Part shown: in pieces, positions 1-64,000 of the stretch | How the letters are laid out: the number at the start of each line of letters is the position of its first letter | Position numbering within the stretch: position 1 is the stretch's first letter | NCBI RefSeq assembly: GCF_006345805.1 | Contig: NC_043005.1 | Location: 97,588,001-97,652,000 of the forward strand | DNA length: 64,000 nt | Direction: 5' to 3' | DNA from: Octopus sinensis | Lineage: Eukaryota | Translations under genes and position numbers: made by a program | The notes under the pieces: model-generated | Databases searched by the model: none | Told to the model about the DNA's origin: nothing | Seen by the model: only the letters and a program-made list of their open reading frames with translations

Positions 1-1758
1 TGAAATGTTAAGTGTTTTAAAATAAAATTCATTAAACTACCACATGACCCTCTCACTTTCAACGAATGTCTGCATACATACTACAACCAGGACTTTGCAT
101 CATTTAACTAGGAGAGAGAGAGAGAGAGAGAGAGAAACAAGTATGGTTCTACAATGCCAAATGCTACATTCATCTGTTGCTCTATTAGACATGCAAGGTT
201 TATGAAAGACCTGTTTTACATGGAAAGATACCTTTGCCAAAAACTCAAGAAAACAACACCAAAAAACACACAACACAGTTAAGTTCCCTCTGGTGTGCGA
301 CTTCCTTTACTGCTGCTGTAACAGACCAACAGGGACAGTTGGAATTTATGACCTTCACATGAACAGCTTATGCTAATTCCTATATATTTAATATACATCC
401 TCATGTTGGTGGCTGCGAAGAAGAAGAAGAAGCAAGCAGTAGATGAAGAAAAAGAACAAAATGAGAAAGAAGAAGAAAGGAAAAAAAGAATCAAAATCAA
501 AATCAGAAGAAAACACTAGTAGACAGCTGCCAGTTAATGTAGAGTAGCACTGATATTGATCAATTCCATGAGGTAGAAAGAACAAATTATATTACATTAA
601 AAAAAAGAAAAAGTGTTTCCAGTCAGTAAAGAGAAAATATTGTAGATTGTTATTAAACACACACACACACACACATTGCAGTAAAACTTCCCGATGTCTG
701 TTATGTTTATTGCCTTACAGTCATTACTTTCCTTGAGTCAACAACAAGGGAACTGCTATGTCGTCACTCAACAGTCTAGAAATAACAGCCAATTTTTCCT
801 CAAATCACATCTGACCATCTTAAGAAAAGAAAAGATTCTTTTCACAAAGACTCCCAAGAGATTCATGAAGCCAGAATGGCTTCTGCCTGAACACCTTTTG
901 TTACAAGATCGATTATTTTCTCAAGAACAATTATATTCAAAATATAAATATTAAGGATCTCTCTTTATAAGCGATGATGCTCAGCTAAGCATATTTTCTA
1001 CAAGTGCTGTTTTCCTGATTTTTGAGTCCAACTGACACTGAGGGGTTATAGCTGAGCTAGACAATAGTATCAGAATGCTGACCTTATAGGTCAATGTTTT
1101 ATATCATAGTATTGACAATGTATTGTCAGTTTCTTCACCGACCACTAAGATGGCTTTGTCTCAAGGCTACCACCAGAGTATTTAGCATCTCAAACCCTAT
1201 AGTGGATAGCTTCCACTTCTCCATTAATTTTTCCCCTACATTTACCTATCCAAATTACACCAGCTGGAAAATGCAGTTTCAAAACAAGAAATCTATTGTT
1301 TTATGATCATTTAAGTCACCAGCGAAATTTGTTACTGGGCAAAATTTGAAATATTTCCCACTATATCAATGCGGGAGGTCATAACACCACATGATCTTGT
1401 TGAGCCTACCTCCACCCATTCATATCTTCTGATCTTCTTCGTTCTGGGAACATCCTCTTTTGCTTTCTTTATTACTAAGATTTAGTGTTTTTAATTGGAG
1501 AAAGAAATTTCGTGTCAGCTCCAATCTTAGCAGATTTCAGACAAATGACTAGCCTATCCAGTGCATAATGCCAATCCCACTTTGTTGTCCTGTAAAGATA
1601 CACTATTTTTATCACTTTATATTTGTAAGCAACCGGAGTTATATATCCAACAAACACTTCATTGGGCTGTAGTGTCAAGATTTAATTTTCCTGTGAATAT
1701 CAAAAGAATACACTCAACTCTGCCGTAAAAGTAGTGGCGGTGGTGGTGCTGCTGCTGT

Positions 1759-1958
1759 TGTTGTTAAGCAACAAGACGGGTAAGGGTGATTAGGTGATCG
1801 TCTAGGGCTTAGGGGCAGGAGACCCCAGACCTTAGGAAAAAAACAACTTTGGTCGTCTTGTTGTAGTCGAGGGCTCTTCGTTGACGCCCGACACCACTGG
1901 GAGGTGGCCCTCGAAGTCGCTGGAAATGGAGATCTCCAGGTCCAAATTCTTGAACGGT
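1759..1958 (-). mobile_element. GC-rich structured ~200-bp insert, probably a retroelement 3' end, inserted in a (GCT)n tract
   Basis: GC/CpG-rich island in AT-rich intron. The minus strand ends in a (CAA)n-like tail. TGCTGCTGCTGT flanks both sides (1747-1758, 1962-1973). Several internal inverted repeats. Confidence 0.45.
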
Positions 1959-2046
1959 TGCTGCTGCTGCTGTAACCAAATGGGATATGAAGTTCCCCTT
2001 GGTTAACTTACTACATACATATACTATTACAAGCCCCAATTCTTAA

Positions 2047-2496
2047 CCCTTTAGCATTGACATTACTGTGTGAAATGTAATGTTTGTATATTCACATTGT
2101 TTTCAACTCATCATTCATCATGAAACTTTGAGATTTCGATGATGTGACAGTATATTTTCAAAATGACATTGTGGCTGTAGGTTTGAGAGACAGGGAAAAG
2201 GCGGCGAGCTGGCAGAAACGTTAGCACACCGGGCGAAATGCGTAGCCATACTTCATCTGCCGTTACGTTTTGAATTCAAATTCCGCCGAGGTCGACTTTG
2301 CCTTTCATCCTTTCAGGGTCGATTAAATAAGTACCAGCACTGGGGTCAATATAATCGACTTAATCCATTTGTCCTCTCTGTGTTTAGACCCTTGTGGGTA
2401 GTAAAGAAATAGGTTTGAGAGACATGGTCTGGCTAGTTTAAACATAAAACTTGTAGAATATTTTGGCCAGATATGGCTGGATTGAATGCTAAATGG
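2047..2496 (+). mobile_element. Non-autonomous TTAA-target (piggyBac-type) MITE, family 2, interrupted by a SINE
   Basis: Starts TTAA|CCCTTTAGCATT and ends in degenerate AATGCTAAATGG|CTAA. A related 5' piece occurs near 41790. Confidence 0.65.
2193..2409 (+). mobile_element. tRNA-derived SINE (family B, single monomer) with 15-bp TSD
   Basis: GGCGGCGAGCTGGCAGAA head, GTTCAAATTCC-type B box, GCCTTTCATCCTTTC..GGTCGAT..AGTACCAG domain. TAGGTTTGAGAGACA at 2178-2192 and 2410-2424. Confidence 0.85.
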
Positions 2497-2537
2497 CTAA
2501 ATATTCACTAAACTAGTACGAAGCCTCATCAGGTCAC

Positions 2538-2930
2538 ACTCTCTTACTCTTTACTCTTTTACTTGTTTCAGTCATTTGACTGCGGCCATGCTGGAGCACC
2601 GCCTTTAGTCGAGCAAATCGACCCCGGGACTTATTCTTTGTAAGCCCAGTACTTATTCTATTGGTCTCTTTTGCCGAACCGCTAAGTAACGGGGACGTAA
2701 ACACACCAGCATCGGTTGTCAAGCAATGCTAGGGGGACAAACACAGACACACAAACACACACATACATATATATATACATATATATGACAGGCTTCTTTC
2801 AGTTTCTGTCTACCAAATCCACTCACAAGGCATTGGTCGGCCCGGGGCTATAGCAGAAGACACTTGCCCAAGATGCCACGCAGTGGGACTGAACCCGGAA
2901 CCATGTGGTTGGTAAGCATCCTACTTACCA
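2538..2930 (-). mobile_element. tRNA-derived SINE (family A)
   Basis: Near-identical to copies at 6202-6570 and 37364-37640; CCTTGGGCAAGTGTCTT core, (AGAGTAAA)n tail. Confidence 0.88.
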
Positions 2931-5372
2931 AGAAATAACACAAATTTCGCGTATAAATTCCTGATATAAAGTTTGTTTATCAGATGTATGTAACATTGCT
3001 TCTATACAAGAACTGAGCAATTCTGATAATTCTCTTTATCTATTAATACTTTAATTCTTCCTGTAGTAAAATACTTCAAACTACTCAAACAAGTGTCTAT
3101 CAAATAAATACCAAGGAAACTTAGAAATCTTTCCCAGATGTTTTAAGAAAACTCAAAGAAAAAAAAAAAAAACCTTCAAATTCCACAATGTTATATTTGT
3201 GAGCATACATATACATTACACACAGAAAGTGTTACACAATAAAACCAAATAAGAAAAATTAAAAAAAACACAAGTTTCTTTCACTATTTAACTCGTGCCT
3301 TTCTACATTCTGGTTTTTGCATAAATTAAAAAAAAACAAAAACAAAACAAAAAACAACTTGACTCAAAGCAAATTTAAGCTAAAATTCTTAAAAGATGAT
3401 ATTGTATATGTTCCTACATTTGGGAATAAGCCAGACACCAAAGGTCAGGATGAGGAAACTGACATAAGATTGGAAAAGTTAGATAATAGCTTCTAAGAAA
3501 AATTCAAACTGGTTATTTAATCTTATTGTCTGTTGATATAAATCTATCCAATACAAGTAACAAACTGTAGTAAACACAAGATATTCAAGAAATCAAATGG
3601 CGACTTTACTTAGAAAGTACTCTCTCTCTCTCTCTCACATTACTAATGATCTTCTGTCTGTTGTATTTATTTCTTGTTTCTTGGCAAATAACTTAAACCG
3701 TTTGATAGAAACATCTTAGAGATAAGCATTACATTCAAATTATTAATTCTTACAATGGCTATTCATGAGAAGGAGAGAAAGGTTATATGGTTATAGAGTC
3801 CGCATATTATTAGCTTAACTTCTACTCTATGTTGCTCACCCCTCCTATTACAAATATAACGTATAATTAAATAATCCCATCGTCAAAATTATAGCTCAGA
3901 AAGAAATCAGAGCCATTCCATTATCGTTTCTAGTATACTTGACAAAGCAGAAAATGGCAAACGATTTACGCATGTGCACTTGTTCTATGTGTTTTATATC
4001 AAACATTATTAACTATGCAAGCATGTGTTCCTTGGTTTGATTCTGTGTGGCTTTAGGAGCAAGTGTCTTTTACCATGACCTCACGTTGACCAACATTTTG
4101 GGAGTGGAATTTAGGAGACAGAAACAGAACAGAAGTCTTCTGCATGCATGTGTGTGATAAATTTAATCATGTATAAACTAGTTCTAGAATAGGAAGCAAC
4201 TAAAAAAGGTTGGTGACAAGAAGGGCATCTGACTACAAAACACTGCCTCAAAAACACCATTTCACCCATACCACCATGGAAAAGTGGACAGAAAGCATTG
4301 ATTATACACACAAATTGACTTGGGCATATCTTTTACCAATTTATATCAGCATAAGATATAAACATCACTAAGAAAACCAGAAAGGGTAGGGGACAAAGTT
4401 TTATGCTGGAAGTCCCTTGCACTGTGTTGGACACTCCTTTGTAAACTCAATGTCAGATATGCAGTGAACCAGTGACTGACCCATTCAAACCCTGCAACCA
4501 ATGGTGCTACTGGTCACTAACTAGGATATAAAATAAAAAATATATAACCATTAAGAAAATTTCTCTTGTAATATTTTGCTTATTTTCTGCCTTTCACAAG
4601 TTTGGAAAAGGATGTGCAAAATGAGGAGGGTAATAGAGGGAGAAGTGAATCAATTCTTAATTCCTTTAGAGAAGCAAATCACTAAATAGTAGTGAGCAAA
4701 TTGCTACACAGATGTAATTATCTAATAATCGTAGTGGAATGTGCATATATAGACACATATACATCAACATATTCATTTTAACATGAACTTTTCTATGTTG
4801 AAGATTTTTCTACAGTTGGATGCTCTTCCTGCTGCTAATCTGTACCGATTTCCAAGCAAGGTAATATTTCCCCAAGTGTATTGAACAAGGAACAACCTAG
4901 ACATACTTTATGGGAGAATTGTAAGCAAATAACATCATCTGCATGAATGATAACATTTGGTCTACAATCAGAGTGCATGTCAAAACAAGATGAACACAAA
5001 CACAAAACAGGCTTCTTTCAGTTTTCATCTGCCAAATTTTATTTACAGTGATTAATCCTTGGCTATATTCAAAGACAGAAACTGAGAGTGTCCACTCAGT
5101 GGGAATGAACCCCAAACCATAATCACACAACCATTCCCTACACCCAACACAAATATGCTTGCACAGCTTTCTTGCCTTTTAGGTTTGGTTCCAGTTATTG
5201 CAATGTAGCTATGTTGTGGTGGCACCACCTAACTTTGGAAGAATGAAAGGCAAATTAGGGTGAGGTAGGAACATGAACTTAGAATATAAAAGAATATAAA
5301 TACCACAAAGTCTGATGCTCTACCAATTCTGCTATCCATACACAAACATGGATACACACAAACTCCCAAGTA

Positions 5373-5885
5373 CTTTAAATCCTTGAGTATAATCTCCATT
5401 TTCCCCGCCAAAAATTAAAGGTCAAAATCCCTAGTGCATACTATATATGAGATTAAAAATGAAAATTATTTTCTAAGCAATGTCCGAGTCTCTATTTGCT
5501 GTCCGGCAATGTTTATTCAGATGCATTTTCTGATGTTGGGCGCGAAAATACCTTAAGCTAAGCCTGAAAGGAATGAAGTCATAAAAGAATCATCCATAAC
5601 TTACAGTAAGCAACATTTATTAAACGTTATTACTGTTATTTCTTTATTTTCTGCAAACAAAATGCACAAAAAAGCTACACGTTTGCATTATGTTATATGT
5701 ACAATAATAATAAAGGACGTTACCGTATACATTTTTACAAACCAAGGGCGTTATATAGACTTCCTTGACTCAAGTCAGAGAAGGGGTGCATATTATATAC
5801 AAGGCTTAGGTTTTTCAGAGGTACAGCCCCCTAAAAATCCCCTGCGTATTATACTCAAGGGCAGACTATACTCGAGGATTTACAG
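5373..5885. mobile_element. Tc1/mariner-pogo-type MITE
   Basis: Left TA|CTTTAAATCCTTGAGTATAATCT matches the reverse complement of right AGACTATACTCGAGGATTTACAG|TG. No coding capacity. Confidence 0.7.
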
Positions 5886-6201
5886 TGTATATACTTCAGA
5901 TTGTAGGTTAAATTATGATACAATCAAAGTACATAAAGGGAATTACACCAGAGAAATTAACTGCAATTCTTTATAAAATAGAAATGAAAGCTAAGGCTTT
6001 TGTAAAAAGACAAATATGTTGTAACAAACATTTTCTAAAACCAGCATCAATCATTCACATACAGTCAAATGGTTTCAACTTAGAATTCAAAGAATTTCAT
6101 GAACAGTTTCTCAGGTATTTCATTCTTATTCTATTTCACACACTAATTTGTCTAAGTTCATTTATGCTAGAGTGGTTTTTTTTTGCAAAATTGAATATTT
6201 T

Positions 6202-6570
6202 ACTTATTTACTTGTTTCAGTCATTTGACTGCTGCTATGCTGGAGCACGGCTTTTAGTTGAGCAAATTGAACCCAGGACTTATTCTTTGTAAGCCTAGTA
6301 CTTATTCTATCAGTCACTTTTGCTGAAGCGCGAAGTTACAGGGACGTAAACACACCAGCATCGGTTGTCAAGCAATGTTGGGGGGGACAAACACAGACAC
6401 ATATATACGATGGGCTTCTTTCAGTTTCCATCCACCAAATCCACTCACTAGGTTTTGGTCGGCCCGAGGCTATAGTAGAAGACACTTGCCCAAGGTGCCA
6501 CGCAGTGGGTCTGAACCCGGAACCATGTGTTTGGTAAGCAAGCTACTTACCACACAGCCACTCCTGCGCC
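6202..6570 (-). mobile_element. Full-length tRNA-derived SINE (family A) with 12-bp TSD
   Basis: Minus strand starts GGCGCAGGAGTGGCTGTGTGGTAAG (A-box-like) with GGTTCAGACCC B box. ATTGAATATTTT at 6190-6201 and 6574-6585. Confidence 0.9.
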
Positions 6571-9500
6571 TACATTGAATATTTTCATATAAGAAATTGC
6601 ACTAAAAGCTTACAGGCAAATATTCTAATTTACATAAAACTACACCCTGCCACCACCTAACAGAATATGAAAAAGTGGATATATAATAATAAAAAAAAAA
6701 GAGAGAGCCTATACATTCAATTTGAAGTAAACATTATTATTTAGAGATGGGGAGGTGTTGCCTTACTGTGCTAAAACCGTTAGGGACGGGCCAAGTTATA
6801 TTTTTGTACATGGTTTCTAAACATAAAAGTAAAAATGTAGGAAACTATATTGATTGATGAGTCAAATAATTGATGCAGACGACCAACACCCACACTGAAT
6901 TTCAGCTGTTGGTTAGTGATAGAATCCATTAGAGACAGTATATGTAGCATCACCCATTTCATTTTCCATTGCATTTCAAGAAGGCCATTACCCATTCATT
7001 ATATGTGAGGGTTAACTCATCAAATAGATAAGCTGAATAAGGTTACTGCAGTTAATACGGAAGAAGAAGAAATACAGTTAAACGTATTCTCAAATTGAAT
7101 AGTGGTGGGCATGGGGAGTGTAGAATACGACCAGCAAATAACAATGTTGGATGTTGTGTACGATGGGAGCTTCACAGCAAATTGAAAGAATAACTGCAGA
7201 ATAACTGGACAAGGATTTGGGAAGTAAGCATTCGTATAAACATAGTCTATTAGTGTTAAAGATTAAAAAAGAAATTAGTCATTTCAGGGAGGGAGAACAG
7301 CACTTCAGAATCAAGTGTGTTACGGAACCTGAGAGTCAATAGCTATTATTTATTTTCCACTGGCATGGCTGTCTAGTTAACTTATGTGGTTTTCGTTTCA
7401 GTCTCACTGTATGGCACCCTAGGCAACTGTCTTCAACTATAATCTCAGATCAACAAACACCTTGTGAATGAATTTGGTAGACATAATGTATGGGAAGCTA
7501 GTTGTGTGTGTGATTATAAATATTTACATTCCCACTGTGTGAAAGTATTGAGCTACAAATGATGATGATTGTTGATGTTGCCTGTCAACAAAATCATCCT
7601 CCGCTTCTGTGTTTCCAAAGCTGGGGGGGGGGACCCCCCCCAACAACCTTCATTTGGAAAACAGGTAAGGGTTAGCAGCAGAAAGGGCATCAGGTAGTAA
7701 AACAATATGCTGCAATAAGTAATATGTATTTGTTTAACCAATGTGAATATGAATTAACAATAACAGCCCTATCCCACAAAATCCCTAAGATAAATGAAAA
7801 AATAGAATGCATGAAGAACCAGGCTACATCATTGTGTTTTGCAACATAAAAAATATAAATTCCCAGAGCATCCACTGCAGTTGGTGAATTCCCCAAATTT
7901 ACAGGTAACAAATGCAGTCAAAATTGCTCAGTTGCAATTTGTTTCACTCTTATTAAGTCATGCCAGTCAGTAATGTATATAAAAACACTAGATATATCTG
8001 TTAACAAATGTTTCCATTGAAGAAACAAGTCTTCTTCCTATTGGTGTGATGACAAGCATTAGATACAGCACTGAGATTCTTAGCTGTTATTTCCTAAAGC
8101 AAGCACACAGCTGAACTCTACTTTCTGGCATTGATTTTATATGGGTTATGCTTGTGCTTAGGTATTGTTGTATATCATAATGTTTTGCTATTGTGCCGTA
8201 TGTTTATTATGATGCATAATCATATTTCTTTCACATATTTTTATTATGTATCATCACTGACATATATTTATGTAGGTGTTTTTATGATTTTGTATTATTT
8301 TATTATATGTTATAGAGAATTGAGAACATTGAAGATTGTCAGATCTTTGAGTTGATGCTGTCCAATGAAGCTATTGTTTACAAATGCAGGTTTTTTTTTA
8401 AACCATGAAATTGTTTGTGTTTTTCCCAAACCACCAAAACACATAAGAATGCTATACTGACAAATAAAATCTGATACAGTTATTACGTTGCTGGGCTTAT
8501 TGGCCACAGGCTACAAGATATGATAGTCTGCTTGTTCCAGTGTGTATATTCGAAAATATCAATCTTTCCAAAATCAGTAAGAGAGATGTATATATTTAAA
8601 ATTAGCACCTATCCACAAAAAGAAACTTCTTTCATCAATTCATTTGCAGCAATTCCATTTTACTGATCAATAAAATGAACCAAAAAAGCAAAAAACAACC
8701 ACCCAATCCCCAGCACCTACACTCTGTCATATATACACACTGATATTGCACATCCAGTGAAGCATACTAGCTTCATTTCTTTCAAGCCTTTGCATGTCCT
8801 CTGCTTGTTCACACACAAGCATCATACAATCTGCCTGTCACTCTGAAGGAGGGGACCTTTGGTACTAACAAAGGTAGAAGCTCGCTGAACTTTGCCCTGA
8901 GGGTCGGTTATGTCATATATATGTGTGCAGCTCTACAAGAACCTACTCTGCCACTCCCCAAATAGTATACCCTCAATCCACAGCATAAAATACTCCCCAC
9001 CTTGGGTTTTGTAGTCTTCTGAGTTGCATGGTGACCTCAGTAGTGCTGTGGTACAAAAAAAAAGCATCTACTACATACTGTAAAGTGATTGGCATTAGGA
9101 AGGACATCCAGGAATAGAAACTATGCCAAAGCAGGCACTAGAGCATGATGCAGTCAACCCGTCCAACCCATGCCCGCAAGGAGCATGGATGTTAAATGAT
9201 GATGATGATTAGAGAACTAAATGAAATAAATGTGATTTAAAGGGGGAAATGACAAAGTTTAAAATGCACAGGAGAGGTATGGGTGACTGCAAAAATGTCT
9301 ATGTATTAGCATAAAAAATTCAAAACAAAACAGTTTAAAAGCACCGAAAAATAATTGATATAATTACAATCAGAATAAACATTTTGTCTTTAAGTTGAAA
9401 AAAAACAAACAAACAAAACTCCTGATAAAGACAATTTAACATGAACATATATGTAATGATAATAGTAGGCTCAATCAAAGTTTATTATTTACTATATTTC

Positions 9501-10196
9501 TTCCTTGTCCCTAACACCTGCTCCTGCATTCAAGTCAAAATAACTTCTACATCATTAACATTTTCCATAGATTATTTCCCCTCGAGATTGTATTAGTATG
9601 GTCACACATTACATCTTCTCCATCTATTTGATTTCTAGCTAGTTTTCAATGATAAATCAGAGCCTGATATTTGTTCCATTTTCATTCTATCAATTTCTCC
9701 TGTGATAAATCAAATACAAAACGAAATGTTATATTTTGACAAAACTTATTGTATACAAGCTGTTCTTTAGAAATTCAATTTTCTAAATGGAAATCTACCA
9801 ATTCGTAATCTATCTTAACATATCATTAAACGTTTTTCTTTTTTTTACTAAAAATTAAGGTATGTTAACTCTATAATGACTTCTATTCCACTTAATATAG
9901 CAATCTGGAATGTATCTGTACACTTTTGACAAAATTTTGCAACAGAAATAATTAATTCTACTATAGGGCCCAAGGCCTGAAATTTTGGAGAAGGGTGCTA
10001 GTTGATTACAATCAGCCACAAAGCTTAACTGGTAGTTATTTTATCGAGACAGAAAGGATGAAATGCAAAGTTGGCCTGAGTGGAATTTGAACTCAGAATG
10101 TAAAGTTGGAAGAAATGCCACTAAGTATTTTGTCCAATTCATTGAAGATTTTGCCAGCTCATTACCTTTTTGTAACAGAAATAATGCTGGCAGAAA

Positions 10197-10972
10197 CGAG
10201 GGACGTTCAATAAGTAATGCCCCTGACCCACTTGCAGTTGTTTGATCTAGCTGAAATTTTGCATGTGCAATTATTTATATCTCTATAGATTAAGTGGCAA
10301 ATTACAGCTCTGAACTAATTGTAGTTTCTGATTTACAGGTGTTTGAACAGAGTCAAGTGTGAAATGGAGCCTGTTGAGTGTCGAGCAGTGATCTGGTTTT
10401 TGTATTTGAAAGGACGCACACCACAGGAGACTTTTGATGAAATGAAAGTAACTTATGGTGATAATGCCCCATCATATGACCTTGTAAAACACTGGCATCG
10501 TGAATTCAAACATGGTTGGAACTCTGTGGAAACAGCTCCCAGATCTGGTCGCCCCCTCCCCCCACTTCTGCCATTGATGAGGCATCTGTCCGTCAAGTTG
10601 AGGCTGCCATTTTGGAAGATCGACGCATAACTATTCGCCAAATAGCCCATGAGGTCAAGATTAGTACCGGGTCTGTGGAAACTATCATTCATGACCATTT
10701 GCATATGCAAAATGTGTCTGCCAGATGGATTCCCAGGTTGCTCACACCTTTCCAGAAGCAAGAACGCGTCGAGTGCTTGAGGATGAATTTGGAGATGTGC
10801 CAAGAAGATGAGTCAAAATCTTCAAAAGACTGATTACACAGGATCAAACGATGGGAGAAATGCATAACTCTGGGTGTTTCCTATGTAGAAAAAGACTAAT
10901 AACTGTGCCAAGCTTCGTTGCTCTACTACTATGGGAAGTGGGTCAGGGGTATTACTTATTGAACGCCCCTCG
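10197..10972 (+). mobile_element. Internally deleted mariner transposon with frameshifted transposase N-terminus
   Basis: ~34-bp TIRs (CGAGGGACGTTCAATAAGTAATGCCCCTGACCCA / reverse complement at 10939-10972), right TA. ORFs 10343-10630 and 10516-10833 give HTH motifs, RSGRP and the WIPRLL linker; the DDD domain is deleted. Confidence 0.92.
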
Positions 10973-12037
10973 TATGATACACATCAACTGAAAGATAGCC
11001 GATATATTATGCATATATCAATCTAGAAACAAGATAAACAGAACACCTTATTTTATCTTCATTGTGACTTTAGCATCTGTTTTTCAATGCTGGTACATAT
11101 TGAGTGATGGCAATAACATCACTCTTCTTCAGCCTATCTTTTATCTCTCTCTGAGGTGAAAAATACTTAGATCTGATTTGACCACTTCTCCTCACCTTGC
11201 GTCTTACTTATTTTTTTATTTCCATTAGATACCTTCCAAAGTAGGCATTATCTATATATATGCCCAAGAGTAGTGAACCGGCAAAATTGTTCAGATGTAG
11301 GACAAAATGCCCAACAATATTTATTTTAGTTTTCAATGTTCTGGACTGAAATTCTGCCAAGTTCAACTTTGCCTTTCATCCTGCCAAGGTTAAAAATATA
11401 AGGCACCCATCAAATACTGGAGCTGGGTAAATCAGCTAACCCTCTTCTCCAGATTTCAGTCATTAGGCTTAATTTGGAAATAATCATCTACATAATAAGC
11501 ACAGGCATGGCTGAGTGGTAAGAAGCTTGCTTCCCAACTACATATTTTCAGGTTCAGTCCTACTGCATGACACCTTGGGTAAGTGTCTTTTACTATAATC
11601 TTGAGCTGACCAAAGTCTTCTGAGTGGATTTGGTAGAAGGAAATGGAAAAAAGCCTATTGTATGTATACATACATAGTTAAAATTTACAGAAAAAAAAGA
11701 CAAAGACAAGCCTAAGAACAACAAGCAGGTGTATTAGTTTAATGCTCAGGAAGAATGGAAAAGTGGAAAACAAGAAAAGAAAAAAATCACTATTTCAAAA
11801 GTGAGCTACATTATTTTTCTTTTTTAAATGAATAAATTCTCTCTCTGATATCATCTTAAGATAAGGGTGGTGGGGGCTGCCCATAAAATACAGGTACAGT
11901 GATTTTTGAGGAATACTATAAGACTTTTGCAACAAAAGTTTAGGAAACTTTAAACCAGGGGATAAAACTATCAACATATACATGAATAAATTAATTTAAC
12001 ATACTAAGTATCATTGTATAAACATTTTACCATAAAT

Positions 12038-12041
<4 letters not shown>

Positions 12042-12117
<76 letters not shown>
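12042..12117. repeat. (GA)n microsatellite
   Basis: Uninterrupted GA dinucleotide run. Confidence 0.98.
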
Positions 12118-12120
<3 letters not shown>

Positions 12121-13046
12121 ACACACACTTAGAAGATAAGAATTTTTTTAGCATTAATATAGGTTTAAATTCTGTACACAAATAGGTGAAGTAAATTTGT
12201 GAAAACAACATTGAAAAACATCAGCATGAAAATAAACGAAGAATAATTAATAGTATAGACTAAAATTAAAACTCCAGGGAAATCCATGTAAACAGTGAAA
12301 TGTCATAAAAAAGAATTTTGAGCCAAAATATCTAAATCAATAAATTCTTTTATTGTTTTGTAGTAGCAGCCCACAGTAGATGCAAGAGATTAGACAATTC
12401 TAGACAGAGTCTTTCTCAATACTGTTTCATGTTCACACACAGTCTCCTACATACATACTTTCTCAGGTGCTTTATTTATTTTAATCCTGTTAATACTACT
12501 CTTGGTTTTACGCTACAAAACTACTTGTTTAAAATGTTCATATTTAAATTTATATAATCTATCATAATTTTTATGTGAGAATCTTTTCATTACCAGCTTA
12601 ATACTAAACAAATTATACTAAATATTTCCAAGTGCTTGATTACTTTAAAAATCTGAAAAGCTTGTGTGATATATTTTGTTAGATGTAAAGTCACAAAAAG
12701 ATTAAATTGTTCACATGTGATTCCTTGGTTTAAAACAGCCAATCACAGCTGGAACGATATCCTCACTGTATCCTGCTCATATCTTTCACACATTTCAAAA
12801 GTTAATAATTAGTACTTTTCCAGCTTTTACTACTTGTTTTCTCTTATGAGTACAAGATATATCAATAATCAGCATTGGCTTTTGTTGATTACTCTTTTTT
12901 TTATTGTTGTTATTGTCATTTTGACCCCCACCCCCCCAAAAAAAACATAAAAATGTAAAAATACTGGAGTTGATCTAATAAATTGTTTTCTCACAAAATG
13001 TTGTATTATGCCAATGATAGAAACCATTATTATCATCATCATTTTA

Positions 13047-13440
13047 AGGCGGCGAGCTGGCAGAATCGTTAGCACGCCGGGTGAAATGTGTAGCCGTATT
13101 TCATCTGCCGTTACATTCCGAGTTCAAATTCCGCTGAGGTCGACTTGGCTTTCATCCTTTCTGGGTCGATAAATTAAATACCAGTTACGCACTGGGGTCG
13201 ATATAATCGACTTAATCCCTTTGTCTGTCCTTTCTGTGTTTAGCCCCTTGTGGGTAGTAAAGAAATAGGTATTGTGTCTGTATTTATGTATGTTCTGAGT
13301 TCAAATTCTGTCGAGGTCGATTTTTCTTTTTATCCTTTTGGGGTTCGATAAATTAAGTGAAACACTGGAGTTGATGTAATCGACTAGTCCCCCCCCACCA
13401 AACATCAGGCCTTGTGCCTATAGTAAAGATTATTATTAGT
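13047..13440 (+). mobile_element. tRNA-derived SINE (family B, dimeric form)
   Basis: Same head as 2193-2409, followed by a second diverged GTTCAAATTC..GGTCGAT unit and a (TTA)n tail. Confidence 0.85.
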
Positions 13441-13610
13441 ATTAGTAGCAGCAGCAGTGTTGTTTTATAAGAAATTTTCCAATGTAATAGTGAATGGAGA
13501 GTAGCTAGAGCATAATGTTCATAGGTATTTTCCAGTCCAACTGTTTTAAAAGTATCAACATGACCATAGAAAGACTGCCAGTATTAAAAGAAAAAGATCA
13601 AATAACTCAC

Positions 13611-13714
13611 CTATGTCCATACACCAATATTTTGGATCTATCAGCAGGCCATTCACAGATAGCGATGAAAATATCTGGTTCAATTCCATTTTCAAAAAGA
13701 CGTACTTCTGAAAC
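13611..13714 (-). CDS. DCAF15: DCAF15 internal coding exon (equivalent to human exon 4): VSEVRLFENGIEPDIFIAICEWPADRSKILVYGH
   Basis: tctcttgttag|GTTTCA...CATAG|gtgagt; 104 nt = 34 codons + 2 nt; phase 0 start fits the previous exon. Matches human [35 protein letters not shown] (recalled). Confidence 0.93.
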
Positions 13715-14163
13715 CTAACAAGAGATAAAACAAACAAAGACTCAATCAATATCTAAATACGTAGTTATAGAGCCATTAGCTGAAGACAGCAAAAGACAAG
13801 GTACAATACCGTTCCTGTTTCAAATGGTTGGAGAGAATGTGGAAAAGTACATGGCAGAAACAAACAACAAATTTAATCTATGACAATATTGAGCTAAAGT
13901 GAATCTCGTAAGAGTTTAGCTTTCAGAAATGACACAAACATTAAGCAGAAATAGCAAAAATATTATAGAGCTGACTGACTGATTAGTTTGTCAAAAGCTG
14001 TAGAAACAAAAGACATTGGAAGTAATGTGTGTGTGTGTGTGTGTACAGAGATAATGCATGGTGCATAAAAGATGAAATGGAATTGCAAAGAGACTTGTAA
14101 AAGTGATAGAAAAGTACAGTGAAATTGCCATGGGCAGTGGAGAAGACAATGTTTCAAGCAGTC

Positions 14164-14429
14164 CATCATCATCGTCATCTAACGTCTGCTTTCCATGCTA
14201 GCATGGGTTGGACGATTTCGACAGAGGTCTGGCGAACCAGATGGCAGCACCAGGCCCCAATCTTGATCTGGCAGTTTCTACAGCTGGATGCCCTTCCTAA
14301 CGCCAACCACTCCAAGAGTGTAGTGGGTGCTTTTTACGTGCCACCGGCATGGGGGCCAGTCAGGCGGTACTGGCAATGACCTCGCTCGAATCTTTTTACA
14401 CATGCCACCGGCACAGGTGCCAGTAAGGT
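14164..14429 (-). mobile_element. RTE LINE 3' tail (subfamily 2)
   Basis: Reverse complement of the GTGGTTGGCGTTAGGAAGGGCATCCAGCTGTAGAAAC...CATGCTAGCATGGAAA..(GAT)n tail that follows RTE ORF2 at 47600-48059. Confidence 0.88.
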
Positions 14430-14548
14430 GACAAGGGTAAAATGGCTGTAAGGAAAGAGTCAAAACAACAGTTTTACACATTCTCTATCTGAGCAACTAG
14501 CAACAACTGAGACAAAGATATGAGCTTGCGTATGTAGACAGGAAAGTA

Positions 14549-14584
<36 letters not shown>

Positions 14585-14629
14585 AAAGAGGAGGGGAAGC
14601 AGGTAAGGTGGAGGGAAAAATTAAGGTGA

Positions 14630-15660
14630 GAGGAAGCTGAAGGTTAAAAATGGAATTACTGAAATAAGATGAGAGTAAAGGAACAGAAAGTGTTTATTTA
14701 AGCTTGTTAGTGGCACGGTTTTGAGTTTGAATATGAAATGTTTTCCCATTTCCTCGAGTATGTGGATCCATGATATGCAGAGATGCTGCACACTGATAAA
14801 TGGATAATGGAACAGTTCATTGTGTTGAAGTGGGAGGCCATAGTCGGCTTGGCATACATTGTAGTGTGCTTCAGATATGTTTGCAGTTGAAGCAATATAT
14901 GAGGGTGGAAATTGTTGTGACTTAGGTCCGGTGATGATGGTTGTGCTGTTAGTATAAGGATAGGTATTGCAAACATAGACAAGCACATTTAAAAGTATCT
15001 GGTTGTGTATGGCTGGGTACTTTGGAGCTTCTAGCTAGGAAGTTGTTGAAGTTGAAGGCAAAGAGAGATGGTGCAGGAACAAAGTAGATTTTTTTTTTTT
15101 GGGGGGGGGGGGTAGGATTTGAAAGTTGCAGATGATTGTGTGTTTTACTGAAATGGTAGATGAATGAAATCTGGTGTCTAGGTAGGTATGAAAGCTGTGA
15201 AATAGTTGATGGACTGCGCCTCACAGAGTGCAGGAGGCACAATTGATCAAGGGTACCTTTGATTTACATTGTTTTTCCCTTTTTCTTTTTCAAATTTGAA
15301 TTAATGCTGCTGAGATGGCAAAACAAGAGGAATTGAGAGAATGCTATGGCAGATTTAGTGCGCTTGGGGTGAGAGGAACAGCAGAATCAGCATGTCTGTG
15401 ATGGATAGGTCAATATTGTGAATGGTGCAGAAAGAGATGGAAAAGTTGATTAAACTAGCAAAGGTGTCAGATATGATGGAGATAAATTCCAGGGTGAGGT
15501 GAAAGGAGTTAATGGAAGAATGAACCCTGTTGAGCTGTTGTCTGATGAGGGTGGCAGCACTGACAAAGCTGTCAATATAATAACTATACAACTCTGGGAT
15601 AATCTTGGGAAGTGAGTAAAAATTTGCACTTCAATGTGGCCTAATTAGATCTATCTTGGT
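14630..15660 (-). mobile_element. Degenerate Penelope-like element (RT C-terminus plus GIY-YIG endonuclease)
   Basis: Minus frames give YYIDSFVSAATLIRQQLNRVHSSINSFH (YxDD-region-like) and AKPTMASHFN..IIHLSVCSIS..FIFKLKTVPLTSLN, typical of Penelope RT and GIY-YIG C-termini. Many stops and frameshifts. Confidence 0.72.
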
Positions 15661-15808
15661 TTCTATAGCAACCCTGCTATCTTGTTTGTAAAAATTCTCC
15701 AGAGAAAGAAAAGCAATTAAGGGTTGGGATGAGTTCAGTTAAGCAGAAGAGTTATTCAGTGCTGGATACAGATGGGGGGGGGGGGGCATAAGTCTAGTAA
15801 GTGCTTAA

Positions 15809-16000
15809 CCCTTTTGATATCAACCTCACTGAAACCACCTTTGGCTCTGTAGTACAAATGTCTTGTTTTCACAAGTTTTGAATTAAAATCTTCCACCAAA
15901 CCTTAGTCACAATTTATGTTCCTAACACTAGCTTAATGATAACCAAGTTATTTTACTAAATTCTTAGTTATATTTAAACAGAAATATGGTAATAAAAGGG
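15809..16000 (+). mobile_element. piggyBac-type MITE, family 1
   Basis: TTAA|CCCTTTTGATA...ATAAAAGGG|TTAA; homologous to 28831-29052 and 51495-51703. Confidence 0.88.
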
Positions 16001-16004
16001 TTAA

Positions 16005-16240
16005 GGACTGATAGGACATTGCTGTACATGACTGTGTGGAGTAGTTTAATGTCCTTGGGGAAAAGGTGCATCAACTGTGCAGGTAGAAAAGAAAAGCTGA
16101 AAAGTTCTGGGCATGGTAGATGTTTTCAATGTGTGTAGTTAAGGTGGCAACGAGGAGTGATAATATATTGCCAAAAATATGCAGAGGTATAAGTAGAGGA
16201 GGATATTTTGTTTGAGTAATTCTGGGAGTTGTATTTCTCT
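16005..16240 (-). mobile_element. Degenerate L2/CR1-like LINE ORF2 C-terminal fragment
   Basis: Minus translation LYLCIFLAIYYHSSLPP..VDAP resembles the L(S/C)LFYRYYHG..S-ELA..VP C-terminal motif; heavily decayed. Confidence 0.4.
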
Positions 16241-19199
16241 GGTACCTACATCAGAAACAAAAGTACAACTTTTCCTGACTAGACAGTATGGGATGTTACA
16301 TTTTGTATGTGCTGGATGGTATCATTTAAAATTCAGGTACTGATGTATATCTGTCATCCTCATCATTTGATGTCCAAGTTCCATTCTGACATAGGTTGGA
16401 CAGATCATTAAGTAATCATTAAGAGGGTAAAAGAGAAGTTTACTGAAAAGTTCCAACACATTCTGGATGGACTATAATATCTGTATTACATTAAAAGTCA
16501 GTCTGAATCTTGCTTGTAATGTTACCCAGCCAATCTGGTGCATAATGGGAAAAGATTATGTTGAGTTGGAGATGTCACAATTTGAGTCAATTCTTATTTG
16601 GAGCTAATACCTCTTAATGCCAACCATTCAACAGTGTACTGGGTGCATTTTATTATGGCACCCCTAACTATAGAGGACGCCTCGTTCCTTGAAAGACTGA
16701 AAATATTCTCACTACTTTACAATGTCTTCAAAAAGGTGAATAGAAGAGTGTGACAACAGAAGGAGAACTAGGGTAAGATGAGATAAGAGAGAGTTTGGTG
16801 GTAGAAATATAGTGTTAAGAGCAGAAGGGTAGTAGAAGAGGCTGTGATGGAAGACAAAGAGTGATGGCAAGTACATTTTGAGTGCTAAGGGGATTGAGTA
16901 AAAACATGAACAGTATCATAAGGGAGAGTGATGGAGTAATGGAAACAGAGTGATATATGTCAATAAGGAGAGAAAAAGATGGATAGCAAATAAGACAGGA
17001 ATAGACATCAATAAAGGAAAGCTAATGACAGTGTATTGAATACAGATATCCAGTGCTATGATTAGGAGAGATTAGATGAGAGTGTCAAAGGAGAGGGTAT
17101 TGGATGAAAAAGATCCAAATATAGATATATTATACACACTAACCCCTATCAATATAGACACTACTGTCTATTTTCTGTTATTTCAATTCACTCTAACTTG
17201 CTATCATAGATTAAACTTGACATCCAAGTGTCTTTGTGTGCATGAGACAAGATATATAAACATCCTTGTCCTAGATGAACTATTGAATTAGATAGGGTAT
17301 TCTGATGAGTTTAGCAAACAGGATTTATATAAAATATGTCTACACAAGAAATATAAGCACTTAATTAGTAGGAGTGCTTCTCTAAATCCCTTACTTTTAT
17401 TTCCCATAGCACAGGTTACCAAAGCTCATGGGCTTTGGCATTTAACATTAAATAAACAACAGAAATTTCAAACAGCAATATTAAGAGAATTTACTATCAT
17501 AAGCAAAGTCTTCAGAGATCTCCAGTTGCTTAACTAATTTGGGGGTTAAGAAATTTCATGGTAGTCATCTTTGACTAACTTCAATATGCTGTAATCAAAA
17601 TAGAGTGGTTTCTACTAAACTTCTAATAGATACCAATTAAAAATAAACTGACGCAGACTAACATCAAACAACACAACTAAAAGAAAAACAAAATCAATAT
17701 AAGAGAAAAATAAAATGAAGCAAATGACACACTAATATTGATTTCTTAGAATAAGCACACAACTACAAAAGTGTGTGTGTGTGTGAGGGAGGAGTATGGT
17801 TGATTATATCGACTCCAAGAGAACAGAGCAAAAACTAAACTGACCTTAGGATAAGGCACAATAATGAAAATAAGCATTAAAAAGAAATGAGGGGAAACAG
17901 AGAAAATACAGATACTCCAGTGTAGTTAAATTAGTTAACCTCTTAACAAATTAGAAGTGTCTATACAACAGGCCCCTAACCTAGTTTTCTGTATCATTAA
18001 GCATATAAGAAACAGATCTGAAGAAGACAGTCAGTATTTTAATGTAATCTAGAAGGCCTAGTACTAACTCTCTATTAGGTTCAACAGAAGCAAATAAAAC
18101 TGGCTAAGAATACATAATGAATCCTCAAACCCAAAAGCCATTCTCTTTCTCTAAGCTTCAGCATGGGCACTGCTACTGTTACCACTACTATTTTAAGGTT
18201 TTCTTTTCCATACTTGCATGGTTAGACCAGTGGTTTTCAAATGGGTCCATCTTAATAAAACAGGAATGAAAGAGATCCATAGCAAAAAAAAAAAAAAAAT
18301 GGTTGAGAACCCCTGGGTCAGACAAAATTCTTTGAGACAAAATTTTTTCTATGGTTCTTCTAATTACCAATCTTCACCTTCCCAAATCAAGGTGATATTT
18401 CTCCCAAGTCTGGACATTTCTTCATGAAAGATTGCAAACAAACAACATTGTATCATATTTGTTTACATTTAACACAATGTCAGGGTGAGACACATGGGCA
18501 TGTAATTTTTTTTTCTTTTAAGTTGCCATTAACCAAATTCACTGACATGTCTTTGGCCAGCTGAGGTTATAACAGTAAGAGATATTTGCCCAAGGTACCA
18601 CACAGTAGGACTGAACTCGAAACCACAAAGCAAAACTTCTCAGTTGCACAGCTATGCCTGCAATCATAAAGTTTTTGATATAACCCACCAAATCTATTAC
18701 AAAGGCTATGGTAGTATTTTGATAAAAAATGAAATGTTAAGCTAAGGTGACAGCCATAGGTTACTAGGGTTTAAGTCAACACAACAAAGAACCAAACCAA
18801 AGTACATTGGCAGGAAAGATGCATATGAATTTGGTAAAACACATCAATATGGTCATCATGTTAGCAAGGAAACCCAGAACTTAGCATGTGCTAAATACTA
18901 ACCAGCAACCATCAAGAACCAGATGCCTCTGCTAATTTTACCATTCCAATTGTCATTCAATAAATTCTTAAATTACGACAGACCTGTAAATCGTTTTGAT
19001 ACCAATCCACCCAAGACTGCCCCAGGTTCTGACAAAAACTTTTTATGATAACAAAAGGGTTAAGTCTTCAAATTTCATTCTGTCAATCATAATAAACCTC
19101 ACACATTTTTCATCTCTATATGCCATATCATGTCCAGCATATCTTGCTCCATCAATGGGGATGTTTAATGTTTTCTAATGAAGGTTCAACTCAGTGACG

Positions 19200-19440
19200 T
19201 GTAACACCAAAGCTATAATATTAACAAACTTAAAGAAAATATATGTACTACATGCTCATCTCTCAAAGACAGGTCTCAGTATATATCATATTTCTGGCTC
19301 CAAACCCTTCTACAGATACTACTGTCTCCACTCACAACTCATCTCTCGCTTCAATCTCTCACCACACTCTATTGCCTTCACTTTCAACTCTCTACATACG
19401 GTTACATTGCCAGTGCACAACTCTTGGTTTGAAATTCTGG
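19200..19440 (+). mobile_element. Degenerate L2/CR1-like LINE ORF2 C-terminal fragment
   Basis: Track ORF 19194-19523 contains PFYRYYCLHS..HTVTLP, resembling the same C-terminal motif. Confidence 0.4.
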
Positions 19441-20199
19441 GAACAATACTGAATATGACAGGCACCAGAAGCAGGCCAGAAGATACAATGGCTGAAACAT
19501 TGTGGCTATTACAACCAAAATGAGGACACTATTCTGAACATATCAGTGTCTAGCGGATCCTTACTATCGCACTTTTCAGTTCAGATGTCACCTGCCATGC
19601 CATGTGCACGGCTCCAACAACACTCCCATCAACTGTATTTGTTGCCCGTCACTTGTGATTTACTTATTTCCTTGTACATGGCTGCCATGTGTAGCCTTAT
19701 ATAGACCAACAGGAAGTAAAGTGATAATATGTTTGAATTAACAAACTGTAGATCAGATAATGCAATAAAAAGAAAGTAAAATTTTCAGTCTTGTAAAAAC
19801 TGGTTGAACAAGTGTGAGCAATTGTTTGGTTGAAGAAACATACTTTGAACATAAAAAATATCTACCCACTACTGTTACTTAAATCAATGACCCAAAAAAA
19901 AAAAAAAAAAAAAAAATCGGTTTAATAATTAAATGGGAGTAATCATGAGGCAGTAATGATTCTGGCCTTTGAATATTAATTTCCTTTTACAAGATAACAA
20001 GATCAACATTATGTGATCAGAAAATACAGTGATTTTAACCTTTTCTTTAGTGATAATGTTGAAATAAATTTATACTGTCAAGTGGTGAAAGAAGAAAACC
20101 TGACCAGAGTATAATCGGGCGTGTTGATATAAACAGTGATAACATGTGCCAACTCAGATAATTAGATCAACTGTGGATAAATCACACACAAATAAACTA

Positions 20200-21154
20200 A
20201 ATATAGTTTTTTATTATGTTAAACGTTTTTTAAAGCAGCTTCAGATAAAACAGTTGAAAATAGGGGCAACACTTTAAAAACAATACAATAAAATTACAAG
20301 AAATAAAACAGATTTTATCATATATAATAATTTATGTGGACATATCTGATTTAGAAAAACAAAACAAAAAAACTTCTAATTATACTTTGGTAACAATATC
20401 AGTTAAATTAACAATCAATAATTTTATACGGCCTATGATCCGCTTTCCTGGTATGTACTGGTAGAAGCTACCCTTAAATACAGTCACATATATATCAGCA
20501 GAAAGATTTCTATATGGGATGGTAATTTACATGGAAGTTATCCACAGGTTATACAAGTACTTATTTCAGGCAGTATTTTTATGGCTAGATGTTCTTCCTG
20601 TCTTAAACCAATTACTAATTTACAAATAAGGAAGCGTTTTTTTTTTCTACTACCTCTAAGAGTGCCCAAGTTATGCGATGTATTTTTTTACCGGAAATGT
20701 AAACATGACATCATTGTATTTTTCACTCAGATGATTTTATGTGAGAAGTGGAACTGATGACTTTCATGCATGTACACATATATGGAGGGCTTCCATGTAG
20801 TCTCTTTCAACCAATTTCACTCACAAGGAATTGGTTGACATGAAGCATTAATAGAAGACACTTGCCTGAGTTGTCAAGCAATGAAATTAATATAACATTA
20901 CATAATTTAAGATAAATATCTAAAATTGGTGCTTATAATATCATATACGAGTGGTGTATGAAAAGTTTTGAGCCTTGAAGTCTTGTACCATGTTTTGTTT
21001 TTTTCTGAGGCTCAAAACCCCTCATATATTAAAATACTAACTATTAATCTAGTTAATCACACACACACACACGCAGAGCCACTATTTGTAGTATCATCAT
21101 GAAAGTATTCCTCAGATGATAATAGTGTATTACTGACATAAAACAATCACTATT
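20200..21154 (+). repeat. Left arm of a 955-bp near-perfect inverted duplication
   Basis: Reverse complement of 21844-22798; I count 6 substitutions and no indels by eye. Confidence 0.97.
20948..21024. mobile_element. Small mariner-derived MITE inside the duplicated arm (mirror copy 21974-22050)
   Basis: TA|CGAGTGG..AAAAGTTTTGAGCCT ... AGGCTCAAAACCCCTCA|TA inverted ends. Confidence 0.6.
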
Positions 21155-21831
21155 TAAAGTTTGGTGATATTACTATGCCAATATATTAAATACCTTCCAA
21201 TAATTGCTTATTTTTGGCCATTCTTGCAGTCCTGTGAAAATTTTCATGCATATATATGACAACATATCATCTAACCAGGTGAGCAGGCGTATATTAGTAT
21301 TATTCTGGCCCAGTTTTATTGTTCCAGTTACCAATAATTTCAGGAGAAATAAATTTGAAAAAAATAACCTAGTCAATTGAAATTAGGATCAATATCAGAA
21401 GAAAAATCGGATAAAAATAGTTTGAGTAAGATTAATGTCCATTCAGCAACATTAGCTGAAGTGTCGTTAGACTCAAGTCTCTTTAACATTTCTTACAGTA
21501 CTGTGCTTGCTGTTGTCTATCTTCAGCTTCATAATCTCACAAATCAATACCAGATTATTTACTGCAAAGTATTCAAAGCATTTTCTTCAATATTGTCAAT
21601 ATTGCTGTTAGTAAAATTTTCAAAGTTATATTCAATTTGACATTGATCATCAGAACTCATGATAGTGTAAGTTATGTAGTTATAAAACAATAAATCCCAT
21701 GTTATGACAAAGATAATGGCTGTTCTCTCCAGTAAGGTGAGCTTTGACAAAGTTTGGCTGTTCACAATAAGAAGAGGTCATAATATATATGCATGTACGC
21801 ACACTTGAGCATGATTGTAGAATGGTAAAGG
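21155..21831 (-). pseudogene. Old piggyBac transposase N-terminal remnant forming the spacer of the inverted repeat
   Basis: ORF 21173-21376: LFFSNLFLLKLLVTGT..DDMLSYICMKIFTGLQEWPKISNYW, comparable to the PGBD motif LFF..LLDLIV.ETN..EMKAFIG..ILMG...P.I.DYW and to the 53974 ORF. Acidic N-terminus MSSDDQ..; terminus-like AAAGG|TTAC at 21827-21835. Confidence 0.6.
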
Positions 21832-21843
21832 TTACAAGAAAAT

Positions 21844-22798
21844 AATAGTGATTGTTTTATGTCAGTAATACACTATTATCATCTGAGGAATACTTTCATG
21901 ATGATACTACAAATGGTGGCTCTGCGTGTGTGTGTGTGTGATTAACTAGATTAATAGTTAGTATTTTAATATATGAGGGGTTTTGAGCCTCAGAAAAAAA
22001 CAAAACATGGTACAAGACTTCAAGGCTCAAAACTTTTCATACACCACTTGTATATGATATTATAAGCACCAATTTTAGATATTTATCTTAAATTATGTAA
22101 TGTTATATTAATTTCATTGCTTGACAACTCAGGCAAGTGTCTTCTATTAATGCTTCATGTCAACCAATTCCTTGTGAGTGAAATTGGTTGAAAGAGACTA
22201 CATGGAAGCCCTCCATATATGTGTACATGCATGAAAGTCATCAGTTCCACTTCTCACATAAAATCATCTGAGTGAAAAATACAATGATGTCATGTTTACA
22301 TTTCCGGTAAAAAAATACATCGCATAACTTGGGCACTCTTAGAGGTAGTAGAAAAAAAAAACGCTTCCTTATTTGTAAATTAGTAATTGGTTTAAGACAG
22401 GAAGAACATCTAGCCATAAAAATACTGCCTGAAATAAGTACTTGTATAACCTGTGGATAACTTCCATGTAAATTACCATCCCATATAGAAATCTTTCTGC
22501 TGATATATATGTGACTGTATTTAAGGGTAGCTTCTACCAGTACATGCCAGGAAAGCGGATCATAGGCCGTATAAAATTATTGATTGTTAATTTAACTGAT
22601 ATTGTTACCAAAGTAATATTAGAAGTTTTTTTGTTTTGTTTTTCTAAATCAGATATGTCCACATAAATTATTATATATGATAAAATCTGTTTTATTTCTT
22701 GTAATTTTATTGTATTGTTTTTAAAGTGTTGCCCCTATTTTCAACTGTTTTATCTGAAGCTGCTTTAAAAAAAGTTTAACATAATAAAAAACTATATT
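21844..22798 (-). repeat. Right arm of the 955-bp inverted duplication
   Basis: See left arm; paired coordinates sum to 42998 at both ends. Confidence 0.97.
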
Positions 22799-25700
22799 AA
22801 GGCTGTTTCTAACAGACTGCATTTTCAGTAGCCTCCTGGAAAGAAGTCCTAGTGGTCTGGAATCTTCCTTGCCACATTGGAAATAGTGAAAATAGTGATA
22901 TTGGGAAATGTGTACGTCAACAACTCTAGAAAGCTTGACTGTACAAGTATCTTTTTGTGCAATGCAGATCATGTATCTTGGAACTCGAGTGTGGTGCTTG
23001 TAGCAGTCAGGGCATCATGTACATCTCTTGATGATGAAATTCCACCACATCAGTAGTTTCCTCAGTCATCAAGACACAAGGTAGGTGTACCACAGGCAGG
23101 TGAGATTCCCTGGTTGCCCTCACAACTGTATCTTCTGTTGCTACTGCTCTTTAAGAAGAGCAATCAGCAAAGGATCCAGAATTCAAAGAGGATGGTCATC
23201 AATTGAATTCAATGGCCAACTGCAAGCAAGCAAGTAGTAAGCTATATATATATAAATTATCCATATTTATGGATGATATAAGGCTAGTAATGCATGTATA
23301 TGTCTTAATTTTTCGTACATTTGTATTAGAACACACAGCCATATTGAGAATGGATATTACTGAATTTGTTGACCCACTAACTGCTGAAACATAACTGTCC
23401 CTGAATATTTCCCTAAGACATGTTGAAGTATGTATCTACTGAGCAGCTGATACGATGGAAGTGAAATATCAAAAGAGGGTGGGAAAATCATTTGTGCAAC
23501 AGCAATCAAATAAATGTATATGGGTTGTAGTGAATTCCTTCCAAAGCAAAGAGTACTTTGTGAGGGCAAATAGGAAATGGGTTAGTAAGTTAATGGCTCT
23601 AAATGCCCATCCAAACAGGAACTTTTATACTTTTTTAAAGAATTTTAAGAAGATGAAATGTACTATCACTATAATTTAAATCAATAATGCTATTAAAAAA
23701 ATATTTTGGTTCAACAATTTTAAGGCACCTGGACAAGTGTCTTTTATAGACAGAAATTAATAAAATGGAAATGTGCATACGTGTCCAATGTCCTTGTTCT
23801 GACATGTTGGTCATTCATACATTTGTTTGCAATCTTCTATAAAGACATTTTCAGCCATTGTACTATTTGTTTTCCAAGGATTAAAGGGCTGAGATGTCTG
23901 GCAATATGAGGTTCATGATCTGCTTACTTAGACTAGACAAGATCTGCTTATCTAGACTAAAATGAGTTATGTAAGCTCTATGCATATTGTGCTCCACCCA
24001 CGTTACAGTGATTTATCAGTCACTGAGCCAAATCATTTTTCATCATGCACTCTGCCATCTCCTCCTCCACACAGCCTACCCAACTATGTCATTTCTCTTT
24101 CTCTCTCATTTGTCAACTGCATCATCATTACTAACCTGCCACTCTCCACCACCCTGTTTACAAGGTAGCATGGCCAATTCTCCCGAGCATATTGCCAACA
24201 GATCACTCCATTTTTCTCCAACTCATGGTTCAGTGGTCATCCATCCTTCAACCCCACCCAATTTTCATAGCTGTTTCCCCATCTCCTGCTCCCAATAGAA
24301 TCTTGTGAACCACCTACCATCCACTTCTATCCACTTGAGCACCTCCTACCAATCATTTATCTTTTCTTTCTCTCCTTCTCCTACTAAATGTGAGTAGCCA
24401 TGGCAGACCCTCTACACAAATGTGCTATGACAGCTGTCCCATCTTCTCTCATATCTTAACCTCTTGTTCTCCAGCATAAAGCCAATCCCCACCTCTCTTG
24501 GGCTTCTTACTCTTGTGAGCTGCATGGTGATCTCAGCAGTGCTGGTGGCATGAAAAGCACATAGTACATGCTGTTAAGTGTTAGGAAGGACATCCAACCA
24601 TAGGAAAACCATGCCAGAGGAGTTATTGGGACACAATGCAATCCTTGGAGCCATTGGATCCTGTTAAACCACCCACCCGTGGTTGAAAACAAATGAAAGA
24701 TGGTGACAAGAAGAGCATCTAGCTGTAAGAAATCTGCCTAAATGAATTTTATCTTACTCTGACAAGTATAGAAAAATGGATGCTATGATGAGTAGTAGTA
24801 GTAGTAATTCATATTATTTTTTCAGTTGGCAGTAATTGTCTCCCAAATGAAATGTATCACTGACTTACAATATTTTGGTTCAACAATTTTAAGCTAGTAG
24901 AATATAAACTAAACAGTTACATAAAACCAATACTTGTTTTCAGATAGATATGTTCCTTAACAAGTCACCTATTGTAATCTGAATAGAAAAATTAAAAGAA
25001 ATAATTCCTATATCGGAGTCCACACCCAGTTGTTGAATGTTGGATGATGAATTGCTTTATAGAAAAGTTCAATGACATTTTAAAACTCGAACAAATAAGA
25101 ATAATTTTCTAAGCACAGATTAAAATAAGGAAATATAATAGCAGTCAAAAGTATATACTTTCAAGATATTATAGCTATTGACAATCAGTTAAGAAGAACT
25201 TTCAAAGATTTATTATTATTCCACATCAACAGGAACTGAATACAAGTTTATTACATGCATATTTCAATATAGTAGTTTTTGATATACTTTAAAGAAAAAT
25301 CAGTTTTAATGATAATATTAATTTATATTTTCAGCTTTTCCAACAGCCATTGGTGGTGTTGTTCTGAATCACTTCAGTAGCCACCATGTTTATCTTTATG
25401 AAGGCAAACTTGAAGTAGAGTACATAATACTAGATCTACATGTGGGGACTGATAGATATACAGTCAGAAAAAAAAAATCATTTCAAGGTAATCTTCAAAG
25501 TCCTTTTTATGTTAGTGTTGATAAATTGAATACCTGAAGAGCTATAAATGTAAATTGCAATTTAACATGGAGATTTTTTTTTTCTGTATTATAAAAACAG
25601 ATATTTGTTCAACTTCAGATGTTTCATATTTCCAACTCTTTGAGTGGCAGGATTAAAAGCTTTACAGTATTCTTGTTTTTTTCCTCTTAAATGTGTTCAA

Positions 25701-25959
25701 ATGTTGCTAGGATTGACTTATCTTTGAACCCTAGGAGGAGAGTTAAAATTAGTAACACTAATTATACTGAGGCAGATCAATAGACAATAGCCCTGTTCAA
25801 TAAAAATCAGTTTCATGCTAAGTAAAAAAAAACAAAAAAAACTTTGCATCATGAAATCAGGAACGGTTTACTTGAATACATTCATAAAACTGTTTCTAAT
25901 AAGCTATCATTTCTATTTCTGCCTAATCTCCTAAGCTTTAAGTAAATGAGAAGCAATAA

Positions 25960-27330
25960 ATTGGTATAGACAAAACCATGTATTCAGTATGAACCAGAAA
26001 AGCTGTAGCAAAGAGTTAAATGAAAGTATCAGACATGAAAGAGAGATTGTTGATGCAAAAGGAATTAAGAGGTTTCGGTATGACATTTGGTGACATGAAA
26101 AAGAGCACAATGTGAAACTGGGTGGTGAGAAGAAATAATAGAGGAAAAAGTGGTTACAACTCAAAATAATACACAAGTTGATAAAATGCTTAGTAAACAA
26201 AGTCAAAGAATCCCCAATTTGAAAGTATAAGAGCGTGACAGTGTTCAAGCTCACTGGTTGAAGAAATTCAGTTCACTGCATGAAAGAATTGCCTCGCAAC
26301 AAGATAACATCTCGAATAATAAAGAACTGACAAAAAGGAAATTTCTGTCCAATATTATGTTCCACTTTTGTGGGAATTACAAACTAGAATGATGTCAGAA
26401 AGTATGCATTCCTTTCTGGAGGAACAGCAAATGCTAACTGATGAATATTAATGTTGTTGTAAAAATAGCAGAATGACCGGAGATCAACTGCAGATTGACA
26501 ATTTAAAGCTGAAAGATTGTTAGGGGTAACATACCAATTTTAACAGTGGCATGGACAGGTTATATGGATAAAAGTATATAAAAGACTGAATTAACAGGAC
26601 AGGTACTTGGAGAAGTTCAGATACAAAGAGGGATCTAAGGAATAGCATGTCACTTTTATTGCGTGAAATGTGTACGATACTGATGATATTGTGACAGACA
26701 GCAGTTCAACATGAATGAGAAAACAATTCAATCTTTTGATTGTGAATGATCTTAAACTGTTTGGGTAAGTAAACAGATTCTTTAGTTAAAAACTGTTCAT
26801 TCATGGGAATAGAATTCAGGATACCAAAAAGTGGTATAATTAAACTGAAGAAGAAAGATTGTGCCAATACATGAGACAATGCTATATTGTGATTAAGTAA
26901 AGAAGGAGAAAAGAGGAGAATGGATAAGTACTTAAGAATACTAAAAGCTGGTAAAATCAAGGAGATTGAAACGGAAGAATTATTTGGAAAAGAATTTCAA
27001 AGAAGAATAAAATTGGTCAAAATTAAATGGAAAACAAAAATATAACATTAGCAATAAATCAGAAACACATAGGTAATATTAGGATATGGTATGGAGCAGG
27101 AATACTAAAATGGAATAAAAACACCAGAAGTGAGAAAGACCTGGTTTACACAGGGAAAATGGAAGAGTTAAACAACTTCTCTGAATGCAAATAAATAAAC
27201 TGCAATGAGCATGAGGGGTTTTCTGGAGAGGCCTAAGAAGATAGATATGCTATACAGAGAAGGTGATAGTTGTAAGCTGTCCATAAGCAGAGAATTGGCA
27301 GAGGATACTGAGACACTGATAAAATTGCAG
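25960..27330 (+). mobile_element. Degenerate R4/Dong-clade non-LTR retrotransposon RT fragment
   Basis: Decayed motifs RQNHVF..NQK, RIPN..RDSVQAHWLKKFSSLHERIA, CCKNSRMTGDQLQID, EVQIQRG, DLKLFGK, YGAGILKW match the R4/Dong RT pattern. Confidence 0.7.
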
Positions 27331-28830
27331 AATTCATTGGCATTTGAAACAAATGTTGTGGCTTGAAAAGGAAATTGCATTCTTTGAATAGTGAAATTAT
27401 TGTTGAGACTACAATAGCAAAACACCATAATTTATCTCTGCTGTTTTAATCTTCTGGCATCTAATCAGTAAGGCCTAACATCTCTAAGACTGATCTACCA
27501 AGTATCATTCACTCATATTACAAGACCATACCTAACCAAACACCAAACCTGTCTATTATAAGCCTTTGTTACTTCCTGAATTCATTGCACTCACAATTTC
27601 TCCTTAATTTGTGTAATATACTCCAAGGTTTATTACATTCATCTGTTTCTTCAACAATCATTGTAGACTTTCTACATTGTTTATTTTTCATTATTATGTA
27701 GCATCATGTTTTCATATGAAAATCTGCTTTTAATATGAAAAGAAACACTTCTAACTCTAACTGAGGAAGTTGTTTTCACAATTTTATCCCTGCAATCTAA
27801 ATTCTAACCATAATGCAATCACTAGCATCACCTTTAGCACAAATTATGTCACCTAGATAATTATATCTAGTAACTATGTATAGCTGCAATCCATTCAAGA
27901 AGTTCATATTCTTTACTGTATAAGCAGCTCAAGTTAAAACATTTTATTAGAAGCATCATTTTCAGTGGTTGGCTATTTAATAATTTGCCACTAATCTAAC
28001 CAGTACACAAAAATTCTCAACTAATATTCAAAAACTTTAGATTAAGAGCTGATTCTAGTATTCTTATCAATAATGGGTACTCTAATATCTATTTGATATA
28101 AATAAGTAGTTAGTATTATTCATCTTTACAACTTCCACACCATAATTATCCCTAAAGTAAATCTTAAAATATACAGTCTAGACTACAAGAAGGGAACTGA
28201 AAATAATTGAGTACTTTTTGGCACAAGTTTGACTAGAGTTGGCTCGAACTGTGAAAATGTTTCAAGTATGTACCATTAGAAAGTGTTAATATCAGAAATT
28301 ACCCACTACTTTTAATGACTTCAAGGTTCACCTAATAGAGATGTTTTTAATCAATAGTGAAAGATGTGTGTATATATGTGTAATCTATAGAAATACAAGT
28401 GTATCCAAAGAACACAAGAAATGATTTAGATATCGTATTTTTCTAGCAATCTCCTTCATTTAATTCCTTTTCAAGTTTAAATTCTCTCAGGTTATTTCAA
28501 GATTCTACTCCATGTTTGCTCTACCAAACCTAATGGCACTTTTCCATCTATGCTTATTCTACCATCAAGCTGTAACTTCACCGTTTTCTAATACATACAG
28601 TGACTGCTATTTCTGATGACTAAACCAAATACAGTTCAAACATACTCCTTTCCAGTATCCCTCAAGTGATGTGGTGACATGGTATAGCAACAATATTTTA
28701 TTTTTGTTTCTCTATGCTTGCTTTGGGTTGATTTTGTTTTCCCAACTTTCTGAGTCAGGCATTGATGGGAGTGGTTTTCAATTGACAACCACTACCTTAG
28801 AAAATATCTGCCCTTGGCACAAATGATGAA

Positions 28831-29052
28831 CCCTTTTGATACCAACCTGACCAAAACCACCTCTGGCTCTGCAGTACAAATATCTTACTTTCATAAATAT
28901 TGAATTAAAATCTTCCAGCAAACCTTAGTCACAATTTATGTTCCCGACACTAGCTTAATGATAACTAAGTTCTTTTACTAAATTCTTTGTTATATTTAAA
29001 ATTAATTGTATGAAACACAGAGCATCTCAAAATAAATATGGTAATGAAAAGG
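28831..29052 (+). mobile_element. piggyBac-type MITE, family 1
   Basis: TGAA|CCCTTTTGATACC...GAAAAGG|TTAA; homologous to 15809-16000. Confidence 0.85.
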
Positions 29053-30159
29053 TTAAGAACCATACTACATTCTGTATATGTTCTGAATATTGTTGGGGTT
29101 GGGTTAGGATCCTATTTTTCTGGAATCAATAAAACAACTCAACAAAGAAACTCCTACATAAAGGCTCAGCTTGTTTGAAATACCGGCCAAACTTCCCACA
29201 AACCTACAATCTTGAAAAAAGTGAAGGATGCATCAGATAATGTAGTCCCAGATATTTTTAAATACTTAAATATCTGAATAAAAGATGATATGGTCATATC
29301 AAGAGTGCCTCAGATTACAGAGCATCTGACTTAGATCTGAAACAACAACTATCAGTTATACGTTGGAAATAGATGCCTTCCTCTGTAAAAGGTAATCCTG
29401 TACCTAATCCAGAAAAATCATTTTAACAGAGCTAGGTCTTTATGGTGATTTAATTCTGAAACTAATCATTATTGATTTTAAAATTTAATCACCATATTTA
29501 ATTTTAAAACCCACCATTATTGTAAACAATTTTTAAACACCATTATTCTAAATTACTTGTGTGTTAACAGTGTTTCTTTAATGACTATAATGTACTATTG
29601 AACACACACACTATATATATATATATATATATATATACAAAAAAAAAAGTGTTGGCAAAAACTTCTGTATGCTCTATAGTACATTATATTAATATCTCAT
29701 TGTCAATAGAATTTGTTGCAATAATTAAAATAATATTTAATATGAAAATAGATTGATACAATAGTTATTAATGGCTGCATTATTATTAAAGGATGTATTA
29801 TAGATTGATTGGATTCAGTTCTTGTTGACAAGACCCCACTAGAGAAACTTGTTTTTAATGGAAAGCTATTTTCAACAAAATCGTCCACATTCATTACTCA
29901 TGCAAATTATGCTAATCAGTGAATACAATAAAGCATTTCTTTCATTCACTTGTCAGAATGATGCTGATTCTAAAAGTGTGCCAGTTTCTCTAATTCTGTC
30001 CATCTGTTATTGACACACATTTACGACCACCCGTCTTTTCTATCAAAACACTGAATTTTGTCATTCCAGTATCTCATTTAATCACGTTGCATCGAAATTT
30101 TACAGTTCACATTTTCTTACATAGCCTTAGGCGCAACAATTCCTTTTCTCTTTCTCTCT

Positions 30160-30194
<35 letters not shown>

Positions 30195-30789
30195 ACATTG
30201 CTTTGTTGCAAAAGACAATGGAGGAGTAATGTGATGTACTAATGATGCATGTATTAGAACCAGGCAGAACCATCATTGAGAAAACATGCCATATGTAATA
30301 ATGTATGAAAACCTGATCCAAATCATTCTTTATAAAAAATATGTTCGTATTTAAATTAAAATCTTGATCAAAATTTTATATGAAACATGAAATGATAATA
30401 TGAAGTTTTAGATGGTCGAGACCAACATAATAAACCAATATATAAAGTTACAAATATTTTACTAAAACACCAACAAAGCCTCAAGTATATTGAAATTAAA
30501 TAGATGTCTACTCGAAAGAAAAATAATTACAAAAAAAATTAATAGAGATCATGAGAAAAATAAAGAAAGACTGCAGTCTCTTGTTAACCAAGTGAATGTG
30601 GTGATTAGAAAAAATATAATCAGAGCAAGTGGAGATACAAAGAGAGAGAAAATCAAACAGTGTCTAGGGATATCTGTAAAGGTGTTAAAAACCTGAGGTT
30701 GGTTGAAAGAATCTATCAGGAACAAAAGCAATCATGATACCAATGAGATAGTTCTTCAAAAACAAACATCTATATTTTGGCTTGTTCTG

Positions 30790-31270
30790 ATAATTGATAG
30801 GGTACTAGATTGCAGCTATAAAGCCTCAAGTCAGCACTGAGTGACCAGTCCTAGGTTCCTAGTCGTACCACATTTCCTAAACTGAGGACCATATTGCACA
30901 CTCTCAAATGCAGTCACGAACCATAAGGGAATGCGGTGTGACAGTCTATTCTTATAAACCAGTAGATTCTGGGAGTAGTCACAGCAGAAGCAGCAAGGTA
31001 GACTTAGTTGTAGTGCAACAGTTGATGTTCCTCTGCCCTTATTGATGGTGGGGTGCATCTCAGCACAGTGGTTGATACCAGGGAAATTACTGAAGTTATT
31101 GCTATTGCTGTACATATTTTTTATGTTTGATGAGTGGGAAAGTCAATGTTTTAGGATGCTGCTCCAGGCTGTTGAACACATGTCTGGGTGTTTGGAGGTA
31201 GTTTTTCATGTAGGATGATGGGGATAGAAACTTATTGTAATAACAGACTGTGCTCTTCACATGCCTAGGT
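30790..31270 (-). mobile_element. Degenerate L2/CR1-like LINE 3' fragment
   Basis: Minus frame HPDMCSTAWSSILKH (cf. RPHLEYCS.VWS) then GINHCAEMHP..GRGT. Confidence 0.45.
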
Positions 31271-31276
31271 GCCTTT

Positions 31277-31487
31277 TCATTATTGATTTTAAATTTTAGC
31301 ACAAGGTCAGCCATTTTGGGGTAGGGGTTAAGTTGATCACATTGCCCCCCCCCCAGTAATCAACTGATATTTATTTCATCAACCCTGAAAGGACGAAAGT
31401 GAACCTTAGTAGATTTTGAACTCAGAATGTAAGGATGGATGAAATGCCACTCAGCATTTTGCCCAGCATGCTAACGATTCTACCATC
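31277..31487 (-). mobile_element. Older SINE family B variant
   Basis: Reverse complement carries the GAATCGTTAGCATGCTGGGCAAAATGC head and the TTTCATCAACCCTGAAAGG domain. Confidence 0.7.
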
Positions 31488-32039
31488 CTATGGGTGTGGC
31501 CTGTGTCCAGGCAGTGGTGATGTTTAGTGTGCCATTTTGTGTTCTGTAGTTTATTGTGGAAAAACTGGAGGCACTTGTAGGGCTGGCATAATCTTTGATG
31601 GATCTAATATATTGTTTGAAAAAAAAATCATGTATAAAAAAAGGTTAATATTTGATTTATGATTAGCAATACATTCAATAAGGAATTTCAAATTCCTAAT
31701 AAGAGAGCATAAACACTTTATAGGTCCCTCGCTATCTCCTTTACCTGGTGCTTATAACAAATTCAGAATTGGTTGCCAAGGAGCTCTAAATGCAGATAAT
31801 TTAGTTCTGATCACAACACTGGAAGTTTAAAAGATGGGGAAAAAATTGGAATCTAAAAGTTTGAAAATGAACGTAGCAAAAGGAGCATAAACCATGTAAT
31901 GAGATCTCAAGTAAATTTATATAAAATCATGACAAAGAACATGCTAGTAAAAATGGTAGTTATAGCATTAGAGTATTGGAGAATGGACAAGGATTAAAAG
32001 AAAGCTAATGATGTGATATTGCAATCCTTTTTTTTCTTT

Positions 32040-32290
32040 TTCAAGAAACCAGCCAGCTACCTAATCACCTATCAATCTTGTAGGCACACCAACCAAACTG
32101 ACTACATTCTCACCAGAAAACAGGACAGACAGTTGCTTGTGAATGGAAAATCCTTCCTGAGGAAAGAATGTACTACCCAACATAGGTAGCAGCAGGTGAC
32201 TTTAGTCTCAGAGCTAAAAGGACACAGAAATGCAAACCAGTTTGGAAAAGGAAATTGTGGAAGCTTAGATTCAATGTACATTCAGTTCCA
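32040..32290 (+). mobile_element. RTE LINE endonuclease-region fragment
   Basis: Nucleotide homology to 43880-44100 (TTCAAGAAACCAGCCAG..GACTACATTCTCACCAGAA). Confidence 0.7.
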
Positions 32291-32545
32291 GCCAGACCAA
32301 GGATTCATCAGCATTAGGTATTCCAGAATGCAAGACTATCAGAGAGAATCAAAATGTGGGCAATAAGTGAGTATGTAGCTGGATTATGGTACACTACACT
32401 TAGTGATTTTGAAAAGAATGAGGTTCTTTCTAACATGGACCCCAAGTTGGATCAGCCCAACAGAGGGCCCAGCTATCCTCATTGACAGCAATTAGGGATA
32501 GGAAGGCAGGGAAAGCCTCAGGTCCATCAGGAATCACCACTGAGA

Positions 32546-32897
32546 TCATCATCATCATCGTTTAGCATCCGTTTTCCATGCTAGCATGGGTTGGACGGTT
32601 CAACTGGGGTCTGTGAAGCTGGAAGGCTTCATCAGGCCTAGTCAGATCTGGCAGTGTTTCTACGACTGGATGCCCTTCCCAACGCCAACCACTCCATGAG
32701 TGTAGTGGGTGCTTTTTACGTGCCACCCGCACAGGTGCCAGACAGAGCTGGCAAACGGCCACGAACGGATGGTGCTTTTTATGTACCACCGGCACGGGGG
32801 CCAGGCGAGGCTGGCAACGGACACGAACGGATGGTGCTTTTTACGTGCCACCGGCACGAGGCCAGTCGGGGCGGCGCTGGCAACGGTCACGAACGAG
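32546..32897 (-). mobile_element. RTE LINE 3' tail with three ~60-bp GC-rich tandem units
   Basis: (CAT)n tail plus the conserved tail; GGTGCTTTTTA(C/T)GT(G/A)CCACC unit repeated three times at 32705-32895. Confidence 0.88.
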
Positions 32898-33009
32898 ATG
32901 CTTAAAATATTACATGGCATAGGATAAAGCCTTATCACTTATATAGTTAATCAAGATGCACAGGAAGGATTAATATGCAATGACTGACATAGAGTCATTA
33001 TAATCAACT

Positions 33010-33440
33010 TTACAAGGGTAAAGGAGATATCTTAGAGTTATCAAATTGCCGGACAGAATGGAGAAAGTTCAGAGAGCTATTACCTCTGTTGGTAACAACA
33101 GATCTTTCTCTCAGAGTAAAAAGCAAATTGCATGATGTTTGTGTATGAACAGCAATGCTACATGACACTGAAATGTGGGGTGTGAAGACAGAGAACATGC
33201 AAAGAATAGAAAGGAATGAAGCTTGTATGCTCTGTTGGATGTGCAATGTTAGTGTACACATACAACAAAGTGCAAATATGTTAAAATCGGGCATAGTAAG
33301 AATCAGATGTAGTGAGCAAGAGAGATGACTGTACTGGTATGGCCATGTGATACATATGGAGGAAAACAACTGTGAAAAGAAGACCCAATTGCTAAATGCA
33401 GATGGAACCTGTGGAAGAGGGAGGCCCAGGAAGAGAGGAA
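33010..33440 (+). mobile_element. Older RTE ORF2 C-terminal fragment
   Basis: Homologous to 47100-47480; encodes ..ERNEACML.WMCNV..YWYGHVIHMEENNCEKK..GTCGRGRPRK. Confidence 0.8.
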
Positions 33441-35057
33441 ATAACAAAGGACTGAGATTACTGGCATTTTGCTGTGCTATAAGACTTGTCTGTCTCAATA
33501 AAAGTGTGGCCCTAAAAGCATTAGGCTTGTCTATGCATTCACTGGGTCCTGTTCGCGCACCCAATCTGTCCCCTTCAAATATTCACCTCCACTCTTTTCT
33601 AACTACAGCACTACTCACCTGCTATAATCATACAAAAGCAGAATATGCACATTTCATCCCTCTCTGTGTTACCAGTTACATCAACCCTCTCCCCAGAACC
33701 TTTTAAAATCTATTGCTCATTCATGTTATCAACCCTTTCCACTTTATTTTCCATTGATCACACCTTTCAGTGTCTCCCTGAAATGCATCTCAGGACTGCC
33801 ATTACCTTATTTTTAACACCCTCTCTTATCGGCTATCATTATCATCATATTTGTCATCAACAGCCTTCCCCCCTCTTTTTCCCCACACCCATTATAGCTA
33901 ACCCTATGTATCTCATACATCGCTCTCTTCTGCCCACTCTCCTCGTCCCACATGCCAACTCCCTATTTTCTGATCTACCTGCAGGCTTATTATATTGTTG
34001 CTCCCCTCCCTTTCAGTACTACCATTTATCACCTGCTCCTACCTGAGCCACTCATTCTTTCATCATCCTTTACTCATATTCACCACTGATCACACAACCA
34101 CCCTTGTTCCATTTACTGCATATGCACATACACCCACCTGTAGCCATTAATCACTCTCCAGTCACACTCTAATGAACTTAACCCACTCTTCCTGTTTCTT
34201 ATAATGTCTAATATTCATCTTCTTGAGAGTACATTTTGACATTGCTTTTTTCCCTGCTCCTCCTACTCACCCTTATATAATGCAAGGAAGTAGTATATCT
34301 CTATAACAAGACACTTGTGCCTGTCCCTCAATTAAACATAAGCCTCTCAACACTTGGGCATATATCAAAACTCCCCTACTACAACCCCACTCAGTGAAGG
34401 GGATTTGGTGACCTCACTAGTGCTGGTGTCACAAAAAAGGCACCAAATACATTCTGTAAAGTGGTTGTCATTAAGAAGGGTATCTAGTTATAGTTACCAT
34501 TGTAAAACAGACATTGAAGCTCAGCACAATCCCCTGGCTCAATGGACCCAGTCAGACCAGCCAATCAATCCCAATAGGGAAGACAGAAGTTAAATGATGA
34601 TAAAGATTTCAGCAAACAGTAGCTTCATGAAATTTTTTTTTTATCAATTATATATTGTGGTTTATCAAGTTTACTGTCTTATATAACTTCTCAATTTAAT
34701 CTGAATGAATTCTTCAAATAATTGCAGTAATCATTTATACAGTTCTATTCCTTTTCTTACTATCACACACTTTAGCTGTGATACTCTAATTAACCCTGAC
34801 ATAACAAGAACATTCTAATTTTTAAAGTTATTACATCAGCAGCTTGCAATCTTTCTGACTTTGCAGTGGCACCAGAGATTAAAAATGGAATTACTGGTGC
34901 ACTTCACATAGGAAATTAAAGAAAGTACAGTTTCAAAAATATAGAAAACTATAGCTTAATTTGTTTTATTAATGATATTCATATAAAGTTTTTTTTTTAA
35001 TAACATGTTTTTCAAGATGCTCAAACATTACTAGCGAGTTTCTAAAGCTTTAATATA

Positions 35058-35458
35058 TCTTTATATATATATAAAGCTGAAGTTGTCTGTGTATGGCAGG
35101 TTTGATAGCCTTCAACTAACACTATCTCCTCTGAGACCCTGCGGCACAAGTTGACCAAAATTGAGAGTATGATAGAAGGCTTGCTCTTCCTTCCGTAGAA
35201 TATAAAATTCAAATCGGACCATGTTAACACCAAAAATTATTTACATCAAGAAGGTGGGGTTATTTTTTCTATGAAAATCCATATTTTTTACGATTTTTTG
35301 ACTGCTGTGTTGTCATTTTTCAGTGTATTTCAACCAGAAAAGTGTTCACTTAAAGAGAATAACAAGCTACATAATGGAATTTTTGAAAAGTAAAAATTTT
35401 GCAATTCTAAAGGGTCGAAAAGAAAACAAGCCTGAGCAACGCTGAGCTATACTGCTAG
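35058..35458 (+). mobile_element. Non-autonomous Helitron
   Basis: A|TCTTTATATATATATAAAG 5' end; decayed subterminal hairpin GCCTGAGCAACGCTGAGC (35430-35447); CTAG|T 3' end; no TSD. Confidence 0.8.
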
Positions 35459-36588
35459 TATATTTAAAAATCTGCAGTACACCAACCGAGATCTACTGAA
35501 TTACATAATAATCTCTTGACAACAGAAGGAACACCGAGTCTCATCATGCTAAATCCATTTTACAAAACAAACAAACTAAACAAAAAAAAAAATTGTATCA
35601 GTTCACAGAAGAATTTTTTATATTGAGGAATAAATAAAAATTTTTTTACAAGTAGTATCAACAAGTGTGTAAATTTTGATTTAGTAAAGTTAGCATATAA
35701 AGATTATTTTAGCTGACCAGATTACAAATAGAAAACATTCCATAACACCAACTTTCAACAAAGAAAAGAGTTAAGGATGCAAATAAAATTTAATTTTATT
35801 ACAGCTGAGTGAGGCATTGATATTTGATGTTAGTAATAAAAGAGAGGATGTGAAAAATGTAAAACCAAACTCTGAGAATACAAAGAAATGTGAATGGTGT
35901 AAAAAAAACCCCCAAAACAAACATAAGTTGCTTAACAATATTTCCCCACCAACATTTTTGCTTTGTGACTGAAGTAACAAGTAAATATGCCAAACCAATA
36001 CATTTAATATAATCAGACTACAAAATGGTTTGATATAACCAAGGAGAAAATGAAAGCATTCATGGATTAGATTACAATGATAGAAATAATCATAATGCTA
36101 ACTATTGATTTATACTAGATTATAGTTACATTATTTCATGTTTCATATTTGGAAATTAAATTTTCTAGAGATTTGAGAACAAATTTTCTTGATAATCATA
36201 CATCTGAAAATACCCAAATGAATGCTCTCAAACATAAGCTATTAGCTATTATATCATGGAGATATTTTGACATTCACATTCCTCTATGTGGGAATGGGTT
36301 TGATACATCTGCCATATTTTTATCTGTTTTTATCTAATTTTTATCTTTTGTCATCATGTGTGGAAGGCCCAACATCTTAAGATCTAGCCTTGGCACCTTC
36401 AAACATCTTTCTCAGTTTTCCTCTGCTACAGATAAACTCCACTTGAAGTAGACAGAGCCTCTTCAAACCAGTACCTAATGCCAATTCCTATCACATATGT
36501 ATACCAACGGTCATCTCTCTTGCACAAGCCAATGCAGTTAATATCTACCCGGTCTTTCAGCTCATTTGTGTTCAGTATTTATTCAGAA

Positions 36589-36732
36589 TTGGTTGGCGTT
36601 AGGAAGGGCATCCAGCTGTAGAAACACTGCCAGATCAGACTGGAGCCTGGTGCAGCCTCCTGGCTTCCCAGACCTCGGTTGAACCATCCAACCCATGCTA
36701 GCATGGAAAACGGACGTTAAATGATGATGATG
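36589..36732 (+). mobile_element. RTE LINE 3' tail (subfamily 1)
   Basis: High identity to 47905-48059 and 57200-57357; (GAT)n tail. Confidence 0.9.
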
Positions 36733-37363
36733 AGATATAACACATCATGCTTACTTCATTTCTCTCTACCAGTCACGAAAACTTTTATTGTCAACGGAGA
36801 TAAGAGTGCTCTGAAATTTTCCCAACTCTTATTCATTCGAGTAGCTATGTTTTTTTATAGCCAGCTTCCAGCAATTTTGTTCAGCTCTAGACTAGCCCTT
36901 ATTCAGCAGACATATGATCGAAGATATCTAAGGTATGTGCATGAACCCACCTGCTTTTTTCCCTTTTTTTTGTAAGATACAGGGTATGATTTGAGGATTT
37001 GGCTGCTATTTCTAGCAGGATGAGCAATAACATAGAGGCCCTTATGTTGGCTCATCTAGCACTAATTAGATTACATAGATAATGACCTCATACCCTAAAC
37101 GTAGTTCTCATGGAGATTCAGCATGACACAATGTGATAAGGCTGGTCCTTGGAATTATACAGGTACAACTCCTTTTTTCCCAGCTGAGTGAACTGGATCA
37201 ATGTGAAATAAAAGCGTCTTGCTGAATGACACAACAGCGCCACCAGCAGGAATTGAATTCCAGACCTTATTGTGAGCCAAATACCCTAATCCCTGATGCA
37301 CCTTCACAATAATACAAAAGTCAAGAATGCTTTACTACATGGCCTTTCTATTCTTTGACTTAT

Positions 37364-37640
37364 CTTACAAAGCCTTGTGAGTGGATTTGGTAGACGGAAA
37401 CTGAAAGAAGCCCGTCATAAATATATATATATGTATGTGTGTCTGTGTTTGTCTCCCCAACATCGCTTGACAACCGATGCTGGTGTGTTTACATCCCCGT
37501 AACCTAGTGGTTCGGCAAAAGGGACTGATAGAATAAATACTAGGCTTACAAAGAATAAGTCCTGGGGCCGATTTCTTCAACTAAAGGCGGTGCTCCAGCA
37601 TGGCCACAGTCAAATGACTGAAACAAGTAAAAGAGTAAAG
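37364..37640 (+). mobile_element. 5'-truncated SINE family A; older copies follow at ~37680-38030 and ~38370-38560
   Basis: Reverse complement matches 2538-2830. Confidence 0.85.
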
Positions 37641-38850
37641 AGAGAGTTTTATATATTTTTACCGTTTCCATTGTCATTTGCATGGCTTTGTGGTTCAGAA
37701 GCTCACTTTACAACGACATGGTTTCAGCTTCAGTCTTACCGTGCAGCACCTTCTACTATAGCCATGGGTCAACCAATGCCTTGTGAATGAATCTGATCGA
37801 CAGAAACTGTGTGTCTTTATGTTTGTCTGCTGCCTACCACTTGACAACTGGCATTGGCTTATGTATGTTCCTGTTACTTAGAGGTTCAGCAAAAGAGACC
37901 AATAGAATAAATACCAGATTCAGAAAAAAAAAAAAAGTACTGGGATTGATTTGTCTGAATAAATCGTTCAAGGCTGTGCCCAAGCATGACTGTGGTCCAA
38001 TGAATGAAACAAGTAAAAAGGTAAAAAGATAATACATATTGTTTTCAATCTGTGATTCTTAAAACTGTATAATTACAAAAATCAGATTACAGTACTCTGT
38101 TCCAAAATGCAGTCTGCACCAATTGCAGAAAATATATGAAGCTAAGCAAAACTGAAGCTAGTTGATTATTTCTAATACATAATCAACTCCCATTTCAGAG
38201 CCTAAGGTCATAACTTGTAGCAGTCTCTTATTTGGCTACCTTCACTTTCTTTCTACTGCTCTTTATCAATGTCACTCATGGACTAACAAGGTAAGACATC
38301 CATTTAATTAGAAAAAGGCAAGGCGTATCTTGATTTCTCAACGAAACTTCTTTTAATTAAAATTAAAATAGCTAGACATGGCTGTGTAGTTAAGAAGTTT
38401 GCATCTAAACCACGTGGCTTTGGGATCAATCTCACTACACACCACTTTGGGCAAGTGTCTTCTATAATAGCCCCAGGCGAACTAATATAATGCCTTGTGA
38501 AGGAATTTATTACATTGAAACTGAAAGAAGCCCTTCATGCATATATGTGTGTGTGTGTGTGTGTGTGTAGGCAAATGATCACATTGTTTGTGGTTAGGTG
38601 CATTCCCTCTCAACATACTGTCTATTAACTTTGCGCTTTTGAATCACTCTGGAATAAAAAATTCCCTAACTTGAAAAACAGGTAAGGGTTAGCGACAGGA
38701 AGCTTATCTGATTGAAAAAAATCTTGTCTTGATTACCTTGCACCTAAGCCATGCAACATCAAATGAAATGAAGAAATAAAAATTTTTGAAAGAGAAACAT
38801 GCTAATAATCTCCAGTAAAAGAATAATTTAAAAGCTACTTTTTCTTTTAC

Positions 38851-38998
38851 CTTTTTTAAGGGCTTATATGGTATGAACCACCACCACTGTAGATTGTAGA
38901 CATAAACTGGAAGAAATCCTGTGTTCTCATCAGTGTCAACTTGGAGGGAATAAGAAATGACAAACTGACCATCTTTGGTAAATCCAAGAAACACATAC
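38851..38998 (-). CDS. DCAF15: DCAF15 internal coding exon (equivalent to human exon 3): YVFLGFTKDGQFVISYSLQVDTDENTGFLPVYVYNLQWWWFIPYKPLKK
   Basis: ttttttcag|GTATGTG...AAAAAG|gtaaaa; 148 nt = 1 nt + 49 codons; lies within track ORF 38704-39132. Matches human HIFLGFSKCGRYVLSY...YIYHLYWWEF (recalled). Confidence 0.93.
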
Positions 38999-40441
38999 CT
39001 GAAAAAAGAAAAGGAAAGTGGAATTTTTTTAATGATCACAGTAAATAAATTGTAAACAAAAATAATTTCTGTGAGGAGAGAGAATACTATCAAGAACTTA
39101 ATATTAACCTTTTTATACTGGTAGTGGAGCACATATTTATATCAAAAGCAGGGTAGGTGACCAATGTCCAGTATGTCTTTATAACTTGTGCTTGTTTTAC
39201 TGATTCCAAAGTTACTCTAGCAGGATGTGAACTCAGAACATAAGAAATGCAACTAAATACCACAAGGCATTTTGTCTGCAGCATGCCCGTTCCTGTCATA
39301 GGTCACTTTCAGCTGATGATAAAAACATAATGCTATCGATATGCATCAACCTTAGTTGATGATGTGTTTGTAACACAAATGTCAAATAGCAAAATCTTTG
39401 CTTTTATTATGGTCAATAAGTGGAATCAGATAGCAATGAGCTGATAGAACTAACATTATTAACAATATTATAATATAGCAAGAGGTGAGAGGTGCAATGT
39501 CAAGTGGACAGCTGCTTATTGGACATTCATGGCACATTAAAAGCTTTAATCTTGTCATAGGAATGTGTATTTGTGCAAGACAATTTTAGCTATTATATAT
39601 AGCTGTTGATAAGCTGATGGTGGTGATTTGTGTAACTGACTAGGTCAACAGCGCTTCTCCAATATGAACCATGTCAAGATTGATATTACTTTCAGCTGTG
39701 ATGTACAATATAAAATATCTGATTTTATCAGAATCAACTGACAGTAAATATCCAAAGTTTACTGTATTCATGAGGAAATATTTGAAAAACTTGTCAGTCA
39801 TGGTTCAACATATATAGGTGTATTTTTATTTCTTATTCATATTTATACTAATTAAAAGTGTGTTATTTGCAGCACTACAAAATTACAAACTGTGTGGGTG
39901 TGTTGAATGTAGTTTGGCCAAATGGTTAAGAAGTTCATGTAGTAACCATTAAATCTTGGGTCCAAATCAACTGCATACCATTTTGGGCAAGTGTTAATTA
40001 ACATAGCCCAAAGTGTTGAGGGTGGAATTGGGTATATGAAAACTGCATGGAATACTGTCACATGGACTATACCTATAATTCAACGGTTATCCTTGGTTAT
40101 ATATACTGTTGTTCCTATTCTCCATGAGAATTACCTTCAGGGTATACATGTTTTTGGAATACTCAGCCACCTACACATTAAGTTAAGGAGCTGGTAGTTC
40201 AGTTGACTGAATAACACAGTATCTGTTGTTAAAAGTATATATATATATATATAAAATTAAATAAGGGTAGAAATTGATATAAATCAATTAAAACCAGTGG
40301 CCTAGCATATTTTTTAAAAAATCCGAAGATTAAAAATTTTATACATACAAAAGTGGTCATTCCTCTAAATTTTGTATGTATATATATATATATAAAATTA
40401 TAAATGAAAGAGAATTAGTTTGATAAAATTTTATTTAACAA

Positions 40442-40715
40442 GCCTTACTGACACCTGTGCTGTGGCATGTGTAAAAAGATTCGAGCGAGGTCATTGCTAG
40501 TATCGTCTGACTGGCCCCCGTGCCGGTGGCACGTAAAAAGCATCCACTACACTCTCAGAGTGGTTGGCTTTAGGAAGGGCATCCAGCTGTAGAAACTCTG
40601 CCAGATCAAGATTGAAGCCTGGTGCAGCCATCTGGTTCGCCAGACCTCAGTCATTCATCCAACCCATGCTAGCATGGAAAGCGGATGTAAAACGACGATG
40701 ATGATGATGATGATA
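40442..40715 (+). mobile_element. RTE LINE 3' tail (subfamily 2) flanked by a 42-bp or longer duplication
   Basis: Conserved tail with (GAT)n; flanks 40400-40441 and 40725-40766 differ at one base. Confidence 0.9.
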
Positions 40716-41238
40716 TAAAAAATCATAAATGAAAGAGAAATAGTTTGATAAAATTTTATTTAACAATAAGAAAATACTAAATATCATGACAAATTGTTTT
40801 GTAACTTAGAAACATGTAAATAATTTTTATTATATAATAATAAATTATTACATTCAACTATTTCTGTTATTTATGACTTTATACGCTCCTTTTCGTTTTC
40901 TCTTGTATTGTACTGTATATTCTATGTTTTGTAGAATGATTTATTAAGGAGCTTTTATTTAGGAGTACTATCGAATTACTTGAATCCATATATTGTGACT
41001 CCTATCTATATAAAGAAAACAGGCCCATTGTCGTATAGCATTAAATATATGTTGTGTACACTGACCACACTTCATACAATTTGTCCACCAACAGTATTTT
41101 GTTTATTTTATTTATATTGAAATACAGCATTTTTTTCCTGTTTTGCATATATCTTGGCAAAAATTGACAATGCTTTGACTCATATAAATAGACCCAAGCA
41201 CTTGACTGGTCATTCCATATCTTATACTGTCTTACACC

Positions 41239-41241
<3 letters not shown>

Positions 41242-41290
<49 letters not shown>
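41242..41290. repeat. (AT)n(CA)n compound microsatellite
   Basis: Direct reading. Confidence 0.95.
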
Positions 41291-41929
41291 TATATATATC
41301 ATGCTAGTTACTCATTCTGTTGGCACACAGTGTTTCTCACAAATAGCAAGAAACCCAGAGTAGCAATGAAGTAAATAACTAGTGTTAAATGAATATACTC
41401 TGTACATGTATTGAGCATTCTTTATCTTTTTATACCTCTTGTCGCATGAGAGAGAGAGAGAGAGTTGCAACCTAATAGTCATTGATAAATCTGAAAAGTT
41501 GTAAGAGACATGAAATACGTATGTACAGATAAAAATAGACTATTGGTACACGAGGAAAGCTAGGTGATATCTGATCAATGTTGCCTGGCTTAACCTTTCT
41601 GCACATATGCTTTGGGACAAACCAGATGTTTAAAAATTATCTCATAATAAAGATTAGTCAAAATATTTGCAGTATTTTTTAATTAGTATTGTCATCCAAT
41701 CAATTGTGTGTGTGTGTGTGTGTGTGTAAATAAATAAGGTTTCTCAATTTCTTGTAGGTTAATATGAATTTGAATGCAGAGCTAAATAATGTTTAACTCT
41801 TTAGCATTCATTTTACTGTCAAATGTAATGCTCTATTTTGTATTTTACTTGTGTCAGTCATTGGGCCATGCTGGGGCACTGCCACACTGGTTTGAATTAA
41901 TCGTGCATTATACTGTAGTTCTAGGTTCA

Positions 41930-42023
41930 GTGCCACTGCATGGCACCTTGGGCAAGTATCTTCTACTATTGCTTTGGGCTAACCAAAGCCATGAGTGGAT
42001 TTGGTAGTCAGAAACTGAAAGAA

Positions 42024-42067
<44 letters not shown>

Positions 42068-42285
42068 GTGTGTCTTTGTGTCTGTGTTTGTTTCCCCCCA
42101 TCACTGCCTGACAACCAGTGTTGGTGTGTTTACGTCCTTGTGAATTAGCAGTTCAGCAAAAGAAACTGATAGAATAAGTACTAGGCTTTAAAAAAATGTC
42201 TTGGAGTCAATTTGTTTGACTAGAACCACTTCAAGGCAGTGCTCCAGCATGGCTGCAGTCAAATGACTGAAACAAGTAAAAGAAT
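41930..42285 (+). mobile_element. Older SINE family A copy with expanded internal (TA)n
   Basis: GGCACCTTGGGCAAGTATCTT core, GATAGAATAAGTACTAGG, GCAGTCAAATGACTGAAACAAGTAAAAG end. Confidence 0.8.
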
Positions 42286-42883
42286 ATAGACAACAGGATG
42301 TGATTTGAGAGATATTTGGTTGTTAATTATTTCAGCCATGTTGGATAACCATGTAGAGGTTCCATCGTTAGCTTTTTTTTTTATTACAACAGAAAGAGCA
42401 CCACAACAAGAAAGCGTGTTTTTAAACAATGGCCTTCTTGATAAATACATCAATTAGTTTAAGTGACATGATGTAGTTGTTTAAAAAAAATCTTAAGACA
42501 CACTATTTGTTTACATTCAAGATACTGGCTTTTTCTGAAGATGCTGAGAGCCATCTTATCAAAGAACCATCAGGGAGTCTGTAAAGTGAAAATCTACTGA
42601 GACATGCAAGCATTTCAAAAGGTGAATCAAAACACCTGCTTAATGGTGCCTACACAGCCAAAGACAACATTGAAAAAACAAAAGAATCTATTGAAAACTA
42701 ACTCTAACATAGTACCCATATATAATGTCATGGAGAGTGCATGAAACAACAAGGTGGTGGTATTTGAGTAAAAACTCAAGTAGCATTTATAATAATTTAA
42801 AATTATTTTCAGTTGAATTCTTACATTTCTCTGGTAAAATATGAATTTTAAAAAATTACAATTCTTTTCTCTAATCTTGTATA

Positions 42884-43314
42884 CTAGCTGATGTACCTGG
42901 TAATTGTTGGGAAAGCGGGGCTTATTCCTTGGTTCCGTTCTCATAATTGTTTCGCTAATCCAATAACATTACAATGTAGCCCTTAAAATGGTTTTTGTGC
43001 ATTTACAGAGAATACCGAACTGTCTTACACAGGATCTTGTTTTTAGGAATTCCCAATAAGTTATGAATACCCAAATTGTGAAGTCTGTTATGTAATAACA
43101 TGAAATTAGTTACTCAATAGTAAGAATTCAATTAAAGTAACCCCAAAAAGGGCTTTAATGTGTTCCCAGAGTATATGGAACATAAGAGGAAATACTAATA
43201 AAGTATGTATACTAAAATTGTGAAGCATGTTACGTAATAACAGGCTAATCAGATATGAGATAATAACAATTCAAAGTAAATAACTCTGAAAAGGGCTTTT
43301 GTGTGTTCCCAGAG
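42884..43314 (-). mobile_element. Probable Helitron 3' end with two diverged ~142-bp tandem units
   Basis: Minus strand CCCAACAATTACCAGGTACATCAGCTAG|T resembles a decayed hairpin+CTAG terminus. Units 43062-43171 and 43204-43314 share AAATTGTGAAG..GTAATAACA..AAAAGGGCTTT..TGTTCCCAGAG. Confidence 0.45.
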
Positions 43315-43599
43315 GACATTATCCTCAGGGGCGGAGGTCAACAATTTTGAGAGGAGGGGTAGTCAATAACACTGATTTCAGTACTTCACTGGTGCTTATT
43401 TTATTGAACCTGAAAGAAACATCTACTGAAAGAAGATCTCTGATCAGCTATTACACTTCAAAACCAACCATTCACAACATTTGTTACACTGGGCCGATGA
43501 ATCAGCTTCAAAGTTTTTTCAGCTTGTAGCACTTAGGCTGATGAATTTGCCTGGGTGTCCCAAGAGGGTTAATAATTGTTTCCAGTTTAGAATATCTTC

Positions 43600-45530
43600 T
43601 GAGAAGGCAACAGTAACTGGGTAGGTGGTGTGGGTACATCAATGTAGTCAGAATGTGCGATAGGATACTTAAGCTTATATTAGTTTTGCAAGGTAGTACA
43701 GCAACTATTATTTCTGCCTATGGCTATCAAATGAACAAAAGAATAGATCTCATGATACTCTTTTGCAGACTACCTCAAAGACAAATGACAGTGACCTTAT
43801 CTTTGTGGCTGGTGACTTCAATAGAAATGTTGGGCAGCATCTGGAGTTCTGTGATGCAAATAACCTAATGATCTGCAACACCATCTTCAAGAAACCAGCC
43901 AGTCACCAGATAATCTATCAATCTGACTGCCTACATTCTCACCAGAAGTCGGGATATATAGCTGCTCAAAAATGCAAAGACCTTCCCAGGCGGAGAATGT
44001 ACTCCTCAACATAGGTTAGTCACTAGTGACTTTAGATGCTAGGTTAGAAAGATTCCAATATGCAGATCAATCTAGAAAAGAAGGATTTGGAAGCTTAAGG
44101 ATACTTAGAATAGTCAGAGATTTAAAGACATCTTAATTGAAGCATTTGATGAGAAACAAGATGAATTACAGACATGTAACAGAGGACAGATGAAGGTCCC
44201 TACAGGACAACTTATATGTGGCTGGTGTAAAATCCCAAACAGGGGTAGGGTGACATGGTGGTGGAACAGTGTAGTAGACAGGGACATAAGTGCAAAGAAA
44301 CAGGACTGGAAGAGTTGGAGTAGCTAGAATGAAAACTAGGAGGCAGGTGTATTTACCTTGGGAAGGAGCTGAAAGGAAGAAGTTTGCCTATGTTGTGCAG
44401 TGTGAGGACCAGAGGCACGAGGTATTCTGGATTGCAAGGGTGTGTATCAGAAAATTGTGATCTTGCAGGAATGAAGTGTGTTTGGATGAATGATGGCACA
44501 CTTGCACTTAATGACCTTCCAAAGAAAGAGGCATAGAAGTGTCACTATAAAAGGCAGCTAAATGTAGAGAATGCATAGTAGAAGGAGACCCAATAGAGGG
44601 ACATGCTAGGAAAGTCCCTGGCCCCATCAACATGCTTAAAATATCTGGCAGAGTAGGCTTTGTCACCTGTATAGTGAATCAAGTTATCCAGGAAGGGGTC
44701 ATACCCAACAACTGGTGTAGAAGCATTATAATCAACTGCTAAAAAAGGAAAGGTAATGTTTCAGATTGAAGTAATTCAAGAGGAATCAAATTGCTAGACC
44801 AGGTCATGGAAGTTACAGAAAGAGTCGTAGCTCAACTAATTATGAAGAGAGTTAACCAAGATGAGATGCAGTTTGGTTTTGTGCCAGAGAAAAGCACCAC
44901 TGATGCTATCTTCCTAGTCAGGCAAAATGCAAGAGAAACATTCAGCAAAAAATAAACTGCTATACTTGGCATAAGTTGACATGAAGAAAGCCTTTGACAG
45001 GGTCTCACACTCACTTATCTGGAGGTCAGTGTAAGGGCTATAGGCAGATGAGCTGTTGGTGAGAGTCATGCATGTACATGGACGCTGTCAGTAAGATCAA
45101 AGTCAGCATTGGGTACAGTAATGAATTAGTGTGCAGGTAGTTCACCAAAGATCAGTTTTCAGCCCCTTCATTTATTGTAGCCCTAATTTAAAACTGGTTG
45201 CCTTTGAGAGCTTCTCTATGCTGACAACATTGTTTTTATTGATGAATCTCTACCAGAGTAAAAAACGGAAATTTAGAAGCAAGGCCTGGAATCTAAGAGG
45301 CTTAGCAAAGGTCAAAGAGCTAGTAAGCAGACAAATTACTAATCCTTTCAGGGAACTGGCCTTGTTCAATATGTAGAAAAGGTGTAGGTAGAAATTTAAT
45401 TTGGTGTACCCAGTGCAAGCTATGGACACATAAGAGGTGCAGTGGAATCACAGGAAGGTTAACAGAGAAAGTAGTCATGTGTGTGGTAGGTAGATATGCA
45501 GGTACAATGAACACTATATCTTTAACTACC
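43600..45530 (+). mobile_element. Long, degenerate RTE-clade LINE ORF2 (APE endonuclease to RT)
   Basis: TIISAYG, LIFVAGDFNRNVG, LEFCDANNLMICNTIFKK, QFGFVPEKSTTDAIFLVRQ, VDMKKAFDRV, ELLYADN motifs; many stops and frameshifts. Confidence 0.9.
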
Positions 45531-46123
45531 AACTTTTTGTTCCTTCTTAGATTTTATTTTTGCTCACTCAGCCATTTTACCATACCATCTCAAATATTTC
45601 AGAGATGACTCAACATCTTAAATTAGTTAAATATTTAAGACTACAGACATAAACATAGTACCTAAAATGAATATATTAACTGAAGAGATGTGCAACTAAA
45701 AGGTGAAGATATCTATATTTTGTGAAATGTCATTCCAATAATACATCAGCATATCATTTTTTATTTTAGTTAAAAAACAAAATGATTCTAAAGCTTGCCT
45801 TTCATAGCTCTCACTCTGTGATCAAGTAGCAGTAATATAATATTGATACAACTGACCTTATACATTCAAACAAAAGTTGGCTTTGTGCCTAAGACAAAGG
45901 ATATCAAACTACGAGCTTCACCCTACAATCAGATATTGGAATATAAAGTGTTATTTTCTCTCTCCATGGATGGGCTTGTGCTATCCCAAAAGTTAGGTTT
46001 TAAAACATATGGTACCACTGAGTGGGATTTAATTGCAATTTGGAGCCAATCAACTAACAGCATAACAATTTATGATAAATTTCAAGAATACAATAATTTA
46101 TTAATAACAGTTAATATACTTAC

Positions 46124-46242
46124 CCATCATCTAGTAAAACTCTTGGTACAAGCGATGTTAATTTAAAACAAAGCCTTCCAGGAATTTTCTTGAAAAATTT
46201 TTCTTTCCTTTGATGCCTATGTGTTTGAAGTGATCCCCGAAC
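46124..46242 (-). CDS. DCAF15: DCAF15 internal coding exon (equivalent to human exon 2): VRGSLQTHRHQRKEKFFKKIPGRLCFKLTSLVPRVLLDD-G
   Basis: Minus strand tttgatag|GTTCGG...GATGG|gtaagt; 119 nt = 39 codons + 2 nt. FFKKIPGRLCFKL..LDDG aligns by eye with human DCAF15 LFRKLPPRVCVSL..LYAG (recalled). Phase joins the next exon (GG|G). Not in the ORF track. Confidence 0.88.
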
Positions 46243-46805
46243 CTATCAAAAATAAAAGTGTACAAATATTTCATTAGCCTAAGTAAAAATTGACTAAATC
46301 TTGAATAAAATATTGCAAATAGTGGCAATTAATCTGAAGTTTTTAACTCAAACAAAAATTACAGGTGCACACTATGAAAAAACAAAAAAAAGGACATTTA
46401 GTCAGGAAAATCAGACTTCATTTAATACATATATCTTTTATCACAATTCATATATAGAATATAAAGAAAGCCAGGAGGTATGTGATAAATATATTTATTT
46501 CACCATAAGATTACGATGGTTTCACAGCTTGGTCCACTAAAGAAGCCTTTTTGTGAGTACCACAGGATTAGATAAATTCATATATATATATATATATATG
46601 AATAAAAAGATTTTTTTCAAAATTTTCATACATCAAAAAGATTAATTATATTGTTTTGTCTTTTTATTTGCAGTAACACTAAATCCCAAATATTTAATTA
46701 CAAATATCTTATGATATTCCAAGCAAATATAATATAAACTGAAGGATACAGAGCAATAACAAGAAGCAAAATGAAGGAAATTGAGTACAACAAAATTTAT
46801 TTTTA

Positions 46806-48059
46806 GGTAGATGGCTCTGCTCAATCTGTAGAAAAGGCATAGGTAGGAACTCTGTAAGATGCACCAAGTGTAAGCTATGGACACGTAAGAGGTGCTGCAA
46901 TGTCAAAGGAAGACTAACTAGGAAGATAGTTTTTGTATGTGGCAGATGCTCAAGAGCAATAAACACTGAAAATGTGCAGAGACCAACTTCCACCACATTC
47001 CAGGGAGAAAAACTAGAAATATTTGATAGCTTCCGTTACCTAGGTGACCAAGTCAGTAGCGGGGGTGGGTGTGCTGAAAGTGTAACTGCTAGAGTAAGAA
47101 TAGCCTGGGCAAAGTTCAGAGTTCTTACCCCTGCTGGTGTCAAGGCCTCTCGCTCAGAGTAAAAGGTAGACTGTATGATGCATGTGTACGAACAGCTATG
47201 CTACATGGTAGTGAAACATGGGCAGTGACTACTGAGGATATGCGTAAGCTCACAAGAAATGAAGCCAGTATGCTCCGATGGATGTGTAATATCAGTGTTC
47301 ATACTCGACAGAGTGTAAGTACCTTGAGAGAAAAGACAGACCTAAGAAGCATCAGTTGTGGTGTGCAAGAGAGACTTTTGCACTGGTATGGTCATGTGAC
47401 AAGAATGGATGAAGATAGTTGTGTGAAAAAGTGCCACACCCTAGCGGTTGAGGGAACCTGTGGAAGAGGTAGACCCAGGAAAACCTGGGACGAGGTGGTG
47501 AAGCACGACCTTCGAACTTTAGGTCAAACCAAGGAAATGACTAGAGACCGAGACCTATGGAAGTATGCTGTGCGTGAGAAGACCCGGCAGGACAAGTGAG
47601 ACCATAACCCGTGGCCTCTACATGGGATGTAGCCAGTCCACTTATGCATACCTTTGCTTCTTGGAACACAAAACTCTACTTGTGAAGACATGTTGAGGCA
47701 AGTGAGAATCAGAATCAAAATCGATCTACATCAATGGAAATTGTACCTGTGATACCAGTGCTGGTGGCATGTAAGCAAACCACCCGAACGTGGCCGTTGC
47801 CAGCGCCACCCCGACGGGCCTCCGTGCCGGTGGCACCTAAAAAGCACCATCCGGCCGTGGCCGTTTGCCAGCCTCCCCTGGCACGTAAAAAGTACCCACT
47901 ACACTCACGGAGTGGTTGGCGTTAGGAAGGGCATCCAGCCGTAGAAACATTACCAAACCAGACTGGAGCCTGGTGCAGCCTCCTGGCTTCCCAGACCCCA
48001 GTTGAACCGTCCAACCCATGCTAGCATGGAAAGCGGACGCTAAATGATGACGACGATGT
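46806..48059 (+). mobile_element. Younger 5'-truncated RTE LINE (ORF2 C-terminus, 3'UTR, (GAT)n tail)
   Basis: WLCSICRKGIGRNSVRCTKCKLW.., FRYLGD, MLHGSETW, WYGHVTRM, GRGRPRKTW (ORFs 46974-47162, 47198-47599). The 3'UTR identifies the many tail copies as RTE-derived. Confidence 0.93.
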
Positions 48060-48365
48060 AATAAAATAATTATTTTCTCAAATGCTTTTGCACCCTCATC
48101 TGATAAATGTCAATACAAAGAAAAGATAAAATGGCTTAAGCTACATCAGATAACCATGCAACACAGACGTAAAAAAGATACAATGGAACTAATGTACAAA
48201 CTAGGTGTCTTGAAGCTATTCCGGACCCAATGCCTATAAATGAACTAGCATGTGAAATCAAGGTTTGTATAAATTAAACGTTTGACCTAATCCAATTAGT
48301 CTTGACTGCTACAAAACAGGTTAAAATCATATTATGATTATAGGTAAAAAGCCATAATTTCTTTT

Positions 48366-48620
48366 ATCATCATCGTTTAACATCCGCTTTCCATGCTAGC
48401 ATGGGCTGGACGATTTTGACTGAGGTCTGGCAAACCAGATAGCTGCACCAGGCTCCAATCTTGATCTGGCAGAGTTTCTACAGCTGAATGCCCTTCCTAA
48501 CACCAACCACTCCGAGAGTGTAGTGGGTACTGGCAATGACCTTGAATCTCTTTACACATGCCACCAGCACAGGTGCCAGTAAGGCAATGCTGGTAACGAT
48601 CACGCTCGAATGGTGCCCTT
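48366..48620 (-). mobile_element. RTE LINE 3' tail (subfamily 2)
   Basis: Reverse complement matches 40442-40715. Confidence 0.88.
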
Positions 48621-48719
48621 TTACTACCTTGTAGAGAAATAAATTCTCTTTTAAACAACATAAAACATGTTGCCAATGCGTTTTATTATAATACACATTA
48701 TTTATAAATGGGAATAAAG

Positions 48720-49020
48720 GAGTAAAGATGCCCCTTGGTCATGAATGATCATGAGATTGCATTTAGAAAGTTCCCCTCCTAGGCACAAGTCTGGACAAGA
48801 TTGTTTATGGAAAACCAGCAGTCCCCCATGCATACCAGCTTCCTCTCTCCATGTCACCAATGTTATCCAAGGGAAAGGCAAAGCTTGATACAGCTTAGCA
48901 CCAGTGCTGTCACAACTCATTTCTACAGATGAATGAACTGGAGCAATGTGAAATAAAGTGTCTTGCTCAAGAACACAACACACAGTCCAGTCAGGGAATT
49001 GAACTTACAACCTCATGATC
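48720..49020 (-). mobile_element. tRNA-headed SINE, third family (related copy ~37100-37290)
   Basis: Minus strand GGTTAGAGCATCGAGCTTATGATCATGAGGTTGTAAGTTCAATTCC head followed by GTTCTTGAGCAAGACACTTTATTTCACATTGCTCCAGTTCA. Confidence 0.7.
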
Positions 49021-51494
49021 ATAAGCTCGATGCTCTAACCTTCACTTGAAATGGGATAAAAGAGGGAATTTTAAATTAAGAAGCAAAACTTCAACAAATA
49101 TGAAATCTTAGAATGTCTTGATTAGACATTCACCTGGACTTATTATTTTTTTTATATATAAAAAACTTACAGAGCAAAAAACTTTCTCGTACTAATTAGA
49201 ATTGGCAAGTAAGAAATGTAACTGAGTCAAAGAGAATTAACCAGTTCAGGAATAGATTTGCCAAATATCAGAATATTTAATGCATTTAAAACAGCATTCT
49301 GATATGCTGAAAAAGACTTGTATGAAACAATTTGGCATTCAGTCGCTCCCTCTCCATCATAAAAAAAGGTAATAGTTATGCTAAGAAGGAGACAAAAGGT
49401 AGTTGATCTTCATTATTTAATGTATGACATTGATTTGAGATACAGCAAAAAACAAGCTAACTGCCATTGTTGACAAAAATATTCAAATTACAACAATCTT
49501 AAACAGAAACCACAGAGAAATAATACGAAAATTACTATCATTATTCTAAGTTTCAGCTTTTAATTATAAACTTCTTGTTTTTATTCTGCTGTTTCTAACG
49601 CTGAACAAATATTTTAGATTAATCTCTTCCTTTAATATTCTTTGGCTCTTGACAAACTAAAAGAAGACAAACAATGAGAGACAGTTTAATATTGATTTCT
49701 TACTAAAGCACAGTCATAAATTTATGCAGAGAAGAGAATGAGTTTCTCTGATATTTGTACATTTTTCAACAGAACAACTAGAGTATCTGAATCATCAATC
49801 AACAAGAGGGAAAATGACCAGGTCGGTTGGATTATTAGGATCTTAATTCTTGCTCTGATGCTTAAGACAAGCTTAATATCAAAATCAGCATATTCAATGC
49901 TGAAAGGAAACTATTCCTCAAGATATTAAGAGATAATGAAATATGATTTGAATCATTAATTCTACTATTTTTCAAAGAGCAAAATGCCACTTTAGTATTT
50001 ATGTTGTCATAATTTTCAGAAGGTAAATTTAAACTCAATGTAAACGGAAAAGAAACTCTTTTGTGAACTGACATAAGTAAATTGATAAACACTACATTAT
50101 GAACAGAATGTTTTTAATCCAGTAACTGCAATACAATTTATGCAGCCAAAACATTTCGGCTTCAATTTTGTTCTGCTTTTAATTTAATATTCACTCATGT
50201 GTTCTAATACACACTTAAATCCATATATATTCATTCATATTAAAATGTCAAGTAAAATGAGTTGTACAGCATTTTCTGTTGAATATATCAGATATCCTGC
50301 AACTATGAGAAAAATTGTAAAATCAAGCTTCAAATTATTTTATATACTTTTTCCTAGAAGTGTTATGATAAAATTTTTTTTACTATATAATGAAGCTAAT
50401 AGTTCTTAAGTGTAAATGTTCCCGCTGGCTAGAAAACATAATGAAACAGCTTTCCTGTTGCTAATCAGCAGGGATAAAATCTTCCTACACAATCTTACAA
50501 GTAAAGTATAATATAACACTAACTTATTCTGATATCAGTAACTGTTGTTGCCCTTGACAAAGCTAAATTATTTATCTATCTATCTATTAGAAGTTTCCTG
50601 TCTGATTGCTTCATCAGAGCATATGTTGGTGTGTGTGTGTGTGTGGGTGTGTTTGGGGGAGGAGCTCTCTTCAACCCGCATTCTAGCAATTCAAGTGTAC
50701 TCTAAGGTTTAGTTGACTCTACCACACTCATTTCTGCACGACCTACTTACTGTTACTTATAATCACACACACCTACAAAAAGTCACCCTACACTCCTTCA
50801 CATTTCTGCACAACAGACATTGTGCATACACCATCTAGACATATCTTGCCAGTCAGGCATTGTTTCCGTAGAGAGGCTTTAAAAATATCCTTCATTTGAA
50901 AATATGGCAACCCCAAATACATCTGATACACATTAAGGAAATACTCCCTTTTTACATGAACAGCACACAACAAAAAACCCCTTTAAAGTCACTAAAAATG
51001 CTAAATCTCACAATCTCTTTCGTACAGTTACGTCATATATAAAGTAACCTTTCCAAAAACTGCATACTAAAGACAAAGTTTTCTCTTCAAAGTCAGAAAA
51101 CATTTCACTTGTTGACTTAGATTGAACAAGTGCTACTGATACACATTAATATCTTTGGCTGCATCCCTCAAATGACCATTGGTCTTATTGGTAATGCCTG
51201 CTAGCATGCTGTTTCTTTTCTGTCTTTTCTATCGTTAACTACAATTTTCTGTTTCTCTAAACTGGCAAGCAACATAATTCATTTTGCATTTCCACCTTAT
51301 CTCCATTATGTGTCATCTCTGAACCTCACATTTTTACCAATCATTTTCTCAGACTATAAAGGTATATGGATTTCATTGCATCAATTCCATTAATGTGAAA
51401 TCTTGTAAAAATCTTCAGTGCAGTTGTCCTCCTCAATACAACAAAAACACTTCTAAAAGCCTTTGCAGTATTAAGCCTATTACATATATCTTAA

Positions 51495-51703
51495 CCCTTT
51501 TGTTACTGTATTTATTTTAAGATGCTCTGTATTTCTTTTAATTAAATAAAACAAAGAATTTAGTAAAATAACTTAGTTATCATTCAGCTATTGTTAGGAA
51601 TGCGAATTGTGACTAAGGCTTGGTGGAATATTTTAATCCCAAACTTATGAAAACAAGACATTTGTACTCAGAGCCAGTTTCAGATGGGTTGGTAACAAAA
51701 GGG
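51495..51703 (-). mobile_element. piggyBac-type MITE, family 1
   Basis: TTAA|CCCTTTTGTTAC...GTAACAAAAGGG|TTAA; reverse complement of the 15809 copy. Confidence 0.88.
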
Positions 51704-53704
51704 TTAAAGCATTGCTAACTCTACTACAACAGTTTCATATCACCATGCTTAGTTGGGATGTTGTCCAATCCACAAGGTTGCATTAGATTTTCATGTTCCC
51801 AATATGATTTCTGGGTTCAAGAATGTTGGAATTGCTTCTCTACTTCTCAAAGCAATACTTGCGGCTTCCTCATCTGTGCCAATAAAGAAGCCTTTATGCA
51901 GTCATTTGACTTGCCAGAAATAGCAGCCAAATCTTTTTGTATTAAACTTGATTGTCTTAAGGAAAGCATGGGATAATGCAGTGCTGGTTACATTATACCA
52001 GAACAAAAAAAAAAAGCCAGGGTGGCTATGACTGGAATATTTTTCATCATAGATTTGCTCAGGAACTGAACAACTCCATATCCTCCTCTTCTTAAATAAT
52101 GGTTCTACTTTTACTGCCCTCAGCCTGAACATTCTACACATTAACTTTATTTTGTGCAAGAAGATATTTTTACATTAGAGATAGGGTTCCATTTGTACTA
52201 CATCCATTTTACCATGCTAGTGTGAGTTAGAGGAATACATATTGAGATGTTTTAGAGCCAGCTGCTCTTTCAATTGCTAACCCTTACCTGTTTTTCAAAT
52301 GACTGAGATTTTATCACACTCACCTTCAAAAGTATGGCATTACTGAATAATTTGCAAAAGGAAACTAACAGCAGACAATGCCATCTGCAGCTCAGCAATA
52401 TTCACAAAGTCACACACACATATATGCGTGATGGATTTTGAACAGTTTCTGTCAATAACTTCACAAAAGCATTACATCCTGGGGCTACAGTAGAAGACAC
52501 TTGGCTAAGGAGTTGTGCAGTGGAACTAAACCCAAAACCACACGACTGCAAAATAAATTCTTAACTACACAGTCACGACCGTCTATTTTGTGTTCATTAC
52601 CTGTTTTCTTATCAACAACAAGTTGGTTTGACTGAATTTTATGCAACTTGTAAGCAAGAAGTCAAGTTGTTATGAATTCCTTTTGAAGACAGATATCCAA
52701 GTGTCCTGTGTCTTTACTCTTCAGTTTTGTGACCAGGGTATTTATGTACACAAATGTAATATATTCAAATGTCTCTAAAATAGCTTATCAGAATCTCTTG
52801 TAATGAATGCTTACCATCAATCTGTCTCAAGGTTGTTCAACCTGATAAAAATAGTAATCAAATCTCCCACAAATAACCACCAACATTCTCAAAATCAGGA
52901 GAAATGCAGAGATGTATGTGTGTGTGTGTGGGGGGGAGTAATGTAGGCCCTGATATATGCATTAAACAAAGACAAAATGATCACGGCTTCACTACTTTTA
53001 TTCAGATATCTGCTCAATCAGGACTGGCCTGAGGCTAAATAAAATACCACTGACCTACTTCTAGGTCTTCACTTCTGACTGAAAATACTGGTTGTAAAGT
53101 GTTATGGTCTGTATAAACAGTCTGGTCCTTAAATTCTATAGATTACCTTAACCACATCAATTACACTCCCTATAAAAGTAAAGCTGTATGTCCTCACTTC
53201 TCTCAATGTTCTCGAAGTCAGATAAGTCAAGTTGAGTATTGACATTAACCCCATCTGAGTTGCCAAATATTTTACTTAACACCACACAGTATTCATGTTA
53301 TGTACATTCAATAATGTGCGAGTAGTATAGGGCATATGAATCATTTCATATAACGAATATTTGTTGATTAACAATAATAGTTAAGGCCAGCAAACAGGAG
53401 CGGAAGATAAGCAAAGTCAGAGATGACCAACTCATACAAATCCTGAAATAGCTCCTCTGGTTAGAATAAATTTGCCAGAATAAGCAGAATGACCATTACT
53501 TGGTGGGAAAGCAACATGATCCAAATAAACCTGGGTTAGCTCTGCTCTATGCTGCATTTTCTTGCCTCTAAATAACTGTTGGCCCAGAAAATTCTAGAAT
53601 CCATTTGGCGACAAAACTTGTATGCTTCCTCTGAAGTTACTACCTTTGCCATAAATAAATCAGCCAGTGGCGATAAGTCAAACCCAGATTCATGTAGGTT
53701 TTAA

Positions 53705-54779
53705 CCCTTTCGTTACCAAACCGCCCAAAGCTGACTGAAAAAAATTTTGGTTTATGAGACCAAACCGCCCAAATTTACCTATTCATATTTAAATGAGAAT
53801 ATCAGAGCAAATCTCTTCAGTCCATTCGTGAAAACACGTATTATACTTCGTAAACAGTTCAACTACAGTTTTGTACAATAATGGAAGTGTAATTTTAATT
53901 CCGTGAATTTTGGGAGATTTTTTTCCGAAATTTGTTCCTATTGTATTTTCAAAATTTATAATTCTGACAAAAAATGGATACAAATTTCATTATATCAAGC
54001 AGCGAGTCAGAATTCGAAGGATTTTCTACTGAAGACCTTCATAAATCTAACTCTATGACTGAAAAAAAAAAGCACGTGGTATTTGATAATGAATCTGATG
54101 TTTCATTTTCTGAAAGTGAAAACAGTGAATCTGAGATCTCCGACAGCGATAAAGAAAACGAATTGGCACCTGAATGGAGTGAAAATTTAAAAACTGTTTC
54201 TTTCGGTGGTTTTTCTGAAGAAACTGGACCAAGCCACAGACTTTCCCAGAAGGGTAAAGCCTTAAACTATTTCTATTTACTTTTTCGAATGAGCCTATTT
54301 GAAATCATTACAGCGAAAACGAACCATTACGCTAAACGTAAACAAAGCGAAAGAAACGATAGTTTGTGGTTTCCCACAACCTTAAATGAAATTAAGGCCT
54401 ATTTTGCCGTAAATATTATTATGGGTATCAGAAAGTTACCCAGAATAACAAATTCTATCGTAAAATTTTGTTGTATACCCAATTGAATATTAGCTAATAA
54501 CCCATTTTCTATAGCGATGTTTGAACAAAATTTTAATAATTTTATATTTTGTGGAATTTACCTGTATCTACCTGCAATTAGTCACTTTGTGACAAAAATT
54601 ATAGTATAGAATTAGTTGAGAATATTTCATTAAATTATCTTCCAAAAATCAGATTAATATATCGATAAATAAAAAAGTTATAGTTGTTTAATGAAACCAT
54701 ACTAAATTTATGATTATGTTAGAAATTAATTGAAACACATAAGGGGTGTAATTTGGTCAGAAATATAGTAACGAAAGGG
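53705..54779 (+). mobile_element. Internally deleted piggyBac element
   Basis: TTAA TSDs at 53701-53704 and 54780-54783; 12-bp TIR CCCTTTCGTTAC; subterminal ACCAAACCGCCCAAA twice; 3' end related to family-1 MITEs. Confidence 0.92.
53974..54486 (+). pseudogene. Truncated piggyBac transposase N-terminus (170 aa)
   Basis: Acidic N-terminus, then YFYLLF..LFEIITAKTNHYA..WFPTTLNEIKAYFAVNIIMGIRKLPRI; ends at the internal deletion before the DDD domain. Confidence 0.88.
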
Positions 54780-57040
54780 TTAAGGCAACTCTTTTCTCTT
54801 TATGGATATATATTATGTCCTGATTGTAGATTGGGAAAATCTGAGAACTAAGGTTAAAATCTTAAAAGGAAAACAAAAAATATATATACTTCTTTATAGT
54901 AATTCTAGCTGATGTACATATCCACCTTCTTTTCTGCCAATGCATAAGCATTGTTTTAAGGAAACAAGGTGTAACTGATCTTTAACAATATCAATATTCT
55001 ATCAAGCTAAGATAGGGCAAAAACAAAAATCAACGGAGATTTGATTTAAAACTAGTTATCAGCTTATTTATCATAAGCATAAAATATCCAGTCAGTATTT
55101 TAACAGTCCTAGACACGAACAGTCTAACAGTCAAAAACTATATATAATTAAAGAAAATTAAAATACTCAAGTAAGTACATTTAATAAAATATTTCATAAT
55201 AGGTCTCTAAAAATTGCTTATAAAAAGCTAATATATATTATTTAATATCTAGAACTACATTTTACCATTTTGATCTGAGACATTTATGGAGAAGAAAATT
55301 AAAAAAATAATAAAACACGAAATATATACATATTCATTATTTGATAGAAACCCAAATTTTAATGATTTAATAGAATGAAAATAAACAGTCTATATAAATA
55401 AAATTAGTAAAAACTAATTAAATAAAAGAAAATTTTTTTTACTAAATTAGCAATAGAAGGGAATATTTAAAAATGTAATACAATAGACATTAATGATTCA
55501 AAACGAGCTCATATATTTGATTTGCTTTTCAGCTTTCACCAATAGCTAAGATAGCAGATTGCAGTTTATGAAAAGTAAGCAAATAAATGAAAATCTACAA
55601 TGAGTTGCAAACAAATTGCTAGTCTACATTAAAACGACAACGATGATAGCAAGCTCCTTCAAGCTAGAAGCCCACATACTGAATTTGTTGACTATAACTG
55701 AGCATTTGGAGTCATTTTTTTTCCCTCTCTAAATCAATTATTGAATTGCACAATAATATCCTTGATTACATTTACAGAAGACAGTAAAGAATAACAATAA
55801 CATTACTACCACCACCAACAAATACACTTTCAAAATACATGAACAGTATATAAAAGACTGATATGTGCTTTTAGTCGTTTTTTTTTTTTTTTTTAATGGA
55901 ATCAGGCATCCACTTGGTGTAAACTAGAACTATAAATAGAAAAGAGGTGAACTTGTAATTCGTTTTATATTGATTTTTCTTAGAAAGGCACAAGAACATA
56001 GATTAACAACATAAAGGATGGAAAATGGGATCATGTGATGTTCATGCTTTTCTCAAGTGCATTTACGAAATGAGTGAAATGACTGCAAATATGAATCGGT
56101 GCCAAAAATTCATTTTAGATATTAAATAAAATTGATGATGGATATCTTTAGCAAATAGTGAATAACTTAATATTTGCCTTTAAAGAATGAAAAATTGAAG
56201 GGAAAAATAACGATACTGTATGAATAGAGTATATTTAATATGGCTGGCAGTTCATCCTCATCAGTTTAATATTTTTGTTTCATACTAGCAACAACGGCCA
56301 AATGATTGTGTTGATATTCCAGCCCACAGAGTTATGTACTTTAACAGTACACCAAGAGGTTGTCATCAAATCATCTTTTCAAATCAATGAAAAAGTTTCT
56401 ACACCAGCAATTCTCAAATGTGGCATCCTTCCAGTAGCCCTCAATGGTCTTTCCCCTCTACAAATATAGTAAATTCTTCTTTAACTGACTCGTGTTTTAC
56501 TTTTTTTGGTGTGACCCCCAAAACAGAAATCCAGGCTTTGGATCTGGCTCAGATTTTAAAAAGATTAACACTTGACTTGCTAAAAATAGCAGTCTAATTT
56601 TTTATAAACCAAAACCTATTCTTAATATATACATACACACACACACACAGCAAGCGACACTGTCTGGAGAAAAAAGTTGGGATGGTTACCGCTGGTATGC
56701 TTTTGATCTACATACCAGCTGTAACCATCTGCTCTAACAGGAAGGAATGGCCAGGGACTAAACCTTATAGCTAAGCCCAGCCTTACAAGAACCTACAGTC
56801 TCTAGAGGCATTCACATATATAATATAGCATAGACAGATAGTACAACAGTGTTTTCATATGGCTTCAATGTGTCTGAATTATCTTACTCCATCACAAGTC
56901 TTCTTTAACTAAAGTCAGTCAACATGTCTCAGTGCAGCTTATAGCATGTAGCAACCAATGCTCAAGATCCTCGTTCACTTGTTAGACATATTATATTCAG
57001 CTTCTCTTTTTATTGTTTCTGAACTATTTTGTTACATATA

Positions 57041-57357
57041 ACCCACGCTAGCATGGAAAGCGGACGTTAAACGATGATGATATATATATACACATACTGT
57101 GCTTGAGGAGACCTATTGAGTCAAGTACATCAACATCAAAAAATCAAATGGAAATTGTAGTTGCGATACCTGTGCCGGTGGCACATAAAAAGCACCCACT
57201 ACACTCACAGAGTGGTTGGTGTTAGGAAGGGCATCCAGCTGTAGAAACACTGCCAGATAAGACTGGAGCCTGGTGCAGCCTCCTGGCTTCCCAGACCCCG
57301 GTCGAACCGTCCAACCCATGCTAGCATGGAAAACGGATGTTAAACAATGATGATGAT
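57041..57357 (+). mobile_element. Two tandem RTE 3' tails (very short 57041-57080; longer ~57097-57357)
   Basis: Both end GCTAGCATGGAAA..GTTAAAC(G/A)ATGATGAT. Confidence 0.85.
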
Positions 57358-59883
57358 CTTCTAAGATCCACCCTATTTTGAATTTTACAAACACAATTAG
57401 GTTTTTCTGTATCCAATGATTATTTGTAAGGTGGTTTCTGTTTTTTAAATACATTTGAATTATTTTATCTTCAGTGATCTATGTAACTTCCCACTTCAAA
57501 TTATCTTCACAACCTAATAATACATTTAGCATATCTTCAAGGTGATGAATTAGCAGAATGGTTTTTGTTCCAACTGTCGCCATTATGGTTAATGAAAATG
57601 TACCAATTCAGGGTAGGAGAAATTTTAGAGCGTTGAGCAAGATGCCTCATTGCATTTGTCCCAGCTATTTGTGTTCTGACAACAATACCTGTAATAACAC
57701 TACTCTGGAGTTGTATCAGCCCAAGTTGGTGGCCTTTCCTTGGTTACACATCAGCATCATGGAGAGGAGAGATTTGCATGCCTGAATAACTTCTGGTCTT
57801 ACCATGGCCTACACACACACACACACACACGTGCAGATGCATAGAAAACCTTAAGTAATGAGGGCACTTATGGTGTTTGTTAAATGCTTCACTATGCTTG
57901 TGTGTACAACTTCTAATACAATGAATCAGGACTGGCATCATGTCTAAGAGACAGAATTCTCTGAAGCAACTTATTTTAATAGTCTTAAAATAAACAAGAT
58001 TTTAAAAATAGATTAAAAATAATTAAAGGCTAACCATTTCTCTTTAATTTTGACATTAGGATATAATGAAAAGGACAAATAAAAGTTGGTGTAAAGAATC
58101 TAAAGCTACAACCAAAAAGAAAAAAAATTGATTTGAATTACAATTCATTTTGAAGGAATGGTACAATTTCCATTGTTAGAATTAAAAACCTTCTAATATT
58201 TCTACTACTAATTTTAAAGAAGACAACACTGTCTTAGACCTTAAGACAGACATTATCTTCATGGTTGAATAGTTAACATTAAGAAAGATGTCTAGCTGCA
58301 GAATATTATTTGTATTTCCAACTTAGCCATTCTAGGTAATTCTATAAATAATCTAAATTATTAATACAGTGTCACTTAAAACAGAGATCCATTGATTTCA
58401 AAATGTCTTTATGCTAATTCTTCAAACTATTTTTTTTACTCGATAGCCACACTGATGTAAACTATTTTCACAAATAGCCACATAGGTTTGGTGTATATGC
58501 AATCGTGTGCATAGGATACTGCACCTCATCATAGAATCACAAATTAGAGATGTTGAAGGAGCTTATACATGGTTACTTGACTTGCAAGAAATAACAGCCA
58601 CATCTCTATCACAGCAAGCACCATTGCCTTAAACAAGACACACTGACCCTTAGAAATCTCTAATAAGATGGAATTTGTCATTACTGGAATGCTTTTATTA
58701 TAAGTTTTTCTCAATCAATAACAAATTAAGCAGCAATAACAAATTAACTATAAAAGAGACATTCTGTTTATCTCTAAGTCTTAGTTATAAGAAGTAAAAA
58801 AAAACAAATGAGGAGAAGGCATGTTGTAAAAAAAAAAGAAAGTTTAGACAATCTCAAACCAAAAGCATCAATGCCAAAAATATTGTGGTTTTTTTGGTAC
58901 ACTCAGTCAATACAAATTTTGGCATTGTTTCAGTCATATGAGTAATACAAGTGATGGCAATAATGGCACACATAGTATCTCAAGAAACTATTTCATAGGA
59001 AAAATAATTTCTTTCTCTGATCTTGTCTTATGAATTGAAACGAATAAAAAAAAGCATTCTGAGATCTGACAAACAAAAGAACAATTCCTCATTGTGAAGA
59101 ATTCTTTGTAGCAGATAATAGATATGGCAGTTTCCATAAGTGACAAGTAGAGTCGATGACTGGAGTGACCCTAGAATATTGTTAGAACTTATATCATCAT
59201 GCTAAAAGGGAGAGAGAGAGAGAGAGCTACAGGTAAAATTGATTCTTGCAAGATCTGAAGTCTGACTATAGGAATTTTATTGAATGCTTCACTTTCTCCA
59301 ACTCACTGCTTTTGCATCATAAAGAGTGTTATAAACAAATTAAAATTAACATTTCTGGACATATTAAATAAATGTAGCAAATCAAACAGTAAAAACATGA
59401 AAAATGAGAGAAAAATAGATGGAAATTACGTAACAGCAATGTCTAAGAGGGAGAGAAGAGAGAGGAAAAGAAGAAATAGTATGGTGCTTAGACTATTTAC
59501 AAAAATGAAAAAACAACAGAAGAAACATTCTTTTTTGAAAGATATTAGAAATTTGATATTAACATCTAAGTAGTGTCAGCAACAACTATCCAAAATAATA
59601 TATAGTAGCAATATTTCTGATGTAATGTGTCAGTGGAAGAAATGACTTGATATACTATTTATAAACACTTCCTATTATTTATTTATTTATGGTTAGGTCA
59701 GAGGACAGCAGAGATAAGCTGTTTTGAATTAGAGCAACAGGATAGATAACTGGGATATGGTTGGGATTATAGTTTGTCTTTAATGTTCTCAAGAAAGGCA
59801 TGAACGGCACAACCTTCCCTCATTTACTCCTCTTCTAAAATAATGGTTCTTTAAGTGAAGACAGAAAAGAAATGGAAGATTTT

Positions 59884-61197
59884 TATTAGATACAACTTGT
59901 CCAAATGTTGCTGAATTGTTTATTCTTTATTTTCATATATAACATAAAAAACATTAATTGATTATTCTATATTTTACAGCTTTGATAATGAGTGGTCATA
60001 AAATTGCAATTAGAGCCATTTACACTATCCATGAAACAAAGGACTGAGTGCAAGGGCAGCACAAAAAACAAATTAACGATGTTGAAGAAGACTCGGGAAC
60101 TGTCAGCAAATGTGCGGAACAAAACTGGTTCAGATGTTTCAAGGAAGGCGACACTAGCCTCAAAGACAAACCAAACTCAAGGAGACCTGTTGTAGCAGAT
60201 GAGGTCCTGTTTGAAATGGTTGATCAACAGCCAAGCATAGGCACTCATACATTGTTGTCAGAATCTGGTCCTTCACAAAGCACCATCAATTGACACCTCC
60301 ATAAGCTCAGCCTTGCAAACAGATGCTTTTGAGAAGCTTCTCATGAACTAACCAATGACCAGGCACAACAACTGCTGGCAAATCCTTGAGATGCTTGCTC
60401 TTGGTATCAAATTGCAAATGGGCATGAAAAAATGGATCTACTTTAGTAATCCTAAGAAAAATCAGTGGCTTCAGAACTTTTTGTCAAACAAGGATGGTTT
60501 GAACAGAAGGTCAGGTTGAGTTTGGTGCTATGTTGAGAAGATGGTGCACTTTGAGTTCGTCCTCGATGGTCAAGCTGTGATTGCGAATCTTTACATGCTC
60601 AACAGCTGCTGTGAGTAAATGATAAGCAAGAAAGGTGAATGACCATTATTTGGTTGGAAAGCAACATGATCCAAATAAACCTGGGTTAGCTCTGCTCTAT
60701 GCTGCATTTTCTTGCCTCTAATGCTCAATGCTCAAGTCTACTGTCAGCAATTAGAGCGTTTGAACCAAGCTTTAAAGAAAAAAAAAGACCCACTTTAGTG
60801 AATCGATAAGTAGTGATGTTTCATTAGGACAATGTGCGACCCCACACTTCAAAAATCACATCACAGAAGATTGAAGAGCTTGGTTGGGAAAAAATTCCTC
60901 ATCCACCTTATTCTCCCGACCTTGCTCCTTCAGACTACCATTTGTTTCATAGTTTACAGAATCATTTGGGGGACATAACTTTCGCAAGCCAGGAGGAGGT
61001 TGAAACTGACATTTCAGAGTTCATTGCTTTGAAACCGAAAGAGTTTTACATTGATGGGATTAAAAAGCTTGTAAATAGATGGAAGGAAGTCATAGATAAT
61101 CAGGGAAAGTACATTGATGATTAAATTTCAATTAAATAACATTTGATCTCTTGTTTTCTTTATTCAAAATTCGGACAGAACTTATGGGATGACCTGA
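59884..61197 (+). mobile_element. Degenerate, apparently chimeric mariner
   Basis: NWFRCFKEGDTSLKDKP.SRRP (60048-60293), DNVRPH, HPPYSPDLAPSDYHLF (60834-61124). Right TIR ends GAACTTATGGGATGACCTGA|TA; the left end matches it poorly; 85-bp insert at 60637-60721. Confidence 0.88.
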
Positions 61198-63226
61198 TAT
61201 TTGAAACTTGCTATAATTGAAGACCTAGTCTTAAATTGCTAATAAGAGAATATAATGAAAACTGCTTAAAACTGAAATTATACAGGTTAAAGTATCTATA
61301 TAAAAAAAAACAAAAAAACAGAAAGCCAAGGTTTTTGACACCATTAATACAAACTAAATACAGGAAAAATATTTTCCTTAAGAATGTGTGTAACAGTTTC
61401 AGTAGATGTAAAACCATAAGTTCCCTCCAACTTTCATTGCTAAATTGATATTTCAAGACTTGACTATCCCATATTTACTGAGAAATTTAAAATTTGAAAA
61501 CATGTGGTCCCCATCTAAAATCTTAGCAAGGAAGTTTGTTGGGTAGGCTGTCTGAAAGCCTGGATACTGAGTAAAGAGTGACTAGCAGTATATCATTAAA
61601 CTCCACGACCAGAATCATGAATTGGTTCACAAAGAAACGAGCCAATCACGAAACAGAAATGCTGCTTTATGTTGCTGATGATTCCATAATGAACCCAATC
61701 CTATTAAGGATGCAACGCAATTGTTTTGATGCAATCAAGCTGCACTTACTGCCTTGACTGTATTCTTTCCTCTCAACAGCAACATTTGTATTCCCCATCA
61801 TCGCAATTGATGTTTACCACTGTTCACACTATTGATCATGTTCAGTCAGTCATGGAAAAAAAAAAATCAATTTTTTTTTTCCCCGATAATCATTTCCTAT
61901 TTTTCTTGTTCCAAATACACTACAGTTCATTTCACCAGTGTTTACTGAAGTAGAGCAAAGAAAGATACACTTGACTGCTCAACTTTTAAGTTCTTGAAGA
62001 GACAAACAGCTTTAAGCTGTGCTCTTCAACAGTTTTCACATTAAGATAAAAGAAACAAATATTTTTAAAGCATTAATAATATTTATCTAAGCTAATTATT
62101 GAGAATACAGGTTCTAAACTACTGCTTGCAAGGTGTCATCAATTCAAGTCATTGAGTTACCTCACTGAGTTGGTCACATTATTTGCCACAATATGAATGG
62201 CTCTCAATATGCACCACTCCTATATTCCACAACTGGTTAAGGATATCACCATTGTTTTCATGTCTACTTTTCCATGTTGGGCAAGCAATGGTTTTCAAGC
62301 AATGGTTCATGGCTGGATGCCTTTCCTGATGCCAGCCCTTTTAGTAATCACTTATGACAATGCAGGGATACAGCATACCTATTTCAAAAACCAAAACACA
62401 CTGGATACACAAAGAGAATTAAAAATACTTAGTAACCATATCAACATGAATCTAAAAAAATATTTTAACTCTTAATATCCTGCTAAAAAATTTCTAAGAA
62501 GCTCAGTAACGACAGAGCAGAAAAATATAATCACAAACGAAAAAGTTAGTATATTCAAATGTTTATAATGTATTTATTAGTGGTTAGATTATGATGGAAA
62601 TTGATAGTATTGCAGAAAGGTCTTAAGTTTTTCAACGTAAACAATCATTTTTGCTAAAAATAAATGCTGCACATATATGATAGTTCATTTATAACTTTGA
62701 ATTAAATATATATACACTCAAGAAAGGTGATAAAAAAAGAAAAGTTGTTAGTAAATAAATTAAATGCAATTATTAACAGGCATGGGCACATAGGCCTCAC
62801 AATAATATATATAAACAAAACACCAATATTTTTTTCTTGACATTTTTTCATTATGAAATTTACAGATAAGCTGAGTTACACCTTTCAGATACAACTTACT
62901 TGTGTGTATGAAAGTTTTGTTTAAAAAAAAAAAATCCAAAAATAAATTGTAAAAGTCCCATAACATGTGGATTTTGATAGAAAACATTACTAAGTGTGTA
63001 TTTAAAATAGTAGGAAGGGATTCAAGTTTTCTCCCTTAGTTTAGAGAGAGTTCATAATTTCCTTTAAAACAATTACAAAGAAGATTCAAGTAGTTTCATG
63101 GGTTCAGAACAGAGATTCGTGTCCTGTTGGACAGATACATGGCATACAAGATGTTAAGGGTTAATCTATGTTAGAAAAGCCAATAAAAATAACTAAAAAT
63201 GTTCTTTGAATTACAATAATTTGTAA

Positions 63227-63563
63227 GTGACAGTCCCGTAAAGGGAATCACACCACCGCTATTTAGCCCTAGGAAGCATCGACGCTTCCTGACGGCTTTG
63301 ACACATTTCTTGTGCCCTTATATTTGCGAAGGGGAGACAAGCACCCCCACCAGCTAGGCCTAGCAGGCCTTGCTACCCTAAACTGATGACGAGCAAGACC
63401 CAGAAACATGCATGTTTTCAGGTGTGAATCCTAGCTGGTGGGGGTGCTTGTCTCCCCCTTCGCAAATATAAGGGCACAGGAAATGTGTCAAAGCCGACAG
63501 GAAGTGTCGATGCTTCCTAGGGCTAAATAGTGGTGGTGTGATTCCCTTTATGGGACTGTCACG
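63227..63563. mobile_element. MITE-like palindromic element with ~132-bp inverted arms
   Basis: Arms 63227-63358 and 63430-63562, 5 substitutions + 1 indel; right end CTGTCACG|TTAA, left TGTAA|GTGACAG. Confidence 0.85.
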
Positions 63564-64000
63564 TTAAGTTGACAGTATACAACTGCTCTATCGTTCCACC
63601 ACCGCTCATATCTCTGAGATATTTAGAAATTTAATATTTCTAAATTTGTAAGTATTTTCTCAGTACTGGAAGAAGTTCTAATAGAGGCCTAAAGACTGAA
63701 ATTTAGGGAGACTCCAGTATACTTTAAGAATGTGAAAATAAAAACTTGTGAATATTTTAAATCAGTTTCTTTTGCAGCACTTCATGCATTTTTTCTTGAA
63801 TTTTTTTTTCTATCTAAATATTGACATTATATAATGCTTGAAATGAATATCTTAATATATATAACCTATACAGTACTGCACTAATTCAGCTGTTTCTTTG
63901 TAGATTGAAAAAAGAAATGACAAACAACTAACCAATTTTTGAATCTTATTGGGTTCTCATCATAGGCATCTACATTGGTTTGACCAATACCAGAGAAACA

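What the first reader, a model, noticed from the sequence alone, without database searches (positions are those of the whole stretch)
20200..22798. 955-bp, ~99.4% identical inverted duplication of ordinary intron DNA
Seen: arms 20200-21154 and 21844-22798 are equal in length with about 6 substitutions; even homopolymer and (CA)n lengths match; the spacer is 689 bp. The arms contain old decayed repeats (SINE-A remnant ~20780-20870, mariner MITE 20948-21024) and I see no TSD, so this looks like a recent inverted copy of host DNA rather than transposon TIRs. Inference: the DCAF15 pre-mRNA would fold into a ~1-kb near-perfect duplex, a strong substrate for ADAR hyper-editing (extensive in coleoid cephalopods) or Dicer. 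The DNA could also flip the spacer by recombination. An assembly artefact is possible, since the divergence is comparable to allelic differences.
Basis: partly seen in the sequence, partly recalled or inferred. Interest (0 to 1): 0.7.

Follow-up and report, generated by a model that had tools for sequence, protein, structure and literature searches.

The report
Fold-back inverted duplication in octopus intron
A 950-bp stretch of ordinary intron DNA in the octopus DCAF15 gene was copied backwards and inserted 689 bp away, a known kind of DNA repair or replication accident; a closely related octopus genome still has the unaltered site, and the copy gives the gene's primary transcript a roughly 1-kb hairpin whose effect is untested.

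Summary
Arms 20200-21154 and 21844-22798 are 955 bp long and align without gaps. They differ at 6 positions (5 events) and are separated by a 689-bp spacer. This is the only long near-perfect inverted repeat in the window.

The window comes from the Octopus vulgaris/sinensis group. The repeat lies in a 25,136-nt GT-AG intron of DCAF15 on the minus strand.

The decisive result is a comparison with the O. vulgaris chromosome assembly (L002). L002 is collinear with the window and differs by 0.62% substitutions. It has the left arm and the spacer but no right arm. At that place it carries 15 bp that the window lacks. So the right arm is a derived, inverted copy of sequence 689 bp away.

The new copy joins its surroundings through 2-nt (AA) and 3-nt (ATT) microhomologies. 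It has no target-site duplication and no terminal motifs, and I found no other copies in the 176 kb available. This is the signature of fold-back priming or template switching (MMBIR/FoSTeS-type), not of a transposon.

"Recent" needs qualifying: the arms differ from each other as much as the two assemblies do.

The RNA hairpin is predicted in silico (-1747 kcal/mol). Editing, small RNAs and spacer flipping remain untested. An assembly artefact is unlikely but cannot be excluded without reads.

The parts
20200..21154 (.). Left arm: the original (donor) copy, in its ancestral position
   Evidence: It is contiguous with its left flank and with the spacer in O. vulgaris L002 (window 1-21845 = L002 102081-80254). 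The L002 arm is also 955 bp and aligns without gaps.
21155..21843 (.). Single-copy spacer (689 bp), in ancestral orientation: the presumed fold-back loop
   Evidence: Collinear with L002. No Pfam family above threshold: only a sub-threshold PF13843 hit, E=0.038, which BLASTP against the window's real piggyBac fragment did not confirm. No Rfam match.
21844..22798 (.). Right arm: the derived inverted copy, inserted in place of 15 bp
   Evidence: Absent from L002 at this site. It matches L002's single arm copy (80946-81900) in the opposite orientation at 99.69%.
21844..21845 (.). Inner junction microhomology AA
   Evidence: L002 reads GAAAAT-AA-GCTGTGG... and the window reads GAAAAT-AA-TAGTGATTG....
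22796..22798 (.). Outer junction microhomology ATT
   Evidence: L002 reads ...GTTGGA-ATT-AAGGCTG and the window reads ...CTAT-ATT-AAGGCTG. The chance of >=2 nt at one random junction and >=3 nt at the other in local sequence is about 2%.
13715..38850 (-). DCAF15 intron (25,136 nt, GT-AG) that contains the whole repeat
   Evidence: Flanking exons were mapped by tblastn with octopod DCAF15 proteins. The splice sites were read directly.
38851..38997 (-). DCAF15 exon upstream of the intron
   Evidence: Pfam PF14939 DCAF15_WD40, E=3.7e-15. The coding part is 100% identical to O. vulgaris P0004, and 98% to O. bimaculoides P0115 in an alignment that runs 3 codons into the intron.
13613..13714 (-). 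DCAF15 exon downstream of the intron
   Evidence: 100% identity over 34 aa to the O. bimaculoides and Argonauta hians DCAF15 proteins.
20770..20883 (.). Old SINE-like fragment inside the arm (mirrored at 22115-22228)
   Evidence: About 73% identical copies at 2773-2885 and 6397-6507, and in L002.

Best explanation
This is a lineage-specific, templated inverted insertion, that is, a small fold-back inverted duplication. SHOWN: the ancestral locus was flank - arm - spacer - 15 bp - flank, and O. vulgaris still has it. In the window's lineage the 15 bp (GCTGTGGCAGTTGGA) were replaced by 950 new bases. These bases are the reverse complement of the sequence lying 689 to 1644 bp to the left on the same chromosome. 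INFERRED MECHANISM: a 3' end stopped at ...GAAAATAA, either at a double-strand break or at a stalled fork. It folded back and paired through 2 nt (AA:TT) with position 21153-21154 of its own strand or of the lagging-strand template. It was then extended for about 950 nt, copying the arm backwards. It let go and rejoined the original track 15 bp further on through a 3-nt microhomology (ATT). The loop of the fold-back became the 689-bp spacer. INFERRED CONSEQUENCE: the result is neutral intron DNA. Because DCAF15 is transcribed through both arms, the primary transcript should contain a 955-bp near-perfect hairpin. That is the kind of substrate that ADAR enzymes hyper-edit. The DNA itself is a potential site of spacer inversion or deletion.
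For: Empty site: window 1-21845 aligns collinearly to L002 102081-80254 and window 22796 onward to L002 80238 onward. The right arm matches only L002's single arm copy, in reverse orientation. The junction sequences show the 15-bp replacement and the AA and ATT microhomologies; the chance of both is about 2%. There is no TSD. No further copy of the arm or spacer exists in 64 kb of window plus 112 kb of L002, apart from a 110-bp SINE piece. Internal positive control: in the same comparison, a real transposon insertion at 53705-54779 shows a TTAA TSD, 12-bp TIRs and a second copy. The right arm shows none of these. The arms differ at 6 sites, so they are not a trivially duplicated read. With L002 as reference, 4 events are private to the left arm and 1 to the right arm, and 2 differences from L002 are shared by both arms. 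The window has no N, and collinearity continues for 20 kb and 40 kb on the two sides. Intron context. Hairpin: MFE -1747 kcal/mol against about -505 for shuffles, 949 of 955 in-register pairs, longest perfect helix 496 bp. The literature describes the same anatomy for fold-back inverted duplications with a single-copy spacer (PMC3907307) and for fold-back templated inverted insertions at breaks (PMC11724301).
Against: No reads or independent assembly of the window's own source were available, so the filled allele rests on one assembly. Exact and homology look-ups of ORFs across the arms, spacer and junctions, and two metagenome scans, found nothing. No outgroup sequence for the site was obtainable: the O. 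bimaculoides gene range was too long to fetch and the Argonauta introns do not align. Polarity therefore rests on parsimony. Arm-arm divergence (0.63%) is as large as the inter-assembly divergence (0.62%) and lies within the reported O. vulgaris heterozygosity of 1.22%. That pattern is also what a haplotype mix-up would give. The known experimentally documented fold-back insertions at breaks are much shorter (about 5-34 bp).
Confidence: 0.72

Rival explanations
1. Assembly artefact: the animal has a single arm, and the right arm was created by a chimeric long read or a haplotype mix-up, then polished with reads from both alleles.
For: The arms differ only by substitutions, at 0.63%. This is the level of allelic differences (heterozygosity 1.22% in O. 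vulgaris) and equals the window-L002 divergence. The right arm is closer to the O. vulgaris sequence (3 differences) than the left arm is (7). No independent data set confirmed either junction.
Against: Palindromic-read artefacts put the two copies back to back or at contig ends and gaps. Here there is a 689-bp spacer and no N. There are two separate novel junctions, each with microhomology, a 15-bp loss at the acceptor site, and perfect collinearity with L002 for tens of kb on both sides. A single strand-switch chimera cannot return to the original track. No combination of an inversion haplotype and a normal haplotype yields the spacer-to-inverted-arm junction.
Confidence: 0.17
2. The inverted repeat is ancestral, and O. 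vulgaris lost the right arm by deletion, with 15 bp of filler left behind.
For: Long inverted repeats are deletion-prone, and no outgroup was available to polarise the change.
Against: It requires an exact excision of one arm plus the insertion of an unrelated 15-mer. The window-side junctions, by contrast, read as simple microhomology joins of a copy whose template lies next door. With arms only 0.6% apart, the repeat cannot be much older than the split anyway.
Confidence: 0.05
3. Transposon: either a fold-back or long-TIR element spanning 20200-22798, or two insertions of the same young element in opposite orientation.
For: The arms contain repeat debris (a SINE piece). A weak 3-bp TAA can be read at both outer ends.
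Against: At the empty site only ONE arm is missing; the left arm and spacer are present and contiguous with the flank in L002. There is no TSD: the TAA is part of the ATT/AA microhomology, and 15 bp of the target are lost. There are no terminal motifs and no other copies in 176 kb. The spacer has no significant transposase match.
Confidence: 0.02
4. Retrocopy: a piece of intron RNA was reverse-transcribed and inserted nearby.
For: The donor is transcribed as part of the DCAF15 intron.
Against: There is no poly(A) tail and no TSD, and the copy ends at microhomologies. The 689-bp donor-acceptor distance points to a local DNA template.
Confidence: 0.02

Closest known systems
Fold-back inverted duplications with a single-copy spacer (human constitutional inv-dup; Hermetz et al. 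2014, PMC3907307)
   Same: An inverted and a non-inverted copy are separated by a normal-copy spacer that corresponds to the fold-back loop. Short homology lies at the spacer/inverted-copy boundary. The proposed origin is intrastrand pairing of a broken end.
   Different: The human cases are kilobase-to-megabase terminal events that pass through a dicentric chromosome and end in deletions or translocations. Here synthesis stopped after 950 nt and the end rejoined 15 bp from where it left, so the result is a small interstitial insertion.
Local fold-back templated inverted insertions at double-strand breaks (yeast; Yu et al. 2024, PMC11724301)
   Same: An inverted copy of sequence next to the break is primed by microhomology on one side and captured by end joining on the other, leaving a small deletion at the break.
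   Different: The documented yeast events are mostly 5-34 bp with templates immediately next to the break. This copy is about 950 bp with a 689-nt loop.
Replication-based template switching (FoSTeS / MMBIR)
   Same: Two template switches with 2-3-nt microhomology, an inverted segment copied from within about 1.6 kb, and a return to the original template close to the point of departure. This comparison rests on established knowledge, not on a test here.
   Different: The sequence alone cannot distinguish this from break-induced fold-back. There is no triplication or larger complex rearrangement.
dsRNA from young inverted repeats as ADAR substrates (Zhang et al. 2023, PMC9989829; includes O. bimaculoides data)
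   Same: Two nearby, barely diverged inverted copies inside one transcript form the long duplex that A-to-I editing mainly targets across metazoans.
   Different: Those substrates are usually pairs of transposon copies. This one is unique host sequence duplicated in place. No RNA data were examined here.
Hairpin-RNA (hpRNA) loci of Drosophila and proto-miRNA genes of plants born by inverted duplication (own knowledge)
   Same: An inverted duplication creates a long, near-perfect hairpin that could feed Dicer.
   Different: Those loci usually copy a target gene's exons and have their own transcription. This one copies anonymous intron DNA, has no identified target, and no small RNAs are known for it.

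Membership tests
Fold-back / template-switch inverted duplication | The new copy is an inverted duplicate of nearby sequence on the same chromosome | tested here: met
   The right arm is the reverse complement of 20200-21154, 689 bp away, at 99.4%.
Fold-back / template-switch inverted duplication | A single-copy spacer lies between the arms, in ancestral orientation | tested here: met
   Spacer 21155-21843 is collinear with O. vulgaris L002.
Fold-back / template-switch inverted duplication | Microhomology at the breakpoint junctions, with no TSD | tested here: met
   AA and ATT at the two junctions, and 15 bp of the target lost. Joint chance is about 2%.
Fold-back / template-switch inverted duplication | An unrearranged allele exists in a relative | tested here: met
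   L002 (O. vulgaris GCA_951406725.2) has the arm, the spacer and the 15 bp, but no second arm.
Fold-back / template-switch inverted duplication | Both junctions are supported by reads in the source individual | not testable with these tools
   No reads were available. ORF look-ups and metagenome scans found no independent copy.
Fold-back or long-TIR transposon | The whole element (both arms and the middle) is absent from an empty site | tested here: not met
   Only the right arm is absent in L002.
Fold-back or long-TIR transposon | Target-site duplication | tested here: not met
   There is a 15-bp target deletion instead. By contrast, the TTAA TSD of the piggyBac-type insertion at 53705-54779 is clear.
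Fold-back or long-TIR transposon | Multi-copy family | tested here: inconclusive
   There are no other copies in the 64-kb window or the 112-kb L002. The whole genome was not searchable.
Palindromic-read assembly artefact | The copies abut, or lie at a contig end or gap, and are identical | tested here: not met
   689-bp spacer, no N, 6 differences, and collinear flanks of 20 and 40 kb.
Palindromic-read assembly artefact | Read depth over the arms corresponds to one copy, and no spanning reads exist | not testable with these tools
   No read data were available.
ADAR-edited / Dicer-processed intronic hairpin | Both arms lie in one transcript and form a long duplex | tested here: met
   Both arms lie in one DCAF15 intron. 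The predicted hairpin has 949 of 955 pairs and an MFE of -1747 kcal/mol. Transcription itself is inferred from the gene model.
ADAR-edited / Dicer-processed intronic hairpin | Clustered A-to-G mismatches in RNA, or phased small RNAs | not testable with these tools
   No RNA data were available.

The most novel reading that the evidence does not exclude
The duplication is a newborn functional hairpin locus. In neurons, where octopus ADAR activity is high, the 955-bp intronic duplex would be heavily edited or diced. It would then measurably change DCAF15 splicing or expression, or produce endo-siRNAs, in animals that carry the filled allele compared with those that carry the empty allele. That would make it a natural presence/absence experiment on long dsRNA in a cephalopod.
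Probability: 0.07. Interest if true: 0.6.

Novelty: new member of a known kind. Interest (0 to 1): 0.3.

Why it matters
This is a cleanly resolved natural example of a mid-sized (about 1 kb) fold-back templated insertion. Donor, acceptor, both junctions and the unrearranged allele are all visible. Its size lies between the 5-34-bp events seen at experimental breaks and the large inverted duplications of human disease. It also shows how unique, non-transposon sequence can become a long dsRNA-forming hairpin inside a gene. If the filled and empty alleles both occur in populations of the O. vulgaris/sinensis complex, they would form a natural pair for testing what cephalopod ADAR and Dicer do with a near-perfect 1-kb intronic duplex. 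In itself the event is most likely a neutral intronic mutation.

Tried and rejected
1. Exact look-ups of 20 ORFs from the arms, spacer, junctions and the DCAF15 exon in the 15-billion protein collection found none. In the first batch, eight of the ten entries started with GTG/TTG and were translated without M. I repeated those with M and they were still absent.

2. Homology searches with the right-junction ORF and the spacer ORF gave no hits. No Logan or other contig across the site could therefore be fetched.

3. Two metagenome scans, with a right-flank 33-mer and a spacer-end 26-mer, gave no hits.

4. The O. bimaculoides DCAF15 locus could not serve as outgroup. Isoform X2 is not on record, and the isoform X1 gene range is 130 kb, so no DNA was returned.

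5. The Argonauta hians locus L001 and the ENA contig L003 have alignable exons but not introns.

6. A piggyBac remnant in the spacer was suggested by a PF13843 hit at E=0.038. BLASTP against the window's real piggyBac fragment did not confirm it, and other spacer and arm frames gave nothing. I treat it as chance.

7. The 'mariner MITE' in the arm has no other copy and only a weak internal inverted repeat. It is not confirmed.

8. I considered Helitron, retrocopy and TA/TAA-TSD readings of the termini. The end sequences rule them out.

9. Rfam found no RNA family in 19000-24000.

Full report
**1. The observation**

The repeat finder reports one inverted pair in 19000-24000. A base-by-base comparison fixes the arms at 20200-21154 and 21844-22798.
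- Each arm is 955 bp and the alignment has no gaps.
- The arms differ at 6 positions: 20225, 20381-82 (an adjacent TA/AT swap), 20452, 20949 and 21083. That is 5 events and 99.37% identity.
- The spacer is 689 bp.
- Identity drops to background immediately outside and inside the arms.
- All homopolymer and (CA)n lengths match.
- This is the only long near-perfect inverted repeat in the 64 kb. The others are 160-170-nt SINE pairs at 77-79%.

**2. Context**

An ORF at 38.8-39.0 kb on the minus strand hits Pfam DCAF15_WD40 (E=3.7e-15). A representative search with that exon and a homologue search returned three useful proteins:
- DCAF15 of Argonauta hians (P0003)
- DCAF15 of Octopus bimaculoides (P0115)
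- a truncated O. vulgaris gene model (P0004; names)

tblastn places three consecutive DCAF15 exons on the minus strand, at 46242-46114, 38997-38851 and 13714-13613. Read directly, the intron between the last two runs from 38850 to 13715. It is 25,136 nt long, starts with GT and ends with AG. The repeat lies wholly inside it, 16.1 kb from the 5' splice site and 6.5 kb from the 3' splice site. No exon lies between the arms.

**3. The decisive comparison**

The O. vulgaris gene model allowed its locus to be fetched: L002, GCA_951406725.2, OX597823.1. The window and L002 are collinear over the whole 64 kb. They differ by about 0.62% substitutions, small indels and a few insertions. The window therefore comes from the O. 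vulgaris/O. sinensis group, but I cannot say which species. At the repeat:
- Window 1-21845 (left flank, left arm, spacer) aligns as one block to L002 102081-80254.
- Window 22796 onward aligns to L002 80238 onward.
- The right arm matches only L002 80946-81900. That is L002's single copy of the arm, and the match is in reverse orientation.

At the junction, L002 reads GAAAAT-AA-GCTGTGGCAGTTGGA-ATT-AAGGCTG. The window reads GAAAAT-AA-TAGTGATTG...CTAT-ATT-AAGGCTG. So O. vulgaris has the unrearranged site. In the window, 15 bp are replaced by 950 new bases, and the copy overlaps the old sequence by AA on one side and ATT on the other.

**4. What this excludes**

- *A transposon spanning both arms.* This would be absent as a whole from an empty site. 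Here only one arm is missing.
- *A transposon insertion of any kind.* This would normally carry a target-site duplication. Here 15 bp of the target are lost.
- *A multi-copy family.* Apart from the 110-bp SINE piece, the arm and spacer have no other copy in the window or in the 112 kb of L002.
- *A coding or RNA element.* No significant protein family and no Rfam family was found.

The same window-L002 comparison contains a real transposon insertion that works as a control. Window 53705-54779 is a 1,075-bp piggyBac-type element with a TTAA duplication, 12-bp terminal inverted repeats, a transposase fragment (PF13843, E=4.4e-10) and a 94% copy elsewhere in L002. L002 shows its empty TTAA site. 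The right arm has none of these marks. Retrocopy and Helitron readings fail on the end sequences: there is no poly(A), no TC...CTRR termini and no TSD.

**5. How it most likely arose**

Shown: the donor, the acceptor, the inverted orientation, the 15-bp loss, and the 2-nt and 3-nt microhomologies. The chance of such microhomologies at two random junctions in the local AT-rich sequence is about 2%.

Inferred:
1. A 3' end terminating at ...GAAAATAA arose from a break or a stalled fork.
2. It paired through AA with TT at 21153-21154, either on its own strand or on the lagging-strand template. That left a 689-nt loop.
3. It was extended for about 950 nt along the arm.
4. It then disengaged and rejoined through ATT, 15 bp beyond the point of departure.

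This is the anatomy described for fold-back inverted duplications with a single-copy spacer (PMC3907307). It is also the anatomy of fold-back templated inverted insertions at breaks (PMC11724301), and it equally fits FoSTeS/MMBIR-type double template switching. The sequence cannot tell the break-based and fork-based versions apart.

**6. Age**

I used L002 as the reference:
- The left arm carries 4 private events: 20225, 20381-82, 20452 and 21083.
- The right arm carries 1 private event: 22049.
- Both arms share 2 differences from L002: 20364 and 20677.

The 4:1 asymmetry is not significant (p=0.375). Arm-arm divergence (0.63%; 95% interval about 0.17-1.2% for 5 events) equals the window-L002 substitution divergence (0.62%). 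It lies below the 1.22% heterozygosity reported for O. vulgaris. O. sinensis and O. vulgaris are dated 2.5 My apart (PMC10700109).

So 'recent' holds only loosely. There are two possibilities. Either the event is about as old as the coalescence of these two haplotypes. Or the copy was templated from the homologous chromosome and was born already carrying allelic differences, in which case it could be very young. I cannot separate these two.

**7. Artefact?**

The allelic level of arm divergence, and the lack of any independent data set, keep this possibility open. Several points argue against it:
- Palindromic-read artefacts place the copies back to back or at contig ends.
- A single chimeric switch cannot return to the original track.
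- The window has no N.
- There are two distinct novel junctions with microhomology.
- The flanks are collinear with an independently built ONT assembly for 20 and 40 kb.

I put the artefact at about 0.17. I put the alternative polarity (ancestral repeat, with loss of one arm plus 15-bp filler in O. vulgaris) at about 0.05.

**8. Consequences (inferred, not shown)**

The minus-strand RNA of 20200-22798 folds at -1747 kcal/mol, against about -505 for shuffles. It forms 949 of 955 in-register pairs, and the longest perfect helix is 496 bp. Across metazoans, including octopus data, A-to-I editing mainly targets dsRNA formed by young, barely diverged repeats (PMC9989829). Hyper-editing of this intronic hairpin is therefore a reasonable expectation. 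Dicer processing and effects on DCAF15 splicing are more speculative.

At the DNA level, recombination between the arms could flip the spacer, but in the window it is still in the ancestral orientation. The most likely overall status is a neutral intronic structural variant.

**9. Verdict**

The functional inferences remain untested. This is a new example of a known kind of mutation, and it is of moderate interest mainly as a clean natural case and as a possible presence/absence test of long dsRNA handling in cephalopods.

Noticed in passing
window 53705-54779: A 1,075-bp piggyBac-type non-autonomous element is present in the window but absent from the orthologous O. vulgaris site, which has an empty TTAA. 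It has a TTAA target duplication, 12-bp terminal inverted repeats (CCCTTTCGTTAC / GTAACGAAAGGG) and a transposase N-terminal fragment (PF13843, E=4.4e-10). A 94% copy lies at L002 30550-31615. This indicates recent piggyBac-type mobility in this lineage.
   Followed up: yes
window 43155-45280: A 2,126-bp segment is present in the window and absent from O. vulgaris L002, whose empty site reads CCCCAAAAAGGCCTGGAATC. Its nature was not determined. Parts of it match dispersed repeats at 66-76%.
   Followed up: partly
L002 75253-75817 and 69946-70047 (opposite window ~27165 and ~32284): Segments of 565 bp and 102 bp are present in O. vulgaris and absent from the window. They have no other copy in either sequence.
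   Followed up: partly
window 13612-13710 (minus strand); O. vulgaris protein CAI9729531.1 (P0004): The annotated O. vulgaris DCAF15 model is only 155 aa. It reads the third exon seen here in a shifted frame, so it looks like a truncated or mis-framed gene model. In the window this exon is intact in the DCAF15 frame and 100% identical to O. bimaculoides.
   Followed up: partly
window 10343-10833: A decayed mariner/Mos1-type transposase fragment (PF17906 HTH_48, E=9.8e-10). The ORF at 60834-61124 reads like a mariner C-terminus but had no Pfam hit.
   Followed up: partly
L001 (Argonauta hians) and L003 (ENA ERZ21867824 ctg123255l): The DCAF15 intron that is 25 kb in the window is about 6 kb in A. 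hians and only about 0.5 kb in the unidentified ENA assembly. Intron size in this gene therefore varies about 50-fold among these relatives.
   Followed up: no
window 21176-21382 (minus strand): A sub-threshold Pfam hit to piggyBac transposase (PF13843, E=0.038, profile positions 8-63) lies in the spacer. BLASTP against the window's real piggyBac fragment did not confirm it. It is probably chance or an extremely decayed remnant.
   Followed up: yes
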